Under the pieces are notes generated by a model. That model was given only the letters and a program-made list of their open reading frames with translations, ran no database searches and was not told the origin of the DNA. The translations under genes and the position numbers were made by a program. Shown one piece after another: positions 1 through 32,000 of a stretch of 32,000 nucleotides of DNA. Numbering within the stretch: position 1 is the first letter of the stretch; each line of letters begins with the position of its first letter. This DNA comes from an uncultured Clostridium sp. Its GTDB lineage: Bacteria > Bacillota > Clostridia > TANB77 > CAG-508. The DNA is taken from positions 12,224 through 44,223 of the forward strand of contig CAMMTN010000011.1 in the NCBI GenBank assembly GCA_946499885.1, given 5' to 3'.

Positions 1-205
1 TGTAACTTTTCCAAGACAAATTGCAATGTATTTATGTAGAAACGTTGCACAACTTCCTCTAACCAAGATAGGAGAAGGTTTTGGAAAAAGAGATCACACA
101 ACTGTAATACATGCATGCACAAAAATAGAAAAAGAAATTCAAAATAACTTAAGCACAAAAAGAATTGTGGAAAGTGTGAAAAACATATTACTTAATGACA
201 AATAA
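1..205 (+). CDS. dnaA: Chromosomal replication initiator DnaA, C-terminal fragment (5' end outside window)
   Basis: The frame from nt 2 reads [45 protein letters not shown]..., the DnaA domain IV DNA-binding signature. TAA at 203-205. It is followed by a DnaA-box cluster and dnaN, as in Firmicute origins. Confidence 0.9.
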
Positions 206-299
206 TTGTAGTTAAAGTTTTTGGATATTTTTTATAAAAAATTCGTTTGTTAAAAAAATGTTTGGTTAGAACACATTCAATCTTTACTTACGGAATAGC

Positions 300-530
300 C
301 AGAAAGAATATCCACATATATATGTGAATAGTGTGTTAATAAACTGTGAATAACAAAGTTATACACAAAGGAAAAAAATTTTTGTAGATAACTTTTATAA
401 TTTTCCACGAAGTTATTCACATCTAAAACTTTAGGGAGGCAAGGTTTCCACATAGTTATCCACATTATCCACATAACCTACTACTACTACTACTAAAAAT
501 ATTTATATTATATTATAAAGGAGAGACGCG
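300..530. promoter_or_regulatory. oriC (dnaA-dnaN intergenic origin): DnaA-box cluster, DnaA-trio element, AT-only unwinding candidate
   Basis: Two tandem perfect TTATCCACA boxes at 456-464 and 465-473. Boxes with 1-2 mismatches at 308-316 (ATATCCACA), 345-353 (reverse TTATTCACA), 401-409 (TTTTCCACG), 413-421 (TTATTCACA) and 444-452 (GTTTCCACA). These are followed by (CTA)6 at 478-495 and an A/T-only stretch at 496-519 that abuts the dnaN RBS. Confidence 0.85.
478..495 (+). repeat. (CTA)6 trinucleotide array, candidate DnaA-trio element
   Basis: CTACTACTACTACTACTA lies 4 nt after the second perfect DnaA box. Its complement reads 3'-GAT-5' six times, which is the DnaA-trio consensus. Confidence 0.7.
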
Positions 531-533
531 AAA

Positions 534-1652
534 ATGAAACTTGTTTGTGAGAAGGATAATATCCTTAAAGCACTTAATTCCGTAACAAAAGCGGTAGCTA
601 CTAAAACAACAATGCCTATATTAGAAGGTATATTAATTCAAACAAATGATAATGAAGTAAAATTTACAACATACGATTTAGAAATTGGTATTGAATATAT
701 TATTAATTGTGAAGTACAAGAACAAGGAGCAACTGTAGTTAATGCTATAATGTTTAGTGAAATTATAAGAAGATTACCAGATTCTGAAATAAAAATAACT
801 TTAGATGAAAAAAATTTATTAGTTATAGAATGTGAAGGTTCTTTATATAAATTAGCAACAATGAACCCAGATGAATTTCCAGAACTTCCACAAATTAGTA
901 TAGAAAATTCAATAGAAATAGAACAAAATTCTTTAAAAGAAATGATAAGAAAAACAATTTTTGCAGTAAGTACTGAAGAAAATAGACCTATTTTTACAGG
1001 ATGCTTATTTGAAATAAAGAATAATAAATTAAATGTTGTTGCAGTTGATGGATTTAGATTAGCATGGAAAAGCAAGTTCTTACAAAATAAAATAAATGAT
1101 TTTACAGCAGTAATTCCTGGAAGAACTTTAAATGAAATTAATAAAATTATATTAGATTCTTATGATTTAATAAAAATAGGTGTTGCAAAAAATCAAGCAC
1201 TTTTCGAAATGGAAAATTGTAAAGTTGTTACAAGATTATTAGATGGTGAATTTTTAAATTATTCAAGTGTTATTCCAGAAAATTGGGAGACAAGAATACG
1301 TGTGGATAAAAGTTCAATTCAAAATTGTTTTGAAAGAATCAGTTTGATTTCATCATCAAGTATTGAAAAAGAGAAGAAATATCCTGTTAAAGTAAATATA
1401 GATATAGGAAAAGTAACAATTTCTTGTACAAACCAAACAGGTGATGCTAAAGAAGAAATGTATGTTACAACAGAAGGAAAAAATCTAGAAGCAGGATTTA
1501 ATCCAAAATATTTCTTAGATGCTTTAAGAGCTATTGATGATCAAGAAGTATTTATTGATTTTGGAACAAGCATTTCACCATGTATAATTAGACCAGTAGA
1601 AGAGGGTGGAGATTATATTTATATGGTATTGCCAATTAGAATGAAAGAATAA
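534..1652 (+). CDS. dnaN: DNA polymerase III beta sliding clamp
   Basis: 372-aa ORF directly after oriC with RBS AAAGGAGAG at 517-525. Length, position and N-terminus (MKLVCEKDNILKALNSVTKAV..TMPILEGILIQ) are typical of DnaN. Confidence 0.93.
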   Translation: MKLVCEKDNILKALNSVTKAVATKTTMPILEGILIQTNDNEVKFTTYDLEIGIEYIINCEVQEQGATVVNAIMFSEIIRRLPDSEIKITLDEKNLLVIECEGSLYKLATMNPDEFPELPQISIENSIEIEQNSLKEMIRKTIFAVSTEENRPIFTGCLFEIKNNKLNVVAVDGFRLAWKSKFLQNKINDFTAVIPGRTLNEINKIILDSYDLIKIGVAKNQALFEMENCKVVTRLLDGEFLNYSSVIPENWETRIRVDKSSIQNCFERISLISSSSIEKEKKYPVKVNIDIGKVTISCTNQTGDAKEEMYVTTEGKNLEAGFNPKYFLDALRAIDDQEVFIDFGTSISPCIIRPVEEGGDYIYMVLPIRMKE

Positions 1653-1655
1653 AAA

Positions 1656-1781
1656 AACTATTAAAATAATTGCGCTTTGACGTTGTTAAACTTCGCTTGC
1701 GAAAATCCTCAGCGTACACCAAGTACGCCTCCGGTTTTCTTGCTCGTTTGCCTAGTCAAACCATCAATTATTTTAATAGTT
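1656..1781. repeat. 126-bp rod-like palindromic element: perfect 17-bp terminal inverted repeats around a GC-richer core
   Basis: AACTATTAAAATAATTG (1656-1672) is the exact reverse complement of CAATTATTTTAATAGTT (1765-1781). The 92-bp core is much GC-richer than its surroundings and has internal pairings TTTGAC/GTCAAA and GCGTAC-accaa-GTACGC. It starts 4 nt after the dnaN stop. Confidence 0.6.
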
Positions 1782-1831
1782 GTAAAAAGCATAAAATAAG
1801 TTATTAACAAAATGATAAAAATGCCAACAAG

Positions 1832-1861
1832 TTATCCACAAAAATGTGAATAAACTGTGGT
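1832..1861. promoter_or_regulatory. Second small DnaA-box cluster upstream of recF
   Basis: Perfect TTATCCACA at 1832-1840, reverse TTATTCACA (TGTGAATAA) at 1845-1853, and a degenerate CTGTGGTAA at 1855-1863. Confidence 0.6.
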
Positions 1862-1906
1862 AAAATAGCAAATATGTGCAAAAATATAAATAAAAAGGAC
1901 AAAAAA

Positions 1907-2974
1907 ATGTACATAGAAAAAATTAAATTAAATAATTTTAGAAATTATGAAAATTTAGAAATTGATTTAAATAAAAATATAAATATTATTTATGGAGATA
2001 ATGCACAAGGAAAAACAAATATTTTAGAGGCAATTTTTCTAAGTAGTTTAGGAAAATCTTTTAGAACAAAAAAAGAAAAAGAAATGATAAAATTTAATAA
2101 TGATAAATTGTTGGTTGAAATATTTTATCAAAAAAAAGATAGAGATGGAAAAATAAAAATTGAAATAGGGAATAAAAAGCAAATTAGTATAAATGGGATA
2201 AAAATAAAAAAATTAAGTGAATTATTGGGAAATATAAATATTGTTATTTTTACCCCAGATGATATAAACATTTTAAAAGATGGACCAGAAAAAAGAAGAC
2301 GCTTCTTAGATATGATGATTGGCCAATTAAGACCAAATTATGTGTATAATTTAAATATGTATTTAAAAACCATTGAGCAAAGGAATAATTATTTAAGGCA
2401 AATAAAAGAAGAAAATAAACCAGAAGAAATGCTAGAAATTTGGGATGAAAAATTAGCAGAATACGGAGAAAAAATATATATTTACAGAAAAGAATTTATA
2501 GAAAAAATAATAAAAAAAATAAATGAAATTCATAGTAAAATAACAGATGAAAAAGAAATAATAAAAATTGAATATTTATCAAATTGTTCTAAAAAAGATG
2601 AATATTTAAAATTGTTAAAAGAAAGAAGAAAATTAGATATTATAAAAGGATTTACAACAAAGGGTATACATAGAGATAATTTTGTGATATATATTAACGA
2701 TAAAGAGGTAAGTGTATATGGTTCTCAAGGACAAAATAGAACTGTTATATTATCTTTGAAACTTGCCGAACTTAATGTAATATATGACGAAATAGGGGAA
2801 TATCCAATATTTTTATTAGATGATTTTATGTCAGAGTTAGATGAAAAACGAAGAAAAAACTTTTTAAATAATATTGAAAATACTCAAGTAATATTAACAG
2901 GCACAGAAAAAATAGATTTTGCAAATTTAGAATATAAATTGTTTAATGTAAAAAATGGAAATATTACAGAATAG
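1907..2974 (+). CDS. recF: DNA replication and repair protein RecF
   Basis: MYIEKIKLNNFRNYE..., Walker A GDNAQGKTNILEAI, and the SMC-like signature and D-loop region SQGQNRTVILSLKLAE...FLLDDFMSELD. The ORF opens at 1874, but the ATG at 1907 gives the canonical RecF N-terminus and follows AAAAGGA. Confidence 0.92.
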   Translation: MYIEKIKLNNFRNYENLEIDLNKNINIIYGDNAQGKTNILEAIFLSSLGKSFRTKKEKEMIKFNNDKLLVEIFYQKKDRDGKIKIEIGNKKQISINGIKIKKLSELLGNINIVIFTPDDINILKDGPEKRRRFLDMMIGQLRPNYVYNLNMYLKTIEQRNNYLRQIKEENKPEEMLEIWDEKLAEYGEKIYIYRKEFIEKIIKKINEIHSKITDEKEIIKIEYLSNCSKKDEYLKLLKERRKLDIIKGFTTKGIHRDNFVIYINDKEVSVYGSQGQNRTVILSLKLAELNVIYDEIGEYPIFLLDDFMSELDEKRRKNFLNNIENTQVILTGTEKIDFANLEYKLFNVKNGNITE

Positions 2975-2997
2975 TAATTTTCAAAAATGGAGGAATT

Positions 2998-3246
2998 ATG
3001 TACGTACATATTGGAAAAGAAACTATAATTAAATCAGAGGAGATTATAGCTATTTTAGATATAGAATCATTACAAAAAAAGAAAAATTTAGAAGAAGTAT
3101 TACAAAATTTGAAAATTAGTGATAATATAATAGATGTATCAGAAGGGAAAAAGAAATCTTTAGTAATTATACATAAAGAAAACAAAAATTTAGGATATAT
3201 TACAAATATTTCTACAACAACATTGGGAAGAAGAGCTGAAAAATAA
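2998..3246 (+). CDS. remB: DUF370 / RemB (YaaB) family small protein
   Basis: 82 aa between recF and gyrB, the conserved Firmicute position of yaaB/remB. RBS GGAGGAATT precedes the ATG. The N-terminus MYVHIGKETIIKSEEIIAILD is typical of DUF370. Confidence 0.75.
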   Translation: MYVHIGKETIIKSEEIIAILDIESLQKKKNLEEVLQNLKISDNIIDVSEGKKKSLVIIHKENKNLGYITNISTTTLGRRAEK

Positions 3247-3258
3247 AAGGCAAAATAG

Positions 3259-5184
<1,926 letters not shown>

Positions 5185-5192
5185 GAAAACGA

Positions 5193-5232
5193 GACCTGTT
5201 TTTTGAGAAGTAAGAAAACAGGTCCTGTTTTA
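5193..5232 (+). terminator. Intrinsic terminator after gyrB
   Basis: Hairpin GACCTGTTTT (5193-5202) / AAAACAGGTC (5215-5224) followed by CTGTTTT. Confidence 0.7.
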
Positions 5233-5258
5233 TGTCGAAATTTGTCGAACGATTTTTA

Positions 5259-5287
5259 TTGCATATATAATTTTTTTGTGATATAAA
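5259..5287 (+). promoter_or_regulatory. Candidate sigma-A promoter for the VirB4 operon
   Basis: TTGCAT (5259-5264), 17 nt, then TG-A-TATAAA (extended -10, 5282-5287). False positives are common in such AT-rich DNA. Confidence 0.35.
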
Positions 5288-5474
5288 ATAAAGCATAATT
5301 AATTCAAAATAATTTTTTTCAGTTATTTTTTTATTCTAAATTAATCCAAAATAAAATTTAACTATTATATAGGTAGGAGATGATAATATAAAAAATAAAA
5401 TTAAAAACAATAAAAATTTATCTACACAAAATTGGCTAAAAATAGAAGATATATTAGACAATGGAATTATAAAA

Positions 5475-5972
5475 ATGAAAAATAATAAATATTTAAAAAT
5501 AATTAAAATAAAGCCAATTAATTTTAATTTAAAATCAGAACTAGAAAAAGAAGCAATATTAAATTCATATAAAATATTTTTAAAAACATGTAATTTTAAT
5601 TTCCAAATTTTAATTCAAAGTAATAAAGAAGATTTATCTAATCATTTTTCTCAAATAATTAATAATTTAAATCAAGAAGAAAAAAATATCCAAGAAATAT
5701 CAAATAAATATATAAATTATATAAAAGAATTAAATAATAATAAAAAATCATCTTCAAAAAATTATTATATAATAATTAATTATGAAAATAAAAATAATGA
5801 AAATATTGATATTGATTCTTATGCAACAGAAGATTTAAATAATAAATATTTTAAAATAAAAGACTGTTTATCAAGGTGTGGAAATACTGCAATAGACATA
5901 TTAGATAAAAAACAAATAATAAAAATAATTTTTTCTTTTATTAATACAAGAATATATTTTAATAATAATTAA
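5475..5972 (+). CDS. virB4: VirB4-family conjugation ATPase, N-terminal domain encoded as a separate cistron (frame is open and motif-bearing from 5373)
   Basis: KIIKIKPINFNLKSELEKEAILNSYKIFLKTCNFNFQILIQSN matches the N-terminal pattern of Firmicute VirB4 proteins (Tn916 Orf16 / TcpF / PrgJ type, recalled from memory). The motif continues upstream of the first ATG (STQNWLKIEDILDNGIIK). Confidence 0.65.
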   Translation: MKNNKYLKIIKIKPINFNLKSELEKEAILNSYKIFLKTCNFNFQILIQSNKEDLSNHFSQIINNLNQEEKNIQEISNKYINYIKELNNNKKSSSKNYYIIINYENKNNENIDIDSYATEDLNNKYFKIKDCLSRCGNTAIDILDKKQIIKIIFSFINTRIYFNNN

Positions 5973-7089
5973 AAAAATATAAAATAAAAATAAATTAAAA
6001 TTAAATAAAAAAATAAATATAAAATTATATTAATGAAAAAATAAAAAGGCTTAAAACAAAAAATAAAAGGATAAAAAAATTAGAAAATAATAAAAAAATA
6101 TAAAATCAAATAATATTAATAAAAAATTAAAGATAAAAATATAAAAAATAGATAATAAAAAAATAATAAATTAAAAAAAGAAAAAATATAAAAAATATAG
6201 ATAAGAAAAAATAATATGACGTAAACTATAATAACATAAGAATAATTTCAAGAAACAGAAATAATTTGTATGAAATAAGATAAGTTAATAAAAAGATAAA
6301 AGTTATACAAAGAAAATATAAGGATAAAATTGAGAAGAGGTAAAATGTATAAAATATTGTCAAAAAGATATTAAAAAATAATTGCAAATTAAAGTTCGAA
6401 CAAATTTAATCAAAACTAAAAAAAGTAAAATAATTTATAGTAAACAAAGATGAGAAAGAATATAGCAAAAACAATATAAAAATATCAAGAAAATATTATA
6501 AAAAAGTGTATCGGGCTGGTAGAAAAATAGAAAAGTAATTAAATTGAAATAGAAAAAACAATAGTAAACATAATATAAAAATAAATGAGATTTAAAATTA
6601 CAAAAAATTAAAAAGATATATTGAGGTAAAGTATGAATTTAACTAGCTATATAAAAAATAACAAAAAGACAAATAACTAGTTGCAAATTTTAAAAGTTAT
6701 AATTTTATTAAAGTAGAGGATAGAATCTGAATAATTTAGAAATAAGACCAAAGAAAATAATATTAGATATGTGAAACGATACAAAAAAACAATTAACATA
6801 ACATAAAAAACTATAAAATTATAGTTGCAAAAGGGAATGACAAAAGACAGTAGCTATTACATAAAGAAGGAAGAAAATTACAAAAACAAAAGGTAATTAA
6901 TTATTATAAAAAACAAATAAATTAATAAAAAATAAAATATAAATATAATTAAATAATTGTAAAATATAAAATATTAAAAATAATAAAGATTAATTATTAA
7001 ATTAAACAAAAATAAAATTTAATTTAATAAAATTATAAAATAAATAACAAAAAAATAATTAAAAAAATTAATTTATTCAGGAGGAAAAA
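5973..7089 (+). other. 1.1 kb ORF-free, A/purine-rich spacer between the two VirB4 cistrons
   Basis: The six-frame track shows no ORF of 60 aa or more on either strand. The flanks (about 5973-6230 and 6900-7075) are almost pure A/T low complexity with A far exceeding T on the + strand. The centre contains G but very little C or T. Confidence 0.8.
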
Positions 7090-8925
7090 ATGAAATTAAT
7101 AAAAAATAAAAATAAAGAAAAAAATAATAAAAAAACAAATAAACTTGAATTTTTAGAAGGTTGTTTTTCAGAAAAAGATTTATTAGCACCATCATATATT
7201 AATTTATCTAATCCGAAATATATAGAAATAGATAATAATTATTATTCATCATTATTATTAATAAATTATTTTAGAGAACAAAATGAATTAATATTAAAAT
7301 CTTTAATAGATACAAATATAGATGTAAATATTTCAATTTTTTATGAAAAACAAGATACATATAAAACAATTAGAGAGCTTACATATCATATTGGAAATGT
7401 TGGGGCAGACTTAAAAGGAAATAATCAAAATAGACAAGATATTGAAATTGCAGCATTTACATATAATGACGCAAAATATATTAGAAAAGAATTGCAAATA
7501 AATAATGAAGAATTATATTATTTATATATTTATATTAATACATTTTCACAAAATACTAAAGAATTAGAAAATATATTAAATAAAATAGAAGGAATAATAG
7601 AATCAAAAGGTATTCAAGTAAGAAGAGCATACTTTAGACAAGAAGAAGCATATAGAGCCTGTTTACCATTTATGGAAAATCATAAATTATTAAAAGAAGT
7701 TACAAAAAGAAATATATTAACAAGTGGATTAGTAGCAACATATCCTTTTATTTCATCAGCTATTTTCGATGAAAACGGAATTTTTGTAGGAACTAATATT
7801 TATAATAAATCATTAGTATTTATTGATAGATATAATACAAATAAATATAAAAATGCAAATATGTGTATATTTGGAACATCAGGCGCAGGAAAGTCATTTT
7901 ATACAAAATTGTTAATTTTAAGATATAGGCTTATGGGAATCCACCAATATATAATAGATCCAGAAAGAGAATATAATAACTTATGCAATAATTTAAATGG
8001 AACACTATTAAAAATAGGACCTGGATCTAACACATATATTAATATTTTTGATATTAGAAAAGAAAGTATTGAAGATAATGAAAAGGGATATTTAGCAAAT
8101 AAAATAGGAAAATTAATAGGATTTTTTAATTTGATTTTTGGAAAAATAAATGAAGAAGAAAAAGCAATTTTAGAAGAAAAATTAATCGAATTATATAAAT
8201 TAAAAAATATAACTTTTGATGATAAAACTTTATATAAAGAATTAGAAAATAAAACAGATAATAATTTTATATTTAAAGAAAGTATAGATATGCCAATTTT
8301 AGAAGATTTTTATAATTTACTTGATAAAGATGAAAAAACAAAAATATTTAAAATAAAATTAATACCTTTTATTAAAGGCTCATTAAAATTTTTTAATAAT
8401 TATACAAATGTAGAATTAGATAATAAATTAATAGTTGCAGATGTGTATGAATTAGGTGAAGAAAATTTAAAATATGGAATGTATTTATTTACAGATTTAT
8501 TTTGGGACAAAATAAAAAAAGATAGAAAAATAAAAAAAGCTATTTATTTAGATGAAATATGGAGATTAATAGGTGTAACATCTAATAAGGATGTGGCAAG
8601 TTTTATTTATAAAATATTTAAAACAATTAGAAAATATGGAGGAAGTGGAGTAGCTATAACTCAAGATATATCAGATATATTTAGTTTAGAAAATGGAACT
8701 TATGGAAAAAGCATTTTAAATAATTCAAGTATAAAAACATTTTTTTCTTTAGAAGAAGAAAATATAAAAATATTAGAACAATATACTAATTTATCCGAAA
8801 AAGAAAAAATAGAAATAAAATCTTTAAAAAGAGGAGAATGTTTAATGTTTGTTGGAGATGAACACATATTAAATAAAATAGAGTCAGCTGATTTCGAAAG
8901 AGAAATAATAGAAAATAAAAATTAA
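7090..8925 (+). CDS. virB4: VirB4-family conjugation ATPase, central and C-terminal ATPase part
   Basis: Strong RBS AGGAGG 6 nt before the ATG. LLAPSYINLSNPKYIEIDNNYY matches the family segment that follows the N-domain. Walker A FGTSGAGKSFYTK (7873-7896 encodes GTSGAGKS), Walker B AIYLDEIW, and ITQDISD. Confidence 0.85.
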   Translation: MKLIKNKNKEKNNKKTNKLEFLEGCFSEKDLLAPSYINLSNPKYIEIDNNYYSSLLLINYFREQNELILKSLIDTNIDVNISIFYEKQDTYKTIRELTYHIGNVGADLKGNNQNRQDIEIAAFTYNDAKYIRKELQINNEELYYLYIYINTFSQNTKELENILNKIEGIIESKGIQVRRAYFRQEEAYRACLPFMENHKLLKEVTKRNILTSGLVATYPFISSAIFDENGIFVGTNIYNKSLVFIDRYNTNKYKNANMCIFGTSGAGKSFYTKLLILRYRLMGIHQYIIDPEREYNNLCNNLNGTLLKIGPGSNTYINIFDIRKESIEDNEKGYLANKIGKLIGFFNLIFGKINEEEKAILEEKLIELYKLKNITFDDKTLYKELENKTDNNFIFKESIDMPILEDFYNLLDKDEKTKIFKIKLIPFIKGSLKFFNNYTNVELDNKLIVADVYELGEENLKYGMYLFTDLFWDKIKKDRKIKKAIYLDEIWRLIGVTSNKDVASFIYKIFKTIRKYGGSGVAITQDISDIFSLENGTYGKSILNNSSIKTFFSLEEENIKILEQYTNLSEKEKIEIKSLKRGECLMFVGDEHILNKIESADFEREIIENKN

Positions 8926-8949
8926 TAAAAAAATTAAAAAGGAAAAAAT

Positions 8950-10146
8950 ATGAAAAAAATAATTACAGCACTTGGTAATGAAAAAATATATAATATATTG
9001 AAACAAGAAAATGATATTGAAATTATAGTAAATGATATTCAATATAAAGAAGGAATAATAGAAGTATTAGAAAAATATTTTGACATTGATTTTATTATAA
9101 TAAATAATTTGCTACAAGGAGAAATATCATTAGAAGATTTAATTAAAAAAATAATAAAAATTAATAATAATATAAAAATAATTTTAATTATAGAAAAAAA
9201 GAATGAAGAAATAAATAATAATGGTATATATAAAATTTTATATAATAATGAAAATTTAATAAGACAAATAATTGAAATTATAAATGGAAATAAATATGAT
9301 ATTGAAATAAAAAATGAAAATAACAATTTAAAAAATATTATTTCAAAAAAAGATAAAAAAATAAAAAATAAATTAAATTCAAATAAAATAAATTTTATAA
9401 AAATTAATAAATTAATATTAAATAAATTAAAAATAAAATTATTTAATATTAATAATAAAAAAATAGATAATAATGTTTCAAGAATAATTACTGTAACTGG
9501 TCCAAATGGAGTAGGGAAAAGCATTATATCTGCAAATTTAGCAAAAATAAATATTTATTCTAAAAATAAAATTTTAATAATTGATTTTAATCTTAATAAT
9601 TATTCTATTAGTACTATTCTAGGTGCAAAAAAATATCCAATAAAAAATAGTAAAAATATATTAGAAAATATTATAAAAATAAATAAAAGAATATACTTGA
9701 TTTTAGGAGAATTTTTATTAAATTCAGAAAATAAAATTGCTAAAGAAAAAATAGAAAAATTAAAAAATAATTATGATTTAATAATTATAGATTTAAGCCC
9801 ATATAATTGTGTTAAAAATCTAATAGATTTATTTAATTTTAGTGATTTTAATTTATTTTTATCAGATACTAATTTTTTAGAAATAAGTAAAACAATTAAT
9901 TTATTAAATATATTTATAAATAAATATAAAATAAATAAAAATAAATTTAGTATTTTATTTAATAAATATAATTTAAAATCAATTAATTATAAATTATTAG
10001 AAAAAATATTCTCAGAGTTTAAAATAATAGGATATTTAAAATTTAATAATAATTATAATAAATTAATAAATAAAAATAAAAAGAATTTTGGAGGTGAGAA
10101 AAAAATAAGAAACGAATATTTATATATAAATAAAAAATTAAAATAA
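8950..10146 (+). CDS. CpaE/TadZ-like protein: atypical receiver-like N-domain, N/K-rich low-complexity linker, MinD/ParA-type P-loop ATPase
   Basis: The N-terminal ~115 aa show an alternating beta/alpha pattern (KIITALG..IEIIV..DFIIINN..KIILII) without the acidic pocket. The P-loop is VTGPNGVGKSIISANLA (aa 181-197) and the Walker B-like segment is DLIIIDLSP. Confidence 0.55.
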   Translation: MKKIITALGNEKIYNILKQENDIEIIVNDIQYKEGIIEVLEKYFDIDFIIINNLLQGEISLEDLIKKIIKINNNIKIILIIEKKNEEINNNGIYKILYNNENLIRQIIEIINGNKYDIEIKNENNNLKNIISKKDKKIKNKLNSNKINFIKINKLILNKLKIKLFNINNKKIDNNVSRIITVTGPNGVGKSIISANLAKINIYSKNKILIIDFNLNNYSISTILGAKKYPIKNSKNILENIIKINKRIYLILGEFLLNSENKIAKEKIEKLKNNYDLIIIDLSPYNCVKNLIDLFNFSDFNLFLSDTNFLEISKTINLLNIFINKYKINKNKFSILFNKYNLKSINYKLLEKIFSEFKIIGYLKFNNNYNKLINKNKKNFGGEKKIRNEYLYINKKLK

Positions 10147-10170
10147 ATGTAATAAAGGGAGAGGATAATT

Positions 10171-10890
10171 ATGCAATTAGAAAATAATATGGAAATAAAT
10201 AATAATTTAAATGAAATTGTTAGTGAAAAAGAACAAAATAGTTTTCTTAATTCAACATTAGGAAAAGTTGTAGATTCTGCAATAGATGTAGGTTTAAGAA
10301 TGGTTCTACCAGATTTTATAGAAGATGGAACAATAGCAGTAAAAAATGCTCTTTTGCAAGGCGGGCTAAAAGAAGGAATAGATACAGCAATAAATGGAGC
10401 AATTAGTTTAGGAAAAAGTGTGTTAGGAATATTTACAGGAAAATTTGATGATATTTCTCAAGCAAGAAATGCTATAAAAAGTGGAGGAATAATAGATGGA
10501 ATATCAGATGTTTTAGATAAAGTAATAAACAAAACTAGCTCATCGGGAATAATTGACAAAAATATAGCAAATCTTATAAGCAACGGTAAAGATGCAATAT
10601 TGGATAGTGTAACAAACAAGATAGAAGATGAATTTACAAAACAAATTGATTCAGCAGAAAAGCTTGCAAAATATGAAACAAATTGGAAAGAATATTTTAA
10701 AAATAAAGATTTTAAAGGAATGCAAAGGGAATACGATAAAATAAAAGACAAAATAAAAGAATTATTGCCAATAGAAAATACTTTAAAAGAAGCAAGAGTA
10801 ATAGAAAATTTACATACATTAATAAAAAATAATGGACAAGATTTTAATTTGACAAAAGAACAATTAGAATTAGCAAATATGTTAAGCTAA
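10171..10890 (+). CDS. Hypothetical protein (helical, with internal G-[IL]-x-D/E-G-I repeats)
   Basis: 239-aa ORF with strong RBS GGGAGAGG and its own terminator. Composition is ordinary compared with its neighbours. No family recognised. Confidence 0.6.
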   Translation: MQLENNMEINNNLNEIVSEKEQNSFLNSTLGKVVDSAIDVGLRMVLPDFIEDGTIAVKNALLQGGLKEGIDTAINGAISLGKSVLGIFTGKFDDISQARNAIKSGGIIDGISDVLDKVINKTSSSGIIDKNIANLISNGKDAILDSVTNKIEDEFTKQIDSAEKLAKYETNWKEYFKNKDFKGMQREYDKIKDKIKELLPIENTLKEARVIENLHTLIKNNGQDFNLTKEQLELANMLS

Positions 10891-10894
10891 GTAA

Positions 10895-10930
10895 AAAACT
10901 AGCAAATTCTTTAGAATTTAGCTAGTTTTC
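10895..10930 (+). terminator. Intrinsic terminator ending the insert operon
   Basis: AAAACTAGCAAATTC (10895-10909) pairs with GAATTTAGCTAGTTTT (10914-10929), with one bulge. Loop TTTA and a T-run. Confidence 0.65.
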
Positions 10931-10932
10931 AC

Positions 10933-10962
10933 TTGCAAAAATAAGCTATTTTATAGTATAAT
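10933..10962 (+). promoter_or_regulatory. Candidate gyrA promoter
   Basis: TTGCAA (10933-10938), 18 nt, TATAAT (10957-10962), about 45 nt upstream of the gyrA ATG. Confidence 0.5.
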
Positions 10963-11006
10963 ACACTTGTATTTAAAACATATGTGTGAAAGGACGGAAA
11001 ACAAAA

Positions 11007-13454
11007 ATGGAAGAAAATGAAGGAAAAATCATTGAAAGAAATATTGAACAAGAAATGAAAACATCATATATTGATTATGCAATGAGTGTTATTGTTTCTC
11101 GTGCACTTCCTGATGTAAGAGATGGTTTAAAACCAGTACATAGAAGAATATTATATGCTATGTATGAAGATGGTATAACTTCTGATAAAGCTTATAGGAA
11201 AAGTGCAAATACAGTTGGTTCTGTTTTAGGAAGATATCATCCTCATGGAGATGCTTCTGTATATGATGCTATGGTAAGAATGGCACAAGACTTTTCTCTT
11301 AGATATCCATTAATAGATGGTCATGGAAACTTTGGTTCAATTGATGGAGACTCAGCAGCTGCTATGAGGTACACAGAAGCTAGAATGTCAAAAATATCTG
11401 AAACAATGCTTACTGATATAGAAAAAAATACAGTAGATTTTATGCCAAACTATGATGACAGATTACAAGAGCCAACAGTATTACCATCAAAAATACCAAC
11501 TCTTCTAATTAATGGGTCATCAGGGATTGCAGTTGGAATGGCAACAAATATACCACCACACAATTTAACAGAGGTAATAAATGGTATTGTAAAAATTATT
11601 GATTCAGATAATGTTACAGATGAAGAACTAATGGCAATAATAAAAGGACCAGATTTTCCTACAGAAGGATTAATTTTAGGAAGAGAAGGTATAAAAGAAG
11701 CTTATACAACAGGTAAAGGTAAAATTACAATGAGAGCAGAGGCAGAAATAGAAGAAATGAGTGGAAATAAACAAAGAATTATTGTAAGCTCTTTACCATA
11801 CCAAGTAAATAAGGCTAAATTAATTGAAAATATTGCAAATTTAGTTAAAGAAAAAAGAATTGAAGGAATATCAGAAGTAAGAGATGAATCTGATAGAGAA
11901 GAAAAAGTAAGAGTTGTAGTTGAACTAAAAAGAGATGTTAATGCACAAGTTATACTAAATCAACTATATAAATTTACTCAAATGCAAGAAACATTTGGTG
12001 TTATTATGCTTGCATTAGTTGATGGTCAGCCTAAAATATTAACTTTAAGACAATGCTTAGAATATTACATAGATCATAGAAAAACTGTTATTCTTCGTAG
12101 AACTCAATTTGACTTAGATAAGGCATTAGCAAGAGCTCATATATTAGAAGGATTAAAAATTGCATTAGACAATATTGATGAAGTAATTGAAATTATTAGA
12201 AATTCTTATGATGATGCAAAAGAAAGATTAATGGAAAGATTTGGTCTTTCAGATATACAAGCTCAAGCAATTCTTGATATGAGATTAAAAACATTATCAG
12301 GTTTACAACGTGAAAAAATAGAAGAAGAATATAATGAATTAATGAAGTTAATTGAACATTTAAGAGCAATACTTGCAAGCGATAGACTAGTATATGACAT
12401 TATAAAAGAAGAATTATTAGAAATAAAAGATAAATACGGTGATGAAAGAAAAACAAAAATAGTAGCAGCTGAAGGAGAATTTGATGTTGAAGATTTAATT
12501 AAAGAAGAACAATGCGTTGTTGCCTTAACTCATTTTGGATATGTAAAGAGAATGCCAATTGATACATATAAAAGCCAAAAAAGAGGAGGAAAAGGAATAA
12601 CAGGAATTGCAACTAGAGAAGAAGATTTTGTAAAACAAATATTTACTGCATCTACGCATGATACTATATTATTCTTTAGTAATAAAGGAAAGGTATATAG
12701 ATTAAGAGGATATGAAATACCAGAAGCAGGAAGAACAGCAAAAGGTACAGCAATAGTAAATCTTTTAGCTTTAGACGGCGGAGAAAAAATATCTGCAGTT
12801 ATTCCAATTTCTAATTTTGCAGATGGAAAATATCTTTTAATGGCAACAAGAAATGGAACTATTAAAAAGACACCTTTAAATGAATATATTTCTGTAAGAA
12901 AAAACGGATTAATAGGAATAACACTAAAAGAAAATGATGAATTAATAGATGTAAGATTAACTGATGGAGAAGATAATGTAGTTCTTGTTACAAGTAAAGG
13001 TATGTGTATTACATTTGATGAAAAAGATGTAAGACCAATGGGAAGAACCTCTCAAGGTGTAATTGGAATTAGAGTTTCAGAAGATGATTTTGTAATAGGA
13101 ATGGAATCTATAATTCAAGGAAGTAAAGCTACACTTCTTGCAATTACTGAAAACGGATTTGGAAAGAGAACAGAACTTGATGAATACAGAGTTCAAACAA
13201 GAGGGGGAAAAGGAGTAATAACATATAAGGTAACTCATAAAACAGGAAATTTAGTTGGAATAAGAATTGCAACAGATGATGAAGATGTAATGCTTATAAC
13301 TGATACAGGTACAATAATTAGACTAAGAGTTGCAGAAATTAGTGTTCTTGGAAGATCTACACAAGGAGTAACTTTAATGAGAACAAATGAAGGTAAAGTA
13401 GTTAGCATAGAAACGATACCAATGGAAGAAAAAAATGAAGATTCAGGTGAATAA
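11007..13454 (+). CDS. gyrA: DNA gyrase subunit A
   Basis: [37 protein letters not shown], the catalytic-Tyr region [10 protein letters not shown], and C-terminal beta-pinwheel repeats. The ORF opens at GTG 10986, but ATG 11007 is the likelier start. Confidence 0.97.
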
Positions 13455-13517
13455 GTATAATTGCAACAATTGAATCATTAGAAATACATGATAAAAACAA
13501 AAATCAAGAAGAAAGAT

Positions 13518-13547
13518 AAAGGACTGAGTTTAATCAGTCCTTTTTTT
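13518..13547. terminator. Bidirectional terminator shared by gyrA (+) and the helicase-loader gene (-)
   Basis: AAAGGACTGA / TCAGTCCTTTTTTT: stem GGACTGA 13521-13527 / TCAGTCC 13534-13540, flanked by an A-run and a T-run. It overlaps the stop codon of the minus-strand gene. Confidence 0.7.
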
Positions 13548-14534
13548 AAATCTAATATCATCTCCGAAAAAATAACAAATATCATAATTTCCAACAATTC
13601 TTGAAACGATACGTTCATCATAATTTGAATATAAATTTTTCAAACTTAAATTAGTAGAAATAATAGTTTTTGTAACTTTATTTTGATTTAATAATCTAGT
13701 ATTAATAATATTAAATAACTCCGTAAATTTCATACCATTCATACATTCTGTTCCTAAATCATCTATTATTAATAAATCGACATTTAAAATACTATCTAGA
13801 ATATTTGAATCCCTTGTTTTTCCAAATCTGTAATCTATTATGGAATCAAGCATAACTGGAGCTGTTTGATATAAGACATTTTTACCTTTTTTCAATAATT
13901 CATTTGCAATTGCACTTGATAAAAATGTTTTTCCTAAACCTGTATTTCCAGTAAATAATAAATTTTTTTGGTTTATATCCTCAAAATTTTCTATAAATTT
14001 AAAACAAATATTTTTTATTAAATTAATATTTTCTCTTGGAGAGATACTAGTATGATACTTATTTTCATCTACTTTATCAGAATAATATAAATCAGAAAAA
14101 TTTTCAAAATTTTGTGTATTTAAATTTGAAATATTTGCTTTATTATATTGCTCATTATAAAGTTTTTGTTTTAAACAACTACACATAGAGGAAGTATAAT
14201 CAATATTTGTTATATATCCTGAATCTTTGCACAGACTACATTCATAATGTGGCTCGAAAAAATCTTCAGAAATATTAATAGATTTTAAAATTTTACTTTT
14301 TTCATTTTTTAATTTAGTAATATTATTATTTAATTCTTCTAATAATTTCTTATCATTATTATTTATTATAGATTTAGTAGTAGAAATAGCAAGAAAAGTT
14401 AATTTATCATCTATTTCTTGAAGTTTAGGGTATTTTTTATATAATTCTTGCTTTCTTAAATTTGCTTCATATTCAGCATTTATTTTTTTCTTATTGTATT
14501 GTGATAATATATTTTTTAATAAAATATCTGACAT
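13530..14534 (-). CDS. DnaI/DnaC-like replicative helicase loader (AAA+ ATPase with N-terminal Cys cluster)
   Basis: Cys motif CSLCKDSGYI...CSC, Walker A FTGNTGLGKTFLSSAIANEL, Walker B DLLIIDDLGTE, and a sensor region TIISTN. Confidence 0.85.
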   Translation of the reverse strand: MSDILLKNILSQYNKKKINAEYEANLRKQELYKKYPKLQEIDDKLTFLAISTTKSIINNNDKKLLEELNNNITKLKNEKSKILKSINISEDFFEPHYECSLCKDSGYITNIDYTSSMCSCLKQKLYNEQYNKANISNLNTQNFENFSDLYYSDKVDENKYHTSISPRENINLIKNICFKFIENFEDINQKNLLFTGNTGLGKTFLSSAIANELLKKGKNVLYQTAPVMLDSIIDYRFGKTRDSNILDSILNVDLLIIDDLGTECMNGMKFTELFNIINTRLLNQNKVTKTIISTNLSLKNLYSNYDERIVSRIVGNYDICYFFGDDIRFKKRTD

Positions 14535-14627
14535 TAAAATTTATATGATATATTTAAAAATAAATAATCATAATCTCCTTTTGCAATATATTTAGGTTTT
14601 TTATAAAGGATGTACCCATAAACCCAA

Positions 14628-15593
14628 TTATTTAAGATTCGCATATAAACTCTCTAAATTATCATAAGTTCTTTGTTCATATTTATTATATCCTGTTTGT
14701 TTTTCTAATTGTTTTACATTTTTATTTTTTTCTTTCATCTCAGATAAAAATTCCTGAACTTCATTTGAAGTTTTAAAACCTCTATCATGCCAATCAGTAA
14801 GTAATTTATCCAAATAATCAAAAGTAGGGTTAGCCTTTGAAGTTGTACGTTTTAATGCAATTTCAATAATATCCATACTAAATCCAAAATCAATAATCCA
14901 TTTTTCTATATACCCATACTCATATTGTGTAAGATTTCTAGAAATTCCTAATTTTTTTGAAATGGTTTTAGCAATTACATTTATTTTTTCTTGTTTTTCG
15001 TAATATGTATCTAAATCATTAAAACTTCTTATATTGTTTTTGTTCCAAGCCTCTGCTACTGTTTGTACATAATTTTTGTGAAGAGCAGATTTATCAAAAC
15101 AATATCCAAACAGAGCAATCATTACTTCTTCATCAAAATTATATTTTTTAAACCATAGTTCTATTTCAGGATACCAAGTAGTAGGCATAAGCCCTGAAAA
15201 ATATTTGTTGTTTATAAAATCAATTGCTTTTGCACGTTTTTGATTTTCAGCAGATTTTTTTAATTGGTCAGCAGATAAAGCAGTTTTAGGTTTATACAAT
15301 TTGTGTAATTCAATTTCTTGAATGCTATTAATAATATATCCAGTATTCTTCTTTGTTATTAAACATTTATCTTCCCAATATTTAACTGCATCTTGAATTG
15401 TTTTTAATGGAAGAACTAATTTTTTAGATAAATCATTTACTTTAATATCTTTATCATATTTTGATAAAAATACCATATATAAATATACTTTTATGAAATC
15501 GCCAGAAGCTTCTGATAAATATTCAGAAAAAAATATATCTGGTAATAAAGTATTTGAAAATAATGATGATAAGTCTGCACTTTCTAATTTCAT
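14628..15593 (-). CDS. DnaD/DnaB-type replication initiation (primosome) protein with two DnaB_2-like repeats
   Basis: The N-terminal LPDIFFSEYLSEASGDFIKVYLYMVF is winged-helix-like. There are two repeats of the DnaD C-terminal type (..ALFGYCFDK..YVQTVAEAWNKNNI.. and ..IIEIALKRT..FDYLDKLLTDWHDRGF..). RBS AAAGGGGGA. Confidence 0.8.
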   Translation of the reverse strand: MKLESADLSSLFSNTLLPDIFFSEYLSEASGDFIKVYLYMVFLSKYDKDIKVNDLSKKLVLPLKTIQDAVKYWEDKCLITKKNTGYIINSIQEIELHKLYKPKTALSADQLKKSAENQKRAKAIDFINNKYFSGLMPTTWYPEIELWFKKYNFDEEVMIALFGYCFDKSALHKNYVQTVAEAWNKNNIRSFNDLDTYYEKQEKINVIAKTISKKLGISRNLTQYEYGYIEKWIIDFGFSMDIIEIALKRTTSKANPTFDYLDKLLTDWHDRGFKTSNEVQEFLSEMKEKNKNVKQLEKQTGYNKYEQRTYDNLESLYANLK

Positions 15594-15624
15594 CTATAGT
15601 TCCCCCTTTAAAAGTATGAATAAG

Positions 15625-15653
15625 ATTATATCATTATATTTGTGTTTTTACAA
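15625..15653 (-). promoter_or_regulatory. Candidate sigma-A promoter of the dnaD-like/dnaI-like operon
   Basis: On the minus strand: TTGTAA (15653-15648), 17 nt, TATAAT (15630-15625), about 30 nt upstream of the ATG at 15593. Confidence 0.55.
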
Positions 15654-15729
15654 TCCAAAAAAAAGGAAAAAATAGTAGAAAAGAGAAGAAAAAGAAAGAA
15701 AAACATAGAAAAAAACAGTTTGTTAAAAT

Positions 15730-16014
15730 TTAATACTTTTTGTATAAATAAATTTTAGGTCTGCAAATATAAAAATATAAATATTGCAATATATATAATA
15801 TTTTTTCATGATTAAATCCTATTATACTAAATAAAGCAAAAGGCAAGAAAAGTATAATAAAAATACTAATTTTTACTGTTATATTAGGTATAAAAAAATA
15901 TACAAAAGCAAATATAATTAATCCCCATATTATATTTAAAATCACAGTAGTATAATCAATAAAACCTAATAACTTACTATTAAAATTATAATTTTGTGGA
16001 AAAATAAATTTCAT
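15730..16014 (-). CDS. PrgI/VirB3-like small conjugation membrane protein
   Basis: FPQNYNFNSKLLGFIDYTTVILNI followed by two TM helices and GFNHEKILYILQYLYFYICRPKIYLY, a PrgI/Tn916 Orf17-like layout. The ORF opens at GTG 16044, but ATG 16014 follows AAAGGAA by 11 nt. Confidence 0.55.
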   Translation of the reverse strand: MKFIFPQNYNFNSKLLGFIDYTTVILNIIWGLIIFAFVYFFIPNITVKISIFIILFLPFALFSIIGFNHEKILYILQYLYFYICRPKIYLYKKY

Positions 16015-16065
16015 ATAAAATACCATTCCTTTCTTTTGGTACACAAGTTATAAAAATAAATAAAA

Positions 16066-16956
16066 TTATTTTATATATCCTTTCAAAACTTTAAAATTCT
16101 GTGCAACATCTGTTGAAATACCTCCTATAAAATGTTGCACATAAGAATTTGCTCTAATTAAAGCATATATAGATCCAATGCACAATATTTTAGATGCAAC
16201 ATCTGGGCTTGCAAAATCTAAAGCAAATATTATTAATAAAACTATAGAAATAAAAGGTTGAACAAATAATAAAGATATAAATATTTTAAACCAAGATTTG
16301 AAAAACCAAGAACTAGAATTATTAATTAGTGTAAGTAAAGCAAAAGGGGTAAGAAGTACAAGAACTTTTACCATTATATATCTAAGAGAATATGAAAAAA
16401 GTAAACTCATAAAACTAGCAGAAATTAAACTTCTTAATAATCCATCAAAAGAAAAAACATTAAGGGTTGTAGAATCAATAGTTATTGTAGAATTTAAGTT
16501 TTCTATTAAATTAGAAAAACAAATTTTTTCACCTAATATATTTTGTCCAATTTCACGAATAGCATCAGAAATAAGAGAATTAAAATAAATAAAAGTTTCA
16601 CAAATAAAATAAGAGCAATTAATAAAAATTCCAAAAATTAATAATTTAAAAACAAATTGATAAGGTCTTTCTATTTGAATACCAGCAAAATATGAATATA
16701 GTAATTTAAAACAATAATATATGCACACAGCAAGTAACAATGAATTTGCAATTAGGATTAAGCTATTATTTGAATTATTATTAAATAATTTTTCAAATAA
16801 AGAATCATTAATAATATTAGTATTAATAAAAGATAATTCATCTAAAGTATTATAAACACTGTTATCAATAGAAGAAAATAATGTATTTAATAAAGTATTT
16901 ATTGTATCAATTATAACCTGTGAAATATTAGTTGTATTTGTAATTGCTTCTTCCAA
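16066..16956 (-). CDS. VirB6/TrbL-like polytopic conjugation channel protein
   Basis: Multi-TM protein (about 6 hydrophobic helices) with the family-like segment SYSLRYIMVKVLVLLTPFALL...WFKSWFKIF. The ORF opens at GTG 16995, but the in-frame TTG at 16956 sits 6 nt after GGAGGT (16968-16963). Confidence 0.6.
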   Translation of the reverse strand: MEEAITNTTNISQVIIDTINTLLNTLFSSIDNSVYNTLDELSFINTNIINDSLFEKLFNNNSNNSLILIANSLLLAVCIYYCFKLLYSYFAGIQIERPYQFVFKLLIFGIFINCSYFICETFIYFNSLISDAIREIGQNILGEKICFSNLIENLNSTITIDSTTLNVFSFDGLLRSLISASFMSLLFSYSLRYIMVKVLVLLTPFALLTLINNSSSWFFKSWFKIFISLLFVQPFISIVLLIIFALDFASPDVASKILCIGSIYALIRANSYVQHFIGGISTDVAQNFKVLKGYIK

Positions 16957-17042
16957 AAATATACCTCCAAAATAAAAATTTGATATAAAAACCACAAAAT
17001 TTATAAATTTAATAATAAAATATTTATTTAATAATTAAAAAA

Positions 17043-17390
17043 TTAATCAATTAAAGATTTAATAGCAGATAATATTAAATTAATTGCTAAAATAAATCCA
17101 TAAGAAAATAAGGATCCTCTGATTAATTTTTTTGCAACTCTAATTCTTTCTTCGTCACCAAAACTAAATTTTTTCATAAATACACCAACACCAACTGCAA
17201 CAGCAGCTGCAGGAGTAGCAAGAGTTAGAAGCCATCCTTCTATATCTTCAAAAGCATCATTTAGTTTTTTTACAAGCTCTGGTTCAGAATCAAAAAGTCC
17301 AGCCAAACTAATATTAGAAAATAAGAAAAATAATATAAATAAAAAGCAAATAGAATAAAAAATAATAAATTTAATTTTTTGTTTTTTCAT
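17043..17390 (-). CDS. VirB2/TrbC-like pilin-type small membrane protein
   Basis: 115 aa with a signal peptide (MKKQKIKFIIFYSICFLFILFFLFSNISLA|G) followed by two hydrophobic helices (LLTLATPAAAVAVGVGVF and LFSYGFILAINLILSAI). Topology and gene position are as for VirB2. Confidence 0.5.
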   Translation of the reverse strand: MKKQKIKFIIFYSICFLFILFFLFSNISLAGLFDSEPELVKKLNDAFEDIEGWLLTLATPAAAVAVGVGVFMKKFSFGDEERIRVAKKLIRGSLFSYGFILAINLILSAIKSLID

Positions 17391-17408
17391 AAAGTATCAT
17401 CCTTTCAA

Positions 17409-18959
17409 TTATTTTTTAAAATAAGGTTTTAATTTTATCTTTTGTGGCTTAATAATTTTATTACCATCAGATAAAAAAGATAAACTACAAAAATTTCCAA
17501 GTTCTTGGGTAAAAAACTTAGTATCATAAACATATTCATAGCTAATTTGTGTGCTAATACTTTCTGATATATTAGAATCAGTTGAATTTAAAGAATTAGT
17601 AATATAGCTATAATTAGTTTCTTTTGCATTTTCAGAAATACTTTTAAATATTTTTTCTTTATCTTCTTTACCAATTTGTTTTTGCGCATTTTCAATAGTA
17701 AAAATATCATCAGTTCTAAACCAAAATTTATTTACTAAATTTTGAATAATTACTTCTACAGAATATTTATTATTTAAAGTGTTTAAAAGGGAAGTATAAC
17801 TTTGTGTTGCTACAATATTTATACATTTTGCTTCTCTACTTTGGGCATAAAATTCACTATCTGAAACAGTTGCGTATTCATGATATTCATCTGATATAAA
17901 TGCAACAGTTCTAGAAGAATTTTTAAAATTGTGCGCAAGTCTTGCCATTACTTCTGATTGAAAATCTAGTTTTAAATAAGTTGCAATTATTTTAGATAAA
18001 ATTTTATACTCAGAAATATTCATATTTAAAACAACTATTTTTCCAGTATTAATTAAATCTTCAAAACCAAAGAAATTAAGTTCTTCTTTTTTGGGGTTAA
18101 AAGTAGAATATATCTCATAATCAGATACAAAGACATTTGTAATACGGGTAATTTCAGACTTTAAAATAGATAGAGTTCTTAAATCTAAAGATAAAAATTC
18201 TTTTTGAAAAAAAGTTAAACTAGATAATAAATTATAAATATCTTCTTTTGAAAATTCATTATTTATAAATTTATTTCGCAGTATTTCTATTTTTTCAAGA
18301 TAATAATTATTTTCAGAAATTAATTTATGTATTTCTTCAAAAGTGACATATCCATTATTATATAATCTACAAAGCTTGATACATTCTGCTAAAATTTGTT
18401 CTACTTTATCAAGCCAATAACTTTCAGAATTATTAGGAGAAAATAAAAGCAAAATTGTTTTTAATCTATTTGCTAAAACTGAAGCTTTTAAATTAGGTTT
18501 ATGTAAAGGATTATATTTATATTTTCCAGCTAAGCTAATTATAATTAAATCATTTTCTCTTTTAGCATTTTTAGCAAATTCAGAAACTTTAATATAATAA
18601 TTTCCTTTAACATCTAAAATAAGCATACCAATTTTATTTGAATTATCTAAAGCAGAATATTTAATTAATTGTTTAGTAAAAGGGTACATTGCACTACTTG
18701 TTTTTCCAGTACCAATAGTTCCTGTAATTAATATATTTTGATATAAACTTTTTTCTGATAAATATATGGGAATATTAGAAGAATAATTATTTCCAACAAA
18801 TAAATTTAAATCTTTTTTTATATTTTTTAAATTATTTTCGTTAAAAAAAGTATATTTATTTTTATTTAATTTTAATTTATAAAAAACAACGGAAATAAAT
18901 TTAAATATTTTTTTAAAATTAAATAAAATTAAAAACTTTTTTAATTTATTTAAAAACAA
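17409..18959 (-). CDS. virD4: VirD4/TraG-type type IV coupling protein (T4CP); annotated from TTG 18959, coding frame continues upstream
   Basis: Walker A LITGTIGTGKTSS, Walker B VAFISDEYHEYA, and ATQSYTSL (the QS..L motif of T4CPs). The N-terminal TM region lies in the same frame at 19280-18960 without an ATG, GTG or TTG. Confidence 0.8.
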   Translation of the reverse strand: MFLNKLKKFLILFNFKKIFKFISVVFYKLKLNKNKYTFFNENNLKNIKKDLNLFVGNNYSSNIPIYLSEKSLYQNILITGTIGTGKTSSAMYPFTKQLIKYSALDNSNKIGMLILDVKGNYYIKVSEFAKNAKRENDLIIISLAGKYKYNPLHKPNLKASVLANRLKTILLLFSPNNSESYWLDKVEQILAECIKLCRLYNNGYVTFEEIHKLISENNYYLEKIEILRNKFINNEFSKEDIYNLLSSLTFFQKEFLSLDLRTLSILKSEITRITNVFVSDYEIYSTFNPKKEELNFFGFEDLINTGKIVVLNMNISEYKILSKIIATYLKLDFQSEVMARLAHNFKNSSRTVAFISDEYHEYATVSDSEFYAQSREAKCINIVATQSYTSLLNTLNNKYSVEVIIQNLVNKFWFRTDDIFTIENAQKQIGKEDKEKIFKSISENAKETNYSYITNSLNSTDSNISESISTQISYEYVYDTKFFTQELGNFCSLSFLSDGNKIIKPQKIKLKPYFKK

Positions 18960-19280
18960 TTTATTTAAATTAAATAATTTTTTGAAAAATACAGAAAAAA
19001 TAAAATAAATAAAATTAGAAATAATAAATGAAGAAAAAATATATGTAATAAAAAATGTGATTTTAATATATTTCCATAAATCAGGATTTTTAATGCAAAT
19101 ATCAAAAGGATGTATTCCATAAGTAATTATTATAGAATTTGAATAAAAAATATTAGAAAATAATTTATATCCAATAAAACAATAAATAAATGAAAAAATA
19201 ATTATAAATAAAAATCGCTTAATAAAAGTACCTCCAATTATAAAATTTAAATAATTTAAAAAATGAAAATTGTAAAGAAA

Positions 19281-19436
19281 TTAATTATTAAAAAAATCAG
19301 ATTTTAATTTTAGTTTAGAACCTTGTAAATTATGAAATAATTTATTATTGAAAAATAAATAAATTGAATAAAGAGTAATAAAAAGATGAATAATAAAAAA
19401 TATAAAGAATAAATCAATTAGGTTTAATTTAAACAC
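19281..19436 (-). CDS. 51-aa hydrophobic ORF, in frame with and probably the original 5' end of the T4CP gene
   Basis: AGGA, 5 nt, then GTG (19436). It reads MFKLNLIDLFFIFFIIHLFITLYSIYLFF... and ends at TAA 19283-19281, which is in the same frame as the downstream T4CP reading frame. Confidence 0.35.
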   Translation of the reverse strand: MFKLNLIDLFFIFFIIHLFITLYSIYLFFNNKLFHNLQGSKLKLKSDFFNN

Positions 19437-19456
19437 CGCCTTCCTAATTTTTACCA

Positions 19457-19485
19457 ATCATACAACATTTTTTTTGTTTTGTCTA
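19457..19485 (-). promoter_or_regulatory. Candidate promoter of T4SS module B
   Basis: On the minus strand: TAGACA (19485-19480), 17 nt, TATGAT (19462-19457). Confidence 0.3.
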
Positions 19486-19524
19486 TAGTTTTCTGAAAAA
19501 TTCGTAAAAAATATTCTAAAACAA

Positions 19525-19577
19525 TATATATCCTCAAAACTCTTAGTATTAAAAATAAAGGTTTTTGAGGATATATA
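19525..19577 (-). terminator. Terminator of the NRPS-kinase operon
   Basis: 15-bp stem TATATATCCTCAAAA (19525-19539) / TTTTGAGGATATATA (19563-19577) with a 23-nt loop, about 20 nt after the kinase stop, followed by a T-rich tract on the minus strand. Confidence 0.5.
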
Positions 19578-19598
19578 CTTTTATTAAAAAATTTAACA

Positions 19599-21407
19599 CT
19601 ATGTAATAGGAAGTATTATACTAAATGTAGTACCTTTTCCTTTTTCACTTTCAAAAGTTATATTTCCATTAAAATGAGCTCTAATGGTAGAATATGACAT
19701 AAATAGTCCTAAGCCGGTACCATTTTTACCTTTGGTCGTTATCATTTCTTTAAATAGTTTTTGCTTAACTTTATCAGGTAATCCATTTCCATAATCTTTT
19801 ACAGATATTATAATATTATTATCTTTTTTATCTAGTATTAAGTCAATACTTTTATTAGTTTCACCATTATATGCCTGTATACTATTTGAAATCATATTAT
19901 TTATAACTTGTACTAAACTTGTTATATCTCCATGAAGAACCGTGTTTTTATCGGTATTAAATTTTATATTTAATACAATCAATGCATTTTTTAATTCATG
20001 CTTCATTAAAATATTTACTCTTTTAATTAGTTCATCCAAATCAAAAGATGTTGATTCATTATCTGATAGAGTAACAGCTTGTCCTTTAACAGCAGTAATT
20101 ACATCAGACATATATTCTGAATATGATTTTATTTTATTCACCCATTCAGTCATATCTTTTGCAATAGCATGGTGATCATCATTGGTTACTTCAGGGTCAC
20201 CAATAGATTCATCATATTCTTTTATTAAATCTGATAGCCCTTCACTAGCTCCTGAAATTGACATTATAGGTGTTTTTAAGTTATGTGCAATTCCACCAAT
20301 TAATTGACCAAGTGAAGCTAATCTTTCTCTTTCCATAAGCATATTTTGGTTATTTTGAATTGTTTTTAAGTCGAGCATATGTTGAGTTGTATCTTTAAAT
20401 AATATAAGAATTCCTAAAAATTTTCCATCTGATTTTATTGCATTAATTTCTATATGGAAATATTTTTCTTCGTCCATTAATTTCTTTTCAAAATTGTATG
20501 TATCATCAGACATTTTTACCTCTTCAATATAATTTTTTAAATCTTCTTTTTTGAAATTAAAATAGTTTAATCCTGCAATAAAATCATAAAAATTTTGATT
20601 TCTGACAGAGATTTTTTCAAGTCCAAACATATTTAAAAAAGTTTGATTAAAATCAATAATTAAATCATCTTCGTTAATAACAACATAACCATCCGAAATT
20701 CTGTCTACAATTTTTTGGAGTGCGATAGGAGCAACAGTTAAAAATTCAAATTTGAATATGGCAATTGCGAAAAACAAAATTGTAAATGCGAAGCAAATAG
20801 GTGTTATGTAAATAGTCATAGGAATGATATTAAAAGTTCCCAAAATATTTATAGCTATTGGAATTAGCACGCCAATAACAATTAAAATAGACTGTTTAGA
20901 AAAGAAACCTGCATTTTTAACAGAATATCTCAAAAGATTTATTATACTAATTGCTAATAATCCATAAGTATATATATAATGTATGATAGTATAAGGACCT
21001 GTGATTGTATCATTTAAATTAGTAGAATATACTTTATAAAATAAATGATGATACTTATTTGTCCATAGTACAATTAAAGAAATTATTGGTACAATAAATA
21101 ATAATAAGTACCTTTTCTTAAATTTGATTTTGGTATTTGCAAAAACGAAACTTGTAAAAAATAAAGAAATAGGCAAAAAGCAAATACCAATATATGCAAA
21201 ATAGTCAAAAAATATTGGAGAAATATTAAATAAATCAGAAAATAGTATTTGACAAATTAAAGGAGCAAGCCAAATAAAAATTAATAATAAGTTTAATGTA
21301 AAAACATTAGCTAATGTATTCTTAAATTTATTTTCTTGAATATAAAAGTATAATGCTAGAGTTATAATTGTTGAAATAACTAACATTATTAAGTTAAAAG
21401 CATCCAT
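19599..21407 (-). CDS. Orphan sensor histidine kinase (N-terminal 7TM sensor domain, PAS, HisKA, HATPase_c)
   Basis: About 7 TM helices in aa 1-230, then a PAS-like segment (IVDRISDGYVVINEDDLIIDFNQTF). H-box GGIAHNLKTPI, N-box NNMISNSIQAY, G1 VKDYGNGLP, G2 GTGLGLFMS. No response regulator is adjacent. Confidence 0.9.
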   Translation of the reverse strand: MDAFNLIMLVISTIITLALYFYIQENKFKNTLANVFTLNLLLIFIWLAPLICQILFSDLFNISPIFFDYFAYIGICFLPISLFFTSFVFANTKIKFKKRYLLLFIVPIISLIVLWTNKYHHLFYKVYSTNLNDTITGPYTIIHYIYTYGLLAISIINLLRYSVKNAGFFSKQSILIVIGVLIPIAINILGTFNIIPMTIYITPICFAFTILFFAIAIFKFEFLTVAPIALQKIVDRISDGYVVINEDDLIIDFNQTFLNMFGLEKISVRNQNFYDFIAGLNYFNFKKEDLKNYIEEVKMSDDTYNFEKKLMDEEKYFHIEINAIKSDGKFLGILILFKDTTQHMLDLKTIQNNQNMLMERERLASLGQLIGGIAHNLKTPIMSISGASEGLSDLIKEYDESIGDPEVTNDDHHAIAKDMTEWVNKIKSYSEYMSDVITAVKGQAVTLSDNESTSFDLDELIKRVNILMKHELKNALIVLNIKFNTDKNTVLHGDITSLVQVINNMISNSIQAYNGETNKSIDLILDKKDNNIIISVKDYGNGLPDKVKQKLFKEMITTKGKNGTGLGLFMSYSTIRAHFNGNITFESEKGKGTTFSIILPIT

Positions 21408-21419
21408 AATTTTAACCTC

Positions 21420-24400
21420 CTATATATTTTTTATTAAATTTTCAATATATTTTTTTGTAATAATTGGCCATGAAAAACCTATTTTATGGAAAAAAGCTTG
21501 AGAAAAATTATTTTCTATTTTAATAGGTGTATCATATATTAATTTATGGTCACTATTTAAATCATTTAATATATGTGAAAGAACATATTTTTTTTCGTCA
21601 TTTTTTAACATATTATTTATAATATTTCTAAACTCTAAATCTGAAACAATATCAATTTTATATTTTTTAGGTAGTAAATTAATAAAATTTTCTATATAAA
21701 CATGATTTTGATTAAATATATGTAAAACGGATATATTTTTATCCAAATATTCTATGCTTTTCACAATAGCTTCTGCAACATAATCAACAGGACTAAATTC
21801 CATGTATTTATCCAAAATATAATCTGGTAGAGCAGAAATTTCCAAAAAGGCTTTTATTTTATTTGCAAAAGCATTTTCACTTGAGTTAAGTTGAAATTTG
21901 CCATCTGAAAATCTATTTGTGATATTTCCTATCCTTAATATTAAAGCATTTAAGTTACCTTTGCTTATTTCCTCTAAAATATTTTTCTCAGCTTCAAATT
22001 TACTATGTACATATACATTTTCCATTGATTGTCCTATATAAAGGTTATTTTCATTAAAACTTACATTAGATGTAAAACTGTTATTATTAACGGCAAAGTC
22101 AGCCAAAGTATTTCCAGAAACACTTATAGTAGATATTTGTATTAATCTTTTATTATATCTTTCACAAAATTCAATTAATTTTCTTACACTCGTTGTATTA
22201 ATTGCTTCAAAATCACTATAGTTTCCATAATGCTTTACTACTGCTGCAGTATTTATTACACAAGAAATATTATTACTAATAGAGAAAAGCTTTTCGTCTG
22301 TTAAGCCTAATTTATCTTGAGTTAAATCTGAGTTTATAATAAATATACGTTTATTTATTAAATTATCATATATATTTCCAAAATAAAAATGTAACTTGTT
22401 TAAAACTTTATCAGTTAATGAAATACTAGGGTCTTTTCTTACTAAACAATAAATTTTAATATCAGTATTTTTTATTAAATAATCTAATATATGTGCACCC
22501 AAAAATCCAGTTACACCAGTTAATAAAACATTTCCTATTGGATTATATGTAAGATTACTTAAATTATCAATATTATTTTTACTTAACACATTGTTTATAT
22601 TAGAGTAATCATAGTTTGCGTAAGAATCAAGAGATGTATCAATAATATTCATTTTTTTATCTATAAAAGTTGATAATTTACGTATGGTATTATATTTAAA
22701 AATTTCTGCATATGTAACATTAATATTTTCTTTTAATAATACTATTTGCATTTTTAATGCGAGTAAAGAATCGCCACCAATCTCAAAAAAGTTATCTAAA
22801 ACACTTATTGGTGATATGCAAAGCAATTTTTCCCAAATTTTAGAAATTTTACATTCTGTGTCTGTTTTAGGTAAAATAATGTGTTTATTGGTGTTAACAA
22901 AATTAGGTTCTGGTAATGATTTTACATCAATTTTTCCATTAGGTGTGTATTTAAAATCATCTATTTGCATAATGTATGTAGGAAGCATATAGTTTGGTAA
23001 AAACATACTTAAATACTGTTTTAATTCAGCTACAGGTATTCTGTTTTTAGAAATAAAATATGCACATAAAATCTGTCTATCAAAAGAATCTTTGGTTGCA
23101 GTAACTTTGACATTTTCTATTCCTTTAAAAGTTAAAAATATTTTTTCAATTTCACCTAATTCAATTCTTAAACCTCTAATTTTTACTTGAAAATCAGATC
23201 TTCCTAAATAAACTAATTCGCCATTATCTGACCATTTAGCCAGGTCGCCAGTATCATAAATTTTTTGATAATTATTATAAGGATTATCTAAAAATCTTCT
23301 ATTTGTTAAATCTTGATTATTTAAATAACCTTTACATACTCCATCTCCACCAATATATAATTTACCAGGAACATTAGTTGGAAGAAGTTTTAAATTATTA
23401 TCTAAAATATACATAGTAGTATTAGATATAGGAGTTCCGATATTAATATTATCTGTGTCAGTTAAATCTTTTATAGAAGACCAGACAGTAGTTTCTGTAG
23501 GACCATACATATTGTAAATTTTAGCTTTAGTTAAACCTTTTATTTTTTGTAATAGTTTATAAGGAAAAGGTTCTCCACCTAGCATAATAACCTTAAGTTT
23601 TTTTAAATATTCCAAAGAAGAATTATCACTAATTAATAATGAGAACTTTGAAGGAGTAGTTTGTAACATTGTAACACCATGCTTAATACATAATTGATTA
23701 AGTAACTCTGGAATTGTCTGTTCAGATTCGTTTGCAATAACAATTGTTATTCCTTTTTGCAATGGCAAGATGGATTCAAGCACAAATATATCAAAACAAA
23801 TTGTAGTAATAGAAACTATTACTTTTTCAAACTGTATTTTAGAAGTGGTTCCTTGTATAAAATTATTTACATTTTTGTGAGTTATTGCAACACCTTTTGG
23901 ATTTCCAGTAGAGCCAGAAGTATATATTACATATGCTAAATCATTAGGAGATATTACTTTATTTAAATTATTAGTGTCATATTTTTTATATGCAATGCTA
24001 GTATGTAATGAAACATCAATTATATCAACAATATCAAAGCAAATTGAAGAATCATTAGTTAAAATCAATTTAACATTACTATCCTTTGTTATATAACTTA
24101 TTCTATTTTTAGGATAAGTTGGGTCTATTGGTAAATATGCTGCTCCTGTTTTTAATATTGCAAGCATGCTAACCATAATTTCTAATGAGCGAGGGAGCAT
24201 AATTCCAACAATAGAATTATTTGTAACACCATTTTCAATTAAATATCTTGCTAATTGGTTAGCTTTTTCATTTAATTCCCTATATGTTAGTTTTTGGTCT
24301 TCGAAAACAACAGCAATATTATTTGGAGTTTCTTCTACTTGTTTCTCAAACAAATCTACAATCGTTTTATCACGAGGGTAGTCTACTGTAGTATTATTAA

Positions 24401-27400
24401 AATTATATAATATTTGTTTTTTCTCTTCTTCTGAAAGCATATCAATATCAGCTATTTTTGTATTAGCGTCTTTCAAAACACTATTTAATATGTTTATATA
24501 ATGTGATGCAAATCTTTCTATAAAATTTTTATCAAATAATTTTGTACAATATTCAAAACGTAAAGATAATTTATCCTCAAAAGGTATAATTTCTAAAGAC
24601 AAGTCGAATTTTGAAATATTGTTATCTGGTATAAAATATTTAGATTTTATACCTTTAAAATCTATTTCTGGATACCCATTATTCTGATAAATAAACATAA
24701 TATCAAATAATGGATTTCTGCTAGCATCTCTTTTAATATTTAATTGTTTTACCAATTCATCAAAAGGATATGTTTGATTTTTGAAAGCTGATAAACAGTA
24801 ATTTCTAATATTATTTGCAAAATCTTCAAAACTTGCATTATGATTTACTGTATTTCTTAGAGCCAATGTATTAACAAACATTCCTAAAACATTTGAAAGC
24901 TCTGGCAATTCTCTTCCAACAATAGGCGTTCCAATAACAATGTCATCTTGAGAAGTATATTTTGAAAGTAATATATAAAAAACAGATAACATTAGCATAT
25001 ATGGAGTAATTTTTAGTTTTTTAGACACATTATTTATATTATCAAAAATATCTCTATTTAAATTAATATAATAGTTACTACCCTCAAAGCTTTGTACAGA
25101 AGGTCTAGCATAAGTTGTAGGCATATTTAATAAAGGTATTTCATCTTTATATTGTTTAAGCCAAAAATCTCTTGCTTGTGCAAATTCTTTTCTATTAAAT
25201 TGTTGCTTTTCCCATACTGCAAAATCTGTATAATCTATATGTTTTTCAGGTAATTCTTTTTCATTATATAAATCACATAATTCTTTAATAAAAATAGTTA
25301 AAGAGGCTCCATCACTAATAATATGATGCATATCTAGTAAAAGTAAAGAATGATTATCCTTTAAATTTAATAATTTTGTCCTAAATAAAGGCGCTTTACT
25401 TAAATCAAAAGGTTTAACAAAGTCTTTAAATAAATCTTCAATAGAAGAATCTTTTTGGTTTTCTACTATTAAATTAAAATCTATGTTGTTTTTTACTTTT
25501 TGAACAATCTCATCATTTAATAAAGTAAATGATGTTCTAAAAGACTCATGTCTATTTATTAAGATTCTAATGCAATTTTCTAATTTATTAACATCTGGTA
25601 TTTTATCAAATATAAGACCGCCAGAAATATTATATAATAAAGAATTTGTATCCATACTAGAAGCATAGTAAATTCTTTTTTGAGCAGAAGAAACAGGGTA
25701 ATATTCCTTCTTTGTAGCCTTTGAAATTGTTATAGTTTCTTTATTATTTGTTAAGTTAGATGAAATATAATCTGATAAATCTTTAATAACAGAATGCTCA
25801 AATATATCCTTAACAGATATAGATAGATTATATCTTGTACTTAAATAAGTTGATAAAGAAATTGCACTTAGTGAATCTCCACCAATATCAAAAAATGAAC
25901 TATCTATACTTATTTGCTTTAAATTAAACATATCACATATTTTATTTATAATACATTCATCTATTAAATTACGTGCAGGAACTATCCTATTCTCCTCAAA
26001 AGCAGGCATAGGAAGTGATTTGCGGTCTAATTTCCCACTAATAGTAAGAGGTAAACTTTCAACCTGCAAAATATATTTTGGAATCATATACTTAGGCAAG
26101 TAATCTGCAACAAATGCTTTTAGATTATTTACATTAATTTGTTCATCAGCAATAATGTATGAGCAAATTGCTTTTTGATTATTTAATTCTATTAATATAG
26201 ATATACTTTGCTTTATGCCATTATATTTTAATATATTTGTATCAATGTCTTCTAGTTCTATACGGTATCCACGTAGTTTAATTTGCTTATCTAGTCTTGT
26301 TAAAAATACAAGATTTCCATCAGGTAACCATTTTACTTGATCACCAGTTTTGTAAATAATTCCTTCACCAAAAGGATTTTTAACAAATTTTTGTTTAGTA
26401 AGTTCATAATTATTTATATATCCTCTAGCAATGCCATCTCCACCAACCCATAATTCTCCAGGAACACCAATTGGTTGTAAAGTTCCAGTTTTAGACACTA
26501 CATAACAAGTAGAATTTGAAATAGGCTTTCCTATTGGAATTATTCCATCCTTCTCATTTCCTGAAATTTGATAACATGTTGAATAAGAACCATTTTCAGT
26601 AGGTCCATAGCAATTAATTATTTGTACTTTTGGACAAGCAGAAATTACTTTTGCAATGTGTTTTGGAGATATTACATCACCACCAGTTAATAAATAACGT
26701 ACACTTGCAAAAATACTTGGATCTTCATTTATCAATTGATTTAAAAGCCCTGTTGTTAAAAATAAAATAGAAATTTGTTTTTCTTTAATAAAATTCTTCA
26801 TATATGAAAAGTCCATTAATCTTGCTTTAGGGAGAATATGTAGTTTAAAACCATTTAATAAAGCACCAAAAATTTCAAAAATGCAGGCATCAAAAACAAT
26901 AGTTCCCGTTTGAACCATAATTTCATGTTCCCTAAAGCTCAAGAAATTTGGATTTTTTACAAGTCTTACAATATTTCTTTGCTTTACCATAACACCTTTT
27001 GGAGTTCCAGTAGAACCTGATGTATAAATAATGTATATTAAATCTTCAGGTGTAATTGAAATTTCTAAATTATCTTTATTAGCGTTATTTCCATATATAA
27101 ATGATGAATCTAAATCTATTTCTAAATAACTTACATTTAAAATCTTGACCATTTCACAAAGCTTATGACTTGTTAATATTAGACTAGGATTAGAATTAGA
27201 TATTATATATGATAAACGTTCTACAGGAAGCTCAAAATCTAATGGTAAAAAGCATGCTCCTGCTTTTAAAATTGCTAACATTCCTATTATCATTTCCAAA
27301 GATTTATCAATAAATAATCCAACAATATCACCATTTTTTATTTGGTAATTTAACTTTAAAAAGTGAGCTAATTGATTTACTTTTTCATTTAATTCACCAT

Positions 27401-28853
27401 AAGTTAGTTCTTCATTTTCAAAGTTTATGGCAATTTCATTAGAATGTTTTTTCACTTGTTCTTCAAATAATTCTATAATTGTTTTTTCGTAAGGATAAGC
27501 TATTTTTGTATTATTAAAAAGAGTTAATATTTGATTTTTTTCTTCAGGAGTGACAATTTCTAAATCTTTTAAACAATTTACATTATTATCAACAATTTGA
27601 CTAATCATATATAAAATACGGTTATGAATCTTTTCAATTTCGCTTTCTGTATATTTAGAAACTTTGTAGTCATAAGCAATATTTAAATTATTATCATTTA
27701 AGTCAAATAGGTGAATATCAATATCATCTGCTATACAATTATCAAAAATCCAATTACTCGTATGAGGAATTTGGTCTTGATTTTCAGTAATTTTTGTTAT
27801 TTGATAAGAAACTACAATGTTATATAAAGATGGAAGTGAAGTATTTTTTACTCTTAAATCTTCTAAAATTGTTTCATATCCGTATTTTTGATGTCTTAAT
27901 AAAGAAAGTGAGCCTTGTGCAATATTTGTAGCAAAAGTTTTAAAGTCTAAAGCATCATCTATTTGTATACGAAGTGGTAAAACATTAACAAACATACCAC
28001 AAGTATTTTTTTCTTTAAAATTAGAACGATTTAAAACAGGAGTACCTATACAAAAGTCGTTTAAATTAGACACTCTTCCTAAATAAATAGAATAAATTGC
28101 CATAAAAAAGTTAAACAACGAAATTTTATTCAAAGAAGCATATTCAGATATTTTGCACATTAAGTCTTTTGGAATAGAATATAATTTCCTATTTGCATTA
28201 ATAGAATTAGCATTATTTGCATATTGGCTAGGTATTGTAGCAATATCAGGAACTGTTTGAAATAAACTATTCCAGTACTCTTTATCCTTTTCAAATTTTT
28301 TACTGTTTCTATATTCTTTTTCAGAAATAATATAATCTATGTATGAAGGATTTTCTATATTTTCAATTTCTTGAGAATTATTATTTAGAAGATAAGAATA
28401 ATATGTGACAATTTCATTGCCCATAATTCCTAAGTTCCAAGAGTCAGAAATAATGTGATGGTTGTTAATAATAAAACCACCATGATTATTAGGAAGTTTA
28501 AACATTTTGAATTCAAATAAAAAAGAGTCTAAAAAATTAAATGGTGTATTTGCCATTTTTTGAGCCATTAAGTCCATTTCTTTTTCAGATGAAAGAGATA
28601 ATAACTCAATTTCTATAGGTTCATAATCATCAACATATTGCATAAGTTTATCATTTTGAATAATAAATTTTGTATGATATACATCATTATTTTTAATAAA
28701 CAATTGAATTGCGTTATTTAATATATCAAAATTTACTGGCTCATTAATAGTAAGTACGCCACATACATTATTAATATTTGTACCACTGTAGTAATTCTCT
28801 GTATGCCAAATAGATTTTTGAGGAGTAGTTAATTCATATAAACTTTTTTCCAT
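21420..28853 (-). CDS. Two-module non-ribosomal peptide synthetase with terminal thioester reductase (C-A-T-C-A-T-R)
   Basis: Approximate domain map in nt: C1 27552-28838 (HHIISDS), A1 26007-27488 (YTSGSTGTPKGV, GELWVGGDGIARGY, GKLDRKSLP), T1 25767-25979 (FFDIGGDSL), C2 24432-25709 (HHIISDG), A2 22911-24380 (YTSGSTGNPKGV, YGPTETT, GKIDVKSLP), T2 22662-22874 (FFEIGGDSL), R 21462-22535 (LLTGVTGFLGAHI, YVHSK). The ORF opens at TTG 28871, but ATG 28853 follows AAAGGA by 9 nt. Confidence 0.95.
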   Translation of the reverse strand: MEKSLYELTTPQKSIWHTENYYSGTNINNVCGVLTINEPVNFDILNNAIQLFIKNNDVYHTKFIIQNDKLMQYVDDYEPIEIELLSLSSEKEMDLMAQKMANTPFNFLDSFLFEFKMFKLPNNHGGFIINNHHIISDSWNLGIMGNEIVTYYSYLLNNNSQEIENIENPSYIDYIISEKEYRNSKKFEKDKEYWNSLFQTVPDIATIPSQYANNANSINANRKLYSIPKDLMCKISEYASLNKISLFNFFMAIYSIYLGRVSNLNDFCIGTPVLNRSNFKEKNTCGMFVNVLPLRIQIDDALDFKTFATNIAQGSLSLLRHQKYGYETILEDLRVKNTSLPSLYNIVVSYQITKITENQDQIPHTSNWIFDNCIADDIDIHLFDLNDNNLNIAYDYKVSKYTESEIEKIHNRILYMISQIVDNNVNCLKDLEIVTPEEKNQILTLFNNTKIAYPYEKTIIELFEEQVKKHSNEIAINFENEELTYGELNEKVNQLAHFLKLNYQIKNGDIVGLFIDKSLEMIIGMLAILKAGACFLPLDFELPVERLSYIISNSNPSLILTSHKLCEMVKILNVSYLEIDLDSSFIYGNNANKDNLEISITPEDLIYIIYTSGSTGTPKGVMVKQRNIVRLVKNPNFLSFREHEIMVQTGTIVFDACIFEIFGALLNGFKLHILPKARLMDFSYMKNFIKEKQISILFLTTGLLNQLINEDPSIFASVRYLLTGGDVISPKHIAKVISACPKVQIINCYGPTENGSYSTCYQISGNEKDGIIPIGKPISNSTCYVVSKTGTLQPIGVPGELWVGGDGIARGYINNYELTKQKFVKNPFGEGIIYKTGDQVKWLPDGNLVFLTRLDKQIKLRGYRIELEDIDTNILKYNGIKQSISILIELNNQKAICSYIIADEQINVNNLKAFVADYLPKYMIPKYILQVESLPLTISGKLDRKSLPMPAFEENRIVPARNLIDECIINKICDMFNLKQISIDSSFFDIGGDSLSAISLSTYLSTRYNLSISVKDIFEHSVIKDLSDYISSNLTNNKETITISKATKKEYYPVSSAQKRIYYASSMDTNSLLYNISGGLIFDKIPDVNKLENCIRILINRHESFRTSFTLLNDEIVQKVKNNIDFNLIVENQKDSSIEDLFKDFVKPFDLSKAPLFRTKLLNLKDNHSLLLLDMHHIISDGASLTIFIKELCDLYNEKELPEKHIDYTDFAVWEKQQFNRKEFAQARDFWLKQYKDEIPLLNMPTTYARPSVQSFEGSNYYINLNRDIFDNINNVSKKLKITPYMLMLSVFYILLSKYTSQDDIVIGTPIVGRELPELSNVLGMFVNTLALRNTVNHNASFEDFANNIRNYCLSAFKNQTYPFDELVKQLNIKRDASRNPLFDIMFIYQNNGYPEIDFKGIKSKYFIPDNNISKFDLSLEIIPFEDKLSLRFEYCTKLFDKNFIERFASHYINILNSVLKDANTKIADIDMLSEEEKKQILYNFNNTTVDYPRDKTIVDLFEKQVEETPNNIAVVFEDQKLTYRELNEKANQLARYLIENGVTNNSIVGIMLPRSLEIMVSMLAILKTGAAYLPIDPTYPKNRISYITKDSNVKLILTNDSSICFDIVDIIDVSLHTSIAYKKYDTNNLNKVISPNDLAYVIYTSGSTGNPKGVAITHKNVNNFIQGTTSKIQFEKVIVSITTICFDIFVLESILPLQKGITIVIANESEQTIPELLNQLCIKHGVTMLQTTPSKFSLLISDNSSLEYLKKLKVIMLGGEPFPYKLLQKIKGLTKAKIYNMYGPTETTVWSSIKDLTDTDNINIGTPISNTTMYILDNNLKLLPTNVPGKLYIGGDGVCKGYLNNQDLTNRRFLDNPYNNYQKIYDTGDLAKWSDNGELVYLGRSDFQVKIRGLRIELGEIEKIFLTFKGIENVKVTATKDSFDRQILCAYFISKNRIPVAELKQYLSMFLPNYMLPTYIMQIDDFKYTPNGKIDVKSLPEPNFVNTNKHIILPKTDTECKISKIWEKLLCISPISVLDNFFEIGGDSLLALKMQIVLLKENINVTYAEIFKYNTIRKLSTFIDKKMNIIDTSLDSYANYDYSNINNVLSKNNIDNLSNLTYNPIGNVLLTGVTGFLGAHILDYLIKNTDIKIYCLVRKDPSISLTDKVLNKLHFYFGNIYDNLINKRIFIINSDLTQDKLGLTDEKLFSISNNISCVINTAAVVKHYGNYSDFEAINTTSVRKLIEFCERYNKRLIQISTISVSGNTLADFAVNNNSFTSNVSFNENNLYIGQSMENVYVHSKFEAEKNILEEISKGNLNALILRIGNITNRFSDGKFQLNSSENAFANKIKAFLEISALPDYILDKYMEFSPVDYVAEAIVKSIEYLDKNISVLHIFNQNHVYIENFINLLPKKYKIDIVSDLEFRNIINNMLKNDEKKYVLSHILNDLNSDHKLIYDTPIKIENNFSQAFFHKIGFSWPIITKKYIENLIKNI

Positions 28854-28899
28854 TTTAAATGATCCTTTCAAAATATATATTCTCTACAATTACAAAAAA

Positions 28900-28928
28900 A
28901 TTATATACTTAAAAAGAATAAAAATCAA
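28900..28928 (-). promoter_or_regulatory. Candidate NRPS operon promoter
   Basis: On the minus strand: TTGATT (28928-28923), 17 nt, TATAAT (28905-28900). Confidence 0.5.
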
Positions 28929-28935
28929 CAAAATC

Positions 28936-28964
28936 TTGAAAAATTTTACATTTTATATTACAAT
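28936..28964 (+). promoter_or_regulatory. Candidate divergent promoter of the acyl-CoA synthetase gene
   Basis: TTGAAA (28936-28941), 17 nt, TACAAT (28959-28964). It lies back to back with the NRPS promoter, 7 bp apart. Confidence 0.45.
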
Positions 28965-29023
28965 ATGGTTACTGTTTAGTATAAAAATAAATATACACAA
29001 AAACAACTAATGCATCTTAGATG

Positions 29024-29071
29024 GCAATGGACATTTTCTTTCTTCATGAAGTTAAAAGAAAAGTACATTGC
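29024..29071 (+). promoter_or_regulatory. Imperfect 17-18 bp hairpin/palindrome in the acyl-CoA synthetase leader (operator or RNA structure)
   Basis: GCAATGGACATTTTCTTT (29024-29041) pairs with AAAGAAAAGTACATTGC (29055-29071). The loop contains the palindrome CTTCATGAAG. The element is GC-richer than its surroundings. Confidence 0.4.
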
Positions 29072-29130
29072 GACTAATTATAAATATTAACAATAAATAA
29101 TATTACATTTGAAAACAAGGAGGAATTTTA

Positions 29131-30822
29131 ATGGAAAAAAGATATCATGAAGAAATATCAAATTTTAGGGAATTAGTAAAAAGATATGAAAGTTTTGGAG
29201 AAAATATTGCTTTTAAGTACAAAGAAAATAAGGAGATACAAGAAATAACATATAATCAGTTTGCTAAAGATATTAAAAAAGTTGCAGAAAAAGTGTTAGC
29301 TTCAGATGTAAAAAGAGTAGCATTAATAGGAAACAATAGATATGAGTGGTGTATTACATATTTAGGTGTAACTACAGCAGGAAGAATTATTGTACCACTT
29401 GATAAAGCATTAACAGATAAGGAAATTGAAAAATTATTAAAAAGAAGCAAAGCAGATGCAATTGTATATGATGAAAAATATCAAAATGCTGTTGATGAAG
29501 CCACAGAGCAAGGCTGCAATATTAAATATAAAATATGCATGGATGATATTAAAAAAGATGGAATATTAAATTTTAAAGAGCTACTTAAAGATGGAGAAAA
29601 TATAATAAAAGAAGGAAAATCAAAATACGATGATGTAAAATTAAAAGAAAATGAAATGTATATTATGTTATTTACATCTGGTACAACAAATGAACCAAAA
29701 GCTGTTATGCTATCCCAAGAAAATATATGCAAAAACATTTCAGCATATCAATACAATTTTATGATATATCCTTCAGATACCCTACTTTCATTTTTACCAA
29801 TACACCACACATTTGAATGTAGTATAACATTTATATATGGTACATATTGTGGAGCTACAATAGCATTTTGCGAAGGACTAAAACACATAGCAAATAATTT
29901 AAAAGAATTTAAGGTATCTATTTTTGTAGCAGTTCCACTTGTACTTGAAACAATGGCTAAAAAGATTCAAAAAGCTATTGCAGATAGTGGTAAACAAGGA
30001 ATGATAGATGTAATGACAAAGATATCTAATGTTCTTTTAAAATGCAAGATAGATTTAAGAAAAAAGATATTTAAACCTGTATTAAAACAATTTGATGAAT
30101 ATTTAAGAGTTGTACTCTATGGTGCTGCACCAATGGATAAAGCTACAATACAATGGTATAACAACTTAGGCATAGAGCTAATTCAAGGATATGGACTAAC
30201 TGAAAGTTCTCCAGTTTTAACAGCAGAATCATCTGAAAGAAAAAGAGCAGGTTCTATAGGAATTCCTCTAAAAAATGTAGAAATAAAAATAGATAATCCA
30301 GATAAAGATGGAGTTGGAGAGATAATGGCAAAAGGACCTAATATAATGCTTGGATATTATGAAAATGAAGAAGCTACAAAAAAAGCATTAGAAGATGGTT
30401 GGTTACACACAGGAGATTATGGATACATAGATGAAGATGGATTTACATTTGTAACAGGAAGAAAGAGCGATATTATAGTTTTAAGAAATGGAAAGAATAT
30501 ATATCCTCAAGAGATAGAGTTTTTAATAAATAAACTACAATATGTAGATGAATGTATGGTATATTCTAGGGAAAAGACAAAAACAGATACACTTTTATGT
30601 GCAAAAATTGTGTATAACAAAGAAAATATAGTAGACCAATTTGGAGAAAAATCTGGGGAAGAATATGAAAAATTAATTTGGCAAGATATTAAAGAAATTA
30701 ACAAAGATCTTCCTACATATAAGCATATAAAGGAAATAATTGTTACAGACGAACAACTAGAAAAAACAACAACACAAAAAGTAAAAAGATATGTGGAAAT
30801 GAAGAAAATGGAAGCAAAATAA
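29131..30822 (+). CDS. Long-chain fatty acid-CoA ligase (AMP-forming acyl-CoA synthetase, FadD/FAA-type)
   Basis: Motifs MLFTSGTTNEPKAVMLSQENI, QGYGLTESSP, GEIMAKGPNIMLGYY, WLHTGDYGYIDEDGFTFVTGRKSDIIVLRNGKNIYPQEIE. RBS AAGGAGG. Confidence 0.88.
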   Translation: MEKRYHEEISNFRELVKRYESFGENIAFKYKENKEIQEITYNQFAKDIKKVAEKVLASDVKRVALIGNNRYEWCITYLGVTTAGRIIVPLDKALTDKEIEKLLKRSKADAIVYDEKYQNAVDEATEQGCNIKYKICMDDIKKDGILNFKELLKDGENIIKEGKSKYDDVKLKENEMYIMLFTSGTTNEPKAVMLSQENICKNISAYQYNFMIYPSDTLLSFLPIHHTFECSITFIYGTYCGATIAFCEGLKHIANNLKEFKVSIFVAVPLVLETMAKKIQKAIADSGKQGMIDVMTKISNVLLKCKIDLRKKIFKPVLKQFDEYLRVVLYGAAPMDKATIQWYNNLGIELIQGYGLTESSPVLTAESSERKRAGSIGIPLKNVEIKIDNPDKDGVGEIMAKGPNIMLGYYENEEATKKALEDGWLHTGDYGYIDEDGFTFVTGRKSDIIVLRNGKNIYPQEIEFLINKLQYVDECMVYSREKTKTDTLLCAKIVYNKENIVDQFGEKSGEEYEKLIWQDIKEINKDLPTYKHIKEIIVTDEQLEKTTTQKVKRYVEMKKMEAK

Positions 30823-30892
30823 ATGAATAAAATTCATTTTTTATGTGAATAATGTACATATAATATATATTGACTAAAGGAGAAAATAGAAA

Positions 30893-31030
30893 ATGAATGA
30901 TTATATAAAACAAGATAAAAAGAAAAAGCTAAAAGGAGAGTTATCAAGGGTAGGCATACTTCTTTTAGTTTTTTTGTGCTTAATTTTATCTTACATATTA
31001 TACAATAAAACTCGGAGTAAGCCAAAGTAA
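30893..31030 (+). CDS. 45-aa ORF encoding a basic N-terminus plus one TM helix; probably the detached membrane anchor of the downstream protease
   Basis: RBS AGGAG (30878-30882), ATG 30893. It reads MNDYIKQDKKKKLKGELSRVGILLLVFLCLILSYILYNKTRSKPK and ends at TAA 31028-31030. The protease frame (+1) is already open from 30984. Confidence 0.4.
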   Translation: MNDYIKQDKKKKLKGELSRVGILLLVFLCLILSYILYNKTRSKPK

Positions 31031-31064
31031 TTTAGATAATACAAATGTTGCTATAGAAAGAACT

Positions 31065-32000
31065 ATGCAAAATATAGAAGAGGTAAAAGAAAAGAATAAA
31101 ACTGTAACAGAGATGATTGCAGGTATAAATAATAGTGTTGTAGGGATTTCAAAAGTACAAAATAGTGGTACTAGCATATTTTCAGATGATAATATAACAA
31201 GCTTAGGTTTAGGTACAGGATTAATTGTTACAAAAAACGGATATATTTTAACAAATGCTCATGTTAGTGGAGAAAAGTATAGCAAATGCTATGTTACTTT
31301 AGTAGATGGAAAAACTTATGATGGAAGTGTAGTTTGGTCAAATACAGATATAGATATGTCTATTGTAAAAATAAATCAAAATAATTTGGAGGTGGCGGTT
31401 TTAGGAGATTCAGACAGTATCAAGGTAGGAGAAACTGTATATGCAATAGGAAATCCAATAGGGTATGAGTTTCAAAGGACAGTAACATCAGGGATTATAA
31501 GTGCCTTGAATAGAACAATTAAATTTGAAGAAGATGAAAATGAAACATATATGGAAGATTTAATACAGACAGATGCGACAATAAATCCAGGAAATAGCGG
31601 AGGTCCTCTTATTAATGTAGATGGAGAAGTAATTGGTATAAATGGAGTAAAAATAACATCAGCAGAAGGAATAAGTTTTGCAATACCTATAAATACAGTA
31701 AAAAGTGTTATATCAAGTTTTGAGCAAACAGGAAAATTTGAAGAAGCAAGCTTAGGAGTATTTGCTTTTGATAAAAATGTATTAGGATATATTGATGAAA
31801 ATTTAAGATTTAATCAGGGAATATATGTAGCAAAAGTAAACGCAAACTCAGCTGCAAAAGATGCAGGAATAAAAAGTGGAGATATAATACTTTCAATAGA
31901 TGGAAATAAATTAGAGAGAATGTGTGATTTAAGATGCTATATTTATACCAAAAAGCCAGGAGATAAGGTTAAATTAAAAATTCAAAGAAATTATAGAGAA
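31065..32000 (+). CDS. htrA: HtrA/DegP-family serine protease with PDZ domain (3' end outside window; first in-frame ATG at 31065, frame open from 30984)
   Basis: Catalytic triad contexts GYILTNAHV, DIDMSIVKI and GNSGGPLINVDGEVIGI. PDZ segment GIYVAKVNANSAAKDAGIKSGDIILSIDGNKL. Confidence 0.88.
   Translation, partial: MQNIEEVKEKNKTVTEMIAGINNSVVGISKVQNSGTSIFSDDNITSLGLGTGLIVTKNGYILTNAHVSGEKYSKCYVTLVDGKTYDGSVVWSNTDIDMSIVKINQNNLEVAVLGDSDSIKVGETVYAIGNPIGYEFQRTVTSGIISALNRTIKFEEDENETYMEDLIQTDATINPGNSGGPLINVDGEVIGINGVKITSAEGISFAIPINTVKSVISSFEQTGKFEEASLGVFAFDKNVLGYIDENLRFNQGIYVAKVNANSAAKDAGIKSGDIILSIDGNKLERMCDLRCYIYTKKPGDKVKLKIQRNYRE

Follow-up and report, generated by a model that had tools for sequence, protein, structure and literature searches.

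The genes flanking gyrA in the 32,000-nucleotide stretch of DNA analysed here (the window) most probably encode a chromosomally fixed, vertically inherited and domesticated type IV secretion system (T4SS) of the monoderm type (MPF-FATA), a reading that sequence comparison within a clade of gut Clostridia leads us to hold at a probability of about 0.72. The hosts form a large clade of gut Clostridia, uncultured and with small, low-GC genomes. The system retains a two-piece VirB4, VirD4, a VirB3-like and a VirB6-like protein, a pilin, a 51-aa transmembrane (TM) protein, o239 and a TadZ-like ATPase. From the genes alone, we infer a domesticated cell-to-cell transport device and not a dying or self-transmitting element. 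As far as sequence goes, this supports one of two readings offered in a preliminary description of this DNA, namely a minimal T4SS fixed at the origin and kept for a role other than classical conjugation.

Location and gene order

The preliminary description placed these genes near oriC, and the start of the window, with the 3' end of dnaA and 7 DnaA boxes, agrees. A DnaA-box search returned 21 matches against 11.5 expected, clustering at the oriC element, where two perfect tandem boxes lie at 456-473. The upstream contig carries rnpA, yidC, jag, trmE, gidA, gidB, soj and parB, canonical origin genes that lie upstream in L092. Gene calls were the same under the standard code and table 4, and the coordinates below stand.

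2-205, + strand: dnaA 3' end (DnaA C-terminus at 2-202, Bac_DnaA_C 3.3e-19)
up to 473: dnaA-dnaN oriC element, with its DnaA boxes at 308-473
3271-5184, + strand: gyrB (translation), left boundary of the first T4SS half
5193-5224: intrinsic-terminator-like hairpin after gyrB (terminator scan)
5373/5388-5972, + strand: VirB4 N-terminal-domain protein of the TrsD/'TraC-like' type, about 195 aa (conju_CD1110)
5973-7089, + strand: A-rich low-complexity spacer between the virB4 cistrons, about 13% GC, ORF-free (sequence and ORF list)
7090-8925, + strand: VirB4 C-terminal ATPase protein, 611 aa (Walker A GTSGAGKS, Walker B IYLDEIW)
8950-10146, + strand: TadZ/CpaE-like ATPase (CbiA 9e-6, PHROG ParA-like 4e-10)
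10171-10890, + strand: o239, soluble all-helical conserved protein, last gene before gyrA
10986-13454, + strand: gyrA (translation)
13518-13543, no strand: terminator-like hairpin, bidirectional, at the meeting point of the convergent units (scan)
13530-14534, - strand: DnaI/DnaC-like AAA+ protein of the helicase-loader pair (NCBIfam PRK06835, 4e-100)
14628-15593, - strand: DnaD/DnaB_2-domain protein of the same pair (DnaB_2, 1e-28)
15730-16044, - strand: PrgI/VirB3-like two-TM protein (homology to L082/L084 genes)
16066-16995, - strand: VirB6/TrbL-like polytopic membrane protein (at least 4 hydrophobic helices)
17043-17390, - strand: VirB2-like pilin (signal peptide and two TM helices)
17409-19223, - strand: VirD4-type coupling protein, about 604 aa (2 N-terminal TM helices)
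19281-19436, - strand: 51-aa single-TM ORF immediately upstream of virD4 (GTG start, AGGAAGG ribosome-binding site)

The terminator scan confined terminators to two places, one behind gyrB and one where gyrA and dnaI converge. At the o239/gyrA junction the scans found no terminator and one promoter-like site (10933-10962); the promoter scan as a whole (151 found, 142 expected) is uninformative in DNA of 23% GC.

Plus-strand components

The N-terminal VirB4 protein matches positions 1-170 of NCBIfam conju_CD1110 (E 9e-8) and aligns at 38% identity with residues 21-204 of the VirB4 (849 aa) of L082, a conjugative locus considered below. Its frame is open from 5373 and has its first ATG only at 5475; the residues 5' of this ATG are conserved across relatives, and the start is probably a non-AUG codon, ATA at 5388. 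The C-terminal protein has its own GGAGG ribosome-binding site, matches P-loop_TraG (1.6e-22), conju_CD1110 (1.7e-86) and PDB 4AG5 (1.1e-42), and keeps its motifs in 82/82 sequences, conservative substitutions aside. Because the N-terminal part is a separate cistron in all relatives and virB4 is also split in the conjugative locus L089, we reject frameshift or decay as the origin of the split; the two-cistron form is the ancestral TrsD/TrsE-type architecture, common to bona fide conjugative loci such as L089. The spacer between the cistrons contains degenerate A-rich tandem arrays, gave no match in an Rfam search, and among species measures between -4 and 1118 nt, the window's species being at the extreme.

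The next gene had been described as encoding a ParA-like ATPase. Its CbiA and ParA-like matches stand, but the product is TadZ/CpaE-like and not a partition ParA, the true soj/parB lying left of dnaA. Its receiver-like N-domain is followed by a linker rich in K and N and by a P-loop domain of the ParA/MinD type. Homologues include a Response_reg+CbiA protein encoded beside RcpC in L082; in L084 and L090 they lie between virB4 and the gene for a T2SSE ATPase. A homologue was not detected in L062, L064, L069, L073 and L080, all of which have o239. The o239 protein itself is present in 66 loci; it has no Pfam or PDB match and an AF2 model of pLDDT 53, and a homologue (25% identical, 9e-10) follows a T2SSF-like gene in L090/L091. 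Judging from these homologies, the fast-evolving TadZ-like ATPase and o239 are leftovers of an adjoining Tad-pilus-like module.

Minus-strand components

HMM searches upheld the T4SS assignments for VirB4 and VirD4. VirD4 matches TrwB_AAD_bind at 1.6e-10 (above the Pfam cut-off) and TraG-D_C at 4.7e-4, is 44% identical to the L082 T4CP, and has Walker motifs (A, GTIGTGKT; B, FISDEYHEY) that are conserved in relatives. It had seemed reduced to a VirD4 body; its start, however, is an ATT at 19223, 7 nt after GGAGG, and the N-terminal 2-TM region behind it is intact and conserved in relatives, many of which likewise lack an AUG. The non-AUG starts of virD4 and virB4N, together with the 1.1-kb spacer, may indicate that expression is low or impaired in the window's species.

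The other three identities are more weakly indicated, by sub-threshold HMM matches, homologues among the unannotated genes of T4SS loci and a low-confidence model. The putative pilin has sub-threshold matches to T4SS_pilin (8e-4) and TrbC (1.7e-3) and shares 34% identity with the product of the L082 T4SS_pilin gene. The VirB6-like protein itself has no Pfam match; its orthologues match TrbL at E 0.04-0.07, and it is homologous to polytopic proteins of the T4SS loci L082 (2e-6) and L084 (1e-15). With its low-confidence model (pLDDT 61), the best five Foldseek PDB matches were all R388 TrwI/VirB6 (prob 0.89-0.97, TM 0.32-0.41). The VirB3/PrgI-like protein, whose real start is likely the ATG at 16014 (MKFIFPQNY...), is 33% identical (7e-11) to a 106-aa gene product encoded directly upstream of the L082 virB4 and 32% identical to its L084 counterpart, which matches PrgI at 1.4e-3.

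The 51-aa ORF, absent from the preliminary description and newly noted here, is kept directly upstream of virD4 in 10/10 of the listed loci with sequence beyond virD4 (52-81% identity; nine at E<=2e-6, L030 at 6e-4). Its TM helix was recognized from hydropathy.

Clade-wide conservation and selection

The comparison set comprised 80 species-level genomes, with VirB4 70-100% identical and GyrB 81-98% identical to that of the window. The split layout is present in all of them wherever the contig is long enough, with gyrB, VirB4N, VirB4C, the TadZ-like ATPase, o239 and gyrA in this order on the + strand, and dnaI, dnaD, the VirB3-like and VirB6-like genes, the pilin, VirD4 and the 51-aa ORF on the - strand. 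The synteny check proposed earlier found gyrB on the upstream side of virB4 in 65/65 loci whose sequence extends far enough, and gyrA on its downstream side in 53/54. Minus-strand dnaI/dnaD are present in 44 of the 47 loci with room, and VirB3, VirB6 and the pilin in all 10 with enough sequence. A split virB4 downstream of gyrB is also found in the more distant low-GC lineages L085-L087.

Pairwise VirB4 distances correlate with those of GyrB (Spearman 0.65; for comparison, GyrA 0.70 and RecF 0.62), and relative to GyrB the rate of VirB4 evolution is 1.8x, below those of RecF (2.3x) and DnaD (2.7x). By these distances the T4SS genes co-diverge with gyrB, which speaks for vertical inheritance.

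Continued selection had been proposed for VirB4-C, VirB6 and VirD4, and dN/dS, comparative only, as this base composition probably saturates or biases dS, is in accord: across the seven closest relatives (L049 in brackets) it is 0.11-0.15 (0.23) for VirB4-C, 0.16-0.26 (0.47) for the VirB6-like protein, 0.06-0.17 (0.26) for VirD4, 0.19-0.31 (0.52) for VirB4-N and 0.11-0.27 (0.45) for o239, with 0.10-0.23 (0.43) for the VirB3-like protein in the closest relatives that have a value, 0.11-0.35 for the pilin, and reference values of 0.13-0.17 for recF and 0.11-0.17 for dnaI. Thus seven components lie far below 1, and purifying selection on VirB4-C and VirD4 appears about as strong as on recF and dnaI. 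The TadZ-like ATPase is weakly constrained (0.5-0.9 overall, about 1 in the linker). The Walker A/B motifs of VirB4 and VirD4 are near-invariant, with conservative substitutions only.

Conjugative ancestry

L082, a contiguous element, has the nearest full-length VirB4 (47%). It carries a relaxase (PF03432), MobC, a pilin, VirD4, an M23 peptidase and a VirB6-like gene, with a VirB3-like gene directly before virB4, and its proteins are 33-45% identical to their window counterparts. The window has no relaxase, integrase, hydrolase or VirB8-like gene by HMM searches, as the preliminary description had noted, and homologues of the L082 relaxase, MobC and M23 peptidase were found neither in the window nor in 81 loci (±10 kb) from 80 species; the term relaxase-less thus holds for the ±10 kb around the locus. 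The comparison with L082 indicates that a conjugative element of this kind was the ancestor of the system, that the VirB3-like gene and virB4 have since come apart, and that the relaxase, MobC and M23 wall hydrolase were lost from the neighbourhood. The earlier suggestion of a rearranged conjugative ancestry is therefore borne out, and the break into two convergent units, of which one abuts gyrA and the other dnaD-dnaI, predates the divergence of the sampled species.

Given such an ancestry and the conserved VirD4, a coupling protein of the kind usual in systems that transfer DNA, the cells might still conjugate. They would donate chromosomal or element DNA using the MPF genes at the origin, with oriT and the genes for a relaxase, a wall hydrolase and VirB8-like parts elsewhere; T4CP and relaxase genes are often away from virB4 (PMC12102498). 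We consider this unlikely, given 80 species without a relaxase, MobC or hydrolase homologue within ±10 kb, strict co-divergence with gyrB, no sign of horizontal spread, and a nearest plasmid VirB4 that is only 35% identical.

Known systems and proposed function

The closest known counterpart is the T4SS of Patescibacteria, which is MPF-FATA-derived, mostly relaxase-less and often next to dnaA/dnaN. It is built from VirB4, TrsD, PrgI/VirB3, VirB6 and a VirB2-like pilin, and Ca. Southlakia requires it for epibiotic growth, the T4CP being non-essential in the one tested patescibacterium (PMC12102498). The two systems are alike in lacking a relaxase and lying near the origin, a likeness that does not settle direction or substrate.

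As a domesticated transport device, the Clostridia system would form a membrane translocon from the VirB3-like and VirB6-like proteins and the two VirB4 pieces, and VirB4 would power the assembly of a VirB2-like fibre or conduit that crosses the wall. VirD4 would recruit a substrate from the cytoplasm, either protein or DNA that a factor encoded elsewhere has processed, and export it, probably to the inside or the surface of neighbouring cells, in a contact or exchange role like that of the Patescibacteria T4SS. Proximity to oriC would give high gene dosage, the lack of terminators before gyrA or dnaD-dnaI may allow read-through co-expression with replication genes, and placement beside oriC would make deletion costly.

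Competence-like import of DNA for repair or nucleotide supply, as in H. pylori ComB and archaeal Ced/Ted, is distinctly unlikely. The kept set of pilin, VirB6, VirB3 and VirB4 fits such importers, and Ced/Ted are domesticated conjugation machines with a VirB2-like pilus, VirB6-like CedA and VirB4-like CedB, without a relaxase (PMC9905601). Nucleotide or DNA import might also benefit a reduced genome. The neighbourhood, however, has no competence genes. To our knowledge, ComB, Ced and Ted use no VirD4-type coupling protein, whereas the window's system retains one that is among its most constrained genes.

Scarcely credible is the other earlier reading, a decaying ICE remnant surviving only through its wedging between essential genes: the fragmented cluster, missing accessory genes, near-neutral TadZ-like gene (undetected in five loci), enlarged spacer and non-AUG starts would fit it, but the layout and intact ORFs in 80 species, co-divergence with gyrB, low dN/dS and preserved ATPase motifs speak against it, and unconstrained 600-codon ORFs would not survive at 12-20% GC. 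A split virB4 downstream of gyrB is also found in the more distant low-GC lineages L085-L087.

Layout of the origin region

The window, with a GC content of 23%, begins within dnaA (Bac_DnaA_C, 3e-19), and the contig to its left carries rnpA, yidD, yidC, jag, trmE, gidA, gidB, soj and parB. Seven DnaA boxes are clustered shortly after the start of the window, and the region is the true chromosomal origin. Translation of both strands gave the following order of features.

308-473: seven DnaA boxes, two of them perfect and in tandem
downstream of the boxes, + strand: dnaN, recF, a RemA-like gene and gyrB, in that order
5193-5224: terminator-like hairpin behind gyrB
5373/5388-5972, + strand: 195-aa protein (VirB4-N)
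5973-7089: A-rich spacer of 1.1 kb
7090-8925, + strand: 611-aa protein (VirB4-C)
next, + strand: 398-aa ParA-like protein
10171-10890, + strand: 239-aa protein (o239), followed by gyrA
13518-13543: terminator-like hairpin at the convergence point of gyrA and dnaI
next in map order, - strand: dnaI-like and dnaD-like genes
next in map order, - strand: 104-aa (VirB3-like), 309-aa (VirB6-like), 115-aa (pilin) and ~600-aa (VirD4) proteins
19281-19436, - strand: 51-aa ORF
beyond the 51-aa ORF: a histidine kinase and a nonribosomal peptide synthetase (NRPS)

The type IV secretion (T4SS) locus thus lies 5-19 kb from oriC, and the VirB3-like gene is 7 kb from virB4 on the opposite strand, as the preliminary description had stated. 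The terminator scan detected hairpins only at the two listed sites, with none between o239 and gyrA and none between the VirB3-like gene and dnaD, so that both halves of the locus could read through into essential replication genes. The replication genes also carry their own promoter-like sites (10933-10962 and 15653-15625), in a scan that for this AT-rich window was overall no better than its shuffled background.

Two minor features of the origin were also recorded. Just 5' of dnaN, a (CTA)6 microsatellite comes after the perfect tandem pair of DnaA boxes (TTATCCACATTATCCACA), the whole spanning 456-495. The RemA-like gene (PF04025, 82 aa, 2998-3246), located between recF and gyrB, was found in only 21 related loci, mostly those of the closest relatives of the window.

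A VirB4 ATPase made from two cistrons

P-loop_TraG (1.6e-22) and PDB 4AG5 (1e-42) identify the 611-aa protein as a VirB4 ATPase. It covers positions 179-731 of the NCBIfam model conju_CD1110 (1.7e-86), of which positions 1-170 are matched by the 195-aa protein. The two cistrons cover one model and therefore together make one VirB4; their scores (291 bits, plus 31 from VirB4-N) are to be read against a cut-off of 325 that was set for the full-length protein. The split noted in the preliminary description is real and is not a sign of decay. All relatives encode VirB4 as two cistrons of ~190 and ~610 aa, and the same split occurs in L089, a conjugative cluster with an NlpC/P60 hydrolase and a coupling protein (T4CP). 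The split is ancestral and of the TrsD/TrsE type, an architecture of the pGO1 subclass and of Patescibacteria (PMC12102498). The Walker motifs of both VirB4 and VirD4 are kept with conservative substitutions only, those of VirB4 being conserved across 82 sequences. Reading the window with the Mollicute code (table 4), which might have fused the cistrons, left the long ORFs unchanged relative to the standard code and was rejected.

The spacer between the cistrons is ORF-free, low-complexity DNA. Its length forms a continuum of -4 to 1118 nt among species (L002-L081), always as A-rich low-complexity DNA, with the longest examples in the window species and the conspecific L002; the virB4 junction is a hot spot of such expansion. 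An RNA gene or intron within the 1.1-kb gap was rejected, as neither a tRNA nor an Rfam match was found there.

The coupling protein and apparent non-AUG starts

TrwB_AAD_bind (40.9 bits, E 1.6e-10; cut-off 20.5 bits) identifies the ~600-aa protein as a coupling protein of the VirD4 type. It has two N-terminal TM helices and 44% identity to the T4CP of L082, a contiguous conjugative relative; a sequence search against PDB gave no match. The preliminary description had spoken of a VirD4 body. The assignment as a coupling protein holds, and the N-terminus is in fact intact: the open frame reaches 19280, and the encoded two-TM segment (IKRFLFII...) is conserved in relatives behind an ATT at 19223, which lies 7 nt past a GGAGG and is the apparent start. 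Several relatives likewise have no AUG at this N-terminus. Directly 5' of virD4 lies the 51-aa single-TM ORF, conserved in all 10 of the listed loci with sequence just past virD4.

VirB4-N resembles VirD4 in this respect, as ~30 conserved residues lie 5' of its first ATG, and from the sequence its start is likely the ATA at 5388. Coding sequence conserved 5' of the first ATG, GTG or TTG was observed for both virD4 (19223) and virB4N (5388), and also in L048, L053, L064 and other relatives; virB4N apparently starts at ATA or ATT, and a canonical start is missing in several relatives. Such non-AUG starts may represent a conserved low-translation device.

Weakly recognised membrane components

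Domain models supported the preliminary T4SS assignments well for VirB4 and VirD4 and weakly for the VirB3-like protein, the VirB6-like protein and the pilin. The VirB3-like protein has no Pfam match itself and shares 33% identity (7e-11) with the gene directly 5' of virB4 in L082. A homologue also lies directly 5' of virB4 in L084 (5e-12), whose protein matches PrgI at 1.4e-3, below the cut-off. The pilin, encoded by a single gene at the locus, matches T4SS_pilin at 8e-4 and is 34% identical to the T4SS_pilin gene of L082. The VirB6-like protein resembles a 316-aa polytopic protein of L082 (24%, 2e-6), its homologues sit in T4SS loci, and TrbL was matched in orthologues only, at E 0.04-0.07. 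It gave no match to PDB by sequence; the five best Foldseek matches of its predicted structure among 350,000 PDB chains were all R388 TrwI/VirB6, with weak scores (E 0.02-0.07, TM 0.32-0.41) from a model of moderate quality (pLDDT 61). The predicted topologies of all three proteins fit their assignments.

The TadZ-like ATPase and the 239-aa protein

The 398-aa protein is ParA-type, as proposed earlier. Since soj and parB are located to the left of dnaA, it is not the ParA of the partition system; its homologues are TadZ/CpaE-like proteins, with a weak receiver domain and a CbiA/ParA domain. The TadZ-like proteins of L084, L088/L090 and L082 are encoded between the split virB4 and genes of Tad type (T2SSE ATPase, 5.5e-25; T2SSF, 2.6e-5; RcpC). 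The T2SSF-like gene of L090 is followed by a gene homologous to o239 over its full length (25%, 9e-10). The T2SSE and T2SSF genes occupy the homologous position in L090 and L084 and are absent from the window, as are a CpaF/TadA ATPase, a TadB/C platform, a Flp pilin and a prepilin peptidase; only the TadZ-like gene and o239 remain. From this context in the relatives, the + strand half consists of VirB4 and what is left of a Tad-like sub-module whose ATPase and platform genes have disappeared. Searches of Pfam, NCBIfam, PHROG and PDB profiles returned nothing credible for the function of o239, and its AF2 model (pLDDT 53) was too poor for searching.

The direct contiguity of split virB4 with TadZ-like, T2SSE ATPase, T2SSF and RcpC-like genes was observed in other lineages with GC contents from 20 to 40% (L084, 2029-11974; L090, 2277-8776; L088; L082, 20481-22550), which is suggestive of a T4SS-Tad hybrid module that recurs. 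The L090 copy is set among housekeeping genes (Com_YlbF, Amidase_3, a tadA-like deaminase and SOD). In L083 (285-4137, 28% GC) the split virB4 and the TadZ-like gene come after a T4CP gene, an sbcD-like Metallophos gene and a gene of 543 aa that is SbcC-like by eye; this arrangement would be another case of T4SS and DNA-metabolism genes interleaving.

Functions absent from the locus

Domain searches confirmed the earlier statement that the window encodes no relaxase, integrase or wall hydrolase. No relaxase domain was detected in any window ORF, and homologues of the L082 relaxase, MobC and M23 peptidase were found neither in the window nor in 81 related loci (~1.4 Mb, ±10 kb). Likewise, no VirB8/PrgL/TcpC-like protein or VirB1-like wall hydrolase was found by Pfam and NCBIfam searches of the window ORFs or by tblastn with the L082 M23 peptidase over the same ±10 kb of the 81 loci. 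The window shows no integrase and no element borders, and the distribution of the locus is not patchy. A defence system was rejected since PADLOC returned generic HerA/FtsK-type ATPase similarity only, and a phage origin was rejected since PHROGs gave ATPase-fold matches only.

The gaps gyrB-virB4N, o239-gyrA, gyrA-dnaI and dnaD-VirB3-like take sporadic insertions in relatives (L012, L013, L014, L020, L022, L062) with the conserved gene order kept. By eye, these include HTH/Fic-like, peptidase-like and Mur-ligase/GATase-like proteins, together with surface proteins of LPXTG type accompanied by a signal peptidase. The extra genes were rejected as missing T4SS parts and are sporadic cargo.

Conservation, vertical descent and selection

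Relatives were searched in one genome per GTDB species. VirB4-C relatives at 70-100% identity were present in at least 80 species, all of them gut MAGs labelled 'uncultured Clostridia', sampled from humans, chickens, rabbits, mice and ruminants, one being the 1.57-Mb circular chromosome OZ007016.1. The synteny comparison proposed in the preliminary description showed the same split arrangement wherever the contig was long enough. Among loci with enough sequence, gyrB lies upstream of virB4 in 65/65, gyrA lies downstream in 53/54, dnaI-dnaD are convergent in 44/47, and the VirB3-like, VirB6-like and pilin genes lie beyond dnaD in 10/10 (34-41 loci carry them overall). VirB4 distances correlate with those of GyrB (Spearman 0.65), comparably to GyrA (0.70) and RecF (0.62), and VirB4 evolves more slowly than RecF and DnaD. 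The occupation of the same site in 80 species and the co-divergence with gyrB support the earlier suggestion of a minimal T4SS fixed at the origin.

dN/dS of locus components between the window and its seven closest relatives. The values serve for comparison only, as dS cannot be relied on at such a base composition; the more distant L049 gave higher values (0.23-0.52).
VirB4-C: 0.11-0.15
VirD4: 0.06-0.17
VirB3-like: 0.10-0.23
Pilin: 0.11-0.35
VirB6-like: 0.16-0.26
recF (comparison): 0.13-0.17
dnaI (comparison): 0.11-0.17

The continued selection previously argued for VirB4-C, the VirB6-like protein and VirD4 is borne out by these values. The 239-aa protein is also under constraint (0.11-0.27, seven closest relatives). 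The TadZ-like gene is the least constrained (0.5-0.9 overall, ~1 in a K/N-rich linker and 0.2-0.4 in the N-domain), and no homologue of it was detected in L062, L064, L069, L073 and L080, all of which carry o239.

Ancestry of the system

When the library was clustered at 50% identity, the family was set apart by a gap from ordinary Firmicute VirB4s (<=38% identity), and the closest VirB4 from a plasmid shares 35% identity. Among full-length VirB4s the nearest (47%, 849 aa) belongs to L082, whose contiguous element contains a relaxase (PF03432), MobC, a VirB3-like gene directly before VirB4, a pilin, a small TM protein, VirD4, an M23 peptidase and a VirB6-like gene, with a TadZ-like gene adjoining RcpC further on. 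In the more distant low-GC lineages L085-L087 (VirB4 44-52% identity), split virB4 also lies downstream of gyrB; the link to the origin region thus predates the sampled clade. Within L082 (3059-8791), RelA_SpoT-domain and HD_4 proteins adjoin the 1121-aa relaxase, and from its domains this pair looks like alarmone synthetase/hydrolase cargo.

Function of the locus

The locus is a conserved minimal T4SS membrane and ATPase set with a coupling protein, fixed beside oriC, with no DNA-processing or wall-lytic partners nearby. We consider it, with a probability of roughly 0.7, to be a co-opted secretion or contact machine. A translocon of the VirB3-like protein, the VirB6-like protein and the two-piece VirB4 would assemble a VirB2-like fibre or conduit, and VirD4 would feed a cytoplasmic substrate outwards.

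The Firmicute MPF-FATA systems (pGO1/pSK41 Trs with TrsD and TrsE, the C. difficile CTn2 CD1110 family, pCF10 Prg and Tn916) and L082 share with the window a CD1110-family VirB4, the TrsD/TrsE-style VirB4 split, and PrgI-like, VirB6-like and VirD4 proteins, with five components of L082 at 33-45% identity. In contrast to these systems, the window has no nearby relaxase, MobC, wall hydrolase (M23/NlpC-P60/CHAP), VirB8/TcpC-like protein or adhesin and no integrase or element borders; its VirB3-like gene is separated from virB4, and the locus is fixed and co-diverges with host core genes. It also carries a VirB2-like pilin, whereas the canonical MPF-FATA prototypes have none (PMC12102498). This kinship makes conjugation with partners encoded in trans a reading to be weighed, but we regard it as unlikely: the absence of a relaxase from 80 neighbourhoods and the strict vertical descent argue against self-transfer.

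The archaeal Ced/Ted and H. pylori ComB importers are not known to have a VirD4 coupling protein, and the window locus differs from them in keeping one. They resemble it as conjugation apparatus co-opted for a host function, with pilin, VirB6-like and VirB4-like parts and no relaxase (PMC9905601). DNA uptake by a machine of this kind is unlikely, slightly more so than conjugation; the retention of VirD4 under tight constraint argues for export rather than ComB/Ced-like import.

The streptococcal type-IVC minimal T4SS consists of VirB1, VirB4, VirB6 and VirD4 and releases protein or DNA; these systems lie on genomic islands, include the VirB1-like hydrolase and vary between strains. They share with the window a minimal monoderm VirB4, VirB6 and VirD4 set used for secretion rather than only conjugation, while the window system is core, origin-embedded, pilin-bearing and without a hydrolase. 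They have been drawn as a comparator to the Patescibacteria T4SS (Fig. 6 of PMC12102498).

Decay of an integrative element, the other option of the preliminary description, is scarcely credible in view of the clade-wide synteny, co-divergence, low dN/dS and kept Walker motifs.

Relation to the Patescibacteria T4SS

In composition and setting, the closest described system is the Patescibacteria T4SS (Quinonero-Coronel et al. 2025), which is MPF-FATA-derived, chromosomal, vertically inherited and mostly without a relaxase (PMC12102498). It comprises VirB4, a TrsD-like homologue of the VirB4 N-terminus, PrgI/VirB3, VirB6 and a VirB2-like pilin, often adjoins dnaA/dnaN, and is essential by Tn-seq for Ca. 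Southlakia epibionticum to grow as an epibiont (PMC12102498). Common to both are the parts list (some window parts being weakly supported), the lack of a relaxase nearby, the origin-proximal chromosomal site, vertical inheritance and an uncultured host with a reduced genome. They differ in several respects. The window host is of a Clostridia lineage (by NCBI labels) rather than CPR; its VirD4 lies inside the locus and is strongly constrained, whereas the CPR t4cp gene is usually distant and was non-essential in one test; it has a single pilin gene in place of the CPR pilin arrays; and its locus is split into convergent halves around gyrA and dnaD-dnaI, with Tad-like remnants attached.

A tentative extension, to which we give little weight, is that the window T4SS is a Firmicute counterpart of the essential Patescibacteria T4SS, possibly its sister or source lineage, and that its host is an obligate contact-dependent partner or parasite. 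The reason for raising it is that L082 already joins a VirB2-like pilin with an MPF-FATA backbone. If so, these small-genome gut Clostridia would be tied to other gut bacteria and would exchange macromolecules with a host cell through the machine, which would account for the lack of any cultured member of the clade. Archaea (Ced/Ted) and Helicobacter (ComB) already provide examples of co-opted relaxase-less T4SSs, joined in 2025 by Patescibacteria. A matching parts list at an origin-proximal site in a large clade of gut Clostridia would point either to repeated domestication by reduced-genome bacteria or to a common origin of both systems. The origin of the VirB2-like pilin in the MPF-FATA system was left open (PMC12102498), and its presence in conjugative relatives such as L082 bears on this point.

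According to the cited papers, TANB77-like bacteria have a high prevalence in the gut, and the response to checkpoint-blockade therapy is associated with the abundance of TANB77. Genomes of the 'Clostridium sp. CAG:567/575' type are placed in this GTDB order, to which the window host would probably belong. A Tad-type pilus cluster with CpaB, CpaF, TadB/C, Flp-type pilins and a ParA-like (COG1192) TadZ-type ATPase has been described in TANB77 (PMC11680825). It resembles the window locus in its TadZ-type ATPase and in a same or similar host type (uncultured small-genome gut Clostridia), but is a different locus and machine, of which the TadZ-like gene and o239 are all that the window retains. 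Our full-text literature searches retrieved no T4SS described in TANB77/CAG-508-type bacteria and no description of this gyrB-gyrA system. The T4SS is a concrete candidate for dependence on, or interaction with, neighbouring cells and provides a lead on unculturability. Its genes are unnamed in public data, and gene calling can easily go wrong at the two VirB4 cistrons, at the 51-aa ORF and at the non-AUG starts.

Genes to the right of the locus

The - strand genes dnaI and dnaD, the second half of the T4SS, the kinase and the NRPS form an unbroken run of ~15 kb (13530-28871) to the right of oriC. This run is head-on to the replication forks, which is unusual for an origin-proximal Firmicute region and suggests an old inversion. 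The NRPS (21420-28871, - strand) has two modules and a reductase end, C-A-T-C-A-T-R (Condensation, 5e-195; NAD_binding_4, 6e-43), an architecture that we take to be that of the dipeptide-aldehyde NRPSs of gut Clostridia. It is flanked by a 7TM-PAS histidine kinase (19599-21407, - strand) and an AMP-dependent ligase (29131-30822, + strand), and is a notable gene for a genome of ~1.5 Mb.

What the first reader, a model, noticed from the sequence alone, without database searches (positions are those of the whole stretch)
5475..8925. VirB4 ATPase encoded as two separately translated cistrons cut exactly at the N-domain boundary
Seen: ORF 5475-5972 ends with TAA after ...DILDKKQIIKIIFSFINTRIYFNNN. 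ORF 7090-8925 has its own strong AGGAGG RBS and ATG and begins with a K/N-rich tail followed by LLAPSYINLSNPKYIEIDNNYY. Together (165-194 aa plus 611 aa) they are collinear with a single ~800-aa Firmicute VirB4 (N-terminal INF/Y-x-L segment, then the xAPSxIxxxxxxYxxID segment, then the Walker A region), as I recall the Tn916 Orf16 / TcpF family. Inference: the break separates the membrane/VirB3-associated N-domain from the ATPase body, so a functional two-piece VirB4 is conceivable. It would be a natural domain-splitting experiment in an otherwise universally fused T4SS signature protein. The alternative is a pseudogene.
Basis: partly seen in the sequence, partly recalled or inferred. Interest (0 to 1): 0.7.

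Follow-up and report, generated by a model that had tools for sequence, protein, structure and literature searches.

The report
Two-gene VirB4 (TrsD plus ATPase)
The two reading frames are a real, conserved two-gene form of the VirB4 secretion ATPase, but this split is already known from staphylococcal conjugative plasmids and Patescibacteria; the newer point is that it belongs to a secretion-system gene set fixed next to the replication origin in a clade of uncultured gut Clostridia.

Summary
An N piece (5388/5475-5972) and a C piece (7090-8925) are collinear with one VirB4. They match NCBIfam NF045971 positions 1-170 and 179-731 of 752. A 1117-nt, 61%-A, stop-dense spacer lies between them.

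It is not a pseudogene. In 78 related species the layout gyrB-N-C-(ParA-like)-p239-gyrA recurs. N and C are always separate and never fused. Both frames stay intact (1/73 and 0/79 with internal stops). Both are under purifying selection.

It is not a novel split. The N piece is a TrsD/TraD-family protein and the C piece is a short VirB4 like pSK41 TraE, with the same breakpoint. A published paper already describes TrsD as a remote homologue of the VirB4 N-terminus. pCP13 also carries the two pieces, separated by topA.

The break is not at the N-domain/ATPase boundary. The C piece keeps about 220 residues ahead of the ATPase domain.

The 1.1-kb spacer is a species-specific expansion of an intergenic gap that is usually about 50-150 nt.

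Context: VirD4-like, VirB2-like pilin and candidate VirB6/VirB3 genes lie just beyond gyrA-dnaI-dnaB. No relaxase is present. This resembles the origin-proximal T4SS of Patescibacteria.

The parts
3271..5184 (+). gyrB, the upstream chromosomal flank of the island
   Evidence: 637-aa ORF. Relatives carry HATPase_c/DNA_gyraseB/Toprim domains. 81-98% identical in 65 related loci.
5193..5224 (+). Intrinsic terminator-like hairpin after gyrB. A promoter-like site follows at 5242-5271.
   Evidence: This is the only terminator-like site in 5100-7300, against 0.0 expected from shuffles. The promoter-like site is at chance level.
5388..5972 (+). N piece: a TrsD/TraD-like protein, homologous to the first ~170 positions of VirB4. 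It is 194 aa from a probable ATA start after AGGAGG-type SD 5375-5379, or 165 aa from the ATG at 5475.
   Evidence: NF045971 positions 1-170 and NF045975 positions 93-265. 58/71 orthologues hit NF041427 TrsD. Orthologues carry PF26593 TraC-like. AF2 model has pLDDT 70.7 and its best PDB fold hits are TrwK/VirB4 at E 0.026. dN/dS is 0.16-0.28.
5973..7089 (.). A-rich, low-complexity, non-coding spacer; a species-specific expansion of the trsD-virB4 intergenic gap
   Evidence: 61% A, 4.5% C. No ORF over 53 aa. Only degenerate A-rich tandem repeats. No Rfam match, even at E<=5. Folding z-score -0.11. No terminator. Similar only to L006 (and, over its last 96 nt, the short contig L005). The distance from the N stop to a conserved C-piece anchor is 1204 nt here, against a median of 136.5 nt in 78 loci.
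7090..8925 (+). C piece: short VirB4 ATPase. It comprises a disordered K/N-rich tail (residues 1-26), the second part of the N-terminal domain (about 30-220), and the ATPase C-terminal domain (223-606). Walker A GTSGAGKS is at residues 262-269 (nt 7873-7896). Walker B DE is at residues 488-489 (nt 8551-8556). The SD AGGAGG is at 7079-7084.
   Evidence: NF045971 positions 179-731 at 291 bits. Pfam P-loop_TraG, AAA_10 and DUF87. 4AG5 by sequence at E 1e-42 and by fold with target-normalised TM 0.89. TrwK matched over ~600 columns. AF2 pLDDT 86.7. Invariant G265, G267, K268 and E489. dN/dS 0.09-0.13.
8950..10146 (+). ParA/MinD-type P-loop ATPase with an N-terminal receiver-like part and an N/K-rich linker; an island gene
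   Evidence: CbiA/ParA Pfam hits on residues 177-377. Present in most related loci and fast-evolving. A 'Response_reg+CbiA' gene also lies in the mobile element that carries the closest fused VirB4.
10171..10890 (+). p239, a conserved island protein of unknown function
   Evidence: No significant family match. Present in about 65 loci. dN/dS 0.15-0.27 against the nearest species.
10986..13454 (+). gyrA, the downstream chromosomal flank of the island
   Evidence: 822-aa ORF. Conserved in the loci.
15730..16044 (-). p104: small two-TM protein, a candidate VirB3/PrgI-like partner of VirB4. The likely start is MKF at 16014.
   Evidence: Sequence. Conserved in 41 loci. Only a single weak family hit among 15 orthologues, so the assignment is inferred from size, hydrophobic pattern and position.
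16066..16995 (-). p309: polytopic membrane protein, a candidate VirB6/TrbL-like channel subunit
   Evidence: Sequence. Conserved in 40 loci. One orthologue hits TrbL/VirB6 (E 0.004) and one hits the CD3337/EF1877 family. The assignment is weak.
17043..17390 (-). VirB2-like T4SS pilin
   Evidence: PF18895 T4SS_pilin at E 8e-4 for the window copy. 13/13 orthologues hit it (best E 3e-6) and 3 also hit TrbC/VirB2.
17409..18959 (-). VirD4/TrwB-like coupling-protein ATPase
   Evidence: PF10412 TrwB_AAD_bind at E 7.7e-11 and TraG-D_C. SXT_TraD at E 4.5e-7. Conserved in 35 loci whose flank reaches that far.

Best explanation
The two ORFs are the two-gene form of VirB4. One is a TrsD/TraD-family protein, corresponding to the first ~190-residue sub-domain of VirB4. 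The other is a 'short' VirB4, comprising the rest of the N-terminal domain plus the ATPase domain. This is the architecture of pGO1/pSK41-type Gram-positive (MPF_FATA) type IV secretion systems and of the Patescibacteria T4SS.

Shown:
- Each piece has its own Shine-Dalgarno site and is kept as an intact, selectively constrained frame across a whole clade.
- The break falls at the same place as the TrsD|TraE boundary.
- In fused relatives that position is a 20-45-residue variable linker.

Inferred:
- The two proteins are translated separately and associate non-covalently to rebuild the VirB4 N-terminal domain. In R388 that domain mediates VirB4 dimerisation and VirB3 binding.
- The 1.1-kb A-rich stretch is a neutral, species-specific expansion of the intergenic gap. 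It has no role of its own. The C piece has a strong SD and ATG, and pCP13 shows that the pieces need not be adjacent.
- The pair works with the VirD4-like, VirB2-like, and candidate VirB6/VirB3 genes found beyond gyrA-dnaI-dnaB. Together they form a vertically inherited, origin-proximal T4SS with no relaxase in the 32-kb window. Its substrate is unknown.
For: Collinearity with VirB4 profiles.

TrsD membership of the orthologue set: 58/71 hit NF041427, and all 71 hit the N-terminus of VirB4 models. PF26593 is present on all 120 stand-alone ~190-aa homologues.

Same breakpoint in pSK41: TraE covers NF045971 positions 183-730 and the window C piece covers 179-731. C-piece residue 44 aligns with TraE residue 49. 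trsD lies directly upstream.

Literature: TrsD is remotely homologous to the VirB4 N-terminus and, according to that paper, a VirB4-associated TrsD homologue is essential in Ca. Southlakia (PMC12102498).

The split occurs in conjugation-type gene clusters. pCP13, whose Pcp locus PMC8941779 describes as a conjugation locus, has PcpJ matching NF045975 positions 95-279 and PcpB4 matching 304-893, with topA between them. L086 and L088 also carry split pairs.

Conservation: 78 loci show gyrB-N-C-...-gyrA and none is fused. Internal stops occur in 1/73 N pieces and 0/79 C pieces. dN/dS against the nearest species is 0.16-0.28 for N, 0.09-0.13 for C and about 0.04 for gyrB. Identities co-vary with gyrB (rho 0.76-0.79). 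Between the window and L006 the N piece has 0/585 nucleotide differences against 16/1117 in the spacer (p = 0.002).

Linker: fused relatives have the N domain ending 20-45 residues before the C-piece-equivalent region. C-piece residues 1-26 are predicted to be disordered.

Structure: the C piece matches the 4AG5 C-terminal domain and TrwK over ~600 columns. The N piece weakly matches TrwK.

Spacer: no ORF, RNA family, structure, terminator or cross-species homology.
Against: There is no expression or protein-interaction evidence; physical association of the pieces is inferred.

The window's own N piece does not reach E<=0.01 against the TrsD model. All orthologue matches are presumably far below that model's 200-bit curated cut-off; only best E-values were returned. 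hhalign of the N-piece profile against pSK41 TrsD is not significant.

The N piece here has no ATG/GTG/TTG at the conserved start, so it needs an ATA start or begins 29 residues late.

The N piece evolves two to three times faster than the C piece. One species (L049) has a stop in it.

With a 1.1-kb untranslated stretch and no recognisable promoter above chance, the stoichiometry of the two products in this species is uncertain.

The VirB3-like and VirB6-like assignments are weak. Only 32 kb were examined for a relaxase.
Confidence: 0.8

Rival explanations
1. Pseudogene: a once-fused VirB4 of a decaying integrated element was broken by insertion of 1.1 kb of junk DNA, and neither piece functions.
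For: The island has very low G+C (12-19%). There is a 1.1-kb stop-dense insertion. The N piece has no canonical start codon. No relaxase or integrase is nearby. The C piece scores just below the CD1110 equivalog cut-off (291 vs 325 bits).
Against: The split predates the spacer. All 78 species have separate N and C pieces, mostly about 50-150 nt apart. Frames are intact in 72/73 N pieces and 79/79 C pieces. dN/dS is well below 1. Walker A and B residues are invariant. The same split occurs in conjugation loci of plasmids (pSK41, typed conjugative; pCP13).
Confidence: 0.04
2. Partial decay in this species only. The short VirB4 is functional, but the N piece is being lost here because it has been uncoupled by the 1.1-kb spacer and left with an ATA start.
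For: This species has the largest spacer of 78 loci. It has an ATA instead of an ATG. The N piece is the less constrained partner, and L049 shows that an N piece can acquire a stop.
Against: The N frame is intact and 80-83% identical to the nearest species, with dN/dS of 0.16-0.28. It shows 0/585 differences from L006 while the adjacent spacer has 16/1117. ATA/ATT after AGGAGG is the commonest predicted start of both pieces across the clade, so it is not a defect specific to this species. pCP13 works with 2.1 kb between its pieces.
Confidence: 0.1
3. A single fused protein is still produced by recoding (stop read-through, ribosomal bypass or RNA splicing across the spacer).
For: In 7 species the two frames are in phase and separated by a single TAA.
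Against: Frame offsets of 0, 1 and 2 all occur, and gaps range from -11 to about 1100 nt. The window's spacer is stop-dense in every frame. It has no intron or other Rfam match and no excess structure. A strong SD precedes the C piece in nearly every locus.
Confidence: 0.01
4. Assembly or binning artefact: two fragments joined by low-complexity sequence.
For: The source is a metagenomic assembly, and low-complexity A-rich DNA is hard to assemble.
Against: An independent MAG contig (L006) has the same N-spacer-C layout at 98.5% spacer identity. Another contig (L005) covers the spacer-C junction. The gene order matches 78 other species, including a circular long-read chromosome, OZ007016 (L013).
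Confidence: 0.02

Closest known systems
TrsD/TraD + TrsE/TraE of staphylococcal conjugative plasmids pGO1/pSK41 (MPF_FATA, pGO1 subclass)
   Same: A ~190-230-aa protein homologous to the VirB4 N-terminus is encoded just upstream of a ~610-670-aa VirB4 that starts at the same profile position, about 180 of 752. VirB2-like, VirD4-like and TrbL/VirB6-like genes belong to the same system.
   Different: The system here is chromosomal and lies between gyrB and gyrA. There is no relaxase in 32 kb and the layout is syntenic across about 80 species. The two genes are 1.1 kb apart instead of 14 nt. C-piece identity to TraE is only 27%. The window N piece is too diverged to hit the TrsD model on its own.
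Chromosomal origin-proximal T4SS of Patescibacteria (PMC12102498)
   Same: Shared features are VirB4 plus TrsD, VirB2-like pilin and VirB3/VirB6 candidates; a location beside dnaA/dnaN/rnpA/rpmH; no relaxase nearby; and a small-genome, uncultured host.
   Different: The host here is a Clostridia lineage by record titles and by Firmicute-type neighbours such as the remA-like gene, dnaB/dnaI and recF-gyrB. Whether its VirB4 belongs to the Patescibacteria clade was not tested. Here the coupling protein is encoded close by.
Pcp conjugation locus of Clostridium perfringens pCP13 (PcpJ ... topA ... PcpB4)
   Same: A short VirB4 (632 aa, NF045975 positions 304-893) and a separate 214-aa protein matching positions 95-279 are not adjacent; they are 2.1 kb apart. 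This shows that distance between the pieces is tolerated in a conjugative system.
   Different: The intervening DNA in pCP13 is a gene (topoisomerase), not non-coding A-rich DNA. pCP13 is a plasmid with a relaxase. PcpJ is annotated only as hypothetical, so its TrsD-like nature is my inference.
Fused Firmicute VirB4 (CD1110 / Tn916 Orf16 / TcpF type), e.g. P0126 in mobile element L087
   Same: 47% identity to the C piece. The N domain and the C region are collinear. A T4SS_pilin gene, a coupling protein and a receiver+ParA gene lie in the same element.
   Different: It is one 849-aa polypeptide with a ~45-residue linker where the window has a stop, a spacer and a restart. It sits next to a relaxase and MobC.

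Membership tests
VirB4/TraC-type T4SS ATPase (C piece) | Walker A and Walker B motifs in a RecA-like C-terminal domain homologous to the solved VirB4 C-terminal domain | tested here: met
   GTSGAGKS at residues 262-269 and DE at 488-489, invariant across 58 homologues. 4AG5 by sequence at E 1e-42 and by fold at E 7e-26 with target-normalised TM 0.89.
VirB4/TraC-type T4SS ATPase (C piece) | Full-length match to curated VirB4 family models above their cut-offs | tested here: not met
   NF045971 scores 291 bits against a cut-off of 325, and NF045975 scores 254 against 590. Adding the N piece's 30.8 bits gives about 322 for NF045971, still just below. The models were built on fused proteins.
VirB4 N-terminal domain (N piece + first ~220 residues of C piece) | Collinear coverage of the whole N-terminal domain without overlap or a large gap | tested here: met
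   NF045971 positions 1-170 and 179-731; NF045975 positions 93-265 and 277-893. The C-terminal domain starts at C-piece residue 223. TrwK is matched over ~600 columns by the C piece and ~175-185 columns by the N piece.
TrsD/TraD family conjugative transfer protein (NCBIfam NF041427) | Sequence match to the family model | tested here: inconclusive
   58 of 71 orthologues match at E<=0.01, with a best E of 7.9e-10. The split relatives L086 and L088 match at 2.8e-6 and 4e-5. The window copy itself does not reach E<=0.01, and none is likely to approach the 200-bit curated cut-off that pSK41 TrsD passes with 227.6 bits; bit scores for the orthologues were not returned.
TrsD/TraD family conjugative transfer protein (NCBIfam NF041427) | A ~200-aa protein with remote homology to the VirB4 N-terminus, encoded upstream of a short VirB4 | tested here: met
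   The definition comes from PMC12102498.
Pfam PF26593 TraC-like | Match to the Pfam model | not testable with these tools
   The local Pfam copy lacks this model. P0271 carries a precomputed PF26593 hit but gets none locally. Orthologues of the N piece carry precomputed PF26593 hits.
Conjugative element (ICE or plasmid) | Relaxase, and an integrase or replication module, associated with the T4SS genes; variable presence among related genomes | tested here: not met
   No relaxase or integrase is found among the ORFs of at least 100 aa scanned across the 32-kb window. The genes are interleaved with gyrB, gyrA, dnaI and dnaB. They are syntenic in 35-78 species and their identities track gyrB. 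Only the window and 10-kb flanks were examined.
Patescibacteria-type chromosomal T4SS | Origin-proximal location, TrsD plus VirB4, VirB2-like pilin, and no relaxase nearby | tested here: met
   rnpA-rpmH-dnaA-dnaN-recF lie upstream in relatives. dnaN and recF are in the window. The pilin is supported. The description comes from PMC12102498.
Patescibacteria-type chromosomal T4SS | VirB4 falls inside the monophyletic Patescibacteria VirB4 clade | not tested
Record titles name the hosts as Clostridia.

The most novel reading that the evidence does not exclude
A complete, relaxase-less T4SS has been domesticated and fixed beside the replication origin in a whole clade of uncultured, small-genome gut Clostridia. 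Its components are TrsD, a short VirB4, VirD4, a VirB2-like pilin and VirB6/VirB3 candidates. It parallels the Patescibacteria T4SS that is essential for epibiotic growth. On this reading it serves contact-dependent uptake or exchange with other cells (DNA, nucleotides or proteins) rather than conjugation, and could help explain why these organisms resist cultivation.
Probability: 0.3. Interest if true: 0.7.

Novelty: new member of a known kind. Interest (0 to 1): 0.4.

Why it matters
The split itself does not open a new question. VirB4 in two genes (TrsD plus a short VirB4) is already catalogued, and conjugation loci of plasmids carry it, although TrsD has no assigned function.

The locus adds three useful things:

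1. About 80 independent, vertically inherited natural replicates of the two-piece protein. They show that both pieces are maintained and that their spacing can vary from overlap to 1.1 kb. The published Patescibacteria analysis could not show this for Firmicutes.

2. A second case, outside Patescibacteria, of a T4SS gene set fixed next to oriC with no relaxase in the region examined, in an abundant but uncultured group of gut bacteria.

3. The unannotated PcpJ of pCP13 as a tractable handle. Deleting it would test what the detached VirB4 N-module does.

Tried and rejected
Intron or structured RNA in the spacer. Rfam found nothing at gathering thresholds or at E<=5. The central 700 nt fold no better than shuffles (z -0.11). 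Rejected.

Hidden gene or decayed gene in the spacer. No ORF exceeds 53 aa. Only degenerate A-rich tandem repeats are present. blastn finds only L006 and L005 plus compositional matches at non-homologous places. Rejected.

Read-through of a single stop. Seven species have the two frames in phase across one TAA, but an SD follows each stop and other species differ in frame. Rejected.

N piece as a duplicate of the first domain of the C piece. The two AF2 models have a similar order of strands and helices, but hhalign finds no similarity (probability 0.14). Left as an unsupported hint.

hhalign of the N-piece profile against pCP13 PcpJ and against pSK41 TrsD. Neither is significant. The link rests instead on the NCBIfam models.

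tblastn of the N piece against plasmids. No match.

Pfam on the N piece. No hit, because the local copy lacks PF26593.

dN/dS for distant pairs is inflated because dS saturates at about 0.6-0.9 in this AT-rich genome. Only the nearest species are used as evidence.

GTDB placement in TANB77/CAG-508 is from my memory of 'Clostridium sp. CAG:567/575'. The TANB77 paper does not name these genera, so the placement is unverified. That paper's conserved 'pilin' cluster is a Tad-type pilus, not this T4SS.

Full report
**What is in the window.** The region lies in the replication-origin neighbourhood of a low-G+C bacterium. The gene order is dnaN (534-1652), recF (1874-2974), a remA-like ORF (2998-3246), gyrB (3271-5184), a 5.8-kb island, then gyrA (10986-13454). 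The island has 12-19% G+C, against 27-31% in gyrB and gyrA.

The island contains the two ORFs of the finding, a ParA/MinD-like ATPase (8950-10146) and a 239-aa protein of unknown function (10171-10890). ORF 7090-8925 follows AGGAGG, 5 nt, then ATG. Between them are 1117 nt with no ORF longer than 53 aa on either strand.

**The two ORFs are collinear halves of VirB4.** NCBIfam profiles place the N piece on positions 1-170 of the 752-position CD1110-type VirB4 model and the C piece on positions 179-731. On the 894-position Mycoplasma-ICE VirB4 model the ranges are 93-265 and 277-893. Nothing overlaps and nothing substantial is missing.

Homology in the N frame starts about 20 codons upstream of the ATG at 5475. 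The frame is open from 5373. AGGAG (5375-5379) is followed after 8 nt by an in-frame ATA at 5388, which gives a 194-aa product.

**The split is not a pseudogene.** The 611-aa C piece has hundreds of database relatives of 600-620 aa at 86-99% identity. A scan of one genome per species returned 80 loci from uncultured gut Clostridia MAGs of humans, chickens, rabbits, mice and ruminants. They include 'Clostridium sp. CAG:567' and 'CAG:575' and a circular 1.57-Mb chromosome.

Wherever the contig is long enough, the order is gyrB, N piece, C piece, (ParA-like), p239, gyrA. In all 78 loci that hold both pieces they are separate. Every N-piece stop inspected (window and seven loci) is TAA. The two frames differ by 0, 1 or 2. 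None is fused. Only 1 of 73 N pieces (L049) and 0 of 79 C pieces contain an internal stop.

Against the nearest species, dN/dS is 0.09-0.13 for the C piece, 0.16-0.28 for the N piece and about 0.04 for gyrB. Values for more distant pairs are inflated by saturated dS, so I do not use them. Identities of both pieces track gyrB identity (Spearman 0.76-0.79; gyrA against gyrB gives 0.84), which is consistent with vertical inheritance.

Between the window and the independent MAG contig L006, the N piece has 0/585 nucleotide differences while the adjacent spacer has 16/1117 (p = 0.002).

**The split is already known.** All 120 best homologues of the N-piece profile are stand-alone proteins of 185-225 aa carrying Pfam PF26593 'TraC-like'. 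Fifty-eight of 71 N-piece orthologues hit NCBIfam NF041427 'TrsD/TraD family conjugative transfer protein', and all 71 hit the N-terminus of VirB4 models.

In pSK41, trsD (227 aa) sits 14 nt upstream of a 672-aa VirB4 (TraE). That VirB4 covers positions 183-730 of the CD1110 model, which is the same breakpoint as here. It aligns with the C piece from residue 44/49 onwards.

[quoted passage not shown] It says TrsD is found in the pGO1 subclass of MPF_FATA and has no assigned function. It also reports that a VirB4-associated TrsD homologue is listed as essential in Ca. Southlakia epibionticum (PMC12102498).

I also found the split in three other places:
- A conjugative-type cluster at 36% identity (L086: a 198-aa TraC-like gene plus a 627-aa VirB4).
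- A cluster at 53% identity (L088).
- The Pcp conjugation locus of the C. perfringens plasmid pCP13. The 'hypothetical' PcpJ matches VirB4 model positions 95-279 (E 5.6e-8) and PcpB4 matches 304-893, with the 2.1-kb topA gene between them.

Among the 96 closest 50%-identity clusters that cover the C piece fully, 71 are fused, 21 are of the short type and 4 are ambiguous. The premise of an 'otherwise universally fused' VirB4 is therefore wrong.

**Where the cut lies.** The solved VirB4 ATPase domain (4AG5) aligns with C-piece residues 223-606, by sequence (E 1e-42) and by fold (target-normalised TM 0.89). The AF2 model of the C piece (pLDDT 86.7) has a disordered K/N-rich tail (residues 1-26) and a confidently folded alpha/beta domain at about residues 30-220 ahead of the ATPase domain. 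It aligns with R388 TrwK over about 600 columns.

In TrwK the N-terminal domain is residues 15-400 (PMC9259494). The break is therefore inside the N-terminal domain, after its first ~190-residue module. It is not at the N-domain/ATPase boundary.

In fused relatives that module ends 20-45 residues before the C-piece-equivalent region. In P0126, for example, the module spans 20-205 and the C region starts at 252. The cut therefore sits in a variable linker.

The N-piece model is moderate (pLDDT 70.7). Its best PDB matches are TrwK chains, but the matches are weak (E 0.026).

**The spacer.** It is 61% A and 4.5% C, and consists of degenerate A-rich repeats. It has no Rfam match, no excess RNA structure, no terminator and no promoter-like signal above chance. 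It is similar only to the same species (L006, 98.5%, plus the last 96 nt in the short contig L005); other hits are compositional.

The distance from the N-piece stop to a conserved C-piece anchor has a median of 136.5 nt in 78 loci. A few species reach 590-715 nt, and this species has the maximum at 1204 nt. I read the spacer as a neutral expansion of an intergenic gap. The C piece has its own strong SD and ATG, and pCP13 shows that adjacency is dispensable.

**Context.** Beyond gyrA, on the minus strand, the order along the + strand coordinates is:
- dnaI-like gene and dnaB/dnaD-like gene.
- A 2-TM 104-aa protein.
- A polytopic 309-aa protein.
- A 115-aa T4SS pilin. 13/13 orthologues hit PF18895 and 3 hit TrbC/VirB2.
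- A 516-aa VirD4/TrwB-like coupling protein.

This block is syntenic in every related locus whose flank reaches that far. No relaxase or integrase lies in the 32 kb. In relatives the upstream flank is rnpA-rpmH-dnaA-dnaN-recF.

The closest fused VirB4 (P0126, 47% identity) sits in a mobile element with a relaxase, MobC, a T4SS_pilin gene, a coupling protein and a receiver+ParA gene. That is a plausible ancestor type.

The overall picture matches what PMC12102498 describes for Patescibacteria: an origin-proximal, apparently relaxase-less T4SS with TrsD, VirB4, a VirB2-like pilin and VirB3/VirB6 candidates. I found no paper linking such a system to TANB77/CAG-508-type Clostridia. The conserved 'pilin' cluster reported for TANB77 is a Tad pilus. 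Placing this lineage in TANB77 relies on my memory and was not verified.

**Verdict.** Its claims of novelty and of a cut at the domain boundary do not hold. This is a new chromosomal member of the known TrsD + short-VirB4 architecture, with an unusually long non-coding gap between the genes. The more interesting lead is the clade-wide, origin-proximal T4SS with no relaxase in the region examined.

Noticed in passing
window 5375-5390; L001-L085 at the starts of the N and C pieces: Many orthologues have no ATG/GTG/TTG between the upstream in-frame stop and the conserved region (N piece 22/73, C piece 45/79). Instead an AGGAGG-type SD lies 7-9 nt before an in-frame ATT or ATA. The predicted C-piece starts are 34 ATT, 23 ATA, 2 ATC, 12 ATG and 3 TTG, and 5 loci have no prediction. 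The same lack of a canonical start appears for recF (17/65) and gyrA (12/60). This suggests that AUU/AUA initiation is common in this clade.
   Followed up: partly
L089 (pCP13, NC_003042) 11183-11827 (-) and 7112-9010 (-): PcpJ is annotated as hypothetical. It matches the N-terminal part of a VirB4 model (NF045975 positions 95-279, E 5.6e-8). PcpB4 covers positions 304-893. pCP13 therefore has an unrecognised split VirB4 whose halves are separated by topA.
   Followed up: partly
window 13530-18959 (-): A second block of T4SS-like genes (VirD4-like, VirB2-like pilin, a polytopic 309-aa protein and a 2-TM 104-aa protein) lies immediately beyond dnaI-like and dnaB/dnaD-like genes. The T4SS genes are thus interleaved with essential replication genes, and the block is syntenic in related species.
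   Followed up: partly
window 5388-8925 compared with L006: The N piece, spacer and C piece differ from L006 by 0.0%, 1.4% and 0.7% of nucleotides. The flanking gyrB, ParA-like gene, p239 and gyrA differ by 3.0-5.0%. This looks like a recent recombination tract or sweep covering just the split VirB4.
   Followed up: no
window 8950-10146: The ParA/MinD-like ATPase has a receiver-like N-terminal part and an N/K-rich low-complexity linker. It evolves fast (dN/dS 0.5-0.8) and varies in length (398-482 aa) or is split in relatives. A similar 'Response_reg+CbiA' gene lies in the mobile element that carries the closest fused VirB4.
   Followed up: no
window 19599-30822: This region holds a 7TM-PAS histidine kinase (19599-21407, -), a 2483-aa NRPS most similar to the AusA/aureusimine type (21420-28871, -) and an AMP-binding enzyme (29131-30822, +). 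The NRPS and the kinase were not seen in any related locus; few flanks extend far enough for this to be informative.
   Followed up: no
window N piece (5388-5972) and C-piece residues 30-220 (about 7177-7749): The AF2 models of the N piece and of the first folded domain of the C piece show the same order of strands and helices (beta-beta-beta, alpha, beta, alpha-alpha, beta, alpha, beta, alpha). This hints at an internal duplication in the VirB4 N-terminal domain, but hhalign finds no sequence similarity.
   Followed up: partly
L049 9153-9719: This is the only N piece of 73 with an internal stop codon (residue 117). It may be a real loss in that species or a sequencing error.
   Followed up: no
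window 18960-19598: A second long A/T-rich non-coding gap (639 nt, 15% G+C) lies upstream of the VirD4-like gene. Large low-complexity intergenic stretches are therefore not confined to the VirB4 split.
   Followed up: no

Follow-up and report, generated by a model that had tools for sequence, protein, structure and literature searches.

In an uncultured gut Clostridium sp. (assembly GCA_946499885.1, contig CAMMTN010000011.1, positions 12,224-44,223 of the forward strand; this whole stretch of 32,000 nt is called the window), the gene of a dimodular nonribosomal peptide synthetase (NRPS) that ends in a thioester reductase is followed directly by that of a histidine kinase with a seven-transmembrane (7TM) sensor. 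This arrangement recurs in related loci, where the sensor changes together with the predicted specificity of the synthetase. The odds appear evenly balanced that NRPS and kinase form a synthase-receptor signalling pair, in which the kinase would sense an (N-acyl)-Xaa-glycinal made by the NRPS. The system is best read as one of the already known kind of gut NRPS-reductase clusters, here with a kinase partner (Table 1).

Table 1. Features of the NRPS-kinase locus and its flanks, in positions of the window.
Feature	Position	Strand	Basis or remarks
Histidine kinase: 7TM sensor (aa 1-228), PAS, HisKA, HATPase_c	19599-21407	-	Pfam PF16927, PAS, HATPase_c
Dimodular NRPS, C-A-T-C-A-T-R, 2477 aa	21420-28853	-	Pfam order, translation
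R, terminal thioester reductase	21423-22529	-	PF07993, 147 bits
T2 carrier domain	22656-22868	-	Pfam; GGDSL at aa 2026, Ser2029
A2 adenylation domain	22899-24350	-	Code DILQMGMVWK, Gly-like
C2 condensation domain, LCL-type, aa 1049-1482	24408-25709	-	HHIISDG, aa 1176-1182
T1 carrier domain	25731-25970	-	Pfam; GGDSL at aa 991, Ser994
A1 adenylation domain	26004-27491	-	Code DAFFLGCSYK, aliphatic-type pocket
C1 condensation domain, starter position, aa 1-440	27534-28853	-	HHIISDS, aa 132-138, at 28440-28460
Divergent intergenic region, NRPS/acyl-CoA synthetase, 277 bp	28854-29130		
Promoter-like TTGATT-17-TATAAT	28928-28900	-	Consensus match only; promoter and terminator scans are uninformative in AT-rich DNA
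ANL-family acyl-CoA synthetase, 563 aa	29131-30822	+	PF00501, PF23562
HtrA/DegP-like serine protease, PDZ domain	30894-32000, cut by window end	+	71 nt past the acyl-CoA synthetase

The reading frame of the NRPS (21420-28871, minus strand) holds 2483 open codons, a length that at 24% G+C cannot be that of a chance ORF, and its ATG start at 28853 is preceded by the ribosome-binding site GAAAGGA. The Pfam content, Condensation, AMP-binding (+C) and PP-binding twice each followed by a terminal NAD_binding_4/Epimerase, is colinear in the order of a modular NRPS with a terminal thioester reductase, and every motif that an earlier note on this DNA had claimed for the line was located. The catalytic set is complete (HHxxxD in the C domains, the carrier Ser, the A core motifs, and GxxGxxG with Thr/Tyr/Lys in R), and these motifs are kept across 47 dimodular relatives, with Ser in place of the triad Thr in two of them. 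Six contigs encode this protein at 99% identity, and four of these are shown to stem from separate samples. As far as domain integrity goes, the NRPS is a working dimodular assembly line. Neither a transporter gene nor a phosphopantetheinyl transferase gene was found in the 32-kb window, an absence that weighs against the signalling reading.

Specificity residues were taken in two ways, by counting against the PheA motifs and from MAFFT alignment columns, and the codes claimed earlier for A1 and A2 were both re-derived exactly. By reading of its code, A1 is predicted to take an aliphatic, Ile/Leu-like substrate. The A2 code agrees in 8 of 10 positions with DILQLGLIWK, which we take to be the canonical Gly code (Stachelhaus table), and its resemblance to this reference predicts a Gly-like specificity. 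In LgrA, the Gly-activating domain of solved structure uses a code unlike that of A2, which is no closer to this domain than to the Val domain of LgrA (338 vs 325 bits). A literature search gave no match for the specificity codes, that of A1 included.

By gene order, no other gene is linked to the NRPS as closely as that of the histidine kinase, a stronger partner than the acyl-CoA synthetase and one missing from the earlier note. Its start lies 12 nt past the NRPS stop codon, a TAG that overlaps a GGAGG 8 nt ahead of the kinase ATG. The synteny set comprised 80 GTDB loci fetched with the C1 profile, out of 490 stretches; the kinase lies directly downstream of the NRPS in all 60 related loci with enough sequence (53 with the canonical 7TM-PAS type, five with an alternative sensor and two split or duplicated), so that synthase and membrane kinase genes are adjacent and co-oriented as in a quorum-sensing module. 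An AlphaFold model of the sensor (pLDDT 84) consists of seven helices joined by loops of at most 14 residues and has no extracellular domain, a compact bundle that suits a membrane-partitioning ligand; a Foldseek search of the PDB with this model matched the PAS domain alone and returned nothing for the seven-helix part. A REC-HD-GYP regulator, 73-89% identical among loci, adjoins the canonical kinase in 24 of 49 loci, and where the sensor is of the alternative type it follows the kinase directly in four of five loci and lies further downstream in the fifth. In its 32 kb the window contains no response regulator, and in particular no REC-HD-GYP homologue as a cognate one, which counts against the signalling reading. 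Identification of the kinase as WalK, with HtrA nearby as in Bacillus, was rejected on two grounds: its score under the WalK model is 71 bits where the cut-off is 725, and the regulator that goes with it is of the REC-HD-GYP type.

Co-variation of sensor and specificity was examined in 88 kinase pairs with a core identity of at least 80%. Where both the A1 and the A2 code agree (13 pairs), 7TM identity divided by core identity gives 0.90-1.03 throughout. In the 75 pairs with a differing code this ratio averages 0.64 and is at most 0.79 in 72, their sensors being approximately 50-65% identical even across 3-4.5 kb of near-identical DNA. When codes were shuffled within kinase-core clades, the observed difference was reached in none of 5000 trials. 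Each of the eight 7TM clusters at 70% identity or more has a single A2 code, and a partial Mantel analysis of 7TM identity against A2 code, with R-domain and kinase-core identity as covariates, gave r=0.30 (p~0.0005). In 21 independent sister pairs, A2 code alone showed no significant association (p=0.15). The sensor co-diversifies with predicted signal specificity, as in a quorum-sensing module, among pairs that are non-independent, with codes that are predicted and loci that are all metagenome-assembled genomes (MAGs) of one broad lineage.

Two mosaic pairs carry two separate replaced patches each. In L054/L064, identity is 0.37-0.51 in A1 and 0.52 in the 7TM sensor, with 0.89-0.98 in C2-A2-T2-R and 0.80 in PAS between and beside them; in L058/L059, A1-T1 (0.25-0.34) and 7TM (0.50) are replaced, while C2-A2-T2 (0.87-0.97) and PAS and core (0.92-0.98) are kept. 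The intervening DNA of these pairs is vertically inherited, because A2 modules with the same code in unrelated lineages are only 0.67-0.87 identical (C2, 0.33-0.60). Some comparisons depart from the pattern: when L073/L077 are compared with L082/L036, of more distant lineages, the predicted dipeptide is the same and the sensors are only 47-50% identical, and in three pairs A1 differs and the sensor is conserved. In the comparison closest to the window, with L007, whose predicted product ends in Val, C2-A2-T2-R-7TM diverge as one unbroken block, so that linkage alone could explain the co-divergence there. Across the relatives, the change of the 7TM sensor with NRPS specificity suggests that the peptide is a bacterial signal and not only a protease inhibitor.

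Whether the product carries an acyl group turns largely on C1. C2 matches the C domains of TycC (2JGP, 330 bits) and LgrA (251 bits). C1 begins at the first residue, has no PP-binding or A-T ORF nearby, and its 95 nearest relatives are all N-terminal, which upholds the starter position assigned to it earlier but not the subtype. C1 was subtyped against solved structures, as a single sequence and as a family profile, and by distances among the 331 C domains of 120 homologues, in which it forms a separate clade of N-terminal domains only. Rather than grouping with characterised starter (Cs) domains, it is roughly equidistant from these and from LCL/DCL domains (mean identity 22% to C domains at the N-terminus of other large NRPSs, 23% to internal ones), and the family profile scores 156 bits for BacC and 152 bits for TycC elongation-module C domains vs 121, 120 and 66 bits for the solved starter-C domains SrfAA-Cs, RzmA-Cs and CDA-C1. 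The earlier statement that an N-terminal C domain normally performs lipoinitiation was too strong for C-A-T-C-A-T-R lines, since such NRPSs, the Fischbach gut family included, are described as specifying 5-unsubstituted pyrazinones, which require a free N-terminus (PMC10979478). An N-terminal C domain alone is therefore a reason for caution in predicting lipoinitiation.

It is possible, though rather unlikely, that C1, at least in practice, performs no lipoinitiation, that no N-acylation occurs and that a free H-Xaa-Gly-H would cyclise and oxidise to a 3-alkyl-2(1H)-pyrazinone, a class with known signalling roles in Vibrio, E. coli and myxobacteria (PMC10979478). The domain order is that of the typical described route to such pyrazinones (PMC10979478), C1 falls outside the solved starter-C group with a motif that ends in Ser/Ala and not Gly, and two thirds of related loci are without the acyl-CoA synthetase. 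A vestigial C1 would not be expected to be the most conserved NRPS domain (mean identity 51%), with H132, H133 and D137 invariant in 16 family members and HHxxxD[S/A] in 47 of 47 dimodular relatives, and this conservation argues for catalytic use of C1. Moreover, N-acyl dipeptide aldehydes are documented as products of gut Clostridia NRPSs: at least one Clostridium cluster, BGC0001686, yields an N-octanoyl product, N-octanoyl-Met-Phe-H, and a second example, ruminopeptin, has the structure of an N-acyl Leu-Glu aldehyde (PMC8518294). In the window, the acyl-CoA synthetase shares a promoter region with the NRPS. From the features of C1 and its neighbourhood, N-acylation of the product is plausible.

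The divergent AMP-binding ORF that had been proposed as the supplier of the acyl starter was confirmed. In NCBIfam and the PDB it most resembles long-chain fatty-acid-CoA ligases and FadD13, with every match under its cut-off. It did not reach a curated FadD-type NCBIfam cut-off (best PRK06187, 272 vs 476 bits), and no more than 22 of 69 related loci have it divergently next to the NRPS; it is a possible supplier of the acyl donor. Altogether, the earlier functional interpretation of the NRPS is partly supported. An Rfam search found no riboswitch, the c-di-GMP type included. The frame of the HtrA gene is intact and its product is 85% identical to the HtrA of L007; the HtrA of L001 has Trypsin_2 and PDZ annotation. 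An HtrA gene is found at most three genes away from NRPS and kinase in 53 of 68 loci and has moved behind the kinase in three of these, a linkage that could be inherited synteny.

Protease inhibition is the published model for gut NRPS-reductase clusters, whose peptide aldehydes inhibit cathepsins and proteasomes (PMC8518294; PMC10979478). Applied to the window, an exported aldehyde would inhibit cysteine or serine proteases of the host or of neighbours, and the kinase would regulate on another cue or be a mere neighbour. The frequent linkage of an HtrA-type serine protease is in keeping with this model, as is the origin of all loci in one broad lineage, by which part of the synteny would be inherited and not selected. 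We nevertheless consider it improbable, since it leaves unexplained why the 7TM sensor is replaced along with an A domain when identity remains at 80-98% in the kinase core, in PAS and in the NRPS DNA that lies between. A glycinal, having no P1 side chain, would also be an odd fit for cathepsin-type S1 pockets.

Release of the product depends on the R domain, in which TGVTGFLG is found at aa 2112, ISTISV with the triad Thr at aa 2240 and YVHSK at aa 2281. The Thr/Tyr/Lys triad aligns with those of the Mru_0351 PCP-R structure 6VTJ (187 bits) and the AusA R domain (4F6C/4F6L; 125 bits), so the terminal SDR-type reductase described earlier keeps its catalytic residues on proper alignment, and reductive release of Xaa-Gly is well founded on these motifs. 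The C-terminal ethanolamine of linear gramicidin is formed from Gly via LgrD-R and LgrE. A similar four-electron release, in which R or a separate aldo-keto reductase would produce an alcohol, here an N-acyl-Xaa-ethanolamide, has precedent in the alcohols known from R domains, for which two- and four-electron reduction are not predictable from sequence (PMC8024701), but seems a poor prospect, given that R is nearer the aldehyde-forming AusA R than the alcohol-forming MxaA R domain (83 bits; weak evidence) and that the 32-kb window has no aldo-keto reductase gene.

Among known systems, the gut clusters of Guo et al. 2017 (e.g., BGC0001686) and the rup cluster of Ruminococcus bromii share gut Clostridia hosts and C-A-T-C-A-T-R logic with the window, as well as reductive dipeptide-aldehyde release with an optional N-acyl cap (PMC8518294; PMC10979478). 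Compared with these clusters by their published description, the NRPS of the window differs in its predicted C-terminal Gly and in its translational coupling to a kinase of the 7TM-PAS type, the sensor of which varies together with NRPS specificity. No mention of a 7TM-PAS kinase partner of gut NRPS-reductase clusters was found in the accessible literature. The closest solved relative of T2-R is the Mru_0351 NRPS of Methanobrevibacter ruminantium (6VTJ/6VTZ), which has an archaeal host and is likewise a gut anaerobe's NRPS of unknown product (PMC8024701). AusA, the aureusimine synthetase of S. aureus, has the A-T-C-A-T-R core and an aldehyde-releasing R domain in common with the NRPS, and differs in having no N-terminal C domain, other A-domain codes and no adjacent kinase. 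The NCBIfam AusA model (NF047350) aligns over aa 359-2472 and falls below its equivalog cut-off (1600 vs 2500 bits), the NRPS having an extra N-terminal C domain.

In CqsA/CqsS, LqsA/LqsS and RpfB-RpfF-RpfC-RpfG, the synthase gene adjoins that of a polytopic membrane histidine kinase that senses the lipophilic product, and an acyl-CoA ligase, together with an output regulator of the REC-HD-GYP type, belongs to the Rpf system as well. Signal and sensor diversify in match in the agr and ComQXP pherotypes. In contrast to these systems, the synthase of the window is an NRPS with a reductase, without homology to their synthases or sensors, and ligand sensing is something we infer. CorA/CorB of Corallococcus offers another NRPS-derived dipeptide carbonyl compound that serves as a morphogen or signal, a 5-methylpyrazinone, with an invariably co-clustered DegP/HtrA-like protease gene (PMC10979478), where the HtrA-like gene here is linked in most loci; CorA differs as an NRPS-PKS hybrid with thioesterase release and no reported kinase.

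In the signalling model that we favour, A1 would load an aliphatic amino acid, C1 would probably acylate the amine of this residue, with acyl-CoA or acyl-ACP as the donor, and C2 would join the capped residue to glycine loaded by A2. R would then release the thioester as an aldehyde, the (N-acyl)-Xaa-glycinal, which might be reduced on to the ethanolamide. The seven-helix sensor of the kinase would most likely bind this lipophilic product and, in many relatives, the kinase may act on a REC-HD-GYP regulator of the c-di-GMP phosphodiesterase type. Species would differ in A-domain specificity and have sensors to match, in a pherotype-like manner. Tentatively, and at somewhat less than even odds, the approximately 490 loci of uncultured gut Clostridia in GTDB species representatives may form a quorum-sensing-like family, with species-own (acyl-)peptide aldehydes, matched kinases, an HD-GYP relay and pherotypes generated by swaps, whose role would not be primarily host-directed protease inhibition.

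Few biosynthetic genes are as widespread in gut metagenomes as those of short NRPS-reductase clusters, for which no native role is settled. If the kinase is the receptor, their products would be bacterial signals with species-specific "dialects," and peptide aldehydes would be linked to c-di-GMP control in uncultured, small-genome gut Clostridia; with the receptor already in hand, the hypothesis would be directly testable. The family, if it is as proposed, would be the first NRPS-encoded autoinducer system with pherotype diversification.

The NRPS gene is real and intact and belongs to a known kind, the gut Clostridia NRPS with terminal reductase. It lies in very AT-rich DNA (window G+C ~24%) that begins in the neighborhood of the replication origin (dnaN, recF, gyrB, gyrA). 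The earlier note had claimed a C-A-T-C-A-T-R enzyme, and its domain order and motifs were borne out: Pfam gives Condensation, AMP-binding, PP-binding, Condensation, AMP-binding, PP-binding, and NAD_binding_4; HHIISDS (C1) and HHIISDG (C2) are found at the expected places; both carrier domains contain GGDSL; and the TGVTGFLG, ISTISV Thr, and YVHSK motifs of the reductase (R) line up with catalytic positions in the AusA reductase and 6VTJ. The specificity codes, re-derived by hand against PheA motifs and again by MAFFT alignment, were identical to those claimed, DAFFLGCSY(K) for A1 and DILQMGMVW(K) for A2. The protein is 99% identical on the six contigs read, and the four shown represent separate samples with the same neighbors. 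Among GTDB species representatives, 490 stretches matched a C1 profile; nearly all of the 80 best come from MAGs of uncultured Clostridia, from the guts of rabbit, human (Hadza, HGM, MGYG), mouse, chicken, goat, and deer; these 80 include Clostridium sp. CAG:273, Candidatus Scatovivens, and one locus 98% identical to the window. Many relatives of 2460–2560 aa in the protein database share the architecture, and three-module relatives of ~3510 aa also occur there.

C2 is a standard LCL domain (330 bits against TycC). C1 differs: by itself it reached only 90 bits for TycC, 62 for the surfactin starter C, and 57 for the rhizomide starter C, and its family profile gave a mixed ranking (BacC 156, TycC 152, SrfAA-Cs 121, RzmA-Cs 120, and CDA-C1 66). 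In a set of 331 C domains taken from 120 homologues, those most similar to C1, 95 domains with a mean identity of 51%, are all N-terminal C domains of its NRPS family. The remainder are ≤35% identical to it, with one exception at 41%, the N-terminal C domain of a three-module relative of 3605 aa. By sequence, C1 is thus a separate clade confined to the protein start. Its invariant His-His-Asp among family members and a mean family identity of 0.51, the highest of the NRPS domains (A domains 0.43–0.44, R 0.44), argue that C1 is in use.

N-acyl dipeptide aldehydes are genuine products of NRPSs in gut Clostridia, examples being N-octanoyl-Met-Phe-H (BGC0001686) and the N-acyl Leu-Glu aldehyde ruminopeptin (PMC8518294), and they offer a precedent for the proposal that the N-terminal C domain yields an N-acylated product unable to cyclize. 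However, 5-unsubstituted pyrazinones, which require a free amine, are likewise said to come typically from C-A-T-C-A-T-R enzymes, the Fischbach gut family included (PMC10979478), and C1 does not demonstrably belong to the canonical lipoinitiation domains, so the proposal is plausible only. Among solved structures, R is closest to the PCP-R didomain of Mru_0351, an NRPS of the rumen methanogen Methanobrevibacter ruminantium; the extent of reduction is stated to be not yet readable from structure or sequence (PMC8024701). This archaeal relative, nearest to the T2-R region, hints at NRPS exchange among gut anaerobes. The predicted product is a reductively released Xaa-Gly, probably N-acylated and probably an aldehyde, with the pyrazinone and the ethanolamide as possible alternative forms.

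ORFs were called and clustered in 80 related loci (best 80 of 490) to survey the neighboring genes. A histidine kinase was found immediately 3′ of the NRPS in all 60 of 60 loci: 53 of these kinases are of the window-like 7TM-PAS type, two are split or duplicated, and the other five carry another membrane sensor. The window has a GGAGG that overlaps the NRPS stop codon and lies 8 nt upstream of the kinase ATG, an arrangement in which the two genes would almost certainly be co-translated from a single mRNA. A REC-HD-GYP regulator, 73–89% identical between loci, lies immediately 3′ of the canonical kinase in 24/49 loci, and four of the five loci with an alternative sensor also have it next after the kinase. 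The 32-kb window contains no REC-HD-GYP gene, and the corresponding position is taken by conjugation-like ORFs, one of them for a TrwB-like coupling protein. The divergent acyl-CoA synthetase gene adjoining the NRPS, suggested earlier as the acyl supplier, is present in 22/69 loci and occurs in the clade nearest to the window.

Several further features of these loci were observed. An HtrA/DegP-like protease gene lies within three genes of the NRPS-kinase pair in 53/68 loci (L005–L084), including three (L019, L023, and L024) where it has been relocated behind the kinase; in myxobacteria, the DegP-like corB invariably clusters with the pyrazinone synthetase gene corA (PMC10979478). A 24-nt inverted repeat (79% complementary) at the starts of the divergent NRPS and acyl-CoA synthetase genes spans the ribosome-binding site and first codons, and both proteins start MEK. 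Relatives of ~1410–1450 aa, presumably one-module C-A-T-R enzymes, precede a kinase whose membrane sensor is of another, longer kind (~667 aa) and whose core is 66–75% identical to that of the window kinase (L012, L021, L028, L034, L081, and L084); the short relatives L044, L053, and L069 retain the 7TM-PAS kinase. In L075, a tandem pair of kinase genes follows a single NRPS.

The block behind the window kinase and the VirB4-like gene across gyrA resemble the remnants of a conjugative element. The VirB4-like gene appears to be split, its two parts separated by 1.1 kb of DNA without ORFs, and ~15 related loci also have T4CP-like genes after the kinase. The DnaD-domain and DnaI/DnaC-like genes adjoining gyrA probably belong to chromosomal replication and not to the conjugation-like block.

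Features of the window, in window coordinates
Feature	Position	Strand	Remarks
gyrB/gyrA interval	5184-10986		5.8 kb, 15–19% G+C
VirB4-like conjugal ATPase, first part	5475-5972		model positions 126–266
VirB4-like conjugal ATPase, second part	7090-8925		model positions 277–893
ParA/MinD-like ORF	8950-10146		after VirB4-like ORFs
Unknown ORF	10171-10890		after ParA/MinD-like ORF
DnaD-domain gene and DnaI/DnaC-like loader	13530-15593	opposite to gyrA	loader matches PRK06835, 335 bits
Conjugation-like block	15730-18959		TrwB/TraD-like coupling protein, 115-aa ORF with weak T4SS-pilin match, two unknown membrane ORFs
T2-R region	21423-22868		
NRPS ORF	28871 to 21420	minus	open frame of 2483 codons
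NRPS start ATG	28853	minus	preceded by GAAAGGA site; protein 2477 aa
Inverted repeat	28844-28867 / 29117-29140		
HtrA/DegP-like protease gene	30894-32000		

The A-domain codes vary greatly between species (Gly-, Val-, Pro-, and Thr-like, with several unassigned), and mean kinase identity is 68% in the core and 47% in the seven-helix sensor. Co-variation was assessed in 88 kinase pairs with core identity ≥80%, which are non-independent and involve predicted codes and MAG data throughout. The ratio of 7TM to core identity was 0.90–1.03 (mean 0.97) in the 13 pairs sharing both codes and averaged 0.64 in the 75 pairs differing in at least one code, 72 of which were at ≤0.79; shuffling codes within kinase-core clades reached the observed difference in 0/5000 cases. 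Sensor clusters (≥70% identity) each had one A2 code (8/8). A partial Mantel test of A2 code against sensor, controlling for kinase core and for the R domain, which sits between A2 and the sensor, gave r=0.30 (p ~0.0005), and the same test found no signal for the PAS domain or core. A small test of independent sister pairs using the A2 code alone was not significant (p=0.15).

Mosaic loci are the clearest cases and bear on whether physical linkage could produce this pattern. In L054/L064, A1 (0.37–0.51 identity) and the sensor (0.52) are replaced, while the intervening 4.5 kb encoding C2-A2-T2-R is 0.89–0.98 identical and PAS 0.80. In L058/L059, A1-T1 (0.25–0.34) and the sensor (0.50) diverge, while C1, C2, A2, and T2 (0.87–0.97) and PAS and core (0.92–0.98) are conserved. 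When A2 modules with the same code come from unrelated lineages, their identity is just 0.67–0.87 in A2 and 0.33–0.60 in C2; therefore, the high intervening identity in the mosaics reflects inheritance, and the pattern is not accounted for by simple physical linkage. In L007, the nearest comparison to the window (Val in place of Gly), the divergent block is contiguous from C2 through the sensor. Three of the ≥80% core pairs retain the sensor despite differing A1 codes, and distant lineages pair one predicted dipeptide with differing sensors. One MAG (CANQCT01; loci L038 and L067) apparently carries two complete sets of NRPS, kinase, and REC-HD-GYP genes that differ in codes and sensors, bin contamination being possible; the sets are 44% identical in NRPS, 41% in sensor, 66% in core, and 80% in regulator. 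As modeled by AlphaFold (pLDDT 84), the sensor consists of seven helices with short loops followed by a PAS fold, and its structural neighbors in the PDB matched the PAS part only, with none for the seven-helix part.

No paper tying such an NRPS to a histidine kinase or HD-GYP regulator was found in the accessible literature, which excluded Guo et al. 2017. The new element is a conserved, translationally coupled seven-helix kinase, the sensor of which tracks NRPS specificity. The main rival reading is that the product is a protease inhibitor and the regulator is unrelated to it. The role that we consider most likely, with about an even chance of being correct, is that the NRPS product is a self-produced signal with a matched receptor.
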